DNA from: an uncultured delta proteobacterium
Lineage (GTDB): Bacteria; Myxococcota_A; Polyangia; Polyangiales; Polyangiaceae
Assembly (NCBI GenBank): GCA_963839305.1
Contig: CAWIUL010000012.1
Coordinates: 1-32,000 of the forward strand
DNA length: 32,000 nucleotides
Reading direction: 5' to 3'
Part shown: one piece after another, positions 1 through 32,000 of the stretch
Layout of the letters: every line of letters starts with the position of its first letter
Position numbering within the stretch: position 1 is the first letter of the stretch
Translations under genes and position numbers: made by a program
The notes under the pieces: generated by a model
Seen by the model: only the letters and a program-made list of their open reading frames with translations
Databases searched by the model: none
What the model was told of the DNA's origin: nothing

Positions 1-1434
1 CCGCCGCCGAGAGCATCACGAACGTCTTCGTGTAGGCGAGCGGCGAAAGAGACGACCCGCCTGTCCGTTCAAACCGAACACGGGAATGAACGACAACGCG
101 ATGATCAGGAGCGAGAAGAAGATCGCGGGCGTGACCTCCTTCGCCGCCTCGTCGAGCAGCTTCTTCTTTCGCTTGTGCATAGTTTGGCGGCGCCTGCTCG
201 AGCTTCTTGTGGCAGGCCTCGATCATGACGATCTCGGCGTCGACCGTGGCGCCGATGGCGATGGCGATGCCGCCCAGACTCATGATCGTCGCGGGTACCC
301 CGAAGAGGTACATGGGGATGAAGGCGAGCGCGACCGCCAGGGGCAGACCAAGATCGGGAGCGCGGCGCTGCGCAGGTGCAGCAAGAAGAGGATGATGACC
401 AGGCGCGACGGCGATCATTCCTCGAGGAGCGAGTTGAGGGTCTCGATGGCTCGCTCGATGAGCGAGGTGCGGTCATAGGTGGTGACGATCTCCACGCCGG
501 CGGGGAGCGTCCCGCGGAAGTCGTCCAGCTTGGTCTTGACCCGGTCAATGACGTCGTGGGGTTCTCCCCGAAGCGTGCCATCACGATCGCGCCGACGGTC
601 TCGCCCTTGCCGTCGAGCTCCGCGAGCCCTCGCCGAATGTCGCCGCCGAAGCGCACCGTCGCGACGTCGCTCACACGCACCGGCGTCCGTTGGCGTCCGC
701 TCTGACGTCGCGGCGCGAGGCCCGCGAGGTTCTCGAGGTAGCCCCGCCCGCGGACGAAGTACTCGCGGCCGCTCATCTCGAGCACGCGTCCGCCGACCTC
801 GCCGTTGGACTTGCGCACGGCCTCCGCGACCTCGCTCGACGCCGACCCCGTACGCCCGGAGCTTTCCGGGTCGAGCGTCACCTGGTACTGCCGCTCGTAG
901 CCGCCGACGCTCGCGACCTGAGCCACCCCGGGACGCTCTCGAGCGCGTAGCGCAGCGTGAAGTCCTGAAGCGTCCGGAGCTCGGCGAGATCGTGCTGCCC
1001 GGTCCTGTCCACGAGCGCGTACTCGAAGACCCAGCCGATCCCCGTGGCGTCCGGGCCGATCGCGGGCGCGACGCCGGCGGGAGCTTCGACTGATGCCGCT
1101 CATGTACTCGAGCACGCGCGAGCGCGCCCAGTACACGTCCGTGCCCTCGTCGAAGAGGACGTAGATGAACGACATGCCGAACATCGAGTAGCCGCGCACG
1201 GCGGTGACCTTGGGGGCGGCCAGCAGCGGCTTGCGATGGGTAGGTGACCTGGTCCTCGACCAGCGTCGGCGAGCGCCCCTTCCACTCGGTGAAGACGATG
1301 ACCTGCGGGTCGGATAGATCCGGGATCGCGTCGAGCTCGCGCTGCGGATGGACTCAGGGCGACGAGGCGAGCGCACAGACCAAGAACACGAACCAGCGGT
1401 GTTTCGCGGACAGCTCGATGATCTGCGCGACCAT
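1..1434 (-). pseudogene. CusA/CzcA-family heavy-metal RND efflux pump, N-terminal part (continues past window start); reading frame broken several times
   Basis: Minus-strand ATG at 1434 gives MVAQIIELSAKHRWFVFLV. Further CusA-like blocks lie in different frames: [113 protein letters not shown] and [14 protein letters not shown]. One example is a 1-nt gap near 40-46. Confidence 0.75.
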
Positions 1435-1438
1435 CGCG

Positions 1439-2864
1439 TCACCGCCACGGCTTCGGGATCGCGTTCTTGCAATCCGTCCACCATCGATCCCCATGCCGGC
1501 GTGCACTTGCTCGCATTTCTGGCACTCGGCGTATTTGTCGGGGCATTTCGCCTGGTCGAAATCTCGCGTCGCATGCCCCGCCTCGCCCGGGGCCGCTTCC
1601 GAGGTGGGCGACAGACGCTTGAAGGCGGCTCTCCGAGTCGATCAGGAACGTCGCGCCGGAGACGACGCTGTCCCCGGCACGAGGCCCGCAAGGATCGCGA
1701 TCTCCCCGCCGTCCGCTTCGCCGGCAGGACGGGCCGCGGCGAGTAACGGCCGATGCCTTCGACGATGAAGACGTAGGTGTACTGACCGTGTCACGACCGC
1801 GTCGCGAGGCACCATCGTGAGCGTGCGGCGCGCCGCGTCGAGCCCGACCGTGCCGTACTACCCAGGCGAGAGGCGCTTGTCCGCGTTGTCGAGCTGCATG
1901 CGCACGCGAGTGGTGCGCGCCTCGACGCTCACGCTCGGATAGACGAGATCGACCTGGGCCTTCGGCGCGCGCTCCGGGCGAACGGCTCGAGCGGAAGCGC
2001 CCGGCGAGCCCACGCGGATCGTGTCGATGTCGGGCTGGAAGACGTCCGCGATGACGAACACGCGAGAGAGGTCCTGGATCTCGTAGAGCGCCACCTCCGG
2101 CGTGACGCACGAGCCGAGCACGACGCCCTTCTTCAGGACGTAGCCGCCGATCGGAGCGATCACCGAGACTCCGCGCTTGGGCTCGCCCGTGCGCTGGATC
2201 TCGTCGATGTCCCGCGGGGGCATCCCGAGGAGCTCCAGCTTCGTGCGGCGCGCCTTCTAGGTCGGGTCCCCCCCGTCGCCCCTCCAGCGGCGGCTCGCGA
2301 GCAGCTCTTGCTCCGCCTCGAAAAACCACGGGGCGTACAACTAGAAGAGCGGCTGCCCCGCGAGACCGCGACGCCCGTTTGGGCCACCAAGATGCGCTCG
2401 ACGAAGCCCGGGGTGCGCACGTGGACCTCGGAGGCGCCCTGCTCCGGCGAGTCCACCATCGCGGTGACGCGCGCCGTGAGATACCTCGCGCGGTGGCGAC
2501 CGCGGTGCGGACGCCGATGGATTGCACCCGGTCGAGGGAGAGCTGGATGGGCGTCGTGCCGACGGGGGTCTTCTCCGTGGGCTTCCCGGCGTCGACGGGC
2601 CCCTCTTCGAAGGGCTCGAGCGTCATGTGACAGATTCCTTGGGCACTCGCCGGGCTCGTCGGAGACGATCTGCGGGTGCATCGGGCAGCGGTATTTCGTC
2701 TTCTTCGCGGGAGCCGTCGCGCTCGTCGTGTCCGAGCGCGCGAGCGTGACCCACGCGAAGACCGCGAGCGTCGCCATCGCGGCGAGCAGGACCCAGCGCA
2801 CGATTGCCATCGCGTGCGCGCCGCGCGGCGGCGGCTCCGGACCCACGGGCATGTCTGCGTTCAT
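1439..2864 (-). pseudogene. CusB/CzcB-like membrane-fusion (periplasmic adaptor) protein, frameshifted
   Basis: N-terminus MNADMPVGP...LLAAMATLAVFAWV, then metal motif YRCPMHPQIVSDEPGECP. A 1-nt shift near 2630 precedes ICHMTLEPFEEGPVD. The barrel/hairpin block VIAPIGGYVLKKGVVLGSCVTPEVALYEIQDLSRVFVIADVFQPDIDTIRVGSP...RVRMQLDNADKRLSPG (1858-2223) is in yet another frame. The ATG overlaps the upstream stop as ATGA (2861-2864). Confidence 0.7.
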
Positions 2865-4138
2865 GGCATCCTCCACTGCGTGAGAGGCTCTCGTGGGACT
2901 GCGAATCCGGCGGCCGCGTCGAGGTCGACGAGCGCGTGCTCGAGGGTCGTCGCGGCCACGAGGCGCGCGAGCTCCGCGTCGACGAGCGAGCGCGTCGCGA
3001 GGAGGAGATCGGCAAGTCCGTCTTCGCCGTCGTGTAAGCTCGCGAAGGCGACGTCGAGCGCCCTGTGCGTCGCGGGCAAGACCAGCTCGTCGTAGGACTT
3101 CACACGGAGCGCCGCGGCGGTCGCGTCACGCCACGCGAGCGCGACCTCGCCGGCGACGTCGACTCGTGCTCCCTCGACCCGCGTGCGCCAGGCGCTCGCC
3201 TCGAGCCGCGCGGCGTCGAACCGAGCCTTGCGCTCGCCCCAGAGCCACGGGAGCTCAACGGTGAGCGACGCGCCCGCACCGCTGATGCTCGTGGGTCCGA
3301 CGGGCGCGAAATAGGAGCGCGCCCACCGTGATCGCGGGCGCGAGCCACTCGCGCTTCGCGGCCGAGCTCCGAGCGTCCTCGACCTCCGCGGCCGCGCGCG
3401 CCATCGCCACCTCGGGCCGTCGCGACTGCCCCTCTTCGACGATGCGCGTGACGCTCCACGCGGGCGCCGAGGGCAACATGCTTGCGACGGGCTCGGGAAG
3501 CGCGCCGTCCACCTGACGAACGAGGAGCGCGTTGATTTGCGCGCGCGCGCCCTGCCGCCGGATGCGGGACTCCTCGTGCTCGACCGTCATCGTCGCGAGC
3601 TCGACGTCCGCTTGCGTCACGTCGGAGAGTGGCCGCCGGCTTCGGTCTTCGCGCGCGCCGCCGCGACGATGCGCTGGGCGAGGTCGATGTGCGTCCCGTG
3701 GAGACGCATGCGCTCCGTCGCCTCGTAGTAGTCGACGAACGCGTGCGCGGCGCGCTTCCGTAGATCGCGCTCGACGTTCGACGTCTCGAGCTTCACCGCG
3801 CGAGCCTCCGCGCGGACGGCGTCGGCCCGAGCGCCGAGCGCCAACCCCATCGCGGGGAACGACTGCCGCACGCCAGCCATGAGCATTCCCTGCGTGCTCG
3901 TGAACGGCAGCTGCCAGATCTGAACCTCGAGCTCGGGGCTCGGGAGCTTGCCCTCCGCGTCTGCGCGACGCTCGATTGCGCTCGCGCGTTCTTGGGTCGC
4001 GCGGATCGTCGGGTTGCGCTCGACGGCGAGCGACACGACGGCCTCGCGATCGAGGGGCGATGGGATTTCCGGAGCGATCGCGCTCGGGCTCGCGAAGAGC
4101 AAGAGCGCGCCGGCTGCGAACGTGCAGCGAAGACGCAG
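2861..4138 (-). pseudogene. TolC/CusC-like outer-membrane efflux factor, frameshifted; no canonical start (CTG after an in-frame TAA)
   Basis: Signal-like (L)RLRCTFAAGALLLFASPSA followed by PLDREAVVSLAVERNPTIRATQERASAIERRADAEGKLPSPELEVQIWQLPF. Later blocks (3255-3620 and 2861-3103, the latter reading ...DELVLPATHRALDVAFASLHDGEDGLADLLLATRSLVDAELARLVAATTLEHALVDLDAAAG) are in other frames. Confidence 0.65.
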
Positions 4139-4192
4139 TTATCTCCTCTGGAAGCAGATGGAACGCGAACGCCGGCCGTCAGCCGGTCGCGG

Positions 4193-4573
4193 TCACAGGA
4201 GGAAGACGGAGAGTCGAGCGTGCTGACGTTCGAGCGGCGGTCCGGTCCAATCGGGCAGAGCGCCGTTTGCGACGCGAGAAGAAGACGCGGGCGGGATGAT
4301 CGCGAGCGGCGCGCCGAACGTCGGCAGGAGATCGCTCGTGATCGCCGCGGTCACGATCGGCTGGACGGCGTCACCAGGCGACGCGTGCGTGCGGACCTCG
4401 CAGCAGCTCGCGACGTCGAGCGTGGGAGTCGCGTCGTGGCGCTCGCTCGCGCAGCACCCGTCCATCACGGTGTTCGTCGTGCGGCAGACCATGTAGCCGC
4501 GACCGGCGACGAGGACGGCAGCGAAGAGCGCAGCGGCCAAGAGCAGGCCGAAGGCTCGACGCACGGTCGCCAC
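4193..4573 (-). CDS. small exported Cys-rich protein heading the efflux operon (function unknown, possibly metal-related)
   Basis: Intact 126-aa ORF with N-terminal hydrophobic segment FGLLLAAALFAAVLVAG and CC pairs (DGCCASE, SCCEV). It is co-directional with and directly upstream of the OMF-MFP-RND genes. Confidence 0.5.
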   Translation of the reverse strand: MATVRRAFGLLLAAALFAAVLVAGRGYMVCRTTNTVMDGCCASERHDATPTLDVASCCEVRTHASPGDAVQPIVTAAITSDLLPTFGAPLAIIPPASSSRVANGALPDWTGPPLERQHARLSVFLL

Positions 4574-4587
4574 AACCGTTCATGTTC

Positions 4588-7092
4588 CTAATTGTGGTCA
4601 CGCGCCTCCCGTATGGTCAAGTGCGGTCGCATCACCCCGAGGATGCGCTTCATCCACTGCACCAGCAGCAGGTACGTGGCGGTCGCGACCACGAGGAACA
4701 CGAAGTAGCGCGCCGGCAGCGGCACGAACCCGAGCAAGCGCGCGAGCGGCGTGAGCGGCAGGACGCACGCGATCGCCACGACGCGCGCACGGTCGTGAGC
4801 GCGAGCGGGCGGCTCGGGCGGCTCGCGGAACGGGCTTCGCATCGTGCGGATGACGAAGAGCACGAGCGTCTGCGTCGCCAGCGACTCGACGAACCAGCCG
4901 GTGTGGAAGAGCGCCTCGCCGGCGTGGAAGACGTGCAGCAGCACGAAGAAGGTCAGAAAGTCGTAGAGCGAGCTGATCGGCCCGATGACGAGCATGAAGT
5001 TGCGGATCAGTCCGGATGTCCCAGCGCTGCGGCTTGCGGATGAACGTCGGGTCCACGTTGTCGGTCGGGATCGTGACCTGCGCGAGGTCGTAGAGGAAGT
5101 TGTTGAGGAGGATCTGCGTCGGCAGCATCGGCAGGAACGGCAGGAACAGCGACGCGCCCGCCATGCTGAACATGTTGCCGAAGTTCGAGCTGGTGCCCAT
5201 GAGCAGGTACTTCATGACGTTGCCGAACGCCTTGCGCCCCTCGAGGATGCCCGCGTGCAGCACGCCGAGACCGCGTTCGAGCAGGATGATGTCGGCGGCG
5301 TCGCGCGCGACATCGACCGCGCCGGCGACGGAGATGCCGACGTCGGCCGCGTGGAGCGACGGCGCGTCGTTGATGCCGTCGCCGAGGAAGCCGACGACGT
5401 GGCCTGCGGCGCTTCAGCGCGAGGATGATGCGGTTCTTCTGCGCGGGCGAGACGCGCGCGAAGACGCGTCGTCTGCTCGGCGACGTGCGCGAGCGCGGCG
5501 TCGCGTCATCCGCTCGATCTCGTCGCCCAGGACGATCTCGCTCGCGTCGATGCCCGACCTCGCTCGCAGACGTGGCGCGTGACCAGCTCGTTGTCGCCGG
5601 TGAGGATCTTGACCGTGGACGCCGTCGCGCTGCAGCGCGTCGATCGCGTCGCGCGCGTCTTCGCAGCGGCGGATCGGCGAACGCGAGGAAGCCGGCGAGC
5701 ACCAGATCGCGCTCGTCGGCGCGGCGTAGGCGGCCTGCGCCGGCGACGTCGCGCGTACGCGACGGCGAGCACGCGGAAGCCCTCGCGCGCTCAGCGCCTC
5801 GGTACGCGCTGCGGCACTGCGCGCGGCCGTCGCGCGTCGAGCGCGGCGCCGCTCCGACCGCCGTGCGAGCGCAGCGAGGATCGCCTTCCGGCGCGCCTTT
5901 GGTGATCAGGAGCCGCTCGCCCGTCCTGCTCGACGACGACCGAAGGCGGCGGCGCTCGAAGTCGAACGGGATCTCGTCGATCTTCGTGTAGCCGCGGCGT
6001 CGGCCGGCGTCGCGGCGCGCGCGAGGATCGCCGCGTCGAGCGGGCTCGGATGCCGGTCTCGAAGCGGCTGTTGATCGCGGCGAGCCAGGAGCACCGGCGC
6101 TCGGCTGCGCGCCGAGCGCGTCGAGCGCGCGCATCGAGCTCATCTCGCCCGCGGTGAGCGTGCCGGTCTTGTCGCTGCACAGGATGTCGATGCTGCCGAA
6201 GTTCTGGATCGCGGCGAGGTGCTTGACGATGACCTTGCTCGCGCGCCATCGCGACCGCGCCGCTGCGCGAGCGTCACCGTGGTGATCATCGGCAGGAACT
6301 CGGGCGTGAGACCCGACGGCCAGCGCGACCGCGAAGAGCAGCGACTCGAGCGCGTCGCGGTGCATCGCGATGCTCGACGACGAGGATGAACAGCACCAGG
6401 AAGAAGCACCGTCTGCATGATCAGGAAGCCGAACTGCGCGATGCCGCGCTCGAACTCGGTCTCGGGCGGCGCGCGTCGCGAGCCGCGTCGCGATGTCGCC
6501 GAACGCGTCGCGCGCGCCGGTCGCGAGCACCAGCGCGGTCGCCGTGCCGCTCACGACCGAGGTTCCGAGGAAGACCATGTCGCGTCCGTCGCGCTCCGCG
6601 CCGCGCGCTCCTTCTCGACCGGCAGCGACTCGCCGGTGAGCGCCGCCTCCTGCACGTGCAGGTCCTGCGCCTCGAGCAGCCGCGCGTCGGCCGGGAACGA
6701 GATCGCCCGCGGACAGGCGGACGACGTCGCCGGGCACGAGCTCGCGGCGCGGCAGCTCGACGCCACGCGCCGTCGCGCAGCACGGTCGCGGTGGGCGCGA
6801 CCTGCGTCGCGCAGCCGCCGGCGGCACGCTCCGAGCGAAACGTCTGACGAAGTTCGACGATCACGCTGAGCGACGACCATCGACGACGATGATCGCCGCG
6901 TTCGCGAGCTCGCCGACGAACGCCGACACGCCGCTCGCGAGGAGCAGGATCGACGACGAGCGGGTTCGCGAACTGGACAGGAGCTCCATCAGGTGCGAGC
7001 GCTGCTTCTGGGGCGCCGGGTCGTTGGCGCCGCTGTCACGATGCGCGCTTGCGCCTCGCGCGACGAAAGACCTCGCGGCGTTCGTTGCGCGT
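4588..7092 (-). pseudogene. MgtA-like Mg2+-type P-type ATPase, multiply frameshifted
   Basis: ATG at 7092 (MSVDAQRTPRGLSSREAQARIV). Blocks lie in different frames: ILLLASGVSAFVGELANAAIIVV, SIDILCSDKTGTLTAGEM (DKTGT phosphorylation motif, ~6160-6200), GDGINDAPSLHAADVGISVAG, LHAGILEGRKAFGNVMKYLLMGTSSNFGNMFSMAGASLFLPFLPMLPTQILLNNFLYDLAQ. The C-terminus GPISSLYDFLTFFVLLHVFHAGEALFHTGWFVESLATQTLVLFVIRT is also recognisable. Confidence 0.75.
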
Positions 7093-7305
7093 CCACGCTC
7101 ATCCTCCGAACTTACGTCCGCTACGGCGGACTGCAGACGACGGCCCAGGCATTGGGATCCGACGTCCGAGACACGTGCGCACAGTGCTCGCATGCTTGAC
7201 ACACGAGCACTGGCATGCGCACGCGGCGCCGCGGACAGTCCACCGTCGCCGTGCCGACGCCGCGATTGGCGTCGTGCACGTGAAGGAGGAAGACCCGCGA
7301 CGCGT

Positions 7306-7801
7306 TCATGACTTCGTGGTCTTGATTTGGATGTTCTTCGGCTGCTGCTCCGGCTTCTTGGGAACGATCACCGAGAGGACGCCATCTTTGGAGATCGGCT
7401 TGCGCCTTTTGAATGTCAGCGCCGTCGGGGAGCGTGAATGACCGCGTGAAGCTGCCGTAGCTACGTTCGTACGTGTAATACGTATCGGTTTGCTTCTTCT
7501 CCTCGCTTTCTCGTTTGCCAGAAATCGTGAGCCGGTTCCCATTGACTTGGATGTTGATGTCACCCTCCTTCACACCAGGGACGTCGACCTGGAAGTGAAA
7601 ACCATCCTGCGTTTCTTTGACGTCGAACGCGGGCAGAAACTGCTCTTCGGCGAGCATCGGGGTCGTGAAGAACGGCTCCATCTCGCGGAATGGATCCATC
7701 CGAACAGCGCCCGCATCATGCGTGACGGCTCGGAGATCTCGCGACGCGTGGGGCGCGCAACCGGTTGGTGTTGGTCCTTCCGAACGGCGATGTTGGCCAT
7801 G
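7306..7801 (-). pseudogene. Hsp20/alpha-crystallin small heat-shock protein with two frameshifts
   Basis: MANIAVRKDQHQPVARP...RALFGW, then a shift near 7700. DPFREMEPFF...FLPAFDVKETQDGFHFQVDVPGVKEGDINIQVNGNRLTISGKRE...YGSFTRSFTLPDGADIQKAQADL, then a shift near 7400. DGVLSVIVPKKPEQQPKNIQIKTTKS ends the protein. Confidence 0.8.
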
Positions 7802-7943
7802 ACTCGCTCCTCCATCTCTTGGGTTGGCCCTCGCGTCATTTCAAGGGGCGTTCCAGCAAAAAAAGAGTCGATTTCCCGACGGACGAGGCGCTCCGCAGCG
7901 CGCCCGGTGCGCACGGACGCACGCCTTGCAGGCTTCGGATAAA

Positions 7944-8655
7944 GTGGGGACCCGCATCGCGGATCGCTACGTCGTGCTCGGCGACCTCGGCGCGCTCGCC
8001 AAGCTCGAGGCCAAGCCGTGGAACGGCAACACGGCAACGCGCCTCGCGACGAGCGTCATCGTCCTTGGAGCTTTCCTCGGCAAGCCCGTCGACGCTCCGA
8101 TCACCGACTTCCTGAACCGGTTCGTGTTCGCCGATCCGCCTGCGCTCACGCACGGGGTGACGACGATGTTCGGAGTGCTTGCAGTCTGCACGCAATCGAA
8201 AGGAGCCGAGGCGACGCGCTGCCTCGAGCGGATCGCGAGCCTCTACGACCGCGAGTGGTTCGGCGGCGCCGTGCTCAGCGGCAAGGACGGCATCGACGGC
8301 ACGCGCCGTCACCTCCAAGGCGACTTCGCGGGCGCCGCCAAAGCGTGGCGACCCGTCGCGAACGAGCTCTTGGCCGACATCATGCGCGGCCCCATGGTCG
8401 CCGCCTTCGACCGCGCTGGCGACACCGAGCTCGCGCACCACCTCGACGAGCAGCCCGTCGCCGCGAACCTGGAGCTCGCCCGAGATCAAGGATCTCTGTT
8501 GGGTCCGCGAGGCGCTCCGCGCGGAGAAACGCGGGGACCTGCCGCAGGCGCAGAAGCTCGCGCGCACGTTCGTCGATCGCTGGCAGACGGCCGACGAGAT
8601 CCCGCCGGCCATCGCCGAAATGAAGCGCGTGCTCGCGAGGAGCAAAGTGAGCTAA
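7944..8655 (+). pseudogene. hypothetical protein, one frameshift near 8475
   Basis: GTG start, VGTRIADRYVVLGDLG...REWFGGAVLSGKDGIDGTRRHLQGDFAGAAKAWRPVANELLADIMRGP...NLELA. It continues in another frame as EIKDLCWVREALRAEKRGDLPQAQKLARTFVDRWQTADEIPPAIAEMKRVLARSKVS. Confidence 0.4.
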
Positions 8656-8669
8656 TCCGGGACTCGTCC

Positions 8670-8744
<75 letters not shown>

Positions 8745-8773
8745 CCCAGAATCACGCTGAATTCTTTGGGTTT

Positions 8774-8800
8774 GGCGTTCGCGGATCCTCCGCGAACGCC
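8774..8800 (+). terminator. perfect 12-bp hairpin just downstream of tRNA-Arg
   Basis: ggcgttcgcgga-tcc-tccgcgaacgcc. There is no clear U-tract, so it is a terminator or processing hairpin. Confidence 0.45.
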
Positions 8801-9022
8801 CATCAAGTACTCCGCATGTCCACCCAATCTGCGGCACCGGTGCGGCAACCGCGCCGAGTTTCGAACGGACGACGCGTTCGGTCTGTGGTCGAGTACTCGG
8901 CCTGACTACCTCGCAGACCTACTGGTGTGAGCGCGGGGCGACGTGGCCACGTTCCCCCCTCGACGGAGAGCTGCAGAGCGGAGCCGCGAGGGGTCGAAGC
9001 TTCGTGCTGAAGGCGGGGAGAG

Positions 9023-9232
9023 CTACGTGGTCGCGGGACGGAGAGTACGGAGCGCACCGCTCAGAGGCACCGCGCGCGGCGCGGGCAGCTTCGCGATCGT
9101 CTCGACGATCTTCCGCTTGCCGCGCGCACGGCGAGCGCCGCGCGTGTAGCGAGGGTCGATGGCGTCGATCATCCGGTCCGCCATGTCCTCATCCTTCACG
9201 CGCGCGTAAACGGTCGCCAAAGCGAACTTCAC
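9023..9232 (-). CDS. small hypothetical protein, possibly ribbon-helix-helix-like
   Basis: 69-aa ORF VKFALATVYARVKDEDMADRMIDAIDPRYTRGARRARGKRKIVETIAKL, divergent from the ATPase gene. The fold assignment is a guess. Confidence 0.3.
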   Translation of the reverse strand: MKFALATVYARVKDEDMADRMIDAIDPRYTRGARRARGKRKIVETIAKLPAPRAVPLSGALRTLRPATT

Positions 9233-9783
9233 GGTGGTGCGAATCGGAGGCGTACGGAAAGCTGCGGCTCGGCGCGGGAGTGCTGCTCGTCGCGTACGGC
9301 CCGCCCGGCAGCGGCAAGTCGACGTTCACCACTCGGCTGCTCGACGCATTCACGGCCCCGTCGTCTATCAGTCCACCGAAGAGGGCCTTGGGCCGACGCT
9401 GCACGCTCGACTCGCGCGATGCCGGGTTCGTCGAGACGACTTCACCATCGTTGGCAGCGCCTCCATCGACCAAGTCGTCGACGTCCTCCGCACGAGGCGC
9501 GCGACCGCGCTCGCCGTGGATTCGGTGCAAGTCGCCGCATACACGGCCGAAGAACTGAGGCGCTTGTTGATCGTGCTCGGTCCCACGCTGCAGATCGTCG
9601 TGGGAACATGCCAAGTGAACAAAACCGGGGCGCATCGAAGGGCGCGAGCGGCTGCTGCACGAGGCCGATGTCGTCGTGCGCGTCGAATCGATGGTGTGGG
9701 TAGTCGAGAAGAGTCGCTTTCAGCCGAGCGGCGTCGAAGGGGCAGTGCTCCAAAAAGAGGAGGACCATGATGAGACTTCGTGA
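9231..9783 (+). pseudogene. RecA/RadA(Sms)-like P-loop ATPase (phage-type), at least two frameshifts
   Basis: Walker A block GAGVLLVAYGPPGSGKSTFTTRLLDAF is in frame 1. GPVVYQSTEEGLGPTLHARLARC...FTIVGSASIDQVVDVLRTRRATALAVDSVQV is in frame 3. After aacaaaaccgggg (~9625) comes GRIEGRERLLHEADVVVRVESMVWVVEKSRFQPSGVEGAVL, stop at 9781-9783. Confidence 0.6.
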
Positions 9784-10104
9784 TGTGACGTGCGCGTTCT
9801 GTCTAAACGACCGTGCCCAGTGGCGTGTGACGTGAAGGGCCGTCCGTACCTGACCTGCACCTGCGGTACGCGCGCCTTTGTCCCGAACTTGCGCGACGCG
9901 GTGCGGTATCTCGCGACGACCGAGCCGCTGCTCCGGGCGCACGGCGAATTGCTCGCGACGGACAAGGAGTTCGCGGCGAAGACCGTCGAGCGCGAAGCCG
10001 AGGTCGCGACGGCCTTCGCGAGCATGCTCCAGCCCAAGACCACCACCGACAGCGATCCGGAATTGGCGCCCGCTGTCAGCGCCGAGAAGAAGAGGAAGTC
10101 ATGA
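9767..10104 (+). pseudogene. small Zn-ribbon protein, frameshifted near 9815-9830
   Basis: MMRLRDVTCAFCLNDRA.. continues in the next frame as CDVKGRPYLTCTCGTRAFVPNLRDAVRYLATTEPLLRAHGELL. This gives a CxxC...CxC pattern. Confidence 0.4.
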
Positions 10105-10198
10105 AGCCGGGATCCATTCTCCCGACACCGCTGCCGTCGAAGTCAGAACCCGGCGCACGCGGAACCGAGCGGGCGACCTTGCCCGCGTGTTCGCTCGG

Positions 10199-10456
10199 AT
10201 GGAGGAGATCGCAGACGAGAAGGCCGACGCCGCGAAGGCCGTGACGACGACGGTGCAGGCCGAGACCGTCGAGGCCGTCGCCGAGGCCGAGCTCGTCGCC
10301 AGGCTCAACGCGGAGGCGAGGGCCATCGAGAGCGACAACCACACGCGCCTCACGAACTTGCTCTTGCGCGGCGCGATGTACGGCACGGGCGCCTTCGTCT
10401 TCGGCAAGCTCTTCTTCGGGAGCAAGCGCACGCGGAACCACAAGGAGTCGAAATGA
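10199..10456 (+). CDS. small hypothetical protein with C-terminal hydrophobic helix
   Basis: MEEIADEKADAAKAV...LTNLLLRGAMYGTGAFVFGKLFFGSKRTRNHKESK. An upstream ATG at 10101 is in a different frame, so the start is uncertain. Confidence 0.3.
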   Translation: MEEIADEKADAAKAVTTTVQAETVEAVAEAELVARLNAEARAIESDNHTRLTNLLLRGAMYGTGAFVFGKLFFGSKRTRNHKESK

Positions 10457-10919
10457 GCATCATCGCCGCAGGCACGGTCGCGAATCTCGCGACCCGCACT
10501 TTGGACCAAACGCTCCCGAGCTCCAGGTTCGGTGACGAAGCCCTTCGCCTCTCGAGCGTGCTCGTGAACGTCTCGCGCGCGCGAAGGCGAAGCGCAAAGC
10601 GATCGACGCGTGGGAGCAGTACGGCACGCCGCTCTCCATCCTCGTTGGGACGGCCGCGGCGCTCAAAGGCAATCGATCCGAAACCGGAGGGTTCTCCTCC
10701 CTGCTCTTTGAAAATCGGACAGGACTTGGGCCACCGAAAGGTGGCTCTCTCCTGATTGTCTCGAGGCGTTTCAGTCGTCGAGGTCGTCGTCCTCGGCAAG
10801 CACGCCGTCGAGCTTTCCGTCGAGCCCAGGTCCGCGACGAGGATCACGTCGGCCAGCGTATGAGTCGACACGCCGGCACGTAAACCAAATCCGTCAATCG
10901 CGTTGCGGCGCCAGTTCGA

Positions 10920-11348
10920 TCACAGCGGCAGCTTCATCTTCGCCTGCTCAGGAGTGCGCGCGCCTTTCCTGTCGTTGCACGCGTAGCAAGACGTGACGAT
11001 GTTCTCCCACGCGGTCTTGCCGCCCTGCACGCGTGGGACGACGTGATCGTAGTTGAGCTTGTCCATCGCGAACCGCGTCGCGCAGTACTGGCAGACGAAG
11101 TTGTCGCGGGCCATCACGTTGATGCGCGAGAACTTCACGCCCTTCTTGAAGGAAGCAACGGGCTTGATCAGTCGCGCGACAGCAGGCATGCGAATGGTGA
11201 GGTTTCGCTCCTTCGAGGAGTAGATGATTTCGTCGTACTCGCTGAGGATCTCCACCTTGCCGGTGAAGTGCTCGGTGATCACTTCCTGCCAGGAAGCAAC
11301 GCGATGCGGAATCATATAGTGATTGAGAACGAGTGTTGGGAGGCTCAT
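10920..11348 (-). CDS. HNH endonuclease (phage-type), intact
   Basis: 142 aa with VCQYCATRF....LNYDHVVPRVQGGKTAWENIVTSCYACNDRKGARTPEQA (CxxC...H-N-H...CxxC). It is visibly more AT-rich than its surroundings. The ATG lies 20 nt downstream of the last tRNA of the array on the same strand. Confidence 0.85.
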   Translation of the reverse strand: MSLPTLVLNHYMIPHRVASWQEVITEHFTGKVEILSEYDEIIYSSKERNLTIRMPAVARLIKPVASFKKGVKFSRINVMARDNFVCQYCATRFAMDKLNYDHVVPRVQGGKTAWENIVTSCYACNDRKGARTPEQAKMKLPL

Positions 11349-11368
11349 GACACACCAATGGATGTTCG

Positions 11369-11441
11369 TGGGCGCACGTGGAATTGAACCACGATTTCCG
11401 ACTTATCAGGCCGGTGTCTTAGACCTTTCGACGATGCGCCC
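11369..11441 (-). tRNA. tRNA-Ile (anticodon GAT)
   Basis: Acceptor GGGCGCA/TGCGCCC, anticodon arm CCGGC-CTGATAA-GTCGG, T arm CGTGG-TTCAATT-CCACG, A73, no encoded CCA. Confidence 0.85.
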
Positions 11442-11494
11442 GAGTTGACGACTTCAATGCGACAGACGAATGACGGCACGATTGCAGACTGCGG

Positions 11495-11567
11495 TGGGAG
11501 GATCGGGGATCGAACCCGACGGATCTGCCTTGTCGCGGCAGCGTGTTCGCCAGCTCACTCTCCTCCC
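11495..11567 (-). tRNA. tRNA-Val-like (anticodon GAC) with non-canonical anticodon loop
   Basis: Acceptor GGGAGGA/TCCTCCC and T arm TCGGG-TTCGATC-CCCGA are clean. The anticodon arm is CTGCC-GCGACAA-GGCAG, i.e. G32 and C33 in place of the near-universal U33. Confidence 0.6.
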
Positions 11568-11639
11568 GTGGTCGCGAGATTCGAACTCGCAGTCCCTCCG
11601 TCCCGAACGGAGTGCTCTACCAGGTTGAGCCACACCTAG
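11567..11639 (-). tRNA. tRNA-Pro(CGG)-like, probable pseudo-tRNA
   Basis: D arm GCTC-AACCTGGTA-GAGC, anticodon arm CTCCG-TTCGGGA-CGGAG and T arm GCGAG-TTCGAAT-CTCGC are good. The acceptor strands CTAGGTG / GACCACG pair at only 4 of 7 positions, and the 3' strand overlaps the 5' end of the neighbouring tRNA. Confidence 0.35.
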
Positions 11640-11640
11640 A

Positions 11641-11716
11641 TGGTTGGGGCGGAGGGGCTCGAACCCCCATAGCCGGAATCAAAATCCGACGTCCTTGCCG
11701 ATTGAACGACGCCCCA
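11641..11716 (-). tRNA. tRNA-Gln (anticodon TTG)
   Basis: U1-A72 acceptor TGGGGCG/CGCCCCA, anticodon arm TCGGA-TTTTGAT-TCCGG, T loop TTCGAGC, A73 and encoded CCA. Confidence 0.85.
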
Positions 11717-11723
11717 ATGCAAG

Positions 11724-11798
11724 TACCAACGAAGGGATTCGAACCCATACTGTCTTGATCCTGAATCAAGCGCCTCCTACCAATTGGGCTACGTTGGC
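11724..11798 (-). tRNA. tRNA with Leu anticodon CAG but short (5-nt) variable region
   Basis: Acceptor GCCAACG/CGTTGGT, Leu-type D arm TAGCCCAATTGGTAGGAGGC, anticodon arm CTTGA-TTCAGGA-TCAAG, variable ACAGT, T loop TTCGAAT, A73. Confidence 0.65.
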
Positions 11799-11802
11799 GT
11801 AG

Positions 11803-11873
11803 AGCCTCCGCTGAGAGTCGAACTCAGACATCGACGTTCGAAGCGTCGAGCGCGGGTCCACCGCGACGAAGGC
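11803..11873 (-). tRNA. tRNA-Arg (anticodon TCG), compact D arm
   Basis: Acceptor GCCTTCG/CGGAGGC, D arm CGCGG-TGGAC-CCGCG, anticodon arm (T)CGACG-CTTCGAA-CGTCG(A), T arm CTGAG-TTCGACT-CTCAG, U73. Confidence 0.65.
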
Positions 11874-11874
11874 G

Positions 11875-11948
11875 TGGCCTCTCCGCTAGGAGTCGAACCT
11901 AGACAACCACTTTCGTAGAGTGGTGCGTCGATCCACGACGACGAAGAG
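11875..11948 (-). tRNA. tRNA-Arg (anticodon ACG), compact D arm
   Basis: Acceptor CTCTTCG/CGGAGAG, D arm GTCG-TGGAT-CGAC, anticodon arm CCACT-CTACGAA-AGTGG, T arm CTAGG-TTCGACT-CCTAG, G73 and encoded CCA. Confidence 0.65.
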
Positions 11949-11954
11949 ATTCAG

Positions 11955-12025
11955 AGCGGGCGAGGGGAATCGAACCCCCACCTTCGCGTAGGCACCGCGA
12001 TGCTCGACCTTCGAGCTGCACCCGC
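11955..12025 (-). tRNA. tRNA-Gly (anticodon GCC)
   Basis: Acceptor GCGGGTG/CGCCCGC, D arm GCTC-GAAGGTC-GAGC, anticodon arm TCGCG-GTGCCTA-CGCGA, T arm GGGGG-TTCGATT-CCCCT, U73. Confidence 0.8.
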
Positions 12026-12036
12026 AAACACACGAG

Positions 12037-12108
12037 AGCGGACAGTCGGATTTGAACCGACGCTCCAGGGCTTGGAAGGCCCGGCGACCGCCACAGTCTT
12101 TTGCCCGC
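12037..12108 (-). tRNA. tRNA-Gly (anticodon TCC)
   Basis: Acceptor GCGGGCA/TGTCCGC, anticodon loop CTTCCAA (one stem mismatch), T arm GTCGG-TTCAAAT-CCGAC, U73. Confidence 0.75.
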
Positions 12109-12115
12109 ATGGCGT

Positions 12116-12205
12116 TGGCGGAAGCATGCAGAGTCGAACTGCTGCGACGAGTCGCCGCAAGACCGCGTAGCAAACGGTTGCCCGGCCACCCAGGCGAATG
12201 CTTCC
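12116..12205 (-). tRNA. tRNA-Ser (anticodon GCT), class II
   Basis: Acceptor GGAAGCA/TGCTTCC, anticodon arm ACCGT-TTGCTAC-GCGGT, long variable arm TGCGGCG-ACT-CGTCGCA, T loop TTCGACT, G73 and encoded CCA. Confidence 0.8.
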
Positions 12206-12209
12206 TCGG

Positions 12210-12292
12210 CGGAAAGTGGAGGAGTCGAACCCCACCGATTTCTCGGCACCGGTTTTCAAGACCGGCATGCGTCCGCACGCAATTCACTTTCC
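12210..12292 (-). tRNA. tRNA-Ser (anticodon TGA), class II
   Basis: Acceptor GGAAAGT/ACTTTCC, anticodon arm CCGGT-CTTGAAA-ACCGG, variable arm CCGA-GAAA-TCGG, T loop TTCGACT, G73. The D arm is irregular. Confidence 0.7.
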
Positions 12293-12303
12293 ATACGTAA
12301 CGA

Positions 12304-12377
12304 TGGTGGACCGACCGAGACTCGAACTCGGATCTCTGACTTGCGACGCCAGCGTCTTGCCGTTGGACGATCAGCCC
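12304..12377 (-). tRNA. tRNA-Ala (anticodon CGC)
   Basis: Acceptor GGGCTGA/TCGGTCC with the G3:U70 Ala identity pair, anticodon arm CTGGC-GTCGCAA-GTCAG, T arm CCGAG-TTCGAGT-CTCGG, A73 and encoded CCA. Confidence 0.8.
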
Positions 12378-12378
12378 A

Positions 12379-12453
12379 TGGCGCCCTCGACCGGGATCGA
12401 ACCGACCTCAACCCGTAGACAGCGGGTCTGCCTCACCAGATGCATACGAGGGC
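12379..12453 (-). tRNA. tRNA-Asp (anticodon GTC)
   Basis: Acceptor GCCCTCG/CGAGGGC, anticodon arm ACCCG-CTGTCTA-CGGGT, T loop TTCGATC, G73 and encoded CCA. Confidence 0.85.
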
Positions 12454-12472
12454 ACAAACTATTAAGAGCGAG

Positions 12473-12546
12473 TGCGAGCGGAGGGATTCGAACCCTCACA
12501 TTCCTGGACTTAAATCAGGCGCCTCTACCAATTGGGCTACGCTCGC
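12473..12546 (-). tRNA. tRNA with Leu anticodon TAA but short (5-nt) variable region
   Basis: Acceptor GCGAGCG/CGCTCGC, D arm TAGCCCAATTGGTAGAGGC, anticodon arm CCTGA-TTTAAGT-CCAGG (31:39 A-C mismatch), variable AATGT, T arm GAGGG-TTCGAAT-CCCTC, A73. Confidence 0.6.
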
Positions 12547-12562
12547 GTGACGCGCTCCGAAG

Positions 12563-12637
12563 TACGAACGGAGAGATTCGAACTCTCACTGTCCTGGGTT
12601 TGAAGCAGGTGCCTCCTACCAATTGGGCTACGTTCGT
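12563..12637 (-). tRNA. tRNA with Leu anticodon CAA but short (5-nt) variable region
   Basis: Acceptor ACGAACG/CGTTCGT, D arm TAGCCCAATTGGTAGGAGGC, anticodon arm CCTGC-TTCAAAC-CCAGG (31:39 C-C mismatch), variable ACAGT, T arm GAGAG-TTCGAAT-CTCTC, A73. Confidence 0.6.
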
Positions 12638-12638
12638 A

Positions 12639-12726
12639 TGGTGTCATCGGAGGGACTCGAACCCTCATACCCCGTTAGGGGCCTAGGTCCTCAGCCTAGT
12701 GTGTATACCAGTTCCACCACGATGAC
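12639..12726 (-). tRNA. tRNA-Leu (anticodon GAG), canonical class II
   Basis: Acceptor GTCATCG/CGATGAC, anticodon arm CTAGG-CTGAGGA-CCTAG, long variable arm CCCC-TAA-CGGGG, T arm GAGGG-TTCGAGT-CCCTC, A73 and encoded CCA. Confidence 0.85.
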
Positions 12727-12733
12727 GTGTCGG

Positions 12734-12806
12734 TGGGCAGATTCGGGATCGAACCGAATTCTCCGAGGCTTCAACTCGGCGCAATGACCACACTTGCTCT
12801 CTGCCC
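12734..12806 (-). tRNA. tRNA-Phe (anticodon GAA)
   Basis: Acceptor GGGCAGA/TCTGCCC, D arm GCAA-GTGTGGTCA-TTGC, anticodon arm CCGAG-TTGAAGC-CTCGG, T arm TTCGG-TTCGATC-CCGAA, A73. Confidence 0.85.
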
Positions 12807-12813
12807 ATGCCGG

Positions 12814-12887
12814 CGTTCCCACAGGGATTCGAACCCTGGTTTCCTGATCGAGAATCAGGCTTCCTTGGCCATCTAGAAGATGGGAAC
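12814..12887 (-). tRNA. tRNA-Glu (anticodon CTC)
   Basis: Acceptor GTTCCCA/TGGGAAC, D arm TTCT-AGATGGCCAA-GGAA, anticodon arm CCTGA-TTCTCGA-TCAGG, T arm CAGGG-TTCGAAT-CCCTG, G73. Confidence 0.85.
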
Positions 12888-12894
12888 AGTCGAG

Positions 12895-12967
12895 CGCGCC
12901 CTATGGGGTTCGAACCCATCTTGCCGGATTGAAAGTCCAGTATCCTGACCGCCTAGAAGAAGGGCGC
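12895..12967 (-). tRNA. tRNA-Glu (anticodon TTC)
   Basis: Acceptor GCGCCCT/AGGGCGC, anticodon arm CTGGA-CTTTCAA-TCCGG, T arm ATGGG-TTCGAAC-CCCAT, G73. Confidence 0.85.
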
Positions 12968-12973
12968 AGCGGG

Positions 12974-13044
12974 AGCTGGCGAGCGGAATCGAACCGCTCC
13001 CGCCGCTTTACGAAAACGGTGCTCCGCCTTGGAGCTACACCAGC
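12974..13044 (-). tRNA. tRNA-Thr (anticodon CGT)
   Basis: Acceptor GCTGGTG/CGCCAGC, D arm GCTC-CAAGGCG-GAGC, anticodon arm CCGTT-TTCGTAA-AGCGG, T arm AGCGG-TTCGATT-CCGCT, U73. Confidence 0.8.
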
Positions 13045-13048
13045 ATTG

Positions 13049-13120
13049 CTCACCGAGAGGGAATCGAACCCCCGATAGGGCGCTTAACAGACGCCTGCCT
13101 TACCACTTGGCTATCGGTGA
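13049..13120 (-). tRNA. tRNA-Asn (anticodon GTT)
   Basis: U1-A72 acceptor TCACCGA/TCGGTGA, anticodon arm GGCGT-CTGTTAA-GCGCC, T arm GGGGG-TTCGATT-CCCTC, G73. Confidence 0.85.
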
Positions 13121-13187
13121 ATACAAAACAGGAGAGGCATGCCCGCATCGACGCGCGCCACGTCCTGGCAAATTTTCAAAGAGCAAA

Positions 13188-13203
13188 GTGCTCGCGAGAG
13201 CAC
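13188..13203 (-). terminator. intrinsic-terminator-like hairpin inside the tRNA array
   Basis: On the minus strand, GTGCTC-TCGC-GAGCAC is followed by TTTGCTCTTTGAAAATTT. It sits in the 84-nt spacer directly after tRNA-Gln(CTG). Confidence 0.45.
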
Positions 13204-13204
13204 C

Positions 13205-13279
13205 TGGTTCGGGCTGAAGGACTCGAACCTTCATTCTCGGTTTCAGAAACCGGCGTCCTAGCCGTTGGACGAAGCCCGA
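13205..13279 (-). tRNA. tRNA-Gln (anticodon CTG)
   Basis: U1-A72 acceptor TCGGGCT/AGCCCGA, anticodon loop TTCTGAA (one stem mismatch), T arm GAAGG-TTCGAGT-CCTTC, A73 and encoded CCA. Confidence 0.8.
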
Positions 13280-13288
13280 AAGCGGCAG

Positions 13289-13359
13289 TGGGTCCGGAGG
13301 GAATCGGACCCTCGCCGAGTGCTTAAGAGGCACCTGCTCGACCTTCGAGCTACGGACCC
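13289..13359 (-). tRNA. tRNA-Lys (anticodon CTT), atypical T loop
   Basis: Acceptor GGGTCCG/CGGACCC, D arm GCTC-GAAGGTC-GAGC (identical to the Gly-GCC gene), anticodon arm GGTGC-CTCTTAA-GCACT, T arm GAGGG-TCCGATT-CCCTC (C at position 55), A73. Confidence 0.7.
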
Positions 13360-13369
13360 ATCGATGAAG

Positions 13370-13442
13370 TGGGACGTTCCGGGATCGAACCGGACTCCTG
13401 CCGCTTAAAAGACGGCTGCATCACCATTGTTGCTAACGTCCC
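13370..13442 (-). tRNA. tRNA-Lys (anticodon TTT)
   Basis: Acceptor GGGACGT/ACGTCCC, anticodon arm GCCGT-CTTTTAA-GCGGC, T arm TCCGG-TTCGATC-CCGGA, A73. Confidence 0.85.
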
Positions 13443-13505
13443 TCTTTCTTCCTCGCCCGTCTCTCACGGGCATGAGTTTGCGTTTCATGATTGCGTTCCT
13501 CGTCT

Positions 13506-13591
13506 TGGTGGGATGCGGTGGAGTCGAACCACTTGCCCGAAGGCCACCGGGTTACAGCCGGCTTGAGCTTCCACTGCTCAGAACGCACCCC
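13506..13591 (-). tRNA. tRNA-Tyr (anticodon GTA), class II
   Basis: Acceptor GGGGTGC/GCATCCC, anticodon arm GCCGG-CTGTAAC-CCGGT, long variable arm, T loop TTCGACT, A73 and encoded CCA. Confidence 0.8.
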
Positions 13592-13708
13592 GCTTCGCGT
13601 GGATGGTTTAAGCGTCGATATCGCTCTTGATGGTTTTGGTTGGTGCTCATCGAGTACACGTCTCCGTGCTCCCAATCGGGAGCGCGAAACTTCGAGCCCA
13701 GAAACGAC

Positions 13709-13741
13709 GAAGGCCGCTCTCGGTTTCCCGAGGCGGCCTTC
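13709..13741 (-). terminator. long GC hairpin with GAAA tetraloop (terminator-like)
   Basis: On the minus strand, GAAGGCCGCCTCGG-GAAA-CCGAG(A)GCGGCCTTC is followed by GTCGTTTCT. It lies between tRNA-His and the array. Confidence 0.4.
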
Positions 13742-13951
13742 CTCTGCGCGTGTTGCGCGTGATGGAAGAACCGCCTCTACGTACCGACCTCCTGATTGCG
13801 TGCGGCCGACTTCGGTTCGATGGAGGCGGGATAGCTGGGCGTAAGCGAGTCACGATCGCCGGACAAAATGCACGACGGCCCAGCAAGCTCTTTTTGCGAG
13901 CTCCGGGCTAGAGACGTGAATTTCGGCGTGGGACACATCATGGGAAAATCT

Positions 13952-14028
13952 TGGGGTGAGTGACGGGATTCGAACCCGTGAATACGTGAGCCACAGACAC
14001 GCGCCTTGACCACTTGGCTACACCCACC
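13952..14028 (-). tRNA. tRNA-His (anticodon GTG) with encoded G-1
   Basis: G-1 pairs with C73. Acceptor GTGGGTG/CACTCAC, D arm GCC-AAGTGGTCAA-GGC, anticodon loop CTGTGGC, T arm ACGGG-TTCGAAT-CCCGT, encoded CCA. Confidence 0.85.
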
Positions 14029-14185
14029 ATACGGAAGCTCGTCGCGAGTTCTCGTATGGAGAGGGCGCGTTGTGGTGCGCGTGAGAAACATGGGCTGAAG
14101 AGAACGACGAAGTGTCGCTGGAGTCCCTGACTCGTTCGCGTCACTTTTTCTTGCAGCGGAAACCGGGTGCTCTGGGAATCGCGAA

Positions 14186-14480
14186 CTACAAGTATTGCCA
14201 GCCGAAGCTTCCCGGAAGCCAGAGCCGCACCTCGCAGCTCCCCGGGGCCACGCCGCGGAAGCCGCACTCGCATTCGAGCTCGAATTCATCGACAAGTGAG
14301 GATGGGCGGCTCGCATTGAGCAGCAGCTCCACGAGTCGAGCGGTGCCTTCGTCGGTTCCGAAGCCGACGACAGTGTCGCGCGCTGCCCATTCAGACTCGC
14401 TCCCAATACTTTCGTCGGCGTTCGTAAGGAAAAAGCCCGGAAGGCCCCATGCGCCTCGCTCGGACGCGCGTACCCACGGA
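14186..14480 (-). pseudogene. C-terminal fragment of a hypothetical gene split by the IS3 element
   Basis: Reads ..PWVRASERGAWGLPGFFLTNADESIGSESEWAARDTVVGFGTDEGTARLVELLLNASRPSSLVDEFELECECGFRGVAPGSCEVRLWLPGSFGWQYL*. It joins in frame to the fragment right of the IS once the IS and one GGA copy are removed. Confidence 0.55.
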
Positions 14481-14507
14481 TCATCTTCCCCCCTGCTGAC
14501 GGACACC
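14481..14507. repeat. IS3-family left terminal inverted repeat
   Basis: See the mobile_element entry; roughly 22 of 27 positions match the right end. Confidence 0.7.
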
Positions 14508-14542
14508 TCGGATAGCGCGATACTGCGCGGGAGTGTTCGACG

Positions 14543-14854
14543 ATGGGACAAAAGAAGGAACTTAAGAAACGGCGCGCTCGGCGGACGTTCACGGCGGCGC
14601 AGAAGGCCGACGCGGTGCGGCTCGTGAAGAGCGGCAAGTCGGTCGCGCAGGTGGCGCGGGAGCTCGATCTGACGGCAACGTCGCTGCACGTGTGGGTACG
14701 GCGCGCGGAGGCGGATGCCGGCGAGCGTAGCGACGCGCTGACGACCCAGGAGCGCGAGGAGCTGTCGCGGCTGCGACGAGAGGTCAAGCACCTGCAGCGG
14801 GAACGCGACATCCTAAAAGCGGCGGCCACCTTCTTCGCGAAGGAGAGCGCGTGA
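14543..14854 (+). CDS. IS3-family transposase OrfA (HTH)
   Basis: MGQKKELKKRRARRTFTAAQKADAVRLVKSGKSVAQVARELDLTATSLHVWVRR... followed by a leucine-zipper-like ELSRLRREVKHLQRERDILKAAATFFAKE. Confidence 0.85.
   Translation: MGQKKELKKRRARRTFTAAQKADAVRLVKSGKSVAQVARELDLTATSLHVWVRRAEADAGERSDALTTQEREELSRLRREVKHLQRERDILKAAATFFAKESA
14815..14819 (+). promoter_or_regulatory. candidate -1 programmed frameshift site A-AAA-G for the OrfAB fusion
   Basis: orfA codons cta aaa gcg. orfB is in the -1 frame, and that frame is open from this point (PKSGGHLLREGERVKY...). Confidence 0.5.
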
Positions 14855-15723
14855 AGTACGCGTTCATCGATTCGCAGAAGGTGGCCTGGCCGGTCATGGC
14901 CATGTGCGAGGCGCTCGGCGTCTCCAAGAGCGGCTACTACGACTGGCTCGCCGAGCCCATCACCGAGCGTGAGCGTCGCGACGTCGCGCTCGCCTCCAAG
15001 GTCCGCGCCATCTTCGGAGACCATCGCGGCCGCTATGGGAGCCCTCGCGTCGCTGAGGAGCTGCGTGCCGACGGCGAGGTCGTCAACGAAAAGCGCGTCG
15101 CGCGCATCATGCGGGAAACCGGCCTCGTTGCGAGCCGCAGCAAGCGCTTCGTCGCCACGACCGACTCGGCCCACGCCGAGCCGATCGCGCCCAACCTGCT
15201 CGAGCGGAACTTCACCACAGACGCACGCAATCGCGTCTGGGTGACGGACGTGACGGCGATTTGGACGATGGCCGGCTGGTTGTATCTTGCAGCCATTCTC
15301 GACCTGTACTCGCGGCGAGTCGTGGGCTGGGCGACCAGCGATACCAACGACACCGCGCTCGCGCTCGACGCGCTCAGAGCAGCGTTGCGCGAGCGTCGCC
15401 CCGCGCCGGGGCTCGTCCACCACTCCGACCGCGGCAGCCCCTACGCGAGCGCCGCCTACCGTGCCGCGCTCTCGACCGCCGGCATCGTCGCGAGCATGAG
15501 CCGCAAAGGCGATTGCTGGGACAATGCCGTCGCCGAAAGCTTCAACGCTACCCTCAAGACCGAGGCCATCGACCACGTGCCCGCCGACCACGACGCCGGG
15601 ACGCGCCTCGTCGCCGCGTACATCGATGGCTACTACAACGTCCGGCGTAGGCACTCTTTCCTTGGTTACGAGACCCCGATCACGTTTGAATGGAAGCGGA
15701 CCATCACCGAGATGGCCGCGTGA
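14851..15723 (+). CDS. IS3-family transposase OrfB (DDE/RNase-H-like integrase core)
   Basis: 290 aa: ...GRYGSPRVAEELRADGEVVNEKRVARIMRETGLVA...RVWVTDVTAIWTMAGWLYLAAILDLYSRRVVGWA...VHHSDRGSPYAS..YRAAL...GIVASMSRKGDCWDNAVAESFNATLKTE. Confidence 0.9.
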   Translation: MKYAFIDSQKVAWPVMAMCEALGVSKSGYYDWLAEPITERERRDVALASKVRAIFGDHRGRYGSPRVAEELRADGEVVNEKRVARIMRETGLVASRSKRFVATTDSAHAEPIAPNLLERNFTTDARNRVWVTDVTAIWTMAGWLYLAAILDLYSRRVVGWATSDTNDTALALDALRAALRERRPAPGLVHHSDRGSPYASAAYRAALSTAGIVASMSRKGDCWDNAVAESFNATLKTEAIDHVPADHDAGTRLVAAYIDGYYNVRRRHSFLGYETPITFEWKRTITEMAA

Positions 15724-15732
15724 GTTACGAAA

Positions 15733-15759
15733 CCTGTCCGCCCAGCGGGGGGAAGATCA
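15733..15759. repeat. IS3-family right terminal inverted repeat
   Basis: See the mobile_element entry. Confidence 0.7.
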
Positions 15760-15900
15760 GGATGCTTTCCCGTCTCACTCGGGTAGTAGTTCAGTACCAA
15801 AGGCTGCGAATGGTATCCGGGCGTCGTTGCGATCCAATCGTTTCGCAGGAGGAGGCGGCGGATGTTCGATGCGGGATGAGCTTCGTGTCCGTCATCGTTC
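15760..15900 (-). pseudogene. N-terminal fragment of the IS-disrupted hypothetical gene (start not resolved)
   Basis: The open frame reads ..DDGHEAHPASNIRRLLLRNDWIATTPGYHSQPLVLNYYPSETGKH and joins PWVRASERG.. across the IS. The only ATG (MTDTKLI) is in a neighbouring frame. Confidence 0.4.
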
Positions 15901-15933
15901 TTCCACCGACGCGCGAAACGCGCAGAGTTCCCG

Positions 15934-16007
15934 TGGACTCGGAGGCAGGATTCGAACCTGCGCCCAGCAGGTCCGAGCCTGCCGTTCTACCGCTGAACTA
16001 CTCCGAG
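15934..16007 (-). tRNA. tRNA-Pro (anticodon CGG)
   Basis: C1-G72 acceptor CTCGGAG/CTCCGAG, D arm GTTC-AGCGGTA-GAAC, anticodon arm GCAGG-CTCGGAC-CTGCT, T arm GCAGG-TTCGAAT-CCTGC, encoded CCA. Confidence 0.85.
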
Positions 16008-16325
16008 GTGATTCGAGCGTAGACCGTCCCTCCTCGTCACGGAACGTGAAGCCACCAAGGACGAATGAAGTCGTCGAGTCGGACATCGGTGCGTCACCGC
16101 CGGTCTCCCGCGGCGAGTACGACGCGCGCACGACGCCGACTTAGCCGGCGACGTCACCGTAGCGTCCGTTCGTTGTCCTCGAAGCGAAGCTTGGCGTACG
16201 AAAGGTCGCGTCGCGGACGTGTCACGTGAATGCGACTCAAGTCAGACTTCATGCATCGGATCGTCATTTGATGCTGGATACTAGAGCCGCATGTCGACAC
16301 GCAGCTTGCGCACAGTAAAGGCCGC

Positions 16326-17024
16326 ATGAAGGACCACGCCAGCGCCATCGCGTTCTTCACGGAGCATGGTTACGTCGCCAACCAGCGGTCGTGGGCGCTC
16401 GGGGACACCGTCGTGGTCGGGATAAAGGACACTCCCAGCGCCGAGGGCGTGGCCGTGTTGTCGTTCGTGCTTTGGCTCGTCCCCAACGAACCTCCCGCGT
16501 GGGACGTCGTGTCAACGGTCTACATGCACGAGCGGCGCCTCACGTTCGCGACGCTCCGCGTCGCCTGCGAAGCGGCGCTAAAACAACTCCGGTTGCAGGT
16601 GATTGAGCAGGCCTGTCCCTCGTGCGGTGGAAGGCGCGAGCTCCGGTTCGGCGAACGTATCTTCGAAACAGGGAATCGCTGGTACGAAAGCACAAGTTGT
16701 CGCGACTGCAGAGCGATGACCGAGGCCGACGGCGGCGGCGAGCTCCCCGACGACCTTCGCGCGATCGAGTTCGCTCGAAATGGACGCTGGCGAGTCGCCG
16801 TCGAGAGCCCAGCAACGACAGTCGACTGGCGAGCTATGCGTGATCTGCTCGGGCTCGATCTCGCCGCGACTGCCGCGCTCAAAAAGCGGGTCCCGGGCGT
16901 CGTCGCCGAGGGGACCTTCGCGCACGCGGTCCGCATCCGCGACCTCTTCGCCAGAAATGGAGCTTCCGCCGGGCTCAGCGAGATCGACCCGCCGTCACTC
17001 GGCCAATCGATAACAGCGGAATAA
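16326..17024 (+). CDS. hypothetical protein with central CxxC...CxxC Zn-ribbon
   Basis: Intact 232-aa ORF with CPSCGGRRELRF....STSCRDCRAM. The C-terminal ~60 aa (MRDLLGLDLAATAALKKRVPGVVAEGTFAHAVRIRDLFARNGASAGL) resemble a ribosomal L7/L12 C-terminal-like fold by pattern only. Confidence 0.55.
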   Translation: MKDHASAIAFFTEHGYVANQRSWALGDTVVVGIKDTPSAEGVAVLSFVLWLVPNEPPAWDVVSTVYMHERRLTFATLRVACEAALKQLRLQVIEQACPSCGGRRELRFGERIFETGNRWYESTSCRDCRAMTEADGGGELPDDLRAIEFARNGRWRVAVESPATTVDWRAMRDLLGLDLAATAALKKRVPGVVAEGTFAHAVRIRDLFARNGASAGLSEIDPPSLGQSITAE

Positions 17025-17262
17025 CCGGGGCTCGGTCGCTTGGGACGGCGGCGCGTCCTCAAACGTGTTCGATAACGTAGGATTCAGCTTCGCTGCGTGA
17101 CCATCTGGACGCAGCGTCGCGGCGCGCGGCTCGAGCATTAAGTCTTCGCGGCGGCCGTCGCGCGCGACGCTTCATGCATGATCGCTCGTCTGGTTCTTCG
17201 AGGAGAACCGCGGGCAGAGGAGACGCGCGGCTGTAGCGCGCGTTGGTGCGCGACGTGCGGAG

Positions 17263-17874
17263 TTAGCGGGTCGCCGTCGTCAGATTGAGCTCATTCGTTC
17301 GATCAGCCGGCCACAATTGGTGGCGACGCTGCACCGCAAAGATCGGCGCGTAGATGTTCGCGTCGCCGAGCGTTACGTCGAACGCGCCGCGATCAAGTTC
17401 TTCGTGCCTGAGGAGCGCCTTCGCGACGCGGTCCACGACCCTCCACACGGCGACGAGCGACTCGCGGGTGGACTCGTAGAATCGATCGACCTCGCGCCAC
17501 ACCTCGTCATCGTCGAGTGCGGCTGTGCGGAGAAGGTCTTCGACGACGCGGAATCCATCGCGTTCTTCGCAGTGCTCGAAATCGTCGCGGAACGTCGGAT
17601 CGATTCGCGCCAAGAGTGCGAGCCCAACCTCGTGACGAAGCTGTCGGACGCGTCGTCCGGTAAGCACGTGCTCCGCCGCGAACCCTGCGAGGTGAACCTG
17701 AATGCGAGACGAGAAGCGATTCGAGAGCCGCAACCCGTTGCGCCCAAGTGTGTGTCCGACGGCGCGGATGCTAATGAGCTCGGGCGGGTTCGCGATCGCC
17801 GACGACAGCACCGCGTGTCCCGCCTCGTGGTAGGCGAGCCGCGTTCGAGCGGACGATCGGGGACGCGGTTTCAC
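17263..17874 (-). CDS. standalone FtsH-type (M41-like) zinc metalloprotease domain protein
   Basis: RLAYHEAGHAV (HExxH) followed by ...HLAGFAAEHVL... and a C-terminal helical VDRVAKALLRHEELDRGAF, resembling the FtsH protease domain. There is no AAA+ module and no TM segment. The start is uncertain (GTG at 17874 and no clear RBS); the ORF-track N-terminus overlaps the divergent gene and looks off-frame. Confidence 0.55.
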   Translation of the reverse strand: MKPRPRSSARTRLAYHEAGHAVLSSAIANPPELISIRAVGHTLGRNGLRLSNRFSSRIQVHLAGFAAEHVLTGRRVRQLRHEVGLALLARIDPTFRDDFEHCEERDGFRVVEDLLRTAALDDDEVWREVDRFYESTRESLVAVWRVVDRVAKALLRHEELDRGAFDVTLGDANIYAPIFAVQRRHQLWPADRTNELNLTTATR

Positions 17875-17977
17875 GCGGTGTTTTGTATACGCGAGGGACG
17901 CGCCGCAAAGAAGCCCCGGCCGCGGCTGCGCACTCGACACCCTCGCGCTGGCGCTCGACTTCGGCGAAGATCGAAAC

Positions 17978-18877
17978 GTGTTCGACCTCGAAAAGACGAA
18001 AGCGCTCGGCCGCGTGCTCCTCGAGGTCGTGCAGCCAAATCCGGACGAACGCCACACGGAGTGGGCGCAGCGCGCCAAGGAATGGGGCGCGGCGCATCCG
18101 ACGCATCCGGCGTCCATCGACCTCAAACAACGGTTCTTCAGCGGCGGCGGCGAGCCGCGCGACTTTGCGTTCCTCCTGATGTGGTCGATGAATGGGTTTC
18201 CGCGCCTGCTGCTCGACAAGCTTCAGGCGTACGAATTCATCTCCACCAACGCCGGCGACGACCCGGAGATCATGCAGTTCTCACCGTGGTCGGCGTACCT
18301 CATCGAGATCCCGCACGATGTGCTGCAAATCCCCGTCGACGGGCGGATGACTTCTTTCGATGTGATTCACGTGCTCGAGGTCGACGGCGCCCGTGGCTTC
18401 GTTGTGCGAGGCCGGCGTAGCGAGCACGCGATCAGCGGTCGGCTCGTGTTCCCGCTCCCGGATTGGTCGGAGGACAAGCCGCGCGTCGTGCGCGAGAACG
18501 AGAGCGCCCTCGATCGCGTGCGCGATGCTGTCGCGCATTTGATCATCAGCGCCGAAATCGAAATGAACAATCGCGAGCAGCTCATCGAGGTCAAGGCCCG
18601 CGCGAAGATCGGCAAGAGCTTGAACGCGCCCGGCACGTACAAGCTCGGTCGCGTCGTCACCGTCGACTGCAGCGAGCACGTGAAAGAATATTTGTCTGGC
18701 GAGCGTCGCACTGCGCGTCGCGTTCGCTGGCTCACGCGCGGCCACGGCAAGATGCAGCCGTATGGCCCGAACAACTCGCTCAGGAAGCCGATTCGCATCG
18801 AGCCCTACTGGAACCCGAAGACGGTGGACCTTCCAATGGCGGAGCGACCACACCGACTGGGTAAGCGGCGCTCGTAG
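17978..18877 (+). CDS. hypothetical protein (299 aa)
   Basis: Intact ORF with protein-like composition. The C-terminal motif RVRWLTRGHGKMQPYGPNNSLRKPIRIEPYWNP is reminiscent of mobile-element proteins. It is divergent from the M41-like gene. Confidence 0.55.
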   Translation: MFDLEKTKALGRVLLEVVQPNPDERHTEWAQRAKEWGAAHPTHPASIDLKQRFFSGGGEPRDFAFLLMWSMNGFPRLLLDKLQAYEFISTNAGDDPEIMQFSPWSAYLIEIPHDVLQIPVDGRMTSFDVIHVLEVDGARGFVVRGRRSEHAISGRLVFPLPDWSEDKPRVVRENESALDRVRDAVAHLIISAEIEMNNREQLIEVKARAKIGKSLNAPGTYKLGRVVTVDCSEHVKEYLSGERRTARRVRWLTRGHGKMQPYGPNNSLRKPIRIEPYWNPKTVDLPMAERPHRLGKRRS

Positions 18878-18885
18878 GTTCGAGC

Positions 18886-19209
18886 ATGCCGAAGAAGCTC
18901 ACACGGGCACGGCTTCGCGCCATGATCGAGGAGGCGACCGTCGACGCATACGATCGCTCCGAGCAAGTCATTGGATGGATGACGATGCTCGAGAACGAGC
19001 TCGCGTTACCGTTCGAAACCGAGGTGCTCGGCGTGACGGTCAAGGTCGTCCGCATCGACGTCACGCCCGACGACACGCTCGTCGCCGTTTGTACGCGAGG
19101 CAAGGCGAAGCAGCGCGTGGCAGTTGCGGACCTTCCGCTGCCAACGCGCCGGCCACGTGGCGCCGAGTGGATCGAGGCGTACCGAGCATGGTTGAACGGA
19201 TCCTGGTAA
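18886..19209 (+). CDS. small conserved-looking hypothetical protein (107 aa)
   Basis: MPKKLTRARLRAMIEEATVDAYDRSEQVIGWMTMLENELALPFETEVLGVTVKVVRIDV..., 8 nt after the preceding stop. Family not identified. Confidence 0.55.
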   Translation: MPKKLTRARLRAMIEEATVDAYDRSEQVIGWMTMLENELALPFETEVLGVTVKVVRIDVTPDDTLVAVCTRGKAKQRVAVADLPLPTRRPRGAEWIEAYRAWLNGSW

Positions 19210-19288
19210 CGGTCTCGCTGAAGCACGATGAGCACTACGACTTCACGGATGACGGCGGTCGGTGGATGGGGCGAGCCACCAGGCCCTG

Positions 19289-19873
19289 TCAGCCACCGTC
19301 GCCTTCGTCTCGTCGGGCAAACCCCACGTGCCGGCGTGAGTACGCGGGAAGACGCGCAGACACGAGGTCGATGGCCTCCTGCGCATTCGCCGCGCGATAC
19401 ACGCAGTCGTCCGGGATGTCCGGATAGCGCTCCCGATGATCGAGTCGTTGCCCTGCGAGCGTCTCGCTCCAACCCGGCGCCACGATCGCGACGATCAGGC
19501 GCCGGTACATCCACGCGAAGGCGATCTCCGAGAGCGTTCCGGCGCCGCCTCCCACGGCGACCATGGCGTCGCAATTGGCCACGAGAGAGTTCCGCGCGTG
19601 ATCGAGTCCGCTCGCGATGACGATGTCCGCCCACGCGTTGGCTTCTGCGGGATTCGGGTGTGGCAGGATCGCGAGCGTGTCCCCTTCGTGGTAGCGCGCG
19701 GACTCGTGCGCACCGCGTAATGCGGCCTCCATCACGCCACCAAGGCCGCCGGAGACGACGCGCATCCCCGCATCGACGGCGAGGCGTCCGAGGGTGCGTG
19801 CGTGTTCGTACGCGGGGTTGCCGTCGCTGACGCCAGCGTCACCCACCACAGCGAGCAGCGGTCTCCGCTTCAT
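19289..19873 (-). CDS. LOG / TIGR00725-like Rossmann-fold protein (lysine-decarboxylase-like family)
   Basis: VVGDAG....A..LGRLAVDAGMRVVSGGLGGVMEAALRGA...LAILP... and the LOG-type motif VAVGGGAGTLSEI. The ATG at 19873 overlaps the giant gene's TGA as ATGA, with GGAGG 7 nt upstream. An alternative ATG lies at 19894. Confidence 0.75.
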   Translation of the reverse strand: MKRRPLLAVVGDAGVSDGNPAYEHARTLGRLAVDAGMRVVSGGLGGVMEAALRGAHESARYHEGDTLAILPHPNPAEANAWADIVIASGLDHARNSLVANCDAMVAVGGGAGTLSEIAFAWMYRRLIVAIVAPGWSETLAGQRLDHRERYPDIPDDCVYRAANAQEAIDLVSARLPAYSRRHVGFARRDEGDGG

Positions 19874-22800
19874 TGGTCTACCTCCGGCATCCATTCGGCG
19901 TCATCGCAAGGAACTGCGCGTTGCATCGCCAGCATTCTCGGGACGTCGGGTACATCGTGCAGCGCGAAGCCGAGCCGCACTCCCATTCGGGACAGTGCGG
20001 CAGCGACACGCGCGTCCACGGCCCCGTCGGGATACGCGGCGGAGCACCCACTGCCTCCCATCCTGACCGTCCACTCGCGAGCCTGAGTGACGCATTCCGC
20101 GAACTCCCCATCATTGTAGAGCGTCCATCGAACGTGCTCCGTGCCATGCATGGCGATGCTCAGGTCTCCGGTCGCGACAAACTCTCGGAGCGTCCTTTCG
20201 TGCAGGTAAAGCGATCGCCGGAGCGCATCACCGTTGGCCGCCACGCGGTGGGCGGCCTCGAGCTGGTCGCGGACGGACGTTTGGAGGAAGGCCTCGCGCC
20301 AGTTTCGCATCTTCATCCGCTCCGAAGATTCTTCATCTGCATAGATCGCGTCGAGTGGAGCGAGGCTCGGCCACCCATCATCGAGTGCGGCGCGCACGAA
20401 GACCGTGCTCGGGATACCGAGCTTTTGCAGGATGGGCCACGCGTGTTCGGCGAAATCTCGGTAGCCATCATCGACCGTCACCAGGAGGGCGTTCTCCGGA
20501 AGAGCAACCTCGCCAGCCGCGGCGCGTTCGACATCGCCCAAATGAACGGGCACGTAACGCCGAACGAGCCGGCGAAGCTGCGCCTCGAAGGCGGCAGTGG
20601 ACACGACCATTCCCCGGTCGCGATAGACGCGCACAAGGCGGTTCGCGTGCGGGTCGGGGAGCACGCGGTGATAGCTCAGCGTCGTGAGCTTCAGAGCATT
20701 CGCCGCTCGTCGTCGCGGGTACGACGGCTTCGAAGTGAGCGATCGGATCACGCTTTCACGGGCGCTCCGTGCGGCGGCGTCTCTTGGGTCCGTCGGCTCG
20801 TGCAGATAGTTGGACTCGCGGATCCAGACCGGCCGTTTCGCCATCTCGATGATCGGCAGCATGAAGGCCCAGTCCGTCGCGCGCGCCCACCAAGACGCAC
20901 CATCTTGCAGATCGCTCGTCTCGATCCGGTCGAAGAGCGTTTTTCGGAACGTGCGCAGGTGTTGCCAGACCGCGCCGCCGCGCTTCGCACGTGGCGCTTC
21001 GAAGTCCACCGTGTAATTCGACTGCTTGTCCGTCCGGACCATCGACCCAACCGTCACGTCAGCGCCGCGCGCGTGCTCCTCCGCGACGCGCTCGAGCGCC
21101 TTCGTGCTCCCGAGCGCGTCGTCTAGGTCGACGAGGACAATCGCGGCTTCAGGTCTCGCGACGAGGTTCCGCACCGCGTGGTGCGTGTTCGCGAGCAGCC
21201 CTACGCGGCGCCTCCGCCGAACGAACGTCACGCGATCCCCAAAACGGACGCACTCACGCTTGAGGGTGTCATCCGAGCCATCGTCGGACGCGTCGTCGAT
21301 GACGATCGCCCCCCACGCCTGGAACGTTTGCGCGGCGAGGGAGTCCAGACAGCGTCGAATGCGCCCGGCGCCCACGTTGCGACCGCAGACGACGAGCACC
21401 ATGGACTCGTCGCGACCGCGCTGCAAAGATCGCGGCGAGCCGAGAACTTGCGCGGCGCGGGGACGGCCGACGTCGCGACCGTCGCGTTCGATCTCGTCGA
21501 TGAGCAGAAGAAGATCGTCGGCCTTCGACTTTCGCGCGTTGTCGGGGTGTGCGAACCAATGGGCGCGCGACCCGAGTCGTAGAGAGGTCCCCTTTCCAAA
21601 CGCCACGGCTCGGTCCAAGGAACGGTGCCACGGCAGCTGAAAGCGTCCATCACGCACCTCGTTCGCCAAAGGCCGGAGCCCTTGAGCGCGCGCCTTGTGG
21701 ATCCATCCGCAAATTGCCTCGACGCGGAAGGGACCCCGCTCGTCGCCATCGCGAACACGCGGAGCGTCGCCTGGCACTGGCAGCGCGAGCGTGAGCGCGT
21801 CCGGTCGTGCATCGAACGCGTCGATGGCTTCGCGAACGAAGTCGGCGACGGGATCGGGCCGCCCGACAAGCGTGTCGACATCCGCGTGAAGGACGAAATC
21901 TCCGGTGCACGCGTCGAGCGCCGAAAGGAACGCGACGAGCGCTTGGCCATTGGCTGCGTGTGTGGTGCCGCAGTCCGTGCCGAACCAGCGCTCCGCGACC
22001 TTGGCGATTTCGTGTTCGGCGGTAGGGGCCTCGACGACGCGGTCAACGATGCCGCGCCGTCGGAGGCGATCGAGCGCGGCGCGCGCACCGGGAAGATCGG
22101 CATGCGAGTGCTCACGCACGAACCCGGTCAGCGACGGGTCGAGCGCGACGATCACTTCGTCGAAGGCGCGTGGACGGGCCAATTGGTGGACGAGGTGCTC
22201 AACCTGAGCCTCGAGGGTCTCGGCGTCCATCGGACACGCTTTGATCACGAGTGATGTGCGCGCCTCGATCCGCGCGAGGGGTCGGAGCTCGAAAAGACGG
22301 AACTCGGGCACGCGCTCGAACCGATGGAGGTCCGTGCCGTCGACAATCGATTCTAGTGCGACGGCGAAACCTGCCGTAGCGAAGGCGCGTCGATACGCGT
22401 CGAGCGGGCGATGGACCTCGGTGCGAAGGTCTCCTGATGCCTCGCTGCGCTTCGTGTAGGACGAGATTGAAAGATATGCGTTCTCCTCTGGGTCGACGCG
22501 CGTCTGCGATGTAGTGCGCTCGACCCGACAACTTGTGGGGTCGCACACGGCGACGAGAACGCGACCGGTTTCTCGAACGACGTGCCGCATGCGCGCGAGG
22601 GCATCGCGCATCCCGCCGTCCTCGAGGGTGCAAAGCACGAGAGAGCATGTGATTGCGTCGAATGGCGCGCGTTCGAGGACGCGCCCGATGCAGCGTTCGT
22701 CGACGAAGACCCCGGGAGCTGCGGCCTCCCATCGCGCTCCCAAGCGCTCGTCCGGGTCGAACGCGAGAAGGCCGCGGACGCGCCGCTGGCCTCGCGGTTT

Positions 22801-25731
22801 CCCGCAGCCGTAGTCGAGCCAACTGGTCGCGCCGTGACGTTCGACCCACGCCAGAACGGCTTCATCAAGGACCTGTTTTGGATGCGGGCTTCGCAGCGCG
22901 TCGAGGAGGGCGCGCCAGCCCGTGAGCTCCGTGAAATCCTCTTCATCGACCGAGCGATGAAGGAGCTCGTTCAGGTCCGATCGGAACCAGAAGCGCCAGG
23001 ACAGGAACGCGCGCCGCACCATGCGCTCTTCGCCAACGGGGGTCGCCGGCTCGAGAGAGTGACCGAGATCGACGAGCTGAAGACCTCGCGCCGTGCGGCG
23101 AAGGTTCTTCGGGTGAATGTTCGTATGGACGAGACCGAGCGCGAGGAGCTCGCGAAGTAGCTCGTACATGCCGGGTCCATAGCTGCCTTCGAAGGGAGCA
23201 CTCTCGACGTACTCGCACTCGAGCACGAGGCCGTGCTGCGTCTCGTGAACCGCGACAACGTGCGGCAAGGACGAAGTCTCCTTGCCGACGAGGCGCCGGA
23301 GATGCGGCGTCGCACAGGTCACGGCGTCGCGGTCCAGCCCATCGAACACCTTCAACGTCCGATGCTCGCAGCGAAGAACGACTCCCTCCGCGCCCATGCC
23401 CAACATCTCATCGGCGGCGAAGCCAAGGTCGGCACCGATGGCCGCTGCGCGCGTTCTTCTGGCTTCCGCGAGCCAGCGCGCAGGCGCTTGGAATGTCGCC
23501 GTCGCCAGGTTCTGGCGATCACGCAGGAACGTCGCGATGTCCATTTCATCGATGCCACTCGAAACTGCGACCTCGATCGCGTCGGTTCGCGCTCGCGAGA
23601 AGCGTGCGTCGACGGCGTCGACGAGCTCGGCAACCTCCGTCCCGAGGGTGCTCGTCCACCAAGGGCTCGTGTCGAGCAATCGTCGGATGATCTGCACGAG
23701 GCCACGTGTGCGCCACCACGCGAGCCGCGCGGCGGCGAGTCGCTCGGTGACGTACTTGCGCGTGAGGTGCAGCAGCCGGTCGAGCTCCCCTTCGTCGAGG
23801 AGGGCGCCCTTGTTGCGAACGAGCATCTCGTACGCGCGAAAAAAACCGTAGCCCAGAATGTCGTCGACGAGTCTGCGCGAATCGTCCTGATCCTCCGGCT
23901 CTGAGGAGCGATCGTGCGAGAGCGCGAGCGGAATGGCCACGACGCGGCGGCCGTGAACGTGCGCGGCGTCTGCAGCCCAGAGCATGTCCGAGCGGCGTAT
24001 CGGGCGCTCGCCGACACGCGGCGACATGTTCGAGGCGGTCCGCAGAAGATCGAGATCGAAGACGAACGTGTTGCCTCCGCGAAGACACGACGGCCTCGCG
24101 CCCGCCACCACGTCCCCTGAAACACTCGGGAGCTCACGCGTGACGAGCTCGCCAGCGAGGATTCGCCGAAGCCTCCCTCGAAGATGCGCGACCGCCGTCC
24201 CCCAGGTAGCGTCCTGCGGAGCGGGCGAAAACGGCGTTTCGAGACGGTCAGTCTCCGACCTCGCGAGGTCGTAGTAGAAGTCGCGACGCGCTCGGCGCCA
24301 CCGATGATTGCGCACGAAGGGATCATCGGTCGCGTCGGTTGGCGAGTGCGTGGCGGCCGCATGGAGAAAGTGCGCGAGGTCAACGAGCTGGACCCGAATC
24401 GTGGAGGAGCTCGGAACCGGGGCCGCACCCGTGTTGCCGCCAAGCGCGACGGCGAAGCCGGCCTGTTTCGCGCGTGCGATTTGGGTGACGAAATGGTCGA
24501 GCACACGAGAATCCGTGGGTAGCCGATGGTCGTCGTCGACGATCCAAGCGACCGCTCCGGGTAAGCGAGAAGCGACCTCGCGGACGCAAGACTGAAGCAG
24601 CGTCCGGGCGACGGCGATACTCTTCGTGTCGGTTAGATCGGTTGGCAGGAGCGCGTGCTCTCGCGCGAGCTCGCGCTGCGCATCGAGGCCAACCGGCCAC
24701 GCGCGCAGTCCGAGGCGGGAGGCTGCGGTCACGACACCGTCGAAACCTCGCCGCGATCCGTTCTCCAACAGGACGACGTCCAACGACCGAACCCCAGCGG
24801 ATGCGCCCAGTCGCGCGAGCCCGTCGAGGAGCGGCAGCGCTCGATCGGGCCGCGCCCCATCGATGATCGTGCCCACCACAAGCGTCACTGAGCTCGCCAC
24901 GGGATTCGTCGGTGCCTCTTCCCTCACCGTCGAGGCGGGGAGAGCGAGCGGTGCTGGACTCCACCCGAAGAAGTCGCGCGCACGGTCGAGAAACGTGCGC
25001 TCGACGGCAGCGGTCATTCCCGGGCGCCATTTCGCGTAGAAGATCTCGAGACCGGCATGCTTCGCCGGATTCTCAGGGTCCGACAGGCGAGACCCTCCGT
25101 GAAGCGTGTCGTGGTGAGCTCGGGCTTCGGTGAGCGCGTGGTATCGCGCCCCAAGCTCGGCGAGCCGCGCGCACAGATCGCGGTCCGTGCAGCTCGGGAG
25201 CGCCTCATCGAACATACCTGCGCGAAGAAGCACGGAGAGCGTGGCGCTCAGATTCGATCCCTGGACGCCCGGGTTGCCTCGCAAGAAGTCCTCGACGAGG
25301 AGCGATGCCGGCGGAGCTTGCAGGCGGCCATCCGGCGTCTCGCTGTCATGCCGGACTAGCGTGGCGGCCAGTACCTCGACGTCCGTCGCCGCAATGGCGG
25401 CGCGTACGCTCGCAAGATACCCGCGCGCCCAATGGTCATCGTCATCAAGGAACGAGACCCACGACGCATCGGGTTCCTCGCTCCGCGCGAGGTGATCGAG
25501 AGCCGTATTCAACGCACCGCTCAACCCCGGGGTTCGTCGGTTCGTCAGGAGTTCGATTTGCCCCGCACGCGGTCTCGTCGGGTCGAGGTCGGGCTTGGCC
25601 GCGCCGTCGACCACGACGATGACGCGATCCGAATCGCTGACTTGATCGAGAACAGAATCGAGCGCGCGTGTGAGAAGGGCGGGACGACGGCCGGTGGTCG
25701 CGACGACCACGGAATGGCGGTGTGTTTTCAT
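19870..25731 (-). CDS. giant multi-domain protein: GT2, GT-A-like, kinase-like, SAM methyltransferase, GT-A-like, GT2 and NodB polysaccharide deacetylase domains
   Basis: Uninterrupted ORF; ATG at 25731 (MKTHRHSVVVATTG), alternative GTG at 25794. Domains, in ORF-track numbering from 25794: aa 27-230 GT2 (FLDDDD); aa 303-480 GT-A-like (WIVDDDH); aa 795-925 kinase-like (LVHTNIHPKNL, LVDLG). Then aa 985-1150 MTase (WLDYGCGKP); aa 1182-1345 GT-like (HADVD); aa 1465-1660 GT2 (VIDDASDDGS, VDLDD); aa 1700-1950 NodB (VTVDDGYRD, HGTEH). Confidence 0.8.
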   Translation of the reverse strand: MKTHRHSVVVATTGRRPALLTRALDSVLDQVSDSDRVIVVVDGAAKPDLDPTRPRAGQIELLTNRRTPGLSGALNTALDHLARSEEPDASWVSFLDDDDHWARGYLASVRAAIAATDVEVLAATLVRHDSETPDGRLQAPPASLLVEDFLRGNPGVQGSNLSATLSVLLRAGMFDEALPSCTDRDLCARLAELGARYHALTEARAHHDTLHGGSRLSDPENPAKHAGLEIFYAKWRPGMTAAVERTFLDRARDFFGWSPAPLALPASTVREEAPTNPVASSVTLVVGTIIDGARPDRALPLLDGLARLGASAGVRSLDVVLLENGSRRGFDGVVTAASRLGLRAWPVGLDAQRELAREHALLPTDLTDTKSIAVARTLLQSCVREVASRLPGAVAWIVDDDHRLPTDSRVLDHFVTQIARAKQAGFAVALGGNTGAAPVPSSSTIRVQLVDLAHFLHAAATHSPTDATDDPFVRNHRWRRARRDFYYDLARSETDRLETPFSPAPQDATWGTAVAHLRGRLRRILAGELVTRELPSVSGDVVAGARPSCLRGGNTFVFDLDLLRTASNMSPRVGERPIRRSDMLWAADAAHVHGRRVVAIPLALSHDRSSEPEDQDDSRRLVDDILGYGFFRAYEMLVRNKGALLDEGELDRLLHLTRKYVTERLAAARLAWWRTRGLVQIIRRLLDTSPWWTSTLGTEVAELVDAVDARFSRARTDAIEVAVSSGIDEMDIATFLRDRQNLATATFQAPARWLAEARRTRAAAIGADLGFAADEMLGMGAEGVVLRCEHRTLKVFDGLDRDAVTCATPHLRRLVGKETSSLPHVVAVHETQHGLVLECEYVESAPFEGSYGPGMYELLRELLALGLVHTNIHPKNLRRTARGLQLVDLGHSLEPATPVGEERMVRRAFLSWRFWFRSDLNELLHRSVDEEDFTELTGWRALLDALRSPHPKQVLDEAVLAWVERHGATSWLDYGCGKPRGQRRVRGLLAFDPDERLGARWEAAAPGVFVDERCIGRVLERAPFDAITCSLVLCTLEDGGMRDALARMRHVVRETGRVLVAVCDPTSCRVERTTSQTRVDPEENAYLSISSYTKRSEASGDLRTEVHRPLDAYRRAFATAGFAVALESIVDGTDLHRFERVPEFRLFELRPLARIEARTSLVIKACPMDAETLEAQVEHLVHQLARPRAFDEVIVALDPSLTGFVREHSHADLPGARAALDRLRRRGIVDRVVEAPTAEHEIAKVAERWFGTDCGTTHAANGQALVAFLSALDACTGDFVLHADVDTLVGRPDPVADFVREAIDAFDARPDALTLALPVPGDAPRVRDGDERGPFRVEAICGWIHKARAQGLRPLANEVRDGRFQLPWHRSLDRAVAFGKGTSLRLGSRAHWFAHPDNARKSKADDLLLLIDEIERDGRDVGRPRAAQVLGSPRSLQRGRDESMVLVVCGRNVGAGRIRRCLDSLAAQTFQAWGAIVIDDASDDGSDDTLKRECVRFGDRVTFVRRRRRVGLLANTHHAVRNLVARPEAAIVLVDLDDALGSTKALERVAEEHARGADVTVGSMVRTDKQSNYTVDFEAPRAKRGGAVWQHLRTFRKTLFDRIETSDLQDGASWWARATDWAFMLPIIEMAKRPVWIRESNYLHEPTDPRDAAARSARESVIRSLTSKPSYPRRRAANALKLTTLSYHRVLPDPHANRLVRVYRDRGMVVSTAAFEAQLRRLVRRYVPVHLGDVERAAAGEVALPENALLVTVDDGYRDFAEHAWPILQKLGIPSTVFVRAALDDGWPSLAPLDAIYADEESSERMKMRNWREAFLQTSVRDQLEAAHRVAANGDALRRSLYLHERTLREFVATGDLSIAMHGTEHVRWTLYNDGEFAECVTQAREWTVRMGGSGCSAAYPDGAVDARVAAALSRMGVRLGFALHDVPDVPRMLAMQRAVPCDDAEWMPEVDQ

Positions 25732-26086
25732 GAGACCCCAGATGCGAGAGGGCGCCTCAGGAAATCGATTCGATGGTGGTTCCCGAGGGTCCACGCAGAT
25801 CGGGAAGGATGTTCCGAACGACCAAGGTGCTGAAATTCACGGGACCGGAGCACTCCGGACTTTGGCGCATCGCCATCCCATGACCATTTGAACGGGCATC
25901 CCCACGCGATCGGCGTGAGCCCTCTTCTTCTAGCGCTGGCGAGGTGAAGCGCAAGGACCACGAGCTCGGCGCCGCAGCCGATGCAGTCGTTCACCGAGCT
26001 CGACGACTCTCTTTGGCGCGCGCGGGTTCGTCTTGCCGATCGCGAGCCGTACGTGATCGCTTGACAGCGGCCGCGCGACGCTCGCG

Positions 26087-26323
26087 TTACTCGCGCACTG
26101 AGCTTTCGTCCGCGAACCGGCGCTCGTCCTCGTCGTCATCACGGTCGAGGGGCCCGACGCCGAGCCAGCACGCGAGACAGTAATCGTCGACGCCGTCGAT
26201 GTAGCGGTACGGATGCTCGAAGTAGTGACCGCAATGTTCGAGCTCCGCGGGCGAGTACGTCTCAGAGCAGCGCGTACATCGGCGGGCGTCGTCCGGCGTG
26301 AGCGGCAGATTCGAAGAGTTCAT
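26087..26323 (-). CDS. small acidic-tailed Zn-ribbon protein (78 aa)
   Basis: MNSSNLPLTPDDARRCTRCSETYSPAELEHCGHYFEH...DDYCLACWLGVGPLDRDDDEDERRF. The start overlaps the RHH gene stop as ATGA (26320-26323). Confidence 0.55.
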   Translation of the reverse strand: MNSSNLPLTPDDARRCTRCSETYSPAELEHCGHYFEHPYRYIDGVDDYCLACWLGVGPLDRDDDEDERRFADESSVRE

Positions 26324-26523
26324 CGGCCGGCGGCCTCCTGTTCTTGACGTGCGGTTCGGAGCAGCACCATCACGCACCACGCCGAGATCGTGACGCCGGT
26401 GTGGTCTGCGGCGGCCTTTATTAGGCGGTGCTGCTCCTCGGTTAAGCGCACGCGGAGGAAAACCGAGCGTCGTTCGTCCGGGGGTTTGCGCCATGGTTTT
26501 CGCTGTTTGCGCGCGCTTGCCAT
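26320..26523 (-). CDS. ribbon-helix-helix (CopG/MobC-like) DNA-binding protein
   Basis: MASARKQRKPWRKPPDERRSVFLRVRLTEEQHRLIKAAADHTGVTISAWCVMVLLRTARQEQ has a strand-helix-helix pattern. It is divergent from DUF2130-A. Confidence 0.6.
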   Translation of the reverse strand: MASARKQRKPWRKPPDERRSVFLRVRLTEEQHRLIKAAADHTGVTISAWCVMVLLRTARQEQEAAGR

Positions 26524-26573
26524 GGCCGACTGTACCACACCAGTCCACGAACCGTTCACGATGGGTTGCGCAG

Positions 26574-26602
26574 TGTGCACGTTTGGGGTACAAACGTACG
26601 TG
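26574..26602. promoter_or_regulatory. imperfect palindrome (candidate operator) in the RHH / DUF2130-A divergent intergenic region
   Basis: GCACGTTTG-gggta-CAAACGTACGTGC. The core 7-bp arms ACGTTTG/CAAACGT lie at 26578-26596. Confidence 0.35.
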
Positions 26603-26642
26603 CGGCCCATCGGAAGGAATCAAGGTAGTCACATGAATCAGA

Positions 26643-27871
26643 GCAACAAACAGAACGGTCTCAACGGGAAATCCCACACGTCTCTCAGCTGTCCGGCATG
26701 CGGATCTCTCATCGCTCCCGAGGTGTACGAGCGCATCCTCCGCATCGACGAAGCGCGCCAGAAGGCGCTCGCCGAGGAGCGCGCGTCGCTCGACGCCGAG
26801 CGTGAGGCCCTCGAGAGCGAGCACGACTCCCTCCACAAGGAGCGCAAGGCGATCGCCGACGCGGCCGTCGAGGCAGCGCGCGCGAAGTGGGACACCGACA
26901 AGGCGCGCATCGTGAAGGAGATCGCGCGCCTCGAGCAGAAGGCGAAGAAGGAGCGGCAGCAGGTCGAGCGCGCGCGCGACAAGGATCGCAAGACGCTCGA
27001 GCGCCAGCTCGCCAGCGAGCGGACGAAGATGCGCGAGGCCGCCGACGCGCGCATTCGCGAAGCGGCGCGCAAGGCCGCGAACGAGCAGGAGGACGAGGTC
27101 GCGGACATGAAGGCGCAGCTCAAGACGTCGGAGCAGCGCCGCACGCGCGAGGAGGCGGGCTACAAGAAGGTCATCGGGGAGCTCCAGCGCAAGGTCGAAG
27201 CGCGCGACCGGCAGCACCTCGGTCCCGAGGGTGAACAGGAGCTCGTGGAGGACCTTCGTAAGGAGTTCCCGGGCGACCGCGTCGAGCACCACGGCAAGGG
27301 CGGGGATGTCGTCCAGGTGGTGATGGACGAGGGCGCGGTCGTCGGCAAGATCGTCTACGAAGCGAAGAACCGCACGTCGTGGTCCGCCGACTACGTGAAG
27401 CAGACGCAGCTCGCCATGGAGGAGCACGACACGCCGTATGGCATTCTCGTGAGCCGCGTCCTCCCGTCGCCGAAGACCGGCATGTGCATCATGCGCGGCG
27501 TGATCGTCGTCGCGCCCCTCATCGCCGCGCAGGTCGCGAAGGTCGTGCGCGAAAGCATGATCGCCATCCATCGCCTCAAGCTTTCGAACACGGACAAGGG
27601 CGCGAAGACGGCCGCGCTCTTCGAGTACCTCCGCGGGCAGGACTTCGCGACCGCGATGAAGCGCGTGTCGACGAAGCTCGGCGAGCTTCACACGAGCCTC
27701 TCTCGCGAGAAGTCGATGCACAACGGCTGGTGGCGAGATCGCGAGCAGCACTACGCCGCCATCGCGCGCGAGACGGCCGCCATCGACGGACGCGTCAAGG
27801 ATCTCCTCGGCGGTCGCGAGCTCGCGAAGACGAAGGGTCCGAGCCGCCGCCTCGACGTGGTGTCGGCGTAA
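26643..27871 (+). CDS. DUF2130-like protein A: N-terminal CxxC, coiled coil, C-terminal PD-(D/E)xK-like nuclease core
   Basis: MNQSNKQ...SLSCPACGSLI, then ~170 aa of charged heptad-like sequence, then FPGDRVEHHGKGGDVVQVVMDEGAVVGKIVYEAKNRTSWSADYVKQTQLAMEEHDTPYGILVSRVLP (D...E-x-K). An RBS-like aggaatcaagg lies upstream. Family assignment is from memory of the DUF2130 architecture. Confidence 0.65.
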
Positions 27872-27888
27872 GCGCGGAGGGCTGCACG

Positions 27889-28206
27889 ATGATGCCCACC
27901 AACCTGGCTCACTTCACGAAGAACCTCGCCCTCGCTTTCTACGCGAGGGCGAGGGAAGCGCGAGCACCGGACCGCGCGACCGACGACTACGAGTATCAGT
28001 TCATGGCGATCGTCTTGGCCGCGGTCTGGGTCGCGTCCGAGCACGGCACCTGCGACCCGTCGGAGCGGAGGGTGGGACTGCCGCCGCTGATGTCGCGAGA
28101 CAAGTTCCTCGAGATGGTGCGATCGGTCTACGACGACTGGCACAAGATTCGGCCGCCCGCGAAGCTCGTCGCGCTCGACGGCGGGCGTTCTCGCGGGCGT
28201 CGGTAG
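27889..28206 (+). CDS. small hypothetical protein P1 (105 aa), paralog of P2
   Basis: GGAGG lies 8 nt upstream of the ATG. LALAFYARAREARAPDRATDDYEYQFMAIVLAAVWVASEHG...FLEMVRSVYDDW aligns with P2. Confidence 0.6.
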   Translation: MMPTNLAHFTKNLALAFYARAREARAPDRATDDYEYQFMAIVLAAVWVASEHGTCDPSERRVGLPPLMSRDKFLEMVRSVYDDWHKIRPPAKLVALDGGRSRGRR

Positions 28207-28211
28207 CGACC

Positions 28212-28544
28212 ATGGCCGAACAGGAGAATCTCCCCGAGAGCGCCTCGCCGTATTGGGACGCGTTGAGTGATTTGGCGCGCGCGCTTTACACGCGCGCGCA
28301 CGCGTTCAACGGCTCGCGCAATCCGGCCACGGCGAACGAGATGCGAGTGATCGCGTTGCTGCTCGCGGCGACGTGGATGGCGACCGCGCAGAACCGGACG
28401 ACGCCGTGGTCCCGTCTGCCTGCGCCGTCCCCGCCGCCACGGATGCTCCGTGAGGTGTTCCTCCGGTGGGCCGGCGATCTCTGGGATTGCTGGGCGGCCT
28501 TGGAACCCGGGTTCGAGGACGACTCGATCATCATCGACGATTGA
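28212..28544 (+). CDS. small hypothetical protein P2 (110 aa), paralog of P1
   Basis: LARALYTRAHAFNGSRNPATANEMRVIALLLAATWMATAQN...FLRWAGDLWDCW. It starts 5 nt after the P1 stop. Confidence 0.6.
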   Translation: MAEQENLPESASPYWDALSDLARALYTRAHAFNGSRNPATANEMRVIALLLAATWMATAQNRTTPWSRLPAPSPPPRMLREVFLRWAGDLWDCWAALEPGFEDDSIIIDD

Positions 28545-28558
28545 CGAGCCGTTCAACG

Positions 28559-29626
28559 TCAGCGCTGGCGCGCTCGTCGAGCCGCAACTTTCGTTGGAGC
28601 AGCGGCGCCCTCACGGCGGCGAGCCTTCTTGACGCCGAGTGCTGGTGGACGAGCGTATACTTCGTGTAGTGCCAAGGCGCGAAGCGTGATCTCGTCCCGC
28701 AAGGTCGAGGGCGAGACCACCTCCGCCTCTTCCCCAAACCCGAGGATCCACGCGACCAACTCGGGGCACACGCTCACGCGCATCCTCACGAGGACGTGGT
28801 CGTCGTGAACTTCGACGTTCTGTGAATCGTGCCAGCGATGCGACGTTGCGTAAGTCGCCCATTGCTTGTGAAGCTTCAAGACGACGTCCTGAACCGACTT
28901 GTCGAGGAAGATGCCGAACGAATCGCGAAAGACTTGCTCCGGGTCGTATGCGGCGCGGTCGGGATAGGTGAACGTGTCGTCGAGCACGTTGACCGTGCGA
29001 ATGCGCGCGAACCGATACGGGTGAAGGGCGTGTTTGGGGTCGCGCCCGACGATGTAGAGCTGGTGGTCATGGAGCGCGAGGGACAGCGGCTCGATGCGCA
29101 TGCAGGCGGATGTTCCGCCGAAGTTCGTGTAGTCGAGTGCGAGGACGCGGTGATGAAGAACGGCTTCGAGAACTTCGTCGAGGAGCTCTGCCCGATCGAC
29201 TAACGCGACTTCGCCGCCGCGACGAAGGAACCAGAACTTGCGATCGATGTCGCGGAACACAGCACGCCGCTTCGTTCGGCCGATGACGTCCTTCGCTGCG
29301 TCGCGAATGCCGGCGCCGTACGTCGTCCCCTCGAACAGATGCCAGAGGCTGGAACCAAAGCACGCGGCGACTGCCGTCGGGTACGACGGAGCGGCCGCAA
29401 ACGCGGTCGGGTCGATGCGAATCTTTCGTTGCTTGCCCTCGTGAAACTCGGACACGCCGGGCAAATGCTCGAGCGCGGCGTTCATGAGTCGGTCGGCTTG
29501 CGCTGGGCGAATGTGCAAGCGCTCGGCGAGCGAATGGCGGTCGTGCTCGCGCCCCCGCAAGAGATCGGCGACGAGTGTGAAATGGCGCGTGATGCTCTTG
29601 GAGCGATGAGCTTCGCTCTTCGTCAT
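28559..29626 (-). CDS. WYL-domain transcriptional regulator (HTH-WYL-WCX architecture)
   Basis: N-terminal HTH-like ITRHFTLVADLLRGREHDRHSLAERLHIRPAQADRLMNAL. WYL core HHRVLALDYTNFGG...EPLSLALHDHQLYIVGRDPKHALHPYRFARIRTV. C-terminal ...VCPELVAWILGFGEEAEVVSPSTLRDEI. Start taken at MTKSEAH (29626); the ORF-track start is 29680. Confidence 0.75.
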   Translation of the reverse strand: MTKSEAHRSKSITRHFTLVADLLRGREHDRHSLAERLHIRPAQADRLMNAALEHLPGVSEFHEGKQRKIRIDPTAFAAAPSYPTAVAACFGSSLWHLFEGTTYGAGIRDAAKDVIGRTKRRAVFRDIDRKFWFLRRGGEVALVDRAELLDEVLEAVLHHRVLALDYTNFGGTSACMRIEPLSLALHDHQLYIVGRDPKHALHPYRFARIRTVNVLDDTFTYPDRAAYDPEQVFRDSFGIFLDKSVQDVVLKLHKQWATYATSHRWHDSQNVEVHDDHVLVRMRVSVCPELVAWILGFGEEAEVVSPSTLRDEITLRALALHEVYARPPALGVKKARRREGAAAPTKVAARRARQR

Positions 29627-29633
29627 CCATCCA

Positions 29634-29647
29634 GGATCGGATGATCC
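29634..29647. promoter_or_regulatory. palindrome GGATC-ggat-GATCC just upstream of the WYL start (candidate operator)
   Basis: Lies 8 nt upstream of the WYL ATG, in the 96-bp region shared with DUF2130-B. A further GGATC lies at 29652-29656. Confidence 0.3.
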
Positions 29648-29722
29648 GCACAGGATCACAACTTCGAAAACCGCGAGCATCGGGCCATCGGTGGCCGCAC
29701 CCTAGTAAGCACAGAGGGACCG

Positions 29723-31765
29723 ATGGATTACACGAGCAACGTTCGCTGTCCGAAGTGCCTGCACGAGTTCGAGCTAGAAGCCGTCATGCGCAACGCCATG
29801 GAGGCCGACGTCCGAGCTTCGATGGCGCAGGAGTTCGAGAAGCAGGCGCTCGCAAACAAGGCTGACGCGGATGCGCGCATCAAGCAGAAAGATGACGAGC
29901 TTGCCGAAGCGCGGAGCAAGGTTGCCGCAATCGCGACGACGGAGGCGACGCTGTTGAAGCAGCAGCGCCAGCTCGCCGAGCGAGAGCAGACGATGGACCT
30001 TGTGTTCGAGAAACGTGTCGCGGAAGAAACGACTCGGATTCGCGAGCACGAGACGAAGGTGGCGCACGAGAAGGCCGCCAAGGAAGCCGACGAGCGGGTG
30101 CGCAGCGCAACCGAGGAACTGTCGGAAGCGCGCGCCAAGCTCGCCGCCGCGACGACGCGTGAAGCCGACGTTCTGAAGAAGCAACGCGAGCTCGCAGAGA
30201 AAGAGCGACGACTCGAAGTCGACCTCGAGCAGCGATTGGCCGCCGAGAGGCAACGTATCCGCGAGGAGGAGGCGAAGGCCGCGGCGGACAAATGCACGCG
30301 TGAGGTCGCGAGCCAATTGCGCACGAAGCAAGAAGAGCTCGATGACGCGAACGCGCGGCTCGCCGAGGCCACGTCGCGCGAGGCGGACGTTCTGAAGCAG
30401 CAACGCGAGGTCGCAGAAAAGCAAGCGCGGCTCGATCTCGACTTCGAGCGCCGCATTGCCGAGGAAACGAACCGGATTCGGGAGCAGGAGGCGAAGGCGG
30501 CGACGGAGCGCTGCACGCGCGACGCTCAAGAGCAGGTGCGGACGAAGCAAGAGGAACTCGACACTGCGAACAAGAAGCTCACGGAGGCGTCGTCGAGAGA
30601 GGTCGAGCTGCTGAAGAGGCAACGCGAGCTCTCCGACCGCGAACGGGCGTTCGAAGTGGAAAAAGAGCGCGCGATCGCGGAGGCGTCGTCGCACGCGCGT
30701 CAAGACGAGGCGATGCTCGCGAAGGAGAGGGCGACTCTTCAGCAAGAGCAACAACGGCTACGTGACGAAGAGCACCGTCAACAAATCGGCGGTCTCGAAA
30801 AAACGATCTCCGAGCTGACGCGACAAGTTCAGCAAGGCTCGATGCAGCTTCAGGGTGAAGCGCAGGAGGTCGTGCTTCGCGACGTGCTCGCGAGCGCGTT
30901 TCCGATTGACCAGTTTGATGACGTGCCCACCGGCGTTCCGGGGGCCGACGTTCTGCAGCGTGTTCGCGCGGCCGACGGCAGCGACTGCGGTGTCATCGTG
31001 TGGGAGAGCAAGCGAACGAAGAACTGGTCCGACGCATGGTTGCCCAAGGTGCGCGACGATCAGCGGGAGGCGGGCGCTTCGATTGCGGTGATCGTCACCC
31101 AAGCGCTCCCGGCCGACATTCGGCACTTCAGTGTGAAGGATGGCGTCTGGGTGTGCGCTCCGGCCTTTGCGCATCCGCTCGGTATTGCCTTGCGCAAGGC
31201 GCTCGTTGATGTCGCCGCTACGAAGCGAGCCGCCGAGGGAAGTGGTCAGAAGATGCACATCCTCTACGAGTATCTGATCGGCCCAGAGTTTCGGAACCGT
31301 GTCGAGGGTGTGCTCGAGGCCTTCGTCGACATGCGCGAAGACCTCGACGGCGAGAAACGCGCGCTCTTGGCACGATGGAAGAAGCGCGAGCGGCAAATCA
31401 ATCGAGCGCTCACGAACGTGACGGCGTTCTATGGCGATCTTCAAGGCATCGCTGGTCGACAACTACGTGACCTGCCTCAACTCACGCTCGATGCTGCACC
31501 TTCACCAGCCTTGCCGCCGTCGAGCAGCGTGCCCGTCGATGACGAAGGCCTGAAGGATCTCCTCATGCGCCTTTTGCCCGACGACGGGGCGGGAGTCGGC
31601 AACGCGACGTTGATGGATCGATTCCTCGACCAAGCGCTCGTCGAGCTTGGTGCGGAGCTGCGGCCGGAAGACTACGAGCGCTGCAAGGAGATGCTCCTCG
31701 ACGAAGGACGCGCGCGACGAGGCAAGGGTAAGGGGGGCTCCGTTTGCCGCGTCATCGCAGCTTGA
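29723..31765 (+). CDS. DUF2130-like protein B (680 aa) with expanded coiled coil and extra C-terminal domain
   Basis: MDYTSNVRCPKCLHEF, four 73-aa coiled-coil repeats, then the nuclease-like core FPIDQFDDVPTGVPGADVLQRVRAADGSDCGVIVWESKRTKNWSDAWLPKVRDDQREAGASIAVIVTQALP (D409...E428-S-K430). A ~90-aa C-terminal extension is absent from copy A. Confidence 0.7.
   Translation: MDYTSNVRCPKCLHEFELEAVMRNAMEADVRASMAQEFEKQALANKADADARIKQKDDELAEARSKVAAIATTEATLLKQQRQLAEREQTMDLVFEKRVAEETTRIREHETKVAHEKAAKEADERVRSATEELSEARAKLAAATTREADVLKKQRELAEKERRLEVDLEQRLAAERQRIREEEAKAAADKCTREVASQLRTKQEELDDANARLAEATSREADVLKQQREVAEKQARLDLDFERRIAEETNRIREQEAKAATERCTRDAQEQVRTKQEELDTANKKLTEASSREVELLKRQRELSDRERAFEVEKERAIAEASSHARQDEAMLAKERATLQQEQQRLRDEEHRQQIGGLEKTISELTRQVQQGSMQLQGEAQEVVLRDVLASAFPIDQFDDVPTGVPGADVLQRVRAADGSDCGVIVWESKRTKNWSDAWLPKVRDDQREAGASIAVIVTQALPADIRHFSVKDGVWVCAPAFAHPLGIALRKALVDVAATKRAAEGSGQKMHILYEYLIGPEFRNRVEGVLEAFVDMREDLDGEKRALLARWKKRERQINRALTNVTAFYGDLQGIAGRQLRDLPQLTLDAAPSPALPPSSSVPVDDEGLKDLLMRLLPDDGAGVGNATLMDRFLDQALVELGAELRPEDYERCKEMLLDEGRARRGKGKGGSVCRVIAA
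29897..30772 (+). repeat. four tandem in-frame 219-bp (73-aa) repeats inside DUF2130-B
   Basis: Units start at ELAEARSKV (29897), ELSEARAKL (30116), ELDDANARL (30335) and ELDTANKKL (30554). Units 2 and 3 share long near-identical DNA stretches (gacgttctgaagaagcaacgcgagctcgcagagaaaga vs gacgttctgaagcagcaacgcgaggtcgcagaaaagca). Confidence 0.8.
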
Positions 31766-31898
31766 AGTCGCTACGACCACTTTCGGTATGGTTGCCAACG
31801 CTGCTTGGCGAAGGCGTTCCGGACGAGCGATCCCGAACGCGCCGCATAAGCACAGGACACGGCGCGAAGGTTTGCGTCGGTTGGCGGCACAGCACTCC

Positions 31899-32000
31899 CT
31901 ACGTTATGACGTCCGCGATGTGCTCCGAGTGCGCGGCGCCGCGAGTCGCCGCGCGGAAGAGTCTCCTTAGTCGAGCTACGAGCTCGCGGTGGGAACAAAG
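31899..32000 (-). CDS. possible 3' end of a gene entering from the right edge
   Basis: The frame reads ..RELVARLRRLFRAATRGAAHSEHIADVIT*. It is very short and no family is recognised. Confidence 0.2.
   Translation of the reverse strand, partial: LCSHRELVARLRRLFRAATRGAAHSEHIADVIT

Follow-up and report, generated by a model that had tools for sequence, protein, structure and literature searches.

A one-strand array of 26 tRNA genes beside an HNH endonuclease gene

Within the 32,000-nt stretch of DNA analyzed here (the window), ARAGORN at default settings, a check proposed in the preliminary description, called 24 tRNA genes on the minus strand between positions 11368 and 13442. As shown in Table 1, these lie in the order Lys (two genes), Gln, Asn, Thr, Glu (two), Phe, Leu (three), Asp and Ala, followed by Ser (two), Gly (two), Arg (two), Leu, Gln, Pro, Val and Ile. 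Tyr-GTA, the 25th gene, was missed at default settings and called at a relaxed threshold of 95%; it is 80–84% identical to the Tyr genes that ARAGORN calls at the same array position in the related loci L001 and L002. The 25 cloverleaves previously described on one strand were therefore confirmed, exactly in the order given. However, tRNA-His, which had been left outside the array, has to be added: the order His-gap-Tyr-Lys-Lys is kept in L001, L002, L057 and L058, and the array thus comprises 26 genes (11368–14027) at a density of ∼10 genes per kb. The His gene is 88% identical to that of L001, which likewise precedes Tyr.

Table 1. Features of the tRNA array and its immediate neighbors, from the 5′ end of the array
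Feature	Position	Strand	Evidence
IS3-family insertion sequence	14483..15757	+	Pfam; inverted repeat I9
tRNA-His(GTG), first gene of the conserved array; G-1 and CCA encoded	13952..14027	-	ARAGORN; Rfam 61.1 bits
Terminator-like GC hairpin with T-rich tail, His-Tyr gap	13701..13742	-	Sequence, alignment, consensus fold
tRNA-Tyr(GTA), atypical; CCA encoded	13506..13591	-	ARAGORN (95% threshold); Rfam tRNA-Sec 27.5 bits; L001/L002 orthologues
tRNA-Lys(TTT)	13369..13442	-	ARAGORN; Rfam 50.7 bits; 86–91% identity to L001/L002 Lys-TTT
tRNA-Lys(CTT), D arm as in Gly-GCC	13288..13359	-	ARAGORN; Rfam 60.0 bits
tRNA-Gln(CTG), CCA encoded	13205..13279	-	ARAGORN; Rfam 58.8 bits
Terminator-like hairpin, tail TGCTCTTTGAAAAT, in 84-nt Gln-Asn spacer	13176..13205	-	Sequence
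tRNA-Asn(GTT)	13048..13120	-	ARAGORN; Rfam 62.0 bits
tRNA-Thr(CGT)	12972..13044	-	ARAGORN; Rfam 48.7 bits
tRNA-Glu(TTC)	12894..12967	-	ARAGORN; Rfam 49.5 bits
tRNA-Glu(CTC)	12812..12887	-	ARAGORN; Rfam 55.3 bits
tRNA-Phe(GAA)	12732..12806	-	ARAGORN; Rfam 48.0 bits
tRNA-Leu(GAG), normal class II, long variable arm, CCA encoded	12639..12726	-	ARAGORN; Rfam 56.0 bits
tRNA-Leu(CAA), 76 nt, no long variable arm	12562..12637	-	ARAGORN; Rfam 53.6 bits; covariation
tRNA-Leu(TAA), 75 nt, no long variable arm	12472..12546	-	ARAGORN; Rfam 59.8 bits; covariation
tRNA-Asp(GTC), U37, CCA encoded	12379..12453	-	ARAGORN; Rfam tRNA-Sec model only, 28.5 bits
tRNA-Ala(CGC), CCA encoded	12304..12377	-	ARAGORN; Rfam 48.9 bits
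tRNA-Ser(TGA)	12208..12292	-	ARAGORN; Rfam clan match (tRNA-Sec model) 45.7 bits
tRNA-Ser(GCT), CCA encoded	12116..12205	-	ARAGORN; Rfam clan match 31.7 bits
tRNA-Gly(TCC)	12036..12108	-	ARAGORN; Rfam 41.3 bits
tRNA-Gly(GCC), U37, Thr-type acceptor and T arm	11954..12025	-	ARAGORN; Rfam 46.4 bits; alignment
tRNA-Arg(ACG), non-canonical D arm, CCA encoded	11875..11948	-	ARAGORN; no Rfam match; covariation, 14 orthologues
tRNA-Arg(TCG), tandem duplicate of Arg-ACG	11802..11873	-	ARAGORN; TRF period 75
tRNA-Leu(CAG), 76 nt, no long variable arm	11723..11798	-	ARAGORN; Rfam 56.8 bits; covariation
tRNA-Gln(TTG), CCA encoded	11641..11716	-	ARAGORN; Rfam 54.5 bits
Pro(CGG)-like gene, aberrant, 69 nt	11566..11634	-	ARAGORN; Rfam 40.9 bits
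tRNA-Val(GAC), C33, no U8	11493..11567	-	ARAGORN; no Rfam match; 85% identity to L001 Val-GAC
tRNA-Ile(GAT), final gene ahead of HNH	11368..11441	-	ARAGORN; Rfam 63.6 bits
HNH endonuclease gene (PF14279 HNH_5), 142 aa	10920..11348	-	Pfam; BLASTP, tblastn, blastn

The spacers measure −2 to 18 nt with three exceptions of 51, 63 and 84 nt, in line with the short spacers and three longer ones reported before. The earlier count of CCA-encoding genes, 8 of 25, was reproduced from the gene sequences (His, which also encodes CCA, lies outside the 25), but mixed CCA status is no proof of the heterogeneous origin that had been read from it. The Rfam tRNA model matched 21 of the 25 genes at 41–64 bits; both Ser genes, Asp and Tyr matched solely the related tRNA-Sec model, and Val-GAC, Arg-TCG and Arg-ACG had no Rfam match. 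Tyr-GTA combines an 8-bp acceptor stem and a 4-bp T stem with a long variable arm, and the D arm of Arg-ACG (5-bp stem, 5-nt loop) begins one nucleotide past the acceptor stem. The Pro-like gene of the preliminary description is present but aberrant: either its acceptor stem or its D stem is unable to form and no spacer separates it from Val-GAC, so that it is probably a deletion product or pseudogene. Two terminator-like hairpins interrupt the array. The one after His lies within a ∼250-nt non-coding block kept in L001 and L002, and the one after Gln-CTG is a possible boundary between transcription units. The tail motif of the latter, TGCTCTTTGAAAAT, recurs inverted at 10702–10729 (repeat I1).

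Met, Trp, Cys and many isoacceptors are absent from the array, and other tRNA genes must therefore exist in the genome. Consistent with the suggested redundancy with a dispersed set, a canonical stand-alone Arg-TCG gene was called by ARAGORN at 8670–8746, 3 kb from the array, and Pro-CGG is perhaps a further case within the window. The gene at 15934–16007, described previously as tRNA-Pro, has an anticodon loop of 6 nt, and related arrays contain no orthologue of it.

The HNH gene lies directly downstream of Ile. Its catalytic core is intact, but the gene is 3′-truncated and lacks the C-terminal ∼36 residues of its closest homologues (176–178 aa); homology to relatives ends at ∼10925, and the genes that usually follow (Pro-GGG, Ser-GGA and Ro60) are missing. 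The enzyme is probably disabled. On the other side, 456 nt upstream of His and outside the conserved module, the IS3 element consists of orfA (14543–14854), orfB (14851–15723) and 23-nt inverted ends. The phage-like genes said to adjoin the array amount to this element and HNH, as none of the flanking ORFs in the window matched a PHROG of known phage function and no structural or replication genes were found near the array. Likewise, the supposed defence loci encode a WYL regulator, a pair of DUF2130 proteins and a SLOG protein, for which PADLOC gave weak matches only, and the GC dip at the array is mostly one of tRNA composition (0.60 in tRNA bases, 0.55 in spacers). Pfam and repeat searches of the window found neither an integrase nor conjugation genes nor att repeats; the neighborhood of the array yielded no nuclease that targets tRNA, and no sigma-70-like promoter was found for the array.

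The array genes have been kept foldable

The array genes are 70–90% identical to their closest orthologues with their stems still paired. Among 14 Arg-ACG orthologues, 98.7% of stem positions are paired and 14 of 22 pairs have changed on both sides; the corresponding values for the short Leu genes are 96.8% and 17 of 20. This strong covariation indicates that the genes were kept foldable, and divergence on this scale with the structure preserved speaks against free drift. The stems in the window are no less intact than in relatives (0.42 mismatches per 17 pairs), with full cloverleaf pairing in 24 of the 26 genes, a level equal to that in intact relatives. Unusual anticodon loops are shared as well: of the Asp genes in arrays, 13 of 14 have pyrimidine-37 or a base other than U33, as do 9 of 13 Val-GAC genes.

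The proposal that genes were duplicated and then changed their anticodons was borne out in part. Arg-TCG and Arg-ACG form a 75-nt tandem duplicate, and Gly-GCC, with its Thr-type arms, is by its sequence a candidate alloacceptor shift. The identity of the Gly-GCC and Lys-CTT D arms on which the proposal was based was confirmed over 17 nt (12001–12017 and 13335–13351; repeat family D9), but carries little weight on its own, since Thr and Lys genes in other arrays have this D arm too.

The array belongs to a mobile family of L-arrays

Homologues of the HNH protein with 51–79% identity are embedded in same-order arrays of up to 36 tRNAs, on metagenome phage-like contigs of 37–600 kb and in 24 species-representative MAGs of Polyangia (Myxococcota); these HNH relatives, and not the window itself, point to the host taxon. 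More distant homologues (35–60% identity) occur among clustered tRNA genes on IMG/VR viral contigs of 155–435 kb, two of which carry tmRNA and one of which (L052) EF-Tu; others adjoin plasmid arrays of 36 tRNAs (Paenarthrobacter) and 28 tRNAs (Mycobacterium intracellulare) (35–38%) and the trn operon of Anabaena (36%, E = 2e-23). Given these array-linked homologues in Polyangia, phage-like, plasmid and Anabaena DNA, of which those in Polyangia and phage-like DNA sit in collinear arrays, we conclude that the feature is an L-array-type tRNA array unit with its HNH_5 endonuclease; the HNH-array association is described in the literature (PMC8421152, PMC5966550, PMC12803027).

The array reached this chromosome by horizontal transfer. 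A synteny comparison of the 8.7–16.0 kb segment, suggested previously, showed by blastn that only 10925–14027 is common to relatives and that the remainder is unrelated. The relatives' arrays occupy differing genomic contexts. Among Labilithrix-like genomes, many species have a related array at one syntenic chromosomal locus, with recA/comM on one side and an M18 aminopeptidase gene on the other, yet it has eroded in L011 and is down from 32 to ∼4 tRNAs in L028. Unrelated flanks, varied contexts and this erosion agree with the earlier view of an accessory, horizontally moving array akin to phage tRNA clusters. The window copy is a reduced derivative, with ∼10 tRNA genes fewer than L001, L057 and L058, an aberrant Pro gene, a cut HNH gene, lost downstream genes and an adjacent IS3.

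The closest described counterpart is the trn operon on plasmid delta of Anabaena (Nostoc) sp. PCC 7120, an L-array (Santamaria-Gomez et al. 2021, PMC8421152). Both are one-strand, tightly spaced and non-periodic, with ∼25 supernumerary tRNA genes, several Leu genes of just 75–78 nt, some defective genes and a homologous HNH_5 gene adjoining. They differ in gene order, in host (Polyangia and huge phage-like elements rather than cyanobacteria) and in the position of HNH, which is upstream of the array in Anabaena and downstream of or inside it here, where it is truncated. Moreover, neither C33 nor pyrimidine-37 was seen in the Anabaena array, for which induction by translation inhibitors and charging in vivo were demonstrated (23 of 26 tRNAs induced and aminoacylated).

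Mycobacterium tRNA array units, found on chromosomes, plasmids and phages (Morgado and Vicente 2018, PMC5966550) and on giant linear plasmids of M. avium (PMC12803027), also have at least 20 dense tRNA genes, redundant with chromosomal ones but divergent in sequence, flanks that differ among copies and an embedded HNH as the most conserved protein gene, of a family shared with the M. intracellulare plasmid array. Unlike these, the window array lies on a 1.18-Mb contig that is not a plasmid or phage, and its gene order, host phylum and HNH (only ∼38% identity) differ. It resembles the tRNA clusters of huge (jumbo) phages in its HNH family, and L052, which adds tmRNA and EF-Tu, matches it in local gene order (…Arg, Arg, Gln-TTG, Val, Ile, Leu, HNH, Pro-GGG, Ser-GGA). 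However, phage clusters, which are also known from tRNA-rich phages such as T4 (segB) and those of mycobacteriophage clusters C and M, are looser, with protein genes interspersed, whereas the window array is compact and has no surrounding phage structural or replication genes. Homing endonucleases beside phage tRNA genes are known to mobilize them (PMC8421152). The array fits the formal definition of a tRNA array unit (at least 20 tRNA genes at 2 or more per kb; Tran et al. 2016, PMC4758250) and shares an accessory context with the ICE-borne array of Acidithiobacillus described there, but not its integration and conjugation functions. Mobile spare tRNA sets have thus been described before in mycobacteria, cyanobacteria and large phages; what is new is a previously undescribed branch in Polyangia genomes and very large phage-like DNA.

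Origin and probable role of the array

A leading idea of the preliminary description was that the array supplies tRNAs for A/U-ending codons, which are rare in a GC-rich host but would be used by foreign genes richer in AT. Such codon compensation is how phage tRNAs have classically been explained, and the array includes the U34 anticodons TAA, TTT, TTC, TTG, TGA, TCC and TCG. However, C34, G34 and ACG anticodons for the commonest host codons are equally present (GAG, ACG, CGT, CGC, CGG, GAC, GCC, CTT, CTC and CTG), and in all bacteria G34 reads both C- and U-ending codons. In the host, CTC makes up 57% of Leu codons, CGC 50% of Arg, ACG 65% of Thr and GCG 49% of Ala, and the only truly rare codon served is TTA (1% of Leu), read by Leu-TAA. 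In addition, HNH has a host-like GC3 (0.83) and related phage-like loci have 58–63% GC. A rare-codon supply is not supported by anticodons that fit preferred codons, and we regard it as scarcely credible. That same fit, and the conserved recA/comM locus, could be expected of a core housekeeping operon, vertically inherited and the sole source of its isoacceptors. This is very improbable given flanks unlike those of any relative, the near deletion of the syntenic array in L028, nearest relatives on phage-like contigs, linkage to an endonuclease and an IS, the canonical Arg-TCG nearby, the missing Met, Trp and Cys, and the non-canonical genes (three with no Rfam match; C33; U37; Leu without a long arm).

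That the array is an inert and decaying tRNA cluster left behind by a huge phage or a megaplasmid, still tRNA-like only because it arrived recently, is unlikely but deserves more weight. The losses from HNH and the region behind it, the missing tRNA genes, the aberrant Pro gene, the adjacent IS3 and the erosion in L011 and L028 would fit such a remnant, and L-arrays are reported to be largely cryptic (PMC8421152). Against it stand the intact cloverleaves and the stems that still pair despite sequence divergence, although this constraint may have acted in the donor element, before transfer, and not on this chromosome. The truncated HNH, gene losses, aberrant Pro and adjacent IS are compatible with decay and domestication alike.

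We therefore favor, as the probable reading, a horizontally acquired and reduced L-array with its HNH that would serve as a redundant back-up tRNA pool. Transcription off the minus strand would give a small number of polycistronic precursors, and the hairpins after His and Gln-CTG suggest two or three transcription units. RNase P and 3′ processing enzymes would release the tRNAs, CCA would be added by the host enzyme to the transcripts of the 17 genes that lack it, and the products, once aminoacylated, would form an elongator pool for the host's preferred codons. The tRNA bodies, and some anticodon loops (C33, U37), differ from those of housekeeping tRNAs, and phage tRNAs escape anticodon nucleases via loop changes (PMC10264068). 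The most likely role is protective: such a pool could sustain translation when the normal one is damaged or limiting, possible triggers being tRNA-cleaving toxins, defence nucleases or translational stress as in the Anabaena trn operon. By cleaving DNA at or close to tRNA genes, its presumed target, the HNH enzyme most likely helped the array to spread and to be reshuffled.

A minus-strand array of 26 tRNA genes ends in a truncated HNH endonuclease gene

With default settings, ARAGORN called 24 minus-strand tRNA genes at 11368-13442 of the window, together with a tRNA-His, an odd tRNA near an IS3-family element and a plus-strand tRNA-Arg(TCG). The preliminary description, a reading of the sequence alone, had listed 25 genes here, and its gene order was identical to that of the 24 calls. 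Its 25th gene, Tyr-GTA, received no default call and was found once the threshold was lowered to 95%, as a fold in which the acceptor stem has 8 bp, the T stem 4 bp and the variable arm is long; the corresponding genes in two related loci, which ARAGORN calls at the equal array position, are 84% and 80% identical to it. Because tRNA-His precedes Tyr by 460-490 nt in the relatives and likewise by 360 nt in the window, we counted it as a member of the array. The total is therefore 26 genes over 11368-14027 (25 default calls plus Tyr), all on the minus strand, with 21 of the 25 spacers no longer than 18 nt and a density of 9.8 per kb (11.2 per kb for the 25-gene core). As previously described, the spacing is tight (-2 to 18 nt, with exceptions of 51, 63 and 84 nt), CCA is encoded in 8 of 25 genes, and Gly-GCC and Lys-CTT have a common D arm, which we find to comprise 17 identical nucleotides. 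Overall, the ARAGORN run that had been proposed as a check upheld the array.

Of the 25 genes, 21 matched the Rfam tRNA model (41-64 bits); both Ser genes as well as Asp and Tyr gave matches to the tRNA-Sec model only (27-46 bits), and Val-GAC, Arg-TCG and Arg-ACG gave no Rfam match even at E ≤ 1. The only repeat detected by TRF was the Arg-TCG/Arg-ACG duplicate, and the isotype order is non-repeating. A CRISPR-like or tandem-repeat artefact was ruled out, as the units are distinct cloverleaves. A weak Rfam match to YrlA, a Y RNA (11614-11669, 21 bits), and matches to plastid ycf2 on the strand opposite the tRNAs were rejected as tRNA-like noise. The GC content of the array region is 0.585, compared with 63-72% outside it; tRNA bases have a GC content of 0.60 and spacers of 0.55, and the regional dip is largely tRNA composition.

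For the HNH protein, a search of 5.8 billion proteins gave 1,960 homologues. It has 142 amino acids, compared with 176-178 in the closest homologues (75-79% identity). Homology to the relatives ends at ∼10925 with the catalytic core intact, and none of the downstream frames encodes the conserved C-terminal tail (RKTPYRPKTLPL...PKEWQPFI).

Features of the window
Feature	Position	Strand	Remarks
Strings of short adjoining ORFs	1439-6827	-	different frames
tRNA-Arg(TCG)	8670-8746	+	canonical, stand-alone, 63 bits
Terminator-like hairpin	10686-10729	+	opposite strand to array, 200 nt past truncated HNH gene
HNH ORF	10920-11348	-	directly downstream of Ile-GAT; Pfam HNH_5 (PF14279) 1.7e-15, HNH 4.6e-14
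C33 in Val-GAC	11493-11567	-	
Short tRNA-Leu (CAA, TAA, CAG)	12472-12637 and 11723-11798	-	75-76 nt, no long variable arm
U37 in Gly-GCC, Asp-GTC	11954-12025, 12379-12453	-	
Terminator-like hairpin	13158-13205	-	within array, after Gln-CTG
tRNA-Tyr(GTA)	13506-13591	-	ARAGORN call at 95% threshold
His-Tyr block	13593-13951	-	non-coding
tRNA-His	13952-14027	-	
IS3-family element	14483-15757		23-nt inverted ends
Odd tRNA, Pro-CGG-like	15934-16007	-	Rfam 61 bits; CCA; 177 nt from IS3 end
SLOG/LOG-like gene	19289-19894		25-nt overlap with 1,974-aa ORF
1,974-aa ORF	19870-25794	-	two glycosyltransferase family 2 regions, polysaccharide deacetylase domain
DUF2130 protein gene	26390-27871	+	
WYL/WCX-domain regulator gene	28559-29680	-	
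DUF2130 protein gene	29723-31765	+	

The gap between His and Tyr holds a non-coding block that is ∼70% conserved in three arrays (L001, 5491-5949, and L002, 4809-5292, being the two related loci). Its components include the motif AATCAGGAGGNCGGTACNTAGRGGCGGTT, followed by a terminator-like hairpin that is conserved and by AGGAGACGTGTA...ATG right before Tyr; it has no Rfam match, and candidate identities are a small ORF, an RNA and a regulatory region. Two further terminator-like hairpins in the window have a common tail, TGCTCTTTGAAAAT, and form a 28-nt inverted repeat with 86% complementarity. None of the related loci has the TGCTCTTTGAAAAT motif, which rules it out as a regulatory element conserved in the array family. 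A sigma-70-like promoter was looked for and none was found.

The same module recurs in Polyangia genomes and on very large contigs

On the contigs of the closest HNH homologues, the HNH gene is preceded each time by a long one-strand array with the gene order of the window. At locus L001, on a 285-kb contig, 34 tRNA genes stand before HNH and two after it, in the order His, Tyr, Lys-TTT, Lys-CTT, Gln-CTG, Asn, Thr, Glu, Phe, Leu, Asp, Ala, Gly, Arg, Leu-CAG, Gln-TTG, Pro-CGG, Val, Ile, HNH, Pro-GGG, Ser-GGA, and this arrangement is repeated in L002 (a 600-kb contig), L057 and L058. A scan with the HNH protein of one genome per GTDB species returned 42 loci. The 24 with 51-64% HNH identity all lie in MAGs labelled Polyangiaceae, Labilithrix, Polyangiales, Myxococcales or (delta)proteobacteria, and in almost all of them arrays of up to 34 tRNAs surround HNH. 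This exclusively Polyangia affiliation of the closer HNH-array relatives, together with the GC content of 63-72% outside the array, suggests that the window comes from a member of Polyangia. In IMG/VR, HNH homologues (35-60% identity) were found on viral contigs of 155-435 kb, where the tRNA clusters are looser; among them, L052 matches the local order around HNH and has tmRNA and an EF-Tu gene inside the tRNA cluster.

The contigs of the closest relatives are dense in small unannotated ORFs, and several ORFs of L001 match PHROG families. Just after HNH they carry a Ro60/TROVE-vWA gene, of the RNA quality control type (L002, 11099-12802; L057, 7694-9361; L058, 11333-13024), and in L058-L060 an IF3 gene lies within 10 kb of HNH (20084-20534 on L058). 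The elements recur across many samples, the homologous protein P0009 being found on 18 contigs, ten of them of 0.2-1 Mb. These contigs look like, and may be, huge phages or megaplasmids, and they carry a broader toolkit for translation and RNA repair, none of which is kept in the window.

By tblastn, the HNH protein also matched plasmids of Nostoc, Acaryochloris, Mycobacterium, Tsukamurella, Paenarthrobacter and others. In Paenarthrobacter pYJN5-1, 36 tRNAs lie within 10 kb upstream of HNH; in a Mycobacterium intracellulare plasmid, HNH sits amid 28 tRNAs; and in Anabaena plasmid delta it adjoins the 24-tRNA trn operon and shares 36% identity with the Polyangia protein (E 2e-23). Whole-array DNA searches of phage and plasmid collections gave single-tRNA matches only. 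No arrays lie near the homologues of ≤39% identity in Gastranaerophilales, Anaerolineae, Dehalococcoidia and other groups, so the HNH protein family as a whole is not array-specific.

The array is accessory and partly eroded in the window

The preliminary description had placed the array in an accessory island and proposed a synteny comparison with related genomes. In DNA as well as protein comparisons, the window has nothing but 10925-14027 in common with related loci, and the flanks are unrelated; L001 and L002 are likewise dissimilar outside the array, so that the same module stands between unrelated flanks in all three. In Labilithrix-like MAGs (L012, 2251-5065, and relatives among L007-L028), the array and HNH lie between recA/comM and an M18 aminopeptidase gene, a locus that is syntenic across about ten species, which indicates that arrays can be stably chromosomal. 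The array at this locus ranges by ARAGORN from 34 tRNAs down to 3: eight are left in L011 and three in L028, where blastn maps four tRNA-sized segments of the L012 array plus HNH and the array interval is reduced from 6.8 to 1.4 kb. Because it is eroded in L011 and L028, the array is dispensable at this locus, which provides a natural series for the study of array erosion. Further, a canonical tRNA-Arg(TCG) 3 kb from the array duplicates the non-canonical array Arg-TCG, and the Pro-CGG-like gene beyond the IS3 element may duplicate the array Pro within the window. Several lines, namely unrelated flanks, erosion at the syntenic locus, and the isotypes missing from the array together with the nearby Arg-TCG duplicate, thus point to an accessory array, in agreement with the earlier proposal.

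Set against the arrays of L001, L057 and L058, that of the window is without Pro-TGG, Arg-CCT, Ala-GGC, Ala-TGC, Thr-GGT, Gly-CCC, Cys, Arg-TCT, Arg-CCG, Val-CAC and the post-HNH Pro-GGG, and two Ser genes stand in its array in place of lost genes. A 69-nt Pro-CGG-like gene, in which the acceptor and D stems cannot both form, adjoins Val-GAC with zero spacer exactly at the position of Val-CAC in the relatives; it looks like a deletion product. The window array is a partly eroded chromosomal copy.

The preliminary description had also suggested that genes arose by duplication within the array followed by anticodon change, and had raised, as a role proposed for large arrays, a supply of tRNAs for codons rare in the host. 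The first idea has some support, from the 75-nt tandem duplicate Arg-TCG/Arg-ACG and from Gly-GCC, whose acceptor and T arm match the Thr genes and not the orthologous Gly-GCC genes. The second was not supported: over 4,444 codons of neighbouring genes, the preferred codons are CTC, CGC, ACG, GCG, CCG, GTC, GGC, AAG, GAG and CAG, anticodons matching these host-preferred codons are present in the array, and a rare codon is served by Leu-TAA only. The GC3 of the HNH gene (0.83) is host-like.

As a family, array tRNAs have been kept foldable and depart from standard tRNAs in recurrent ways

The 14 orthologues of the odd Arg-ACG gene share a single cloverleaf fold, in which 98.7% of cells are paired and changes on both sides occur in 14 of 22 pairs, compared with at most 4 pairs in slid-partner controls. 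Similarly, Leu genes without a long variable arm (n = 19) are 96.8% paired, with both-side changes in 17 of 20 pairs. Clearly, the array family has been kept foldable, by selection that may have acted in the chromosome of the window or elsewhere in the family.

A long variable arm is a hallmark of bacterial tRNA-Leu. The short Leu genes of the window retain a Leu-type D loop and A73, are also found in L001, L012, L051 and others, and covary as a class I cloverleaf across Polyangia arrays; the Anabaena array has Leu genes of 75-78 nt too. Standard tRNAs have, almost universally, U33 and a purine at position 37. Across the Polyangia arrays, C33 was present in 56 of 521 tRNAs and a pyrimidine at 37 in 15 of 521; genes with either deviation are concentrated in Val-GAC (9/13), Gly-GCC (11/20) and Asp-GTC (13/14). 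These deviations recur in the same isoacceptors across loci L001-L028 and, at lower frequency, in the viral loci; unlike the Polyangia arrays, the Anabaena array does not have them.

Phage tRNAs have been reported to escape anticodon nucleases via anticodon-loop changes (PMC10264068). Given this precedent, nuclease evasion is an attractive candidate reading. In its fullest form, which we regard as improbable, the arrays of Polyangia and huge phages would constitute an off-standard set (Val with C33, Asp and Gly-GCC with a pyrimidine at 37, Leu without the long variable arm, Arg with a compact D arm) that would still be charged and decode and would escape tRNases, domesticated by Polyangia as chromosomal immunity, with the window as a partly eroded example. 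Its opponents would be tRNase toxins of phages, of the cell's own toxin-antitoxin systems or of competing kin, or defence nucleases.

The feature is a tRNA array unit of the L-array type

A tRNA array unit comprises at least 20 tRNA genes per region and at least 2 per kb (Tran et al. 2016), and the window has 26 genes at 9.8 per kb. L-arrays, a type that spreads horizontally, have one orientation, co-transcribable spacing and a non-periodic order unlike that of accretive A-arrays (Santamaria-Gomez et al. 2021); their genes are supernumerary and cryptic, with expression induced under translational stress and products charged in vivo, and they have a conserved, co-regulated HNH homing endonuclease (PMC8421152). 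The window array has one orientation and spacing that predicts co-transcription, and its order is non-periodic by TRF and isotype order. The family is patchily distributed with signs of horizontal transfer (unrelated flanks, viral contigs, an eroded syntenic locus), and it is linked to a PF14279 HNH gene, C-terminally truncated in the window, whose homologue lies beside the Anabaena operon. Among the protein genes of Mycobacterium array units, an HNH is the most widespread (PMC5966550), and one embedded HNH is conserved in each of four types of array in M. avium, the flanks of which are unrelated (PMC12803027). We conclude that the feature is a genuine tRNA array unit, of the L-array type and accompanied by its HNH endonuclease, and that its family is a Polyangia and huge-phage branch for which we found no published description: a literature search found no paper linking tRNA arrays to Myxococcota, and reports of tRNA counts in cultured Polyangia nowhere mention arrays.

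Neither of two other classes fits the window. An integrated phage cluster would be expected among phage genes for structure, replication or lysis, or beside an integrase with att repeats; HNH apart, the flanking ORFs gave no hit to a PHROG whose function is known, and direct repeats of att type were looked for between 8 and 20 kb and not found. tRNA-Arg(TCG), at the left edge of a lower-GC segment, is a plausible integration target; no second copy of its 3' end and no integrase were found in the window. A housekeeping tRNA operon would have canonical tRNAs, a conserved context and a complete or rRNA-linked set. The window holds no rRNA, Met, Trp, Cys and many isoacceptors are absent from the array, so the cell must hold other tRNA genes, and three genes missed by Rfam, C33, U37, the short Leu genes and the non-conserved flanks all mark the set as non-housekeeping.

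As to role, the array is most likely a putative redundant back-up tRNA pool. The main rival is that the window array is a dead remnant, a reading on which the lost genes, the 69-nt gene and the truncated endonuclease bear. The mean number of mismatches per 17 acceptor, anticodon and T-stem pairs is 0.42 in the window, on a par with the 0.2-1.0 of the relatives. For the Anabaena array, translation inhibitors induce 23 of 26 tRNAs, and these are aminoacylated in the cell (PMC8421152).

As mobile cargo, tRNA arrays in which an HNH endonuclease gene is embedded are well established as a class, though poorly understood. The results extend this class to Polyangia and, through gene order and the endonuclease, tie the Polyangia arrays to very large phage-like elements with Ro60, IF3, EF-Tu and tmRNA. 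With its many non-canonical tRNAs, which are orthologous and covary, the family is useful comparative material for the question of which tRNA features tolerate alteration while function is retained, and could serve to test whether anticodon-loop variants evade nucleases. For the window itself, the outcome is mainly one of annotation, an accessory and partly eroded array.

Neighbouring genes and single-base anomalies

The left flank encodes an HlyD-like adaptor, an outer-membrane efflux protein and a P-type cation ATPase split at 4995/5007. Its strings of short ORFs suggest frequent frameshifts, which may stem from pseudogenisation or from indel errors of long-read assembly and are a caveat for every single-base anomaly in the window. 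The odd tRNA beyond the IS3 element has a 6-nt anticodon loop, CUCGGA, is given a 2-nt anticodon by ARAGORN and resembles Pro-CGG short of one G in the usual CGGG run; related arrays hold no orthologue of it, and candidate explanations are an assembly error in the homopolymer, a pseudogene and a decoder of unusual type. On the right, the SLOG/LOG-like gene lies just downstream of the 1,974-aa ORF, at a locus unrelated to the array. The two DUF2130 genes on either side of the WYL/WCX-domain regulator gene (26390-31765) form a candidate defence-type locus, to which PADLOC gave only a generic WYL match and weak LmuB-like matches.

Follow-up and report, generated by a model that had tools for sequence, protein, structure and literature searches.

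The locus raises the question of whether three tRNA genes with leucine anticodons but no long variable arm are leucine tRNAs, and what such genes are doing where they lie. They are found on the minus strand of the window, the 32,000-nucleotide stretch of DNA analyzed here, at 11724..11798 (anticodon CAG), 12473..12546 (UAA) and 12563..12637 (CAA). An earlier, sequence-only reading proposed that they are paralogous Leu-type tRNAs with a class I body, probably leucine acceptors, and offered mischarging, a decoy role or loss of function as alternatives. Judged from sequence comparison, the three genes are probably functional leucine tRNAs of the type I family, carried in a horizontally mobile, phage-like array. 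The rough probability assigned to this reading is 0.78.

All three genes are recovered by independent callers. ARAGORN reports minus-strand tRNA-Leu(cag) at 11723-11798, tRNA-Leu(taa) at 12472-12546 and tRNA-Leu(caa) at 12562-12637. The Rfam model RF00005 scores the CAG, UAA and CAA genes at 56.8, 59.8 and 53.6 bits (gathering score 29), at coordinates 11724-11798, 12473-12546 and 12563-12637, identical to those of the sequence-only reading. In the cloverleaf parse, the genes are 75, 74 and 75 nt long, all acceptor stems pair at 7/7 positions, and each gene has the T loop TTCGAAT, the discriminator A73 and no encoded CCA. U33 is present and the anticodon loop is in the standard 7-nt register. 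The variable regions are 5 nt long and form no stem-loop (ACAGU in the CAG gene, AAUGU in the UAA gene, ACAGU in the CAA gene), so that none of the three carries the long arm (>10 nt, with a stem-loop) of a canonical class II tRNA.

The D arm is TAGCCCAATTGGTAGGAGGC in the CAG and CAA genes and TAGCCCAATTGGTAGAGGC in the UAA gene, and the motif TAGCCCAATTGGTAG(G)AGGC is common to all three. Each has U8, a 3-bp stem (G10-C25, C11-G24, C12-G23) followed by an unpaired C13.A22, and a D loop of the form AAUUGGYAG(N)A that includes A14, A15, G18 and G19. The genes are 77-81% identical to one another and no more than 73% identical to any other tRNA in the window, and a repeat search of the window independently groups them (families D2 and D8). 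The proposal that they are paralogs, being one another's nearest relatives in the window, is borne out, as are the lengths, anticodons, common D arm, 5-nt variable region and A73 on which it was based. The pairing at position 31:39 is A-U in the CAG gene, A.C in the UAA gene and C.C in the CAA gene, which agrees with the reported mismatch in two of the three. The T stem of the CAG gene has a U50.U64 mismatch. The minimum-free-energy fold is a cloverleaf for the UAA gene (z = -2.6) and nearly a cloverleaf for the CAG gene; the D and anticodon parts of the CAA fold are not cloverleaf. Single-sequence folding is indecisive, and a comparative model is therefore relied on instead. A chance cloverleaf is rejected on the Rfam scores and the family-model matches given below.

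A class II tRNA-Leu(GAG) lies next door on the same strand at 12639..12726, as described previously. It is 88 nt long including an encoded CCA, is found by both Rfam (56 bits) and ARAGORN, and has a 16-nt variable arm (gCCCCtaacGGGGtat) and the D arm TGGTGGAACTGGTATACAC. It is the only class II tRNA-Leu of the array. By their anticodons, this gene and the three short genes together are predicted to decode all leucine codons but CUA. The short genes have much in common with canonical class II tRNA-Leu, including the 3-bp D stem, the 13:22 mismatch and a loop of the form AAYUGGYAGA. A15-U48, A73 and an anticodon-independent identity are common to the short form and to class II tRNA-Leu as represented by E. 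coli and by the GAG gene of the window. The two forms differ in the variable region, which is 5 nt in type I and 11-17 nt in class II, and in the bases of the D stem, which are GCC/GGC in type I and GGU/ACC-like in class II. A viral class II tRNA-Leu(tag), on contig L210, carries the type I D-arm motif and so links both forms of tRNA-Leu. Animal mitochondrial tRNA-Leu also has A73 and no long variable arm. This is a likeness of architecture for which no sequence relationship is claimed, and the D and T loops of mitochondrial tRNAs are degenerate, unlike those of the window genes.

The D-arm motif TAGCCCAATTGGYAG alone was scanned in genome contigs and viral contigs, with tRNAs called by ARAGORN. 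The scan returns 174 tRNAs, 172 of which have a leucine anticodon (taa, tag, caa, cag, gag or aag). These 172 are 74-79 nt long, except for one class II gene of 82 nt. Among 170 tRNA-Leu with the motif, 154 have a variable region of 5 nt and 165 have A as the discriminator. The shorter D-loop string AATTGGYAG is not specific to leucine, as some Asn, Thr, Lys and Trp tRNAs contain it too; tRNA-Leu is diagnosed only by the full D-arm motif.

Known recognition elements of tRNA-Leu are U8-A14, A15-U48, G18G19, U54/U55/C56/A58 and A73. Among 137 distinct family members from outside the window, T8, A14, A15, G18, G19, U48, U54, U55, C56, A58 and A73 are invariant, and every one of these positions is intact in the three window genes. 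The cloverleaf of the family is supported by covariation: pairing holds in 98.9% of cells, and changes affect both partners in 17 of 20 pairs. At 0.82, the covariation score exceeds the 0.19 of shuffled alignments (0 of 500 reach 0.82) and the 0.15 or less obtained when the partners are slid. A covariance model (R1) built from the 137 members, with no window sequences, scores the UAA gene at 84.4 bits (E 3.6e-26), the CAG gene at 78.9 bits (E 2.5e-24) and the CAA gene at 77.7 bits (E 6.1e-24). The best of the 23 other tRNAs detected in the window reaches 48.8 bits, and the class II tRNA-Leu(GAG) 42.4 bits. The anticodon register from the R1 alignment is that of ARAGORN. A different anticodon register or a different isotype is rejected on the association of motif and anticodon together with the R1 scores. 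These results establish family membership, structural conservation and the almost exclusive association with leucine anticodons. Sequence comparison indicates that type I is a conserved lineage of tRNA-Leu in which the Leu-type D arm and tertiary core are kept with a 5-nt variable region.

The class I body is not without precedent. The sequence-only reading treated the architecture as unprecedented, but it is already documented and biochemically characterized in Streptomyces coelicolor (Fan, Huang, Ji, Wang, NAR 2019, PMC6614811), and Behra et al. 2019 (PMC6582537) remark on a tRNA-Leu with a short loop in a tRNA cluster of mycobacteria. The single LeuRS of S. coelicolor leucylates the type I tRNA-Leu(CAA) of that species, the one family member for which charging by the cognate enzyme has been shown; attempts to delete the gene did not succeed, and it is apparently essential (PMC6614811). 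Charging requires the 5-nt length of the variable region, is sensitive to U8-A14 and depends on a specific LeuRS domain; A73 is not an identity element (PMC6614811). The tRNA is charged by human mitochondrial LeuRS and not by E. coli LeuRS, and the S. coelicolor enzyme does not charge human mt-tRNA-Leu(UUR) (PMC6614811). The properties of E. coli LeuRS had been invoked in favor of leucylation of the window genes; since that enzyme did not charge type I, the argument points the wrong way.

The S. coelicolor tRNA resembles the window genes in its leucine anticodon, 5-nt loop, U8-A14, G18G19, A73 and length (74-76 nt). Its variable loop is ACAG-N, compared with ACAGU in two of the window genes. 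Streptomyces genomic copies have the D arm TAGCCCAATTGGCAG(C/T)AGGC, with an extra D-loop nucleotide as in the CAG and CAA genes, and have the A31.C39 mismatch of the UAA gene. In S. coelicolor there is one chromosomal housekeeping gene for UUG, served by an actinobacterial LeuRS known to accept it. In the window, by comparison, three isoacceptors (CAG, UAA and CAA) lie in a mobile array of what is apparently a diderm host.

With these comparisons in hand, it is very improbable that the three tRNAs are charged by another synthetase and cause recoding or mistranslation of leucine codons. The missing variable arm, a hallmark of bacterial tRNA-Leu, and the failure of E. coli LeuRS on type I would fit such a reading, as would the aberrant migration of some array tRNAs (Phe and Ile) in Anabaena, for which misacylation was raised as one possibility (PMC8421152). 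Against it, the body is found with all six leucine anticodons and essentially no others. A constant body across the anticodons of both leucine codon boxes is expected of a synthetase that does not read the anticodon. There is no variation in the Leu-type D loop, A15-U48 or A73, the S. coelicolor member is leucylated, and elements of other systems, such as G3-U70 or G-1, are not evident. The earlier proposal of Leu-type tRNAs that have a class I body and probably accept leucine is thus upheld by the link of 172 of 174 motif-bearing tRNAs to leucine and by the invariant recognition elements.

The three genes belong to a dense tRNA array at 11368..14027 on the minus strand, where ARAGORN finds 25 genes on one strand in 2.66 kb. 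The array covers 16 amino acids (Met, Trp, Cys and Tyr are absent), and its spacers are mostly 1-20 nt. This is the density of mobile long tRNA arrays (about 20 or more genes on one strand), which also carry HNH or homing endonuclease genes and signs of mobility. Here, an HNH endonuclease gene lies directly downstream on the same strand at 10920..11348 (PHROG HNH families, best E 2.8e-25; Pfam HNH_5 and HNH). A DNA homolog of this gene, 70% identical, is found near a related tRNA-Leu on a 393-kb viral contig (L144), and HNH genes likewise flank the arrays of phage Sixama and pCC7120delta. The window CAG gene is 93.5% identical to the tRNA-Leu(tag) of the L144 contig. An IS3-family insertion sequence at 14543..15723 on the plus strand, with an orfA (HTH_Tnp_1) and an orfB (rve integrase core), separates the tRNA-His gene (14027) from a last, 26th tRNA-like gene at 15934-16007. 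Several array tRNAs resemble tRNAs of Gordonia, Mycobacterium, Streptomyces and Pseudomonas phages. The array context is established by these findings.

The source of the array is less sharply defined. The G+C content is 0.585-0.59 in the array and 0.62-0.72 in the flanks, a difference to be read with the constrained composition of tRNA genes in mind. No integrase or phage structural genes are found in the window, and a search for an att-like copy of the nearby tRNA-Arg(TCG) 3' end, made in order to define an island, is negative. Searches for near-identical relatives return none for the array and a 1974-aa gene in the phage collection, or for 8-20 kb in plasmids, which implies that no deposited phage or plasmid is the source element. 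The exact orfB protein of the IS3 element is present on other contigs, where the matches are other IS copies only; exact-protein look-ups of the HNH and DUF2130 proteins give no match. The source contig measures 1.18 Mb. The flanks carry OEP, HlyD and AcrB fragments, from which the host appears to be a diderm and not an actinobacterium. Apart from the source contig's own protein, the nearest homologs of an mgtA fragment are only 39-45% identical and belong to metagenome-assembled genomes of Binataceae, Polyangiaceae and Acidobacteriota, and the host is accordingly described as a high-G+C diderm of a poorly sampled lineage.

Similar arrays are known from several systems. Actinobacteriophage and mycobacterial clusters (C1 phages Cali/Bxz1, Gordonia phage Sixama) contain several class I tRNA-Leu in a dense tRNA cluster with HNH genes, at 82-89% identity over about 64 nt. 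They are found in phage genomes or mycobacterial hosts, whereas the flanks in the window look like a diderm chromosome or megaplasmid. The L-array type of the Mycobacterium tRNA array units likewise has more than 20 tRNAs on one strand (Morgado and Vicente 2018, PMC5966550). The trn operon on the delta plasmid of Anabaena/Nostoc PCC 7120 resembles the window array in its more than 20 one-strand tRNAs, short spacers, HNH gene and mobility, and differs from it in gene order and sequences. It contains four short tRNA-Leu, one of which has a D arm identical to that in the window (TAGCCCAATTGGCAGAGGC).

The Anabaena array stays silent until translational stress induces it (Santamaria-Gomez et al. 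2021, PMC8421152). In that array, 23 of 26 tRNAs are aminoacylated in vivo, and three of the 26 genes are pseudogenes (PMC8421152). With four short tRNA-Leu present, these counts mean that one or more of the four are charged in a host outside the actinobacteria. The result is for aminoacylation only, and the data do not specify the attached amino acid.

The array in the window shows wear. It is interrupted by the IS element, its tRNA-Pro is 69 nt long with an acceptor stem paired at 6/7 positions, and one tRNA-like gene has an anticodon loop of 6 nt. A promoter scan limited to the sigma-70 consensus finds no sigma-70-like site, and terminator-like matches are at background level. The neighboring RND efflux and mgtA genes are split into short ORFs. 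This raises the alternative that the short tRNA-Leu genes are decaying or silent type I copies in a stranded, unselected array, unexpressed or non-functional in the host, a state to which the stress-dependent expression and pseudogenes of the homologous Anabaena array also lend some plausibility. The C31.C39 mismatch of the CAA gene and the U50.U64 mismatch of the CAG gene would fit decay as well.

The state of the three genes themselves makes this alternative rather improbable. Their invariant positions and acceptor stems are intact, and with R1 scores of 78-84 bits they rank as genuine members of the family typically do. The viral relative on L144 has the U.U mismatch of the CAG gene too, which indicates that the mismatch was retained and is not recent damage. 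A 31:39 mismatch does not in itself point to decay: A31.C39 is a conserved feature of the CAA isoacceptors on Corynebacterium and Streptomyces chromosomes (16 of 76 solitary genomic members). The C.C pair, however, is rare (1 of 170 family members). The split ORFs could stem from errors in long-read assembly and need not be pseudogenes, and the promoter scan would detect sigma-70 sites only. The decoy, mischarged and non-functional alternatives keep a small probability for this host, but nothing in the analysis favors them.

Solitary chromosomal copies of short tRNA-Leu genes occur in Nocardia, Mycobacterium, Gordonia, Rhodococcus, Corynebacterium, Arthrobacter, Streptomyces, Amycolatopsis and Acidimicrobiia, and their flanks are syntenic among Nocardia and relatives. 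Array copies occur in Cyanobacteria, Myxococcaceae, Planctomycetota, Cellvibrionaceae, Saprospiraceae and Xanthobacteraceae, and phages Sixama and Cali have three short tRNA-Leu genes each. In a control sample of 119 viral loci, chosen by an isotype-neutral T-arm pattern, short genes (15) and long genes (14) each account for about half of the tRNA-Leu. Outside the Actinomycetota, short tRNA-Leu is strongly enriched in phage and array contexts.

This enrichment would be expected if the class I body, in some cases with a loosened anticodon stem, were selected because toxin-resistant replacements of leucine tRNAs escape host toxins or defense nucleases that read the long variable arm or the anticodon stem-loop of the host's class II tRNA-Leu. 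Phage tRNAs are proposed to evade anticodon nucleases through changes in the anticodon loop (PMC10264068). The 31:39 mismatch widens the anticodon loop in two of the three window genes, and several other array tRNAs have unusual loops, such as a tRNA-Val with C33. Even so, selection for escape is an unlikely explanation of the body. A class II tRNA-Leu(GAG) is retained in the same array, and no cognate toxin is identified within the window. The chromosomal housekeeping copies of the Actinomycetota share the body, which makes a defense rationale unnecessary for the architecture. We know of no toxin that targets tRNA-Leu through its variable arm, and the preference of MenT3 is for tRNA-Ser.

A broader form of the idea concerns the non-Actinomycetota hosts as a group. 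In these hosts, of which the apparent diderm host of the window is one, the class I body might be an adaptation and not an inherited trait, hiding the tRNA from toxins or nucleases that recognize the long arm or the anticodon stem of class II tRNA-Leu. Alternatively, if the host LeuRS, like that of E. coli, cannot charge short tRNA-Leu, the three tRNAs might be uncharged decoys or might need a factor supplied by the mobile element. We regard this as doubtful. If evasion or a decoy role were true, short-armed tRNA-Leu would be a functional marker of anti-defense tRNA arrays.

The reading preferred here is that the three genes serve as leucine tRNAs; expression, charging in this host and a selective reason for carriage are what we infer. 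The array would be transcribed into a polycistronic precursor, from which RNase P and 3' nucleases would release the tRNAs, and CCA would be added by the CCA-adding enzyme. LeuRS would then charge leucine by reading the acceptor end and the core formed by the D, T and variable regions while ignoring the anticodon. Because E. coli LeuRS fails on the Streptomyces type I tRNA, the competence of the host LeuRS is not to be assumed. The charged short tRNA-Leu would act as ordinary elongators, and they may add to the host's own tRNA-Leu, or stand in for it, when that pool runs short or is attacked.

The three genes fit a tRNA type that is already documented and do not represent a new tRNA class. A literature search for a systematic account of class I tRNA-Leu in phages or arrays returns only the Streptomyces study and one passing remark, on a mycobacterial cluster, and the literature searched describes type I for these two settings only. 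By sequence, the type appears to be widespread on actinobacterial chromosomes and common in phage and mobile tRNA clusters. In dozens of actinobacterial genera the same arm-less body is encoded once, on the chromosome, and in a small unbiased viral sample it makes up about half of tRNA-Leu. Arrays with arm-less tRNA-Leu are carried by cyanobacteria, myxobacteria, planctomycetes and proteobacteria, a pattern that may merit a systematic census. The failure of E. coli LeuRS, the need for a specific LeuRS domain and the wide host range of the arrays together lead to two questions that can be tested: which LeuRS enzymes can use type I tRNA-Leu as a substrate, and whether the short body benefits the mobile elements that carry it.

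The minus strand of the window (65.6% G+C) carries a dense run of 25 tRNA genes called by ARAGORN at 11368-14027, and 20 ARAGORN-called genes in the window exceed the gathering score of the general Rfam tRNA model. Within this run are tRNA-Leu(CAG) at 11724-11798 (-), tRNA-Leu(UAA) at 12473-12546 (-) and tRNA-Leu(CAA) at 12563-12637 (-), all called by ARAGORN and scored by the Rfam model at 56.8, 59.8 and 53.6 bits, respectively. The Rfam calls match exactly the coordinates in the sequence-only reading. In the cloverleaf parse, the three genes have a complete acceptor stem (7/7), a common D arm, TAGCCCAATTGGTAG(G)AGGC, and a 5-nt variable region (ACAGU in the CAG and CAA genes, AAUGU in the UAA gene). 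All three have the T loop UUCGAAU and discriminator A73, and none encodes CCA. The anticodon stem has five pairs in the CAG gene and four in each of the other two; position 31:39 is A-U in the CAG gene, A.C in the UAA gene and C.C in the CAA gene. The parse confirms the anticodons, Leu-type D arm, variable regions and A73 noticed before, along with the 31:39 mismatch in two of the three genes. The T stem of the CAG gene also has a U50.U64 mismatch, which had gone unmentioned. The genes are 77-81% identical to one another and at most 73% identical to any other tRNA in the window, as expected of the paralogs they had been taken to be, and a repeat search of the window recovers them independently. 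The class II tRNA-Leu(GAG) described next to them is present at 12639-12726 (-), with 88 nt and a 16-nt variable arm. Since gene calls, parse, identities and repeats agree, all factual statements of the sequence-only reading are correct.

The D-arm scan used a 15-nt motif, TAGCCCAATTGGYAG, alone, which carries no anticodon information, against one genome per prokaryotic species and against IMG/VR viral contigs (at least 120 loci each). Among the matches listed, ARAGORN identifies at least 174 motif-bearing tRNAs, and 172 of 174 have a leucine anticodon (UAA, UAG, CAA, CAG, GAG or AAG). All but one of these 172, an 82-nt class II gene, are 74-79 nt long. In a set of 170 motif-bearing tRNA-Leu, 154 have a 5-nt variable region and 165 have an A discriminator. 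Among the matches listed, the family pairs one conserved body with each of the six leucine anticodons and with practically no other anticodon. Such a pattern is the signature of a tRNA whose synthetase ignores the anticodon, like LeuRS, which does not read it. The distribution of anticodons argues strongly against a non-leucine identity for the three genes.

The family alignment contains 137 distinct members, none of them from the window. Invariant positions include U8, A14, A15, G18, G19, U48, U54, U55, C56, A58 and A73, and exactly those positions are listed as recognition or tertiary-core elements of bacterial tRNA-Leu in the introduction of Fan et al. 2019 (PMC6614811). In the family cloverleaf, 98.9% of cells are paired and both partners change in 17 of 20 pairs. 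Covariation scores 0.82, versus 0.19 in shuffles (none of 500 reaches 0.82) and at most 0.15 with slid 3' partners. The type I family is under strong structural selection and is tied to leucine anticodons. R1, a covariance model built from these 137 members, was run over the whole window without filters as the closest substitute here for isotype-specific scoring. It gives 78.9 bits to the CAG gene, 84.4 to the UAA gene and 77.7 to the CAA gene, versus 48.8 bits for the best other tRNA; the class II tRNA-Leu(GAG) scores 42.4 bits. A confident assignment to another amino acid with a different register of the anticodon loop had been named as grounds for rejection. The registers in the R1 alignment and in ARAGORN agree for all three genes. 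By R1 score, the three firmly belong to the type I tRNA-Leu family, as intact members.

The interpretation first attached to these genes holds in part. The anticodon distribution and R1 support their reading as leucine tRNAs; the idea of an architecture without precedent does not hold, since type I tRNA-Leu is known (PMC6614811). Streptomyces coelicolor has a type I tRNA-Leu(CAA) with the variable loop A44 C45 A46 G47 C48, plus four type II isoacceptors, and its sole LeuRS, ScoLeuRS, leucylates both types. The type I gene could not be deleted. This S. coelicolor type I tRNA is charged by human mitochondrial LeuRS and not by E. coli LeuRS, and the ability to charge type I is conferred by the leucine-specific domain of LeuRS (all PMC6614811). 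The earlier argument for leucylation from E. coli LeuRS is undercut by the failure of that enzyme on the S. coelicolor tRNA, and A73, offered as a basis of recognition, is not an identity element in that system (PMC6614811). Streptomyces genomic copies share the D arm and extra D-loop nucleotide of the window CAG and CAA genes and the A31.C39 mismatch of the UAA gene.

Most copies found in the genome scan are solitary. Among the matches listed, 73 of 120 loci contain a single tRNA per 8 kb, mostly a lone short tRNA-Leu, and solitary members number at least 76 when loci with up to two tRNAs are counted. They occur, among the matches listed, on chromosomes of Nocardia, Mycobacterium, Mycolicibacterium, Gordonia, Rhodococcus, Dietzia, Corynebacterium, Arthrobacter, Rothia, Streptomyces, Pseudonocardia, Acidimicrobiia and others. 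UAA is the prevailing anticodon among them; Streptomyces and Corynebacterium have CAA, and Amycolatopsis and Kutzneria have UAG. The ORFs flanking the Nocardia copies are syntenic, and the synteny reaches Rhodococcus and one metagenome-assembled Mycobacterium, the pattern of a stable housekeeping gene. These chromosomal copies agree with the statement in a study of MenT3 that only three tRNA-Leu species of M. tuberculosis have long variable loops (PMC11541572). Selection of the short body as an escape from toxins recognising the variable arm or anticodon stem is plausible; no toxin of that sort is known for tRNA-Leu, and the chromosomal copies show that the body needs no such rationale.

Outside the Actinomycetota, the family is found in multi-tRNA arrays among the matches listed: in Cylindrospermum (26 tRNAs in the locus), Moorena, a metagenome-assembled Myxococcaceae genome (21 tRNAs), Cellvibrionaceae (19 tRNAs), Saprospiraceae, Xanthobacteraceae, Planctomycetota and Acidobacteria. 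Viral contigs contain at least 78 motif-bearing tRNA-Leu, often accompanied by short tRNA-Leu with variant D arms. Among the matches listed, motif-selected loci contain 236 short versus 21 long tRNA-Leu, a motif-biased sample. Because of this bias, a control sample of 119 viral loci was chosen by an isotype-neutral T-arm pattern. In these loci, ARAGORN identifies 15 tRNA-Leu of 74-78 nt versus 14 of 81-94 nt, leaving out eight tandem copies of one odd 84-nt gene; short tRNA-Leu are thus commonplace in phage tRNA clusters. The excluded genes, at 1507-2398 of IMGVR_UViG_3300012012_000956, are near-identical and tRNA-Leu-like with a period of ~125 nt, an unusual tandem amplification with an anticodon switch (six UAA, two CAA). 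One control locus, on a 234-kb viral contig, is laid out like the window, with several short isoacceptors and one long tRNA-Leu(GAG). Mixed forms are also present. An 82-nt viral tRNA-Leu(tag) (locus L210) is class II, with a 13-nt variable arm, yet has the type I D-arm motif TAGCCCAATTGGCAG, and viral loci such as L187 contain short tRNA-Leu with class II-type D arms (TGGCGGAATTGGCATACGC). These forms look like intermediates and suggest more than one loss or gain of the long arm.

Among the matches listed, the closest relative of any of the three lies on a 393-kb viral contig: a tRNA-Leu(UAG) with 93.5% identity to the window CAG gene and, like it, a U.U mismatch in the T stem. A nearby HNH homolog has 70% DNA identity to the window HNH gene. 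That gene, at 10920-11348 (-), lies directly downstream of the array on the same strand. HNH genes are likewise found beside the arrays of Gordonia phage Sixama and of pCC7120delta from Nostoc/Anabaena PCC 7120. When the array was compared with deposited phages by distant BLAST, all three short genes matched annotated tRNA-Leu of Sixama and cluster C1 mycobacteriophages, which have three tRNA-Leu each, of 74-76 nt, and no convincing long one. The window members sit in a phage-like mobile array. [quoted passage not shown] 2019, PMC6582537). The trn operon of pCC7120delta (4000-4536) contains four tRNA-Leu, all of class I length (caa 78, tag 75, gag 78 and taa 75 nt), one with a D arm identical to that of the window genes. 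In this Anabaena array, 23 of 26 tRNAs are aminoacylated in vivo and three were undetected (Santamaria-Gomez et al. 2021, PMC8421152). With four short tRNA-Leu in the array, at least one would be charged in a cyanobacterium, with leucine or another amino acid. In the GAG copy the T arm is degenerate, and this copy may be among the three pseudogenes reported there. Type I tRNA-Leu and mobile tRNA arrays are both already known, and the window adds members; the literature search found no systematic account of the broad distribution of type I tRNA-Leu.

Several other tRNAs of the window are non-canonical. tRNA-Val(GAC) at 11493-11567 (-) has the anticodon loop GCGACAA, with C33 in place of U33, which is universal in tRNA anticodon loops. 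It overlaps by 2 nt with tRNA-Pro(CGG) at 11566-11634 (-), a gene of only 69 nt whose D arm is shortened and whose acceptor stem is 6/7. In tRNA-Lys(CUU) at 13288-13359 (-), position 55 of the T loop (UCCGAUU) is a C. These changes fit either nuclease evasion or decay. Between tRNA-Gln(CUG) and tRNA-Asn is an 84-nt spacer, unusually long for the array, with an 8-bp hairpin and T-rich tail at 13186-13205 (-) that could be an internal terminator or processing signal; terminator-like matches occur in the region at background frequency. An IS3-family element at 14543-15723 lies beyond tRNA-His and cuts off the last tRNA-like gene, at 15934-16007 (-). This gene encodes CCA and scores 61.1 bits with the Rfam model; ARAGORN lists it as tRNA-???, giving a 2-nt 'anticodon' (cg). 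Its anticodon loop is apparently 6 nt (CUCGGA, flanked by GCAGG/CCUGC), and it may derive from a Pro, Arg or Ser tRNA by a one-base deletion. A canonical-looking tRNA-Arg(UCG) at 8670-8746 (+) is separate from the array, 2.2 kb from its HNH end, and a 72-nt divergent copy is within it at 11802-11873 (-). The plus-strand gene may belong to the host and be a potential site of integration; no repeat of its 3' end was found within the window.

The flanks do not have a phage look, and searches of the window revealed neither an integrase nor an att repeat nor a promoter-like site. At 105-6966 (-), genes for RND efflux (AcrB/CusA-like, HlyD/CusB-like and OEP/TolC-like) and an mgtA P-type ATPase are split into several short ORFs, which are either pseudogenes or frameshift errors of long-read assembly. 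The mgtA fragment is found at 100% identity on one public contig only, where it is likewise called as a 523-aa piece; the homologs that come next reach 39-45% identity. The OEP and HlyD fragments suggest that the host is a diderm. Genes for Hsp20 and a CcbP-like protein are also present. At 19289-25794 (-), a SLOG cluster-4 (LDcluster4) gene is immediately downstream of a 1974-aa ORF, whose glycosyltransferase family 2 and polysaccharide deacetylase domains are confined to the C-terminal quarter; nothing in Pfam matches the N-terminal ~1400 residues. Two DUF2130 paralogs, at 26390-27871 (+) and 29723-31765 (+), enclose a divergently oriented WYL/WCX-domain regulator at 28559-29680 (-), a layout reminiscent of defence or regulatory cassettes. 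Within the second paralog, at 30125-30522, is a 179-nt direct repeat (73% identical). Some features point to the three short genes being relics: the rare C31.C39 mismatch of the CAA gene, the IS insertion in the array, the degenerate 69-nt tRNA-Pro and the tRNA with a 6-nt anticodon loop, and the split flanking ORFs. Against this, the invariant family positions are intact in all three genes and their R1 scores are high.

As intact type I tRNA-Leu, the three would be transcribed with the array as a precursor and processed, would receive CCA enzymatically, and would be charged by LeuRS through the acceptor end and the D/T/variable core. Acceptance of the type I form by the LeuRS of this host is the main uncertainty, given the E. 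coli LeuRS result. Acting as ordinary elongators alongside the class II tRNA-Leu(GAG), they would cover five of the six leucine codons. They would probably serve to buffer a tRNA pool, either that of the host or that of an infecting element. This is the current view of such arrays, with a link to translational stress in Anabaena (PMC8421152); arrays have also been linked to anti-defence in mycobacteria and phages (PMC10264068, PMC12803027). Of wider value is the finding that type I tRNA-Leu appears to be ubiquitous in phages and arrays across phyla, in contrast to the narrow range of compatible LeuRS enzymes reported to date.

Follow-up and report, generated by a model that had tools for sequence, protein, structure and literature searches.

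A soluble multi-enzyme glycosyltransferase protein and its SLOG partner: a candidate two-gene module for tailored glycoconjugates

The locus and its long reading frame

The window, that is, the whole stretch of 32,000 nucleotides analysed (positions 1 to 32,000 of contig CAWIUL010000012.1, assembly GCA_963839305.1, from an uncultured delta proteobacterium), carries on its minus strand a giant multi-enzyme gene and, overlapping its stop codon, a small partner gene (Table 1). A preliminary description had called the long frame intact, without giving its strand, and our reading of the ORF, its codon-position composition, and its homologues all bear this out. From the first in-frame GTG, at 25794, the ORF (19870..25794, minus) runs uninterrupted for 1,974 aa, and residue numbers follow this GTG numbering throughout. 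The ATG at 25731 is the likely start, since homologue alignments begin there, a tGGGGt precedes it, and the database copy (P0001) has 1,953 aa. An exact-sequence look-up of the protein returned no record.

Table 1. Features of the two genes and the basis of each assignment
Feature	Residues	Coordinates	Strand	Basis or remark
Giant multi-enzyme CDS, complete		19870..25731	minus	1,953 aa from ATG 25731; stop TGA 19872-19870
Domain 1, GT2 glycosyltransferase	22-292	24919..25731	minus	Pfam PF00535, two stretches
Domain 2, divergent GT-A fold	296-640	23875..24909	minus	AlphaFold2 (AF2) and Foldseek; no Pfam family
Linker	641-785	23440..23874	minus	Conserved KY..ERLAA.RLS..R..GL motif
Domain 3, protein-kinase-like	786-968	22891..23439	minus	Family profile vs PDB
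Domain 4, class-I SAM-dependent methyltransferase	969-1176	22267..22890	minus	Profile vs PDB
Domain 5, second Pfam-less GT-A fold	1177-1456	21427..22266	minus	AF2 and Foldseek
Domain 6, classical GT2	1457-1692	20719..21426	minus	PF00535 at 1471-1632, E 5.5e-31
Domain 7, CE4/NodB-type deacetylase, PgaB-like	1693-1974	19873..20718	minus	Pfam PF01522
LOG-like SLOG cluster-4 / TIGR00725 partner, 194 aa		19289..19873	minus	Pfam PF18306, E 1.9e-26

At 65% G+C the chance of a stop in a random frame is about 2.5% per codon, so that the probability of 1,974 stop-free codons in a row is about 1e-22. The G+C content of the three codon positions (0.73/0.50/0.75) is uniform over all ten 200-codon blocks, and the ORF is thus a single coding frame from end to end. 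An artefact, whether several genes joined by assembly or frameshift or a pseudogene in decay, could be suspected from the broken genes nearby: as the preliminary description had noted, the stretch 105-6827 contains fragments of RND-pump, outer-membrane-efflux-protein, and P-type-ATPase genes. We nevertheless regard it as vanishingly unlikely. Of 236 homologues found, the 120 listed mostly align over 84-99% of the query in the same domain order, and their source genomes and metagenomes are independent of one another; the coding signature does not vary along the frame, and the catalytic motifs are invariant. Assembly fusion in particular is ruled out by more than 100 full-length homologues at 34-49% identity, from Myxococcota to Thaumarchaeota.

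Seven domains in one soluble chain

The domain inventory and order first proposed from the letters alone are supported by three routes: Pfam for the two GT2 domains and the CE4 domain, AlphaFold2 and Foldseek for two further GT-A folds, and family profiles against the PDB for the protein-kinase-like domain and the class-I SAM methyltransferase. All of the motifs then quoted are present, in the order given. Every domain has invariant residues (across 26-120 homologues), which supports the purifying selection that had been suggested; the DxD motifs, the kinase K/N/D residues, and the methyltransferase GxGxG are kept in 112-120 of the 120 homologues listed. As also claimed earlier, there are no transmembrane segments (maximum 19-residue Kyte-Doolittle mean 1.41), nor is there an amphipathic anchor.

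Domains 1 and 6 belong to GT2: the Pfam PF00535 score, 108.2 bits in total over two stretches, is well above the gathering cut-off of 23.3, and each domain has an invariant DxD. In domain 1 this is D117-D120, within FLDDDD (115-120), and a likewise invariant SCTDRD motif accompanies it; D117-120, D204, and D206 are kept in 119-120 of 120 homologues, and NCBIfam records a PglI/GlfT1-like stretch at 28-152. Domain 6 carries IDDAS (within VIDDASDDGS, from 1498), D1556-x-D1558-D1559 (within VDLDD, 1555-1559; all three aspartates invariant), and RGGNVWQHLR.

Domains 2 and 5 have no curated glycosyltransferase sequence family in Pfam or NCBIfam, and their GT-A fold was recognized from AF2 models built on alignments of the corresponding sub-sequences of giant-protein homologues. 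The domain 2 model (pLDDT 85.3, pTM 0.85) matches AvpGT in the PDB at Foldseek probability 1.0 (1e-6), and also COLGALT1, K4CP, and GlfT2; its W417-x2-D420-D421-D422 motif lies in WIVDDDH (417-423), with the DDD kept in 119-120 of 120 homologues. A relationship of this domain to PDE4 phosphodiesterase, suggested by a PDB profile match (E ~0.004 over 60 residues), is spurious, the AF2 model being clearly GT-A. The domain 5 model (pLDDT 90.8, pTM 0.91) matches COLGALT1 (probability 1.0, 3e-7) and also BcsA, glycogenin, and sugar nucleotidyltransferases, and its D1305-x-D1307, within HADVD (1303-1307), is kept in all 112 homologues having the domain. A profile of domain 5 found no match among PDB sequences. 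Foldseek searches against viral structures gave generic GT-A matches only.

The profile of domain 3 matches more than 1,200 protein kinases in the PDB, with a best E-value of 3e-7 (CK2, TTK, ROCK). A glycine-rich loop (LGxGxEGV), the beta3 Lys K815, the Mg-binding Asn N897, and the DFG-type D909-x-G911 are kept in all 120 homologues listed; the last two fall in the stretch LVHTNIHPKNL...LVDLG (888-911). The catalytic-loop aspartate (HxD) is missing: N892 aligns with CK2 Asp156, the HRD Asp, and all 120 homologues have Asn there. Thus, while the kinase-like assignment proposed earlier stands and the ATP and Mg ligands are kept, phosphorylation is doubtful. A standard kinase is less likely because of the missing aspartate, and judging from its residues the domain would more likely bind ATP as a nucleotide-binding module with a regulatory or scaffolding role, or else be a non-canonical glycan kinase; it may be active even with Asn.

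Domain 4 is assigned to the class-I SAM methyltransferases through its family profile, which matches such enzymes in the PDB at E 2e-13, so that the earlier assignment stands at family level; in this copy alone the Pfam score falls under the cut-offs (E 0.07, 14 bits). PF13489/13649/08241/08242 are recorded for most homologues, and D994-x-G996-x-G998 of motif I (LDYGCG, 993-998) and D1013, the acidic residue after beta2, are invariant or nearly so.

Domain 7 is a CE4 domain by Pfam (37 bits against a PF01522 cut-off of 23.1) and by the metal ligands of motifs 1 and 2, and NCBIfam records a PgaB N-terminal stretch (7e-14). It is optional, occurring in 38 of the 120 homologues listed. Within those 38, D1775 and D1776 (in VTVDDGYRD, from 1772) and H1883 and H1887 (the H-x3-H of HGTEH, 1883-1887) are at least 90% conserved, and a candidate motif 5 catalytic-acid His, in ALHD at about residue 1946, is conserved in fewer than 90%.

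The SLOG partner, the neighbours, and the family

The partner is translationally coupled to the giant gene: its ATG (19873-19871) overlaps the latter's TGA as ATGA, with GGAGG at 19885-19881. At 92.9 bits against a PF18306 threshold of 26.3 it belongs to SLOG cluster 4, and its homologues carry the source name TIGR00725. Its relatives in the PDB are the MoCo carrier protein, TT1465, and LOG (cytokinin riboside 5'-monophosphate phosphoribohydrolase). With LOG and the MoCo carrier it has in common the Rossmannoid SLOG fold and GGxGTxxE, here an invariant GGGAGTLSE; it differs from LOG in scoring under the PF03641 cut-off (20.6 bits against 27), in falling within the uncharacterized cluster 4, and in having its own invariant C-terminal motif, GWS...LD.R.RY.

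In 24 of 31 loci the giant gene has a SLOG neighbour. This lies immediately downstream in 21 of the 28 loci that contain the methyltransferase, and adjoins the giant gene in 3/3 further loci. In the other 7 of those 28 it is missing within 6 kb. It is fused to the C-terminus of the giant protein in two genomes (L018, L020), and many of the closest partner homologues share contigs with giant-protein homologues. The suggestion that the giant protein acts without partner enzymes was therefore wrong.

Export, flippase, or polymerase genes are absent from the window, as had been observed, and across about 30 homologous loci from bacteria and archaea no exporter, ABC transporter, flippase, or polyprenyl-phosphate transferase recurs. 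Near the two genes the window does show a dip in GC and contains genes for a WYL-WCX regulator, an HNH endonuclease, and an IS3 transposase, along with two DUF2130 genes. Elsewhere, homologues adjoin UDP-glucose/GDP-mannose dehydrogenase genes (6 loci) and NAD-epimerase/dehydratase genes (8 loci); a His-phosphatase is fused to or adjoins some, and a PHP domain is also seen. Short forms of the protein share an operon with genes for an AsnB-like enzyme, an arylamine N-acetyltransferase, and a fusion of GTP cyclohydrolase II to NADAR. Several loci sit amid housekeeping genes, for example nitrate reductase and methionine synthase.

The two-gene module occupies variable regions. Of 26 homologous loci, at least 7 (a raw count) have defence genes no more than 6 kb away. 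They include the BREX genes BrxL (L005), BrxD with BrxHI (L010), and PglZ (L015), as well as a type I-U Cas gene (L007), the Hachiman gene HmaA (L011), a dCTP-deaminase-type gene (L013), and a type II REase (L030). Additional matches, unmapped to loci, are to type IIG RM, a type I MTase, PDC-S02/S05/S23, and Mrr-type REases, and other loci have an nSTAND NTPase, a recombinase with a PIN gene, or a transposase with an SNase.

The family is rare and spread across bacteria and archaea (Myxococcota, Thaumarchaeota and other archaea, Dehalococcoidia, Firmicutes, Bacteroidota), with a best non-self match of 49% identity; this sporadic distribution indicates horizontal transfer. The preliminary description called so many activities in one chain unusual; the protein is no one-off, being part of a conserved family with several modular variants. 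A tblastn search of phage genomes found no match, and plasmids gave two partial matches only, on large plasmids. Megablast of the copy in an "E. coli" MAG (L030) had no match in 5,426 complete E. coli genomes; its contig may be mis-binned, or the gene may be very rare. A literature search on cluster-4 and TIGR00725 proteins, on SLOG together with glycosyltransferases, on RibA-NADAR operons, and on multidomain proteins joining GT, kinase, and methyltransferase found nothing relevant, and no described system matched this domain combination with a LOG-like partner.

A candidate route to a cytoplasmic glycoconjugate

The domain content, the conservation of active-site-like motifs, the coupling and co-inheritance of the partner, and the lack of a membrane or export component are established; how the module would build a glycan is what we infer. 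Our preferred reading, to which we give about an even chance, is that the soluble cytoplasmic multi-enzyme and its SLOG partner form a self-contained two-gene module making a tailored glycoconjugate on a nucleotide-derived acceptor. The four GT-A domains, with DxD intact in each, would add several sugars in turn from nucleotide sugars. The acceptor, suggested by the gene neighbourhood only, would be made or held by the SLOG partner and would probably be nucleotide-derived: a free base, ribose-5-phosphate, or a bound nucleotide. Long forms go with a LOG-like SLOG and short forms with GTP cyclohydrolase II-NADAR, and that two unrelated nucleotide N-glycosidase-type families are involved backs such an acceptor. 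The methyltransferase would then methylate the product and, in the CE4-bearing sub-family, the PgaB-like domain would strip N-acetyl from GlcNAc-type residues, leaving a tailored oligosaccharide or glycoside in the cytoplasm. The dehydrogenase and epimerase genes, the His-phosphatase, and the PHP domain are consistent with a supply of sugar nucleotides and with phospho-intermediates. The module would be an accessory, horizontally moving unit, and it may have a conflict or defence role.

A similar logic is known from peptidyl-nucleoside antibiotic pathways, where BlsM/BlsD and MilB/MilC pair a CMP hydrolase with a cytosylglucuronate synthase: a nucleotide N-glycosidase releases the base, and a GT-A enzyme glycosylates it from UDP-glucuronate. 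As a lead in this direction, UDP-glucose-dehydrogenase-family genes adjoin six of our loci, and domain 2 has its closest structural match in the Ara-A-bound form of AvpGT, a nucleoside glycosyltransferase. The likeness is one of logic; the SLOG partner is of a different fold family, and no antibiotic-cluster context was seen. Several points count against the preferred reading. SLOG proteins can sense ligands instead of acting as enzymes, and the partner is missing from some loci. CE4 enzymes of the PgaB type normally work on polymers outside the cytoplasm, and the four GT domains could equally be a polymerase of a long polysaccharide.

Alternatively, the two genes might be a new anti-phage or conflict system in which the SLOG protein would serve to sense or process a nucleotide signal. 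The giant enzyme would be the effector: it would glycosylate in several steps, methylate, and otherwise modify a target (nucleotides or a nucleotide-derived molecule, nucleic acid, or a protein of phage or host), or it would drain nucleotide-sugar pools. Its product might, for example, be a glycosylated nucleobase or nucleoside with antiviral action, or the enzyme might mark invading material. This we think rather unlikely, although the defence-gene counts and further matches given above, the nSTAND NTPase, recombinase-PIN, and transposase-SNase genes at other loci, the neighbours and GC dip in the window, the sporadic, horizontal-looking distribution, and the nucleotide-handling partners all favour it, and SLOG domains are described, in a passage of PMC6459960 citing Burroughs 2015, as typical of nucleotide-centred conflict systems. 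Yet the giant protein matches 0 families in PADLOC-DB 2.0 (the SLOG protein has weak PsyrA and ShosA domain matches only), 31 of 40 neighbours scanned singly have no defence match, the family is absent from phages and nearly so from plasmids, several loci have housekeeping surroundings, and the sugar-nucleotide neighbours resemble biosynthesis rather than immunity.

Less probable still, the giant protein might be peripheral to the membrane and act there as polymerase-terminator of an envelope polysaccharide (capsule, O-antigen, or EPS), the genes for lipid carrier and export being encoded elsewhere. In tandem GT-A domains within one soluble or peripheral chain the giant protein resembles K4CP, GlfT2, and H. 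influenzae Bcs3, which joins transferase and phosphatase modules, and the Foldseek matches include the two-domain polymerases K4CP and GlfT2; that similarity is at fold level only (TM ~0.4, 10-15% identity), and here four GT-A domains are joined to kinase-like, methyltransferase, and CE4 domains with no capsule locus. The succession of GT2 and PgaB-like CE4, the latter with D/H/H metal ligands, recalls the poly-beta-1,6-GlcNAc synthases and de-N-acetylases PgaC/PgaB and IcaA/IcaB; PgaC is integral to the membrane and PgaB periplasmic, whereas the giant protein fuses both types in the cytoplasm, with the CE4 optional. A parallel in architecture is with WbdD of E. coli O9a, a kinase-methyltransferase chain terminator (PMC3482155), and the modular ABC-transporter-dependent O-antigen enzymes (WbbB, Klebsiella O4/O7; PMC11231755). 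These likewise combine glycan-modifying modules in one polypeptide, with a eukaryotic-like kinase beside a SAM methyltransferase; also in common are GT modules, carried by that chain or by its partner, and a spacer that is putatively helical in the giant protein. The features of a WbdD-type terminator are nonetheless lacking: kinase precedes methyltransferase, in reversed order, Asn replaces the catalytic Asp, a membrane-anchoring region and a transporter or lipid-carrier context are absent, the conserved partner is a cytosolic, nucleotide-binding SLOG protein, and the best methyltransferase matches do not include WbdD. Moreover, none of the roughly 30 loci has an ABC transporter, Wzx/Wzy, an initiating phosphoglycosyltransferase, or OPX nearby, and the family's occurrence in archaea, Dehalococcoidia, Firmicutes, and Bacteroidota spans unrelated envelopes.

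Each module of the giant protein belongs to a known enzyme class; their combination in one soluble chain appears to be new, and domains 2 and 5 represent two GT-A lineages still to be given a curated family. Should the association with defence islands hold, it would make the module the first immune system centred on a glycan assembly line. With its two genes in 6.4 kb, the module is compact enough for direct testing by heterologous expression. If our model of a cytoplasmic glycoconjugate module is true, bacteria and archaea would have in common a way of making a tailored glycoconjugate in the cytoplasm, independent of lipid carriers.

Reading frame and domain content

The giant gene occupies a single frame, intact as the preliminary description had it, with 1,974 codons free of stops from the first GTG (25794, from which residues are numbered here). 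Stops make up about 2.5% of random codons at 65% G+C; by our own arithmetic such a run has a probability of ~1e-22, so it is not attributable to chance. Because G+C by codon position (0.73/0.50/0.75) is steady across every 200-codon block, the whole ORF is a single coding frame. Nor is it an assembly fusion of several genes, since most of the 120 homologues listed (of 236) align over 84-99% of the query at 34-49% identity. An artefactual frame is refuted, and we give it next to no credence. The true start is probably ATG 25731, giving 1,953 aa, because this is where the alignments of homologues start and the database copy is equally long.

The minus strand at 105-6827 has a poor coding signal and holds ORF fragments whose matches cover just portions of an RND pump (ACR_tran positions 73-291 of 1021), an outer-membrane efflux protein, and a P-type ATPase. 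Unlike the intact 5.9-kb giant ORF, these genes look frameshifted or decaying.

All motifs quoted in the preliminary description were found in the translation, in the order stated. Pfam recognizes two GT2 domains, N-terminal and at 1471-1632 (E 5.5e-31). It also reports a CE4 deacetylase at 37 bits (cut-off 23.1), for which NCBIfam shows PgaB-like similarity; methyltransferase matches in the window copy stay below threshold. For the regions without a Pfam match, family alignments were built and searched as profiles against the PDB. Residues 786-968 matched >1,200 protein-kinase sequences (best E 3e-7) and 962-1176 matched class-I SAM methyltransferases (E 2e-13), whereas 296-640 and 1176-1456 gave no credible sequence match. 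AlphaFold2 models of the latter two were confident (pLDDT 85 and 91), and Foldseek assigned both to the GT-A fold (probability 1.0; E 1e-6 and 3e-7), with matches to AvpGT, COLGALT1, K4CP, GlfT2, BcsA, and glycogenin; when tested for curated GT-family membership, these two (domains 2 and 5) were not placed in any. Taken together, these searches uphold the inventory of four GT-A domains plus kinase-like, methyltransferase, and CE4 domains. Every domain holds invariant residues in the homologue alignments, so all modules are under selection. No TM-like segment is present, as had been noted (best 19-residue hydrophobicity window 1.41).

The kinase-like domain requires more care. In an HMM alignment to CK2, K815 is the VAIK Lys, N897 the Mg-binding Asn, and D909 the DFG/DWG Asp, but the catalytic HRD Asp position is occupied by Asn892, and this residue is Asn in all 120 homologues listed (of 236). 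On this alignment the domain is of ATP-binding build with the usual catalytic base missing, and the earlier statement that the protein phosphorylates was an unsafe one. The domain did not qualify as an active kinase in a membership test; a regulatory, scaffolding, or non-canonical role appears more likely. Atypical glycan kinases such as POMK exist, and by analogy with these the domain may be catalytic despite Asn892.

A modular family and its SLOG partner

Homologues number 236 among 5.8 billion proteins searched, and scanning one genome per species with a profile confirmed 353 loci. These lie in Myxococcota, Alpha- and Gammaproteobacteria, Opitutaceae, Planctomycetota, Dehalococcoidia, Clostridia, Bacillales, Bacteroidota, Campylobacter, and Treponema, and in two archaeal lineages, Nitrososphaerales and Methanosarcina. 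At 50% identity, the diagnostic domain 2 falls into 548 clusters in a set of 1.84 billion representatives; the family is thus uncommon but broadly distributed. Databases annotate it only as "glycosyltransferase," and we found no literature on it or its SLOG pairing.

The family is modular. To a core of ~1,700 aa (domains 1-6) may be added a C-terminal CE4 (38 of the 120 listed homologues), His-phosphatase, or SLOG module. One form of ~1,150 aa stops after the methyltransferase; another, of ~1,100 aa in marine Gammaproteobacteria, has its kinase-like domain placed after GT2 and before the second GT-A domain; a further form comprises domains 1, 5, and 6 adjoining a radical-SAM gene. One homologue (29% identical), accompanied by a SLOG gene, comes from a contig assigned to an Escherichia coli isolate bin. 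As complete RefSeq E. coli genomes contain no similar DNA, either the binning may be wrong or the element may be extremely rare.

The suggestion that the protein could act without partner enzymes is wrong: a SLOG cluster-4 gene is coupled to the giant gene, recurs beside it, and is sometimes fused to it. The ATGA overlap and GGAGG motif (see table) amount to classic translational coupling. Of 28 methyltransferase-containing loci, 21 have a SLOG gene after the giant gene, as do 3/3 further loci; in a Phocaeicola dorei MAG (locus L018, 201-5522) and a Bacillales MAG (locus L020, 5995-11403) the SLOG domain forms the C-terminus of the giant protein itself. In both MAGs a UDP-glucose-dehydrogenase-family gene comes next. 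Data sources call the partner's family TIGR00725; its closest solved relatives are the MoCo carrier protein, TT1465, and LOG phosphoribohydrolases, and the LOG-type GGxGTxxE motif is invariant across partners.

Coordinates of features in the window and of one related operon
Feature	Position	Strand	Remarks
Hsp20/alpha-crystallin gene	7121-7699	minus	Intact; between broken transporter genes and low-GC stretch
HNH endonuclease ORF	10920-11402	minus	One flank of G+C dip
IS3-type transposase (rve, HTH_21)	14851-15723	plus	Other flank of G+C dip
SLOG cluster-4 partner gene	19289-19873	minus	PF18306, E 1.9e-26; directly downstream of giant gene
Giant-gene TGA/partner ATG overlap (ATGA)	19870-19885	minus	GGAGG Shine-Dalgarno 8 nt upstream, within giant-gene end
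Giant gene	19870-25794	minus	
DUF2130 paralogue	26390-27871	plus	
WYL-WCX regulator	28559-29680	minus	Divergent; between DUF2130 paralogues
DUF2130 paralogue	29723-31765	plus	
Four-gene operon (L083, another genome)	8803-15325		Pseudoalteromonas donghaensis 244-kb plasmid; flanked by tra (conjugation) genes

Gene neighbourhood and interpretation

The preliminary description saw no obvious export, flippase, or polymerase neighbours in the window, and around ~30 loci genes for transporters, flippases, initiating transferases, and polymerases do not recur. The recurrent neighbours are UDP-glucose/GDP-mannose-dehydrogenase family genes (6 loci), NAD-epimerase/dehydratases (8 loci), and phosphatases (His-phosphatase or PHP). 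The short gammaproteobacterial form, ordered GT2, kinase-like, GT-A, is one of four genes in an operon whose others encode a GTP cyclohydrolase II-NADAR fusion, an AsnB-like (asparagine-synthase-like) amidotransferase, and an arylamine N-acetyltransferase (loci L083, L027, L033-L040, and L043). The two forms thus have unrelated types of partner, LOG-like and NADAR, both drawn from nucleotide N-glycosidase-type families, and this gene neighbourhood is the main reason to think that the acceptor is nucleotide-derived.

Near the giant gene in the window are two DUF2130 genes and a WYL-WCX regulator, which could be a regulated module (26390-31765). The window also has an HNH endonuclease and an IS3 transposase on either side of a G+C dip (0.585-0.59 at 11001-14000 vs 0.64-0.72 elsewhere in the window); 10920-15723 is probably acquired DNA.

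We favour, at about even chances, a self-contained cytoplasmic two-gene module, in which the four GT-A domains would move sugars from nucleotide sugars onto an acceptor generated or held by the LOG-like partner. The methyltransferase and, in the CE4-bearing sub-family, the PgaB-like CE4 would tailor the product afterwards, and the kinase fold would serve as an ATP-binding regulator or atypical kinase. A new defence or conflict system, which overlaps this biochemistry, is possible but unlikely. In 138 neighbouring ORFs from 26 loci, PADLOC found very strong matches to BREX components, Hachiman HmaA, type I-U Cas, a dCTP-deaminase-type defence protein, restriction enzymes, and several PDC candidates. 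When proteins were scanned singly, these could be assigned to at least 7 of the 26 loci, a raw count. Elsewhere an nSTAND NTPase, a recombinase and PIN, or a transposase and nuclease are present, and the mobile and regulatory genes of the window described above belong to the same signal. For the giant protein PADLOC has no matching model, which places it outside the known defence systems, and many neighbours are housekeeping genes. The defence-island association of the family is suggestive, not established. More doubtful still is a WbdD/WbbB-like polymerase-terminator for envelope polysaccharide: the gene context, the breadth of lineages, the solubility of the protein, and the dead catalytic loop of its kinase-like domain all stand against it, and the protein did not qualify as a WbdD-type terminator.

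The nearest known systems are modular O-antigen enzymes and the WbdD kinase-methyltransferase terminator (PMC3482155, PMC11231755). Also among the closest are tandem-GT-A polymerases (e.g. K4CP, GlfT2) and the PgaC/PgaB pair and, for the SLOG partner, LOG and TIGR00725 proteins. The giant protein resembles known systems in its modules and its logic; we regard it as a multi-enzyme glycan assembly protein, with a realistic chance that it is something more novel.

Follow-up and report, generated by a model that had tools for sequence, protein, structure and literature searches.

Two DUF2130 genes with divergent putative regulators as a candidate nuclease defence locus

Positions 26087 to 31765 of a 32,000-nt window (the whole stretch of DNA under analysis) carry two large genes for DUF2130 proteins, each divergent from a putative regulator gene. 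The earlier note had read them as twin regulator-nuclease cassettes of an uncharacterised defence locus. The locus proved credible as a candidate defence gene for a regulated stand-alone nuclease, akin to ShdA of the Shield system. In the preferred reading, to which a probability of about 0.5 is assigned, the two genes are separately regulated copies of a soluble, coiled-coil DNase family of the PD-(D/E)xK (Mrr-like) type, and this family is accessory, moves horizontally and resides in defence islands and restriction-modification (R-M) operons. The observation itself was confirmed to lie far beyond chance, given the strong Pfam E-values and the recurrence of both regulator-nuclease pairs, in the same gene order, in unrelated contigs.

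The DUF2130 proteins and their predicted nuclease core

All of the genes previously named were recovered from the ORF list with their start codons, with two corrections. The start of DUF2130-A (412 aa, 26633..27871, plus strand) was placed at the ATG at 26633, preceded by GGAAGGAATCAAGG, 10 nt away from the 26643 first given, and the span 26523-26087, described as a single RHH and zinc-ribbon gene, was resolved into two ORFs in different frames. DUF2130-B (680 aa) occupies 29723..31765 on the plus strand. The membership of both proteins in DUF2130 was upheld by the PF09903 HMM (A, E=1.6e-24, 87.1 bits; B, E=5e-60, 203.4 bits; gathering cut-off, 26.7), which was also matched by 75 of 77 aligned relatives. 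The family (COG4487/DUF2130) is widespread: a genome scan gave at least 600 pattern matches, and of the 600 listed, 593 encode relatives. As had been stated, it has no assigned function and is not a named defence system, and neither PADLOC-DB v2 nor the searchable defence-system literature contains it; PADLOC-DB v2.0, with its lists up to 2023, was used as the reference for known defence systems.

The common architecture proposed for the two proteins was found in both, consisting of an N-terminal CPxC, a long helix and an E...D...ExK signature. DUF2130-A is laid out as CPAC (aa 20-23), a single long helix (aa 29-191), the predicted PD-(D/E)xK core (aa 198-293) and C-terminal helices (aa 295-391). 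In DUF2130-B, CPKC (aa 9-12) is followed by coiled-coil units (aa 43-334), the predicted core (aa ~380-478), a helical hairpin (aa 480-581) and a winged helix (aa ~607-677). The coiled coil of DUF2130-B is formed by four tandem 73-aa units (nt 29849-30724), detected as a 219-nt tandem repeat in the DNA and as a best self-offset of 73 aa, and the number of these units tracks homologue length. Neither protein contained a transmembrane segment. A and B are only 26% identical, which indicates that no recent duplication took place; they come from separate subfamilies that each have a conserved partner of their own, and the description of the cassettes as twins by duplication was abandoned. The DUF2130-A subfamily is rare, with about 25 clusters.

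The assignment of A and B to the PD-(D/E)xK type was supported by the conservation of the signature in alignments and by agreement with the predicted fold, and DUF2130 was put in the PD-(D/E)xK clan in 2012 (PMC3424549). The motifs quoted earlier, GGDVV...IVYEAKNRTSW in A and GADVL...IVWESKRTKNWS in B, were present in the translations, and the signature residues are E201, D225 and E243-A-K245 in A, and E382, D409 and E428-S-K430 in B. Across the family, the columns C9, P10, C12, E382, D409, E428, K430 and W435 (B numbering) are invariant or nearly so. The QGSQQxQGE motif found in the main branch is missing from DUF2130-A, in which GxxGE is nevertheless retained. The AlphaFold2 models of DUF2130-A (pLDDT 81) and of aa 340-680 of DUF2130-B (pLDDT 88) both show an alpha-beta-beta-beta-alpha-beta core, and the signature residues fall on the expected model elements, with E on helix 1, D on strand 2 and (D/E)xK on strand 3. 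The top structural matches were Mrr-type restriction endonuclease domains (BFVD, E=1.3e-4 and 3.7e-3). Matches in the PDB were weak (E 0.02-0.07) and corresponded to the nuclease domains of SPARDA, DdmD and McrC, and no solved structure was matched by DUF2130 proteins at the sequence level. The winged helix of DUF2130-B yielded structural matches with a TM of 0.85 and an rmsd of 1.9 A, and nuclease-domain matches were obtained as well.

The matches of DUF2130-A to LmuB, LeoBC and PDC-S06 in PADLOC-DB v2.0 were at the level of the coiled coil only (best 1.4e-5, on aa 15-189), and the low-scoring SMC, SbcC and LmuB matches of DUF2130, confined to the coiled coil, were regarded as noise.

Regulators and small partner genes

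The regulator gene of cassette B (355 aa, 28559..29626, minus strand) is divergent from DUF2130-B, and its product was verified as a WYL protein by Pfam matches to WYL (E=4.4e-9, aa 147-213) and WCX (E=3e-14, aa 246-317). Two PADLOC WYL models were matched at 5e-28 and 1.1e-12, the latter (PDLC01457) spanning aa 12-308. Since no N-terminal HTH was called by Pfam, the putative DNA-binding N-terminus of this regulator is predicted from the PADLOC coverage only. The divergent pairing with DUF2130-B described earlier is kept in 15 other loci, all metagenomic, where each B-type DUF2130 gene has a WYL orthologue (62-71% identity) directly upstream, together with a conserved palindromic candidate operator. 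WYL and DUF2130-B constitute a conserved divergent two-gene module, and the WYL gene is the only constant neighbour in the B clade, the downstream genes being variable.

The operator-like block AGGATCGGATGATCCGCACAGGATCACAA (29633..29661), kept among WYL/DUF2130 intergenic regions, is located 7-35 nt ahead of the WYL start codon and contains the 15-bp core palindrome GATCC-N5-GGATC at 29643-29657. This 29-nt block is 100% identical between the window and locus L001, while the flanks diverge, and the core GATCCnCAnAGGATCAnAA is conserved to at least 90% in 16 of 16 aligned WYL/DUF2130 intergenic regions.

In cassette A, the gene divergent from DUF2130-A encodes a putative RHH regulator (67 aa, 26320..26523, minus strand) with Pfam matches to the NikA-like (E=5.5e-7), TacA1 (1.2e-4) and ParD (2e-4) families, and also to the HicB family. 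The same divergent arrangement with an A-type DUF2130 gene was observed in three further loci (L007, L008 and L009). An imperfect inverted repeat in the intergenic region, TGTACCACACCAGTCCAC / GTGCACGTTTGGGGTACA (26531..26592), with 18-nt arms that are 72% complementary, is a candidate RHH operator; both arms are kept in the L009 intergenic region, where the sequence between them differs. The co-transcribed partner of the RHH gene encodes a 78-aa zinc-ribbon protein (26087..26323, minus strand; an ORF with a start codon and GGAGG upstream) with the pattern C16-x2-C19 ... C49-x2-C52 and an acidic C-terminal tail. The two genes are translationally coupled through an overlap in which the RHH stop and the zinc-ribbon ATG share the sequence ATGA. 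No Pfam, PADLOC, NCBIfam or PHROG family matched the zinc-ribbon protein.

Downstream of DUF2130-A, on the plus strand, lie P1 (27889..28206), a 105-aa orphan ORF that begins 18 nt past the DUF2130-A stop, and its 110-aa paralogue P2 (28212..28544; 30% identity, E=2e-9). P1 had no family match in Pfam, PADLOC, NCBIfam or PHROG, and together with P2 it makes up one small family with 15 representatives among 1.84 billion proteins. A P1 copy with 75% identity directly follows the DUF2130-A homologue in L007 and L008, and a zinc-ribbon copy with 48% identity lies directly 3' of the RHH gene in L009 and is absent from L007 and L008. A counterpart of P2 was not found in L007-L009. The zinc-ribbon and P2 genes are thus not fixed parts of the cassette.

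Defence neighbourhoods of the family and alternative functions

The window alone did not reveal a defence-island setting, as had been suggested: apart from the WYL protein, no PADLOC defence system was detectable in it, and DUF2130-B matched no PADLOC-DB v2.0 family. The tRNA array (27 tRNA genes) and the IS3-type transposase (rve) reported near the cassettes are indeed there, and they point to an accessory region without in themselves indicating defence. An HNH gene was also observed in this region.

It is from gene neighbourhood alone that we infer a defence function, and the locus is regarded as a candidate bacterial immune gene because DUF2130 relatives elsewhere lie in clusters of restriction and anti-phage genes. 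In a published machine-learning table (DefensePredictor, Table S3), the SHAP values of DUF2130 neighbours are positive and such neighbours raise defence scores, which fits the neighbourhood data obtained here. A defence-type gene was immediately adjacent in 18 of 73 wider-family loci, on the same strand in 18 of 18 and mostly within 50 nt, and such a gene was present within 10 kb in 28 of the 73; the other 45 loci had no recurrent defence-type neighbour. The adjacent genes encoded SIR2 (of SIR2-HerA), AAA_13, OLD, a DrmD-like SNF2 protein (E=8e-216) and PDC-S46 (E=9e-278). These counts are in line with the proposed association of DUF2130 homologues with defence genes, but the near-versus-far PADLOC control, made without per-protein counts, discriminated weakly, since the far flanks carried defence genes too.

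Some DUF2130 copies were found inside type I or type III R-M operons, and the order SNF2-DUF2130-SIR2-HerA-Mod-Res was recurrent. Within the B clade, one locus (L151) reads hsdM-hsdS-Abi_C-hsdR-DUF2130-helicase on one strand throughout, a second (L150) has GmrSD_N, NERD-kinase and toxin-antitoxin genes nearby, and in a third (L002) genes for a NERD-UvrD helicase and a HerA-like protein lie nearby. Additionally, DUF2130 homologues were detected on mobile elements, in 41 plasmid records, 7 Helicobacter prophage records and 33 IMG/VR contigs.

The alternative that fares best, although unlikely, is that DUF2130 proteins are RmuC-like nucleases of repair or recombination control and the WYL protein senses DNA damage as PafBC or DriD do, which would make cassette B a repair module induced by damage and not an immunity gene. 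WYL regulators include the ssDNA-responsive activators PafBC and DriD, and DNA-damage responses are also under WYL regulators. RmuC has a similar layout, with a helical/coiled-coil N-terminal part before the PD-(D/E)xK core, and both families carry a short motif ahead of that core (QGxxGExxL in DUF2130, KTQGNWGEVVL in RmuC); the 45 loci lacking recognisable defence neighbours also suit a repair role. However, hhalign against E. coli RmuC, run with a single RmuC sequence and not a profile, was non-significant (probability 0.8%), the Pfam RmuC family (PF02646) matched neither A nor B at E<=0.1, and RmuC did not figure among the 25 best families obtained at E<=1 with 77 DUF2130 relatives. Moreover, DUF2130 genes occur in changing contexts, are carried by plasmids and prophages, stand next to each other here as two divergent copies and are inserted on the same strand within R-M operons, all of which is unusual for housekeeping repair genes, and RmuC domains have themselves been co-opted for defence (PMC10270631).

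Operon-like gaps of 3-50 nt between DUF2130 genes and a range of partners, invariably encoded on the same strand, the recurrence of the SNF2-to-Res order and the overlap of the L151 DUF2130 gene with its downstream AAA_11/12 helicase gene would suit an accessory subunit or sensor of neighbouring systems (type I/III R-M, SIR2-HerA or AAA_13 ATPases), both window copies being orphaned or having partners beyond the window, which ends 235 nt 3' of DUF2130-B and closes the view of downstream partners there. This explanation is considered very unlikely: DUF2130 partners change between loci, as is typical of independent genes packed into islands, the unconserved genes downstream of the B clade leave WYL as its one constant neighbour, and the A-type copy has small private partners only.

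Least probable is that mobile elements carry the cassettes for their own maintenance or as addiction modules, or as anti-restriction or counter-defence genes, with an antitoxin-like or NikA-like relaxosome RHH protein and P1/P2 as immunity proteins: the RHH family matches, the phage-type integrase gene adjoining the L009 cassette, the homologues on conjugative plasmids and in prophages and the mosaic window region (IS3 element, HNH gene, tRNA array) are in its favour, but the type II antitoxin and NikA-like matches are matches of fold with no relaxase or known toxin found nearby, the RHH gene is divergent from the nuclease gene and not co-transcribed with it, an orientation that suits a regulator, the tight same-strand linkage to SIR2-HerA, AAA_13, OLD and R-M genes fits defence better than counter-defence, and carriage on mobile elements does not separate the two readings because defence genes commonly ride such elements.

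If the preferred reading of separately regulated stand-alone DNases holds, the WYL-WCX regulator would bind GATCC-N5-GGATC beside its own start codon and keep both divergent genes low until the WYL domain senses an infection or DNA-damage signal and expression is released. DUF2130-B would be an oligomer held by its long coiled coil, with the N-terminal CPxC as a possible shared zinc site, and would use its winged helix and nuclease core to bind and cleave DNA, leading to the destruction of invading DNA or to abortive infection. Cassette A would supply a like effector from a rare divergent subfamily under the control of the RHH protein, and P1/P2 may act as its modulators (inhibitor or adaptor). 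This scheme predicts nuclease activity and its substrate, oligomerisation, zinc binding, the WYL signal and a defence phenotype. A bolder version, held to be quite unlikely, is that DUF2130 represents a new class of ATP-independent coiled-coil "ruler" nucleases, in which two chains would be joined through their N-terminal CPxC motifs in a Rad50-like zinc hook and the count of 73-residue modules would determine how long the arm is, and that WYL and DUF2130 would be a complete unnamed two-gene anti-phage or anti-plasmid system sensing DNA ends or structures.

If the defence reading is true, a new single-effector nuclease system would join the defence catalogue, the range of WYL-controlled immunity would be widened, and an unannotated gene within many type I/III restriction operons and beside SIR2-HerA would be explained. 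The two-gene WYL-nuclease module is a compact testable unit, with a defined 15-bp palindrome and clear predicted catalytic residues, and the modular 73-residue expansion of the coiled coil offers a natural series for arm-length effects.

Comparison with known systems

By the loose analogy drawn earlier, DUF2130 proteins resemble Rad50/SbcC in having a long coiled coil and a CxxC that could pair between chains and bind zinc; they differ in lacking an ATPase head and in the place of the CxxC, which is N-terminal and does not occupy the apex of an antiparallel coiled coil. With Mrr and type IV restriction enzymes, and also with SPARDA, DdmD and McrC, they share the predicted core fold and the E...D...ExK signature, to which DUF2130 adds a very long coiled coil, the CPxC knuckle and a C-terminal helical hairpin, in a polypeptide with no ATPase, helicase or Argonaute.

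BrxR-type WYL regulators co-localise with defence systems (PMC9122601), and the supplementary files examined of that work contained no DUF2130. The WYL regulator described here is similar to BrxR and CapW in its WYL and WCX domains, its orientation divergent from the gene putatively controlled, the intergenic palindrome and the putative association with defence islands, whereas that gene encodes a single predicted DUF2130 nuclease instead of BREX or CBASS.

A close parallel is ShdA, which suffices alone for anti-phage immunity, degrades DNA in vitro and lies in defence islands (PMC10270631). Like the DUF2130 proteins, ShdA combines in one polypeptide a helical N-terminal part and a nuclease domain of the PD-(D/E)xK superfamily; by contrast, it is membrane-bound and has an RmuC domain (PF02646), whereas DUF2130-A and -B match PF09903 and have neither an RmuC domain nor a transmembrane segment. 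Both DUF2130 proteins are further set apart by the N-terminal CPxC, and DUF2130-B by the repeated 73-aa coiled-coil unit and the winged helix. Some Shield subtypes carry small modulating accessory genes (PMC10270631), a possible parallel to P1 and P2.

Gene Layout and Surroundings of the Two Cassettes

Seven genes were identified within 26087-31765 from the ORF list and the inspection of start codons. On the minus strand, an RHH protein of 67 aa (26523..26320), matching the NikA-like, TacA and ParD RHH families of Pfam, is followed in another frame by a Zn-ribbon protein of 78 aa (26323..26087), which has a GGAGG ahead of its ATG and shares bases with the RHH stop codon in an ATGA overlap; the earlier note had fused these two ORFs into a single gene. 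The plus strand carries, in divergent orientation to this pair, DUF2130-A (26633..27871; 412 aa; PF09903, E=1.6e-24) and the small genes P1 (27889..28206; 105 aa) and P2 (28212..28544; 110 aa). The start codon of DUF2130-A is the ATG at 26633, preceded by GGAAGGAATCAAGG, 10 nt away from the start first proposed at 26643. The second cassette consists of a WYL regulator of 355 aa on the minus strand (29626..28559; Pfam WYL, 4.4e-9, and WCX, 3e-14) and, divergent from it on the plus strand, DUF2130-B (29723..31765; 680 aa; PF09903, E=5e-60). After these corrections of coordinates and gene models, the layout was confirmed by ORFs, start codons and Pfam, and the assignment of both large proteins to DUF2130 proved right. 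The finding of two cassettes is real and well delimited. Scans of 25700-32000 for Sigma-70 promoters and terminators gave nothing better than shuffled sequences.

P1 and P2 are paralogues (30% identity, E=2e-9). Their orphan family, whose members are about 100 aa long, is very small, with 15 representatives among 1.84 billion proteins. The motifs LLAAxWxAxE..G...PW and F(L/I)xWA...(W/Y)DxW...RP are conserved in this family. Neither P1, P2 nor the Zn-ribbon protein had any family match in Pfam, PADLOC, NCBIfam or PHROGs. A strongly acidic C-terminal tail, DRDDDEDERRFADESS, was observed on the Zn-ribbon protein.

The region around the cassettes is a mosaic accessory region. Twenty-seven tRNA genes were predicted at 8670-16007, 25 of them in one tight minus-strand array (11368-14027) that spans most amino acids, and the G+C content over 11-14 kb is 0.585-0.59 vs 0.63-0.72 elsewhere. 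One of the predictions, at 15934-16007, has an abnormal two-base anticodon. Since an HNH endonuclease gene (10920-11402, minus; Pfam HNH_5, 2.2e-15; PHROG HNH, 3.4e-25) abuts one end of the array and an IS3-type transposase with HTH_21, rve and rve_3 domains (14516-15723, plus) lies at the opposite end, the array looks like mobile cargo. No att-like direct repeats bounding an island were found at the tRNA-Arg. A 1974-aa ORF (19870-25794, minus) combines glycosyltransferase family 2 and polysaccharide deacetylase domains with large unannotated stretches, and directly downstream of it a SLOG cluster-4 (LDcluster4) protein (19289-19894, minus) matches PsyrA/ShosA weakly in PADLOC. Long ORFs at 105-6827 matched AcrB, an outer-membrane efflux protein and an E1-E2 ATPase only in part, each over a small portion of the model; gene decay or miscalled ORFs in high-GC sequence may account for them.

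Predicted Nuclease Core and Modular Coiled Coil

DUF2130-A and DUF2130-B (hereafter A and B) share no more than 26% identity (E=9e-20). The common architecture that had been proposed for them (CxxC knuckle, long coiled coil and D...ExK core) was present in both. The family columns that are invariant in the two proteins comprise an N-terminal C-P-x-C, a Glu in the helix preceding the core (E382 in B, E201 in A), a G-x-D (D409 in B, D225 in A), an E-x-K (E428 and K430 in B, E243 and K245 in A) and a Trp after this motif. AlphaFold2 models of A (pLDDT 81) and of residues 340-680 of B (pLDDT 88) predicted a single very long helix (residues 29-191 of A), an alpha-beta-beta-beta-alpha-beta core in which the catalytic residues sit on the elements where they are expected, and two more long helices. 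The closest structural matches of the core were Mrr-type restriction endonuclease domains in a viral structure library (E=1.3e-4 and 3.7e-3); weaker matches in the PDB were to the nuclease domains of SPARDA, DdmD and McrC (E between 0.02 and 0.07). The predicted nuclease core is Mrr-like, and the family was already classified as PD-(D/E)xK, with function unknown, by Steczkiewicz et al. (2012; PMC3424549) under DUF2130/COG4487. Full-text literature searches found no functional study of DUF2130, PF09903 or COG4487, and a search of PDB sequences with the family profile matched no solved structure, returning coiled-coil and zinc-finger noise only. The last ~70 residues of B were predicted to form a winged helix (matches to cullin WHB, Fur and F-93; TM 0.85, rmsd 1.9 A), an extension also found in relatives of the B clade. 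Neither protein has transmembrane segments.

The coiled coil of B (aa 43-334; nt 29849-30724) is made up of four tandem 73-residue units, as indicated by a 219-nt tandem repeat and a best self-offset of 73 aa. Every unit holds the family-conserved motif (A/V)xLLK(K/Q)QRE, and two of them retain 76% DNA identity. In a set of 145 relatives, proteins with more units are longer (median lengths of 422, 519, 615, 687 and 785 aa with one, two, three, four and five units), so the coiled-coil arm is modular. Matches to SMC, Rad50, SbcC and LmuB were rejected as coiled-coil composition, since their scores were far under the cut-offs and their coverage was limited to the helix.

A predicted nuclease with a long coiled coil could also serve in repair, in an RmuC-like role under a WYL protein that senses damage. 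RmuC homology was not demonstrable by profile comparison with E. coli RmuC, the family searches gave no RmuC match, and we regard this explanation as unlikely.

Conserved Partners and a Putative WYL Operator

The two cassettes had been taken for a duplication; they are not a recent one, A and B belonging to separate conserved modules with their own partners. The A type is rare (about 25 clusters in 5.8 billion proteins). A divergent RHH gene was observed in all three A-type contexts, two with a nuclease 77% identical to A (L007 and L008) and one with a nuclease 59% identical (L009). The inverted-repeat arms of the RHH/DUF2130-A intergenic region (26531-26548 and 26575-26592) are kept in L009. 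P1 follows the nuclease in L007 and L008 (75% identity) and is absent from that position in L009; the Zn-ribbon gene follows the RHH gene in L009 (48% identity) and not in the other two.

The B type has hundreds of relatives, including a close one (59% identity) in a Polyangiaceae MAG. While B alone as query returned no loci, 26 metagenomic B-type loci were fetched with the clade alignment and searched for the proteins of the window. A WYL gene 62-71% identical to that of the window lies directly upstream and divergent in 14 of these 26 and in the additional locus L001, so that the pairing described in the earlier note is kept in 15 loci. In the other loci with a B match above 45% identity the contigs end too near the match to judge, except in L140 (47% identity), where 6 kb of upstream sequence contains no WYL gene. 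The WYL gene of locus L003 lies ~3 kb away from its DUF2130 gene, and further inspected contexts agree with the pairing. Within this module the WYL regulator is more conserved than the nuclease. In a short metagenomic contig (L148:487-1077), the C-terminal half of a WYL protein abuts a DUF2130 core fragment (aa 370-428); rearrangement of the module, or a chimera, may explain this copy.

The strongest new result is a phylogenetic footprint in the intergenic region of the B-type module. The sole conserved element in 16 aligned, otherwise divergent intergenic regions is GATCCnCAnAGGATCAnAA, a palindrome of the form GATCC-N5-GGATC (window 29643-29657) that lies upstream of the WYL gene, 7-35 nt from its start codon; an extra upstream GGATC half-site is present in 11 of the loci. 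Judged from this alignment, the element would be a putative operator, as expected for an autoregulated WYL protein.

Defence Neighbourhoods, Proposed Mechanism and Known Systems

Outside the window, the neighbourhood evidence linking the DUF2130 family to defence appears good. The defence-island setting proposed in the earlier note is suggested by the neighbourhoods of homologues; it does not hold locally, PADLOC detecting in the window no known defence system and nothing beyond the WYL protein, a generic HNH match and a weak SLOG match.

Among B-clade relatives, the DUF2130 gene of locus L151 (1776-15056; 47% identity to B) is embedded in a type I R-M operon, hsdM-hsdS-Abi_C-hsdR-DUF2130-AAA_11/12 helicase, all on one strand; the helicase gene overlaps the DUF2130 stop, and no WYL gene is present. 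A WYL-DUF2130 pair adjoins GmrSD_N, NERD-kinase, ParE and PIN/Phd genes in L150, while L002 carries a NERD-UvrD helicase, a HerA-like ATPase and DUF559, and L001 and L003 carry toxin-antitoxin genes, transposases and Uma2. For the wider family, 80 loci among the matches listed in a scan of species-representative genomes were analyzed by calling the neighbouring ORFs, clustering them by BLAST and annotating the recurrent clusters. Among these matches, recurrent neighbours were type III Mod (14 loci) and Res (11), a DrmD-like SNF2 helicase (9; PADLOC DrmD, E=8e-216), AAA_13 ATPases (8), HerA (6) together with SIR2 (5), OLD-type nucleases, Schlafen/AlbA_2 proteins, YhcG, HsdR, GmrSD and PDC-S46 (E=9e-278). 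Likewise among the matches listed, the immediate neighbour of DUF2130 was a recurrent defence-type gene in 18/73 loci, without exception co-oriented with DUF2130 and in most cases separated from it by 3-50 nt, and such a gene was present in the 10-kb flanks in 28/73. A recurrent same-strand super-locus, DrmD-like SNF2 - (Schlafen/AlbA_2) - DUF2130 - (SIR2-HerA or AAA_13/AAA_15 ATPase) - type III Mod - Res, was seen in ten loci (L013, L019, L023, L026, L031, L032, L038, L048, L054 and L068) from MAGs of Nitrospirota, Nitrosomonadales/Gallionellaceae and Planctomycetota. Near flanks matched 203 PADLOC families (up to 6 members each) and far flanks 145 (up to 4), a weak control that is only mildly informative because family counts are not per-protein and the far flanks still lie inside islands. 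An independent published hint comes from DefensePredictor (Table S3, PMC13092281), in which a 'DUF2130 domain-containing protein' has a mean SHAP of +0.94 as +/-1 neighbour (16 cases) and 0.55 at +/-2 (21 cases).

Such operon-like contexts would also suit an accessory subunit of the neighbouring systems, a role that appears improbable. Relatives are carried by 41 plasmids, of which many are conjugative, beside NB-ARC, SIR2 and PIN genes, as well as by Helicobacter prophages and 33 IMG/VR contigs; maintenance of mobile elements or counter-defence, which these carriers might suggest, is a further improbable explanation.

The defence reading of the cassettes is supported by comparative genomics but unproven. 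As a whole, a WYL/RHH-regulated DUF2130 nuclease mechanism acting in restriction or abortive infection is given a probability of about 0.5. The WYL protein would repress the divergent promoter region through GATCC-N5-GGATC and respond to an infection or damage cue. DUF2130 would oligomerise via its coiled coil and, since CPxC offers only two Cys, a zinc site would be possible only by pairing chains. The protein would then bind DNA by its core, and in B also by the winged helix, and cleave it, leading to direct restriction or abortive infection. P1 and P2 may act as modulators of A, much as accessory genes do in Shield.

The closest known system in its proposed working is Shield ShdA (PMC10270631); the DUF2130 proteins are not Shield members because they lack both an RmuC domain and a membrane anchor. 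In its WYL-WCX make-up the regulator is typical of the type to which BrxR belongs (PMC9122601), and DUF2130 was not found in the accessible portion of the supplementary material of that study. The likeness of DUF2130 to Rad50/SbcC would be one of analogy only. The cassettes are candidates for a nuclease effector that acts alone, under regulation, and comes from the uncharacterised DUF2130 family.
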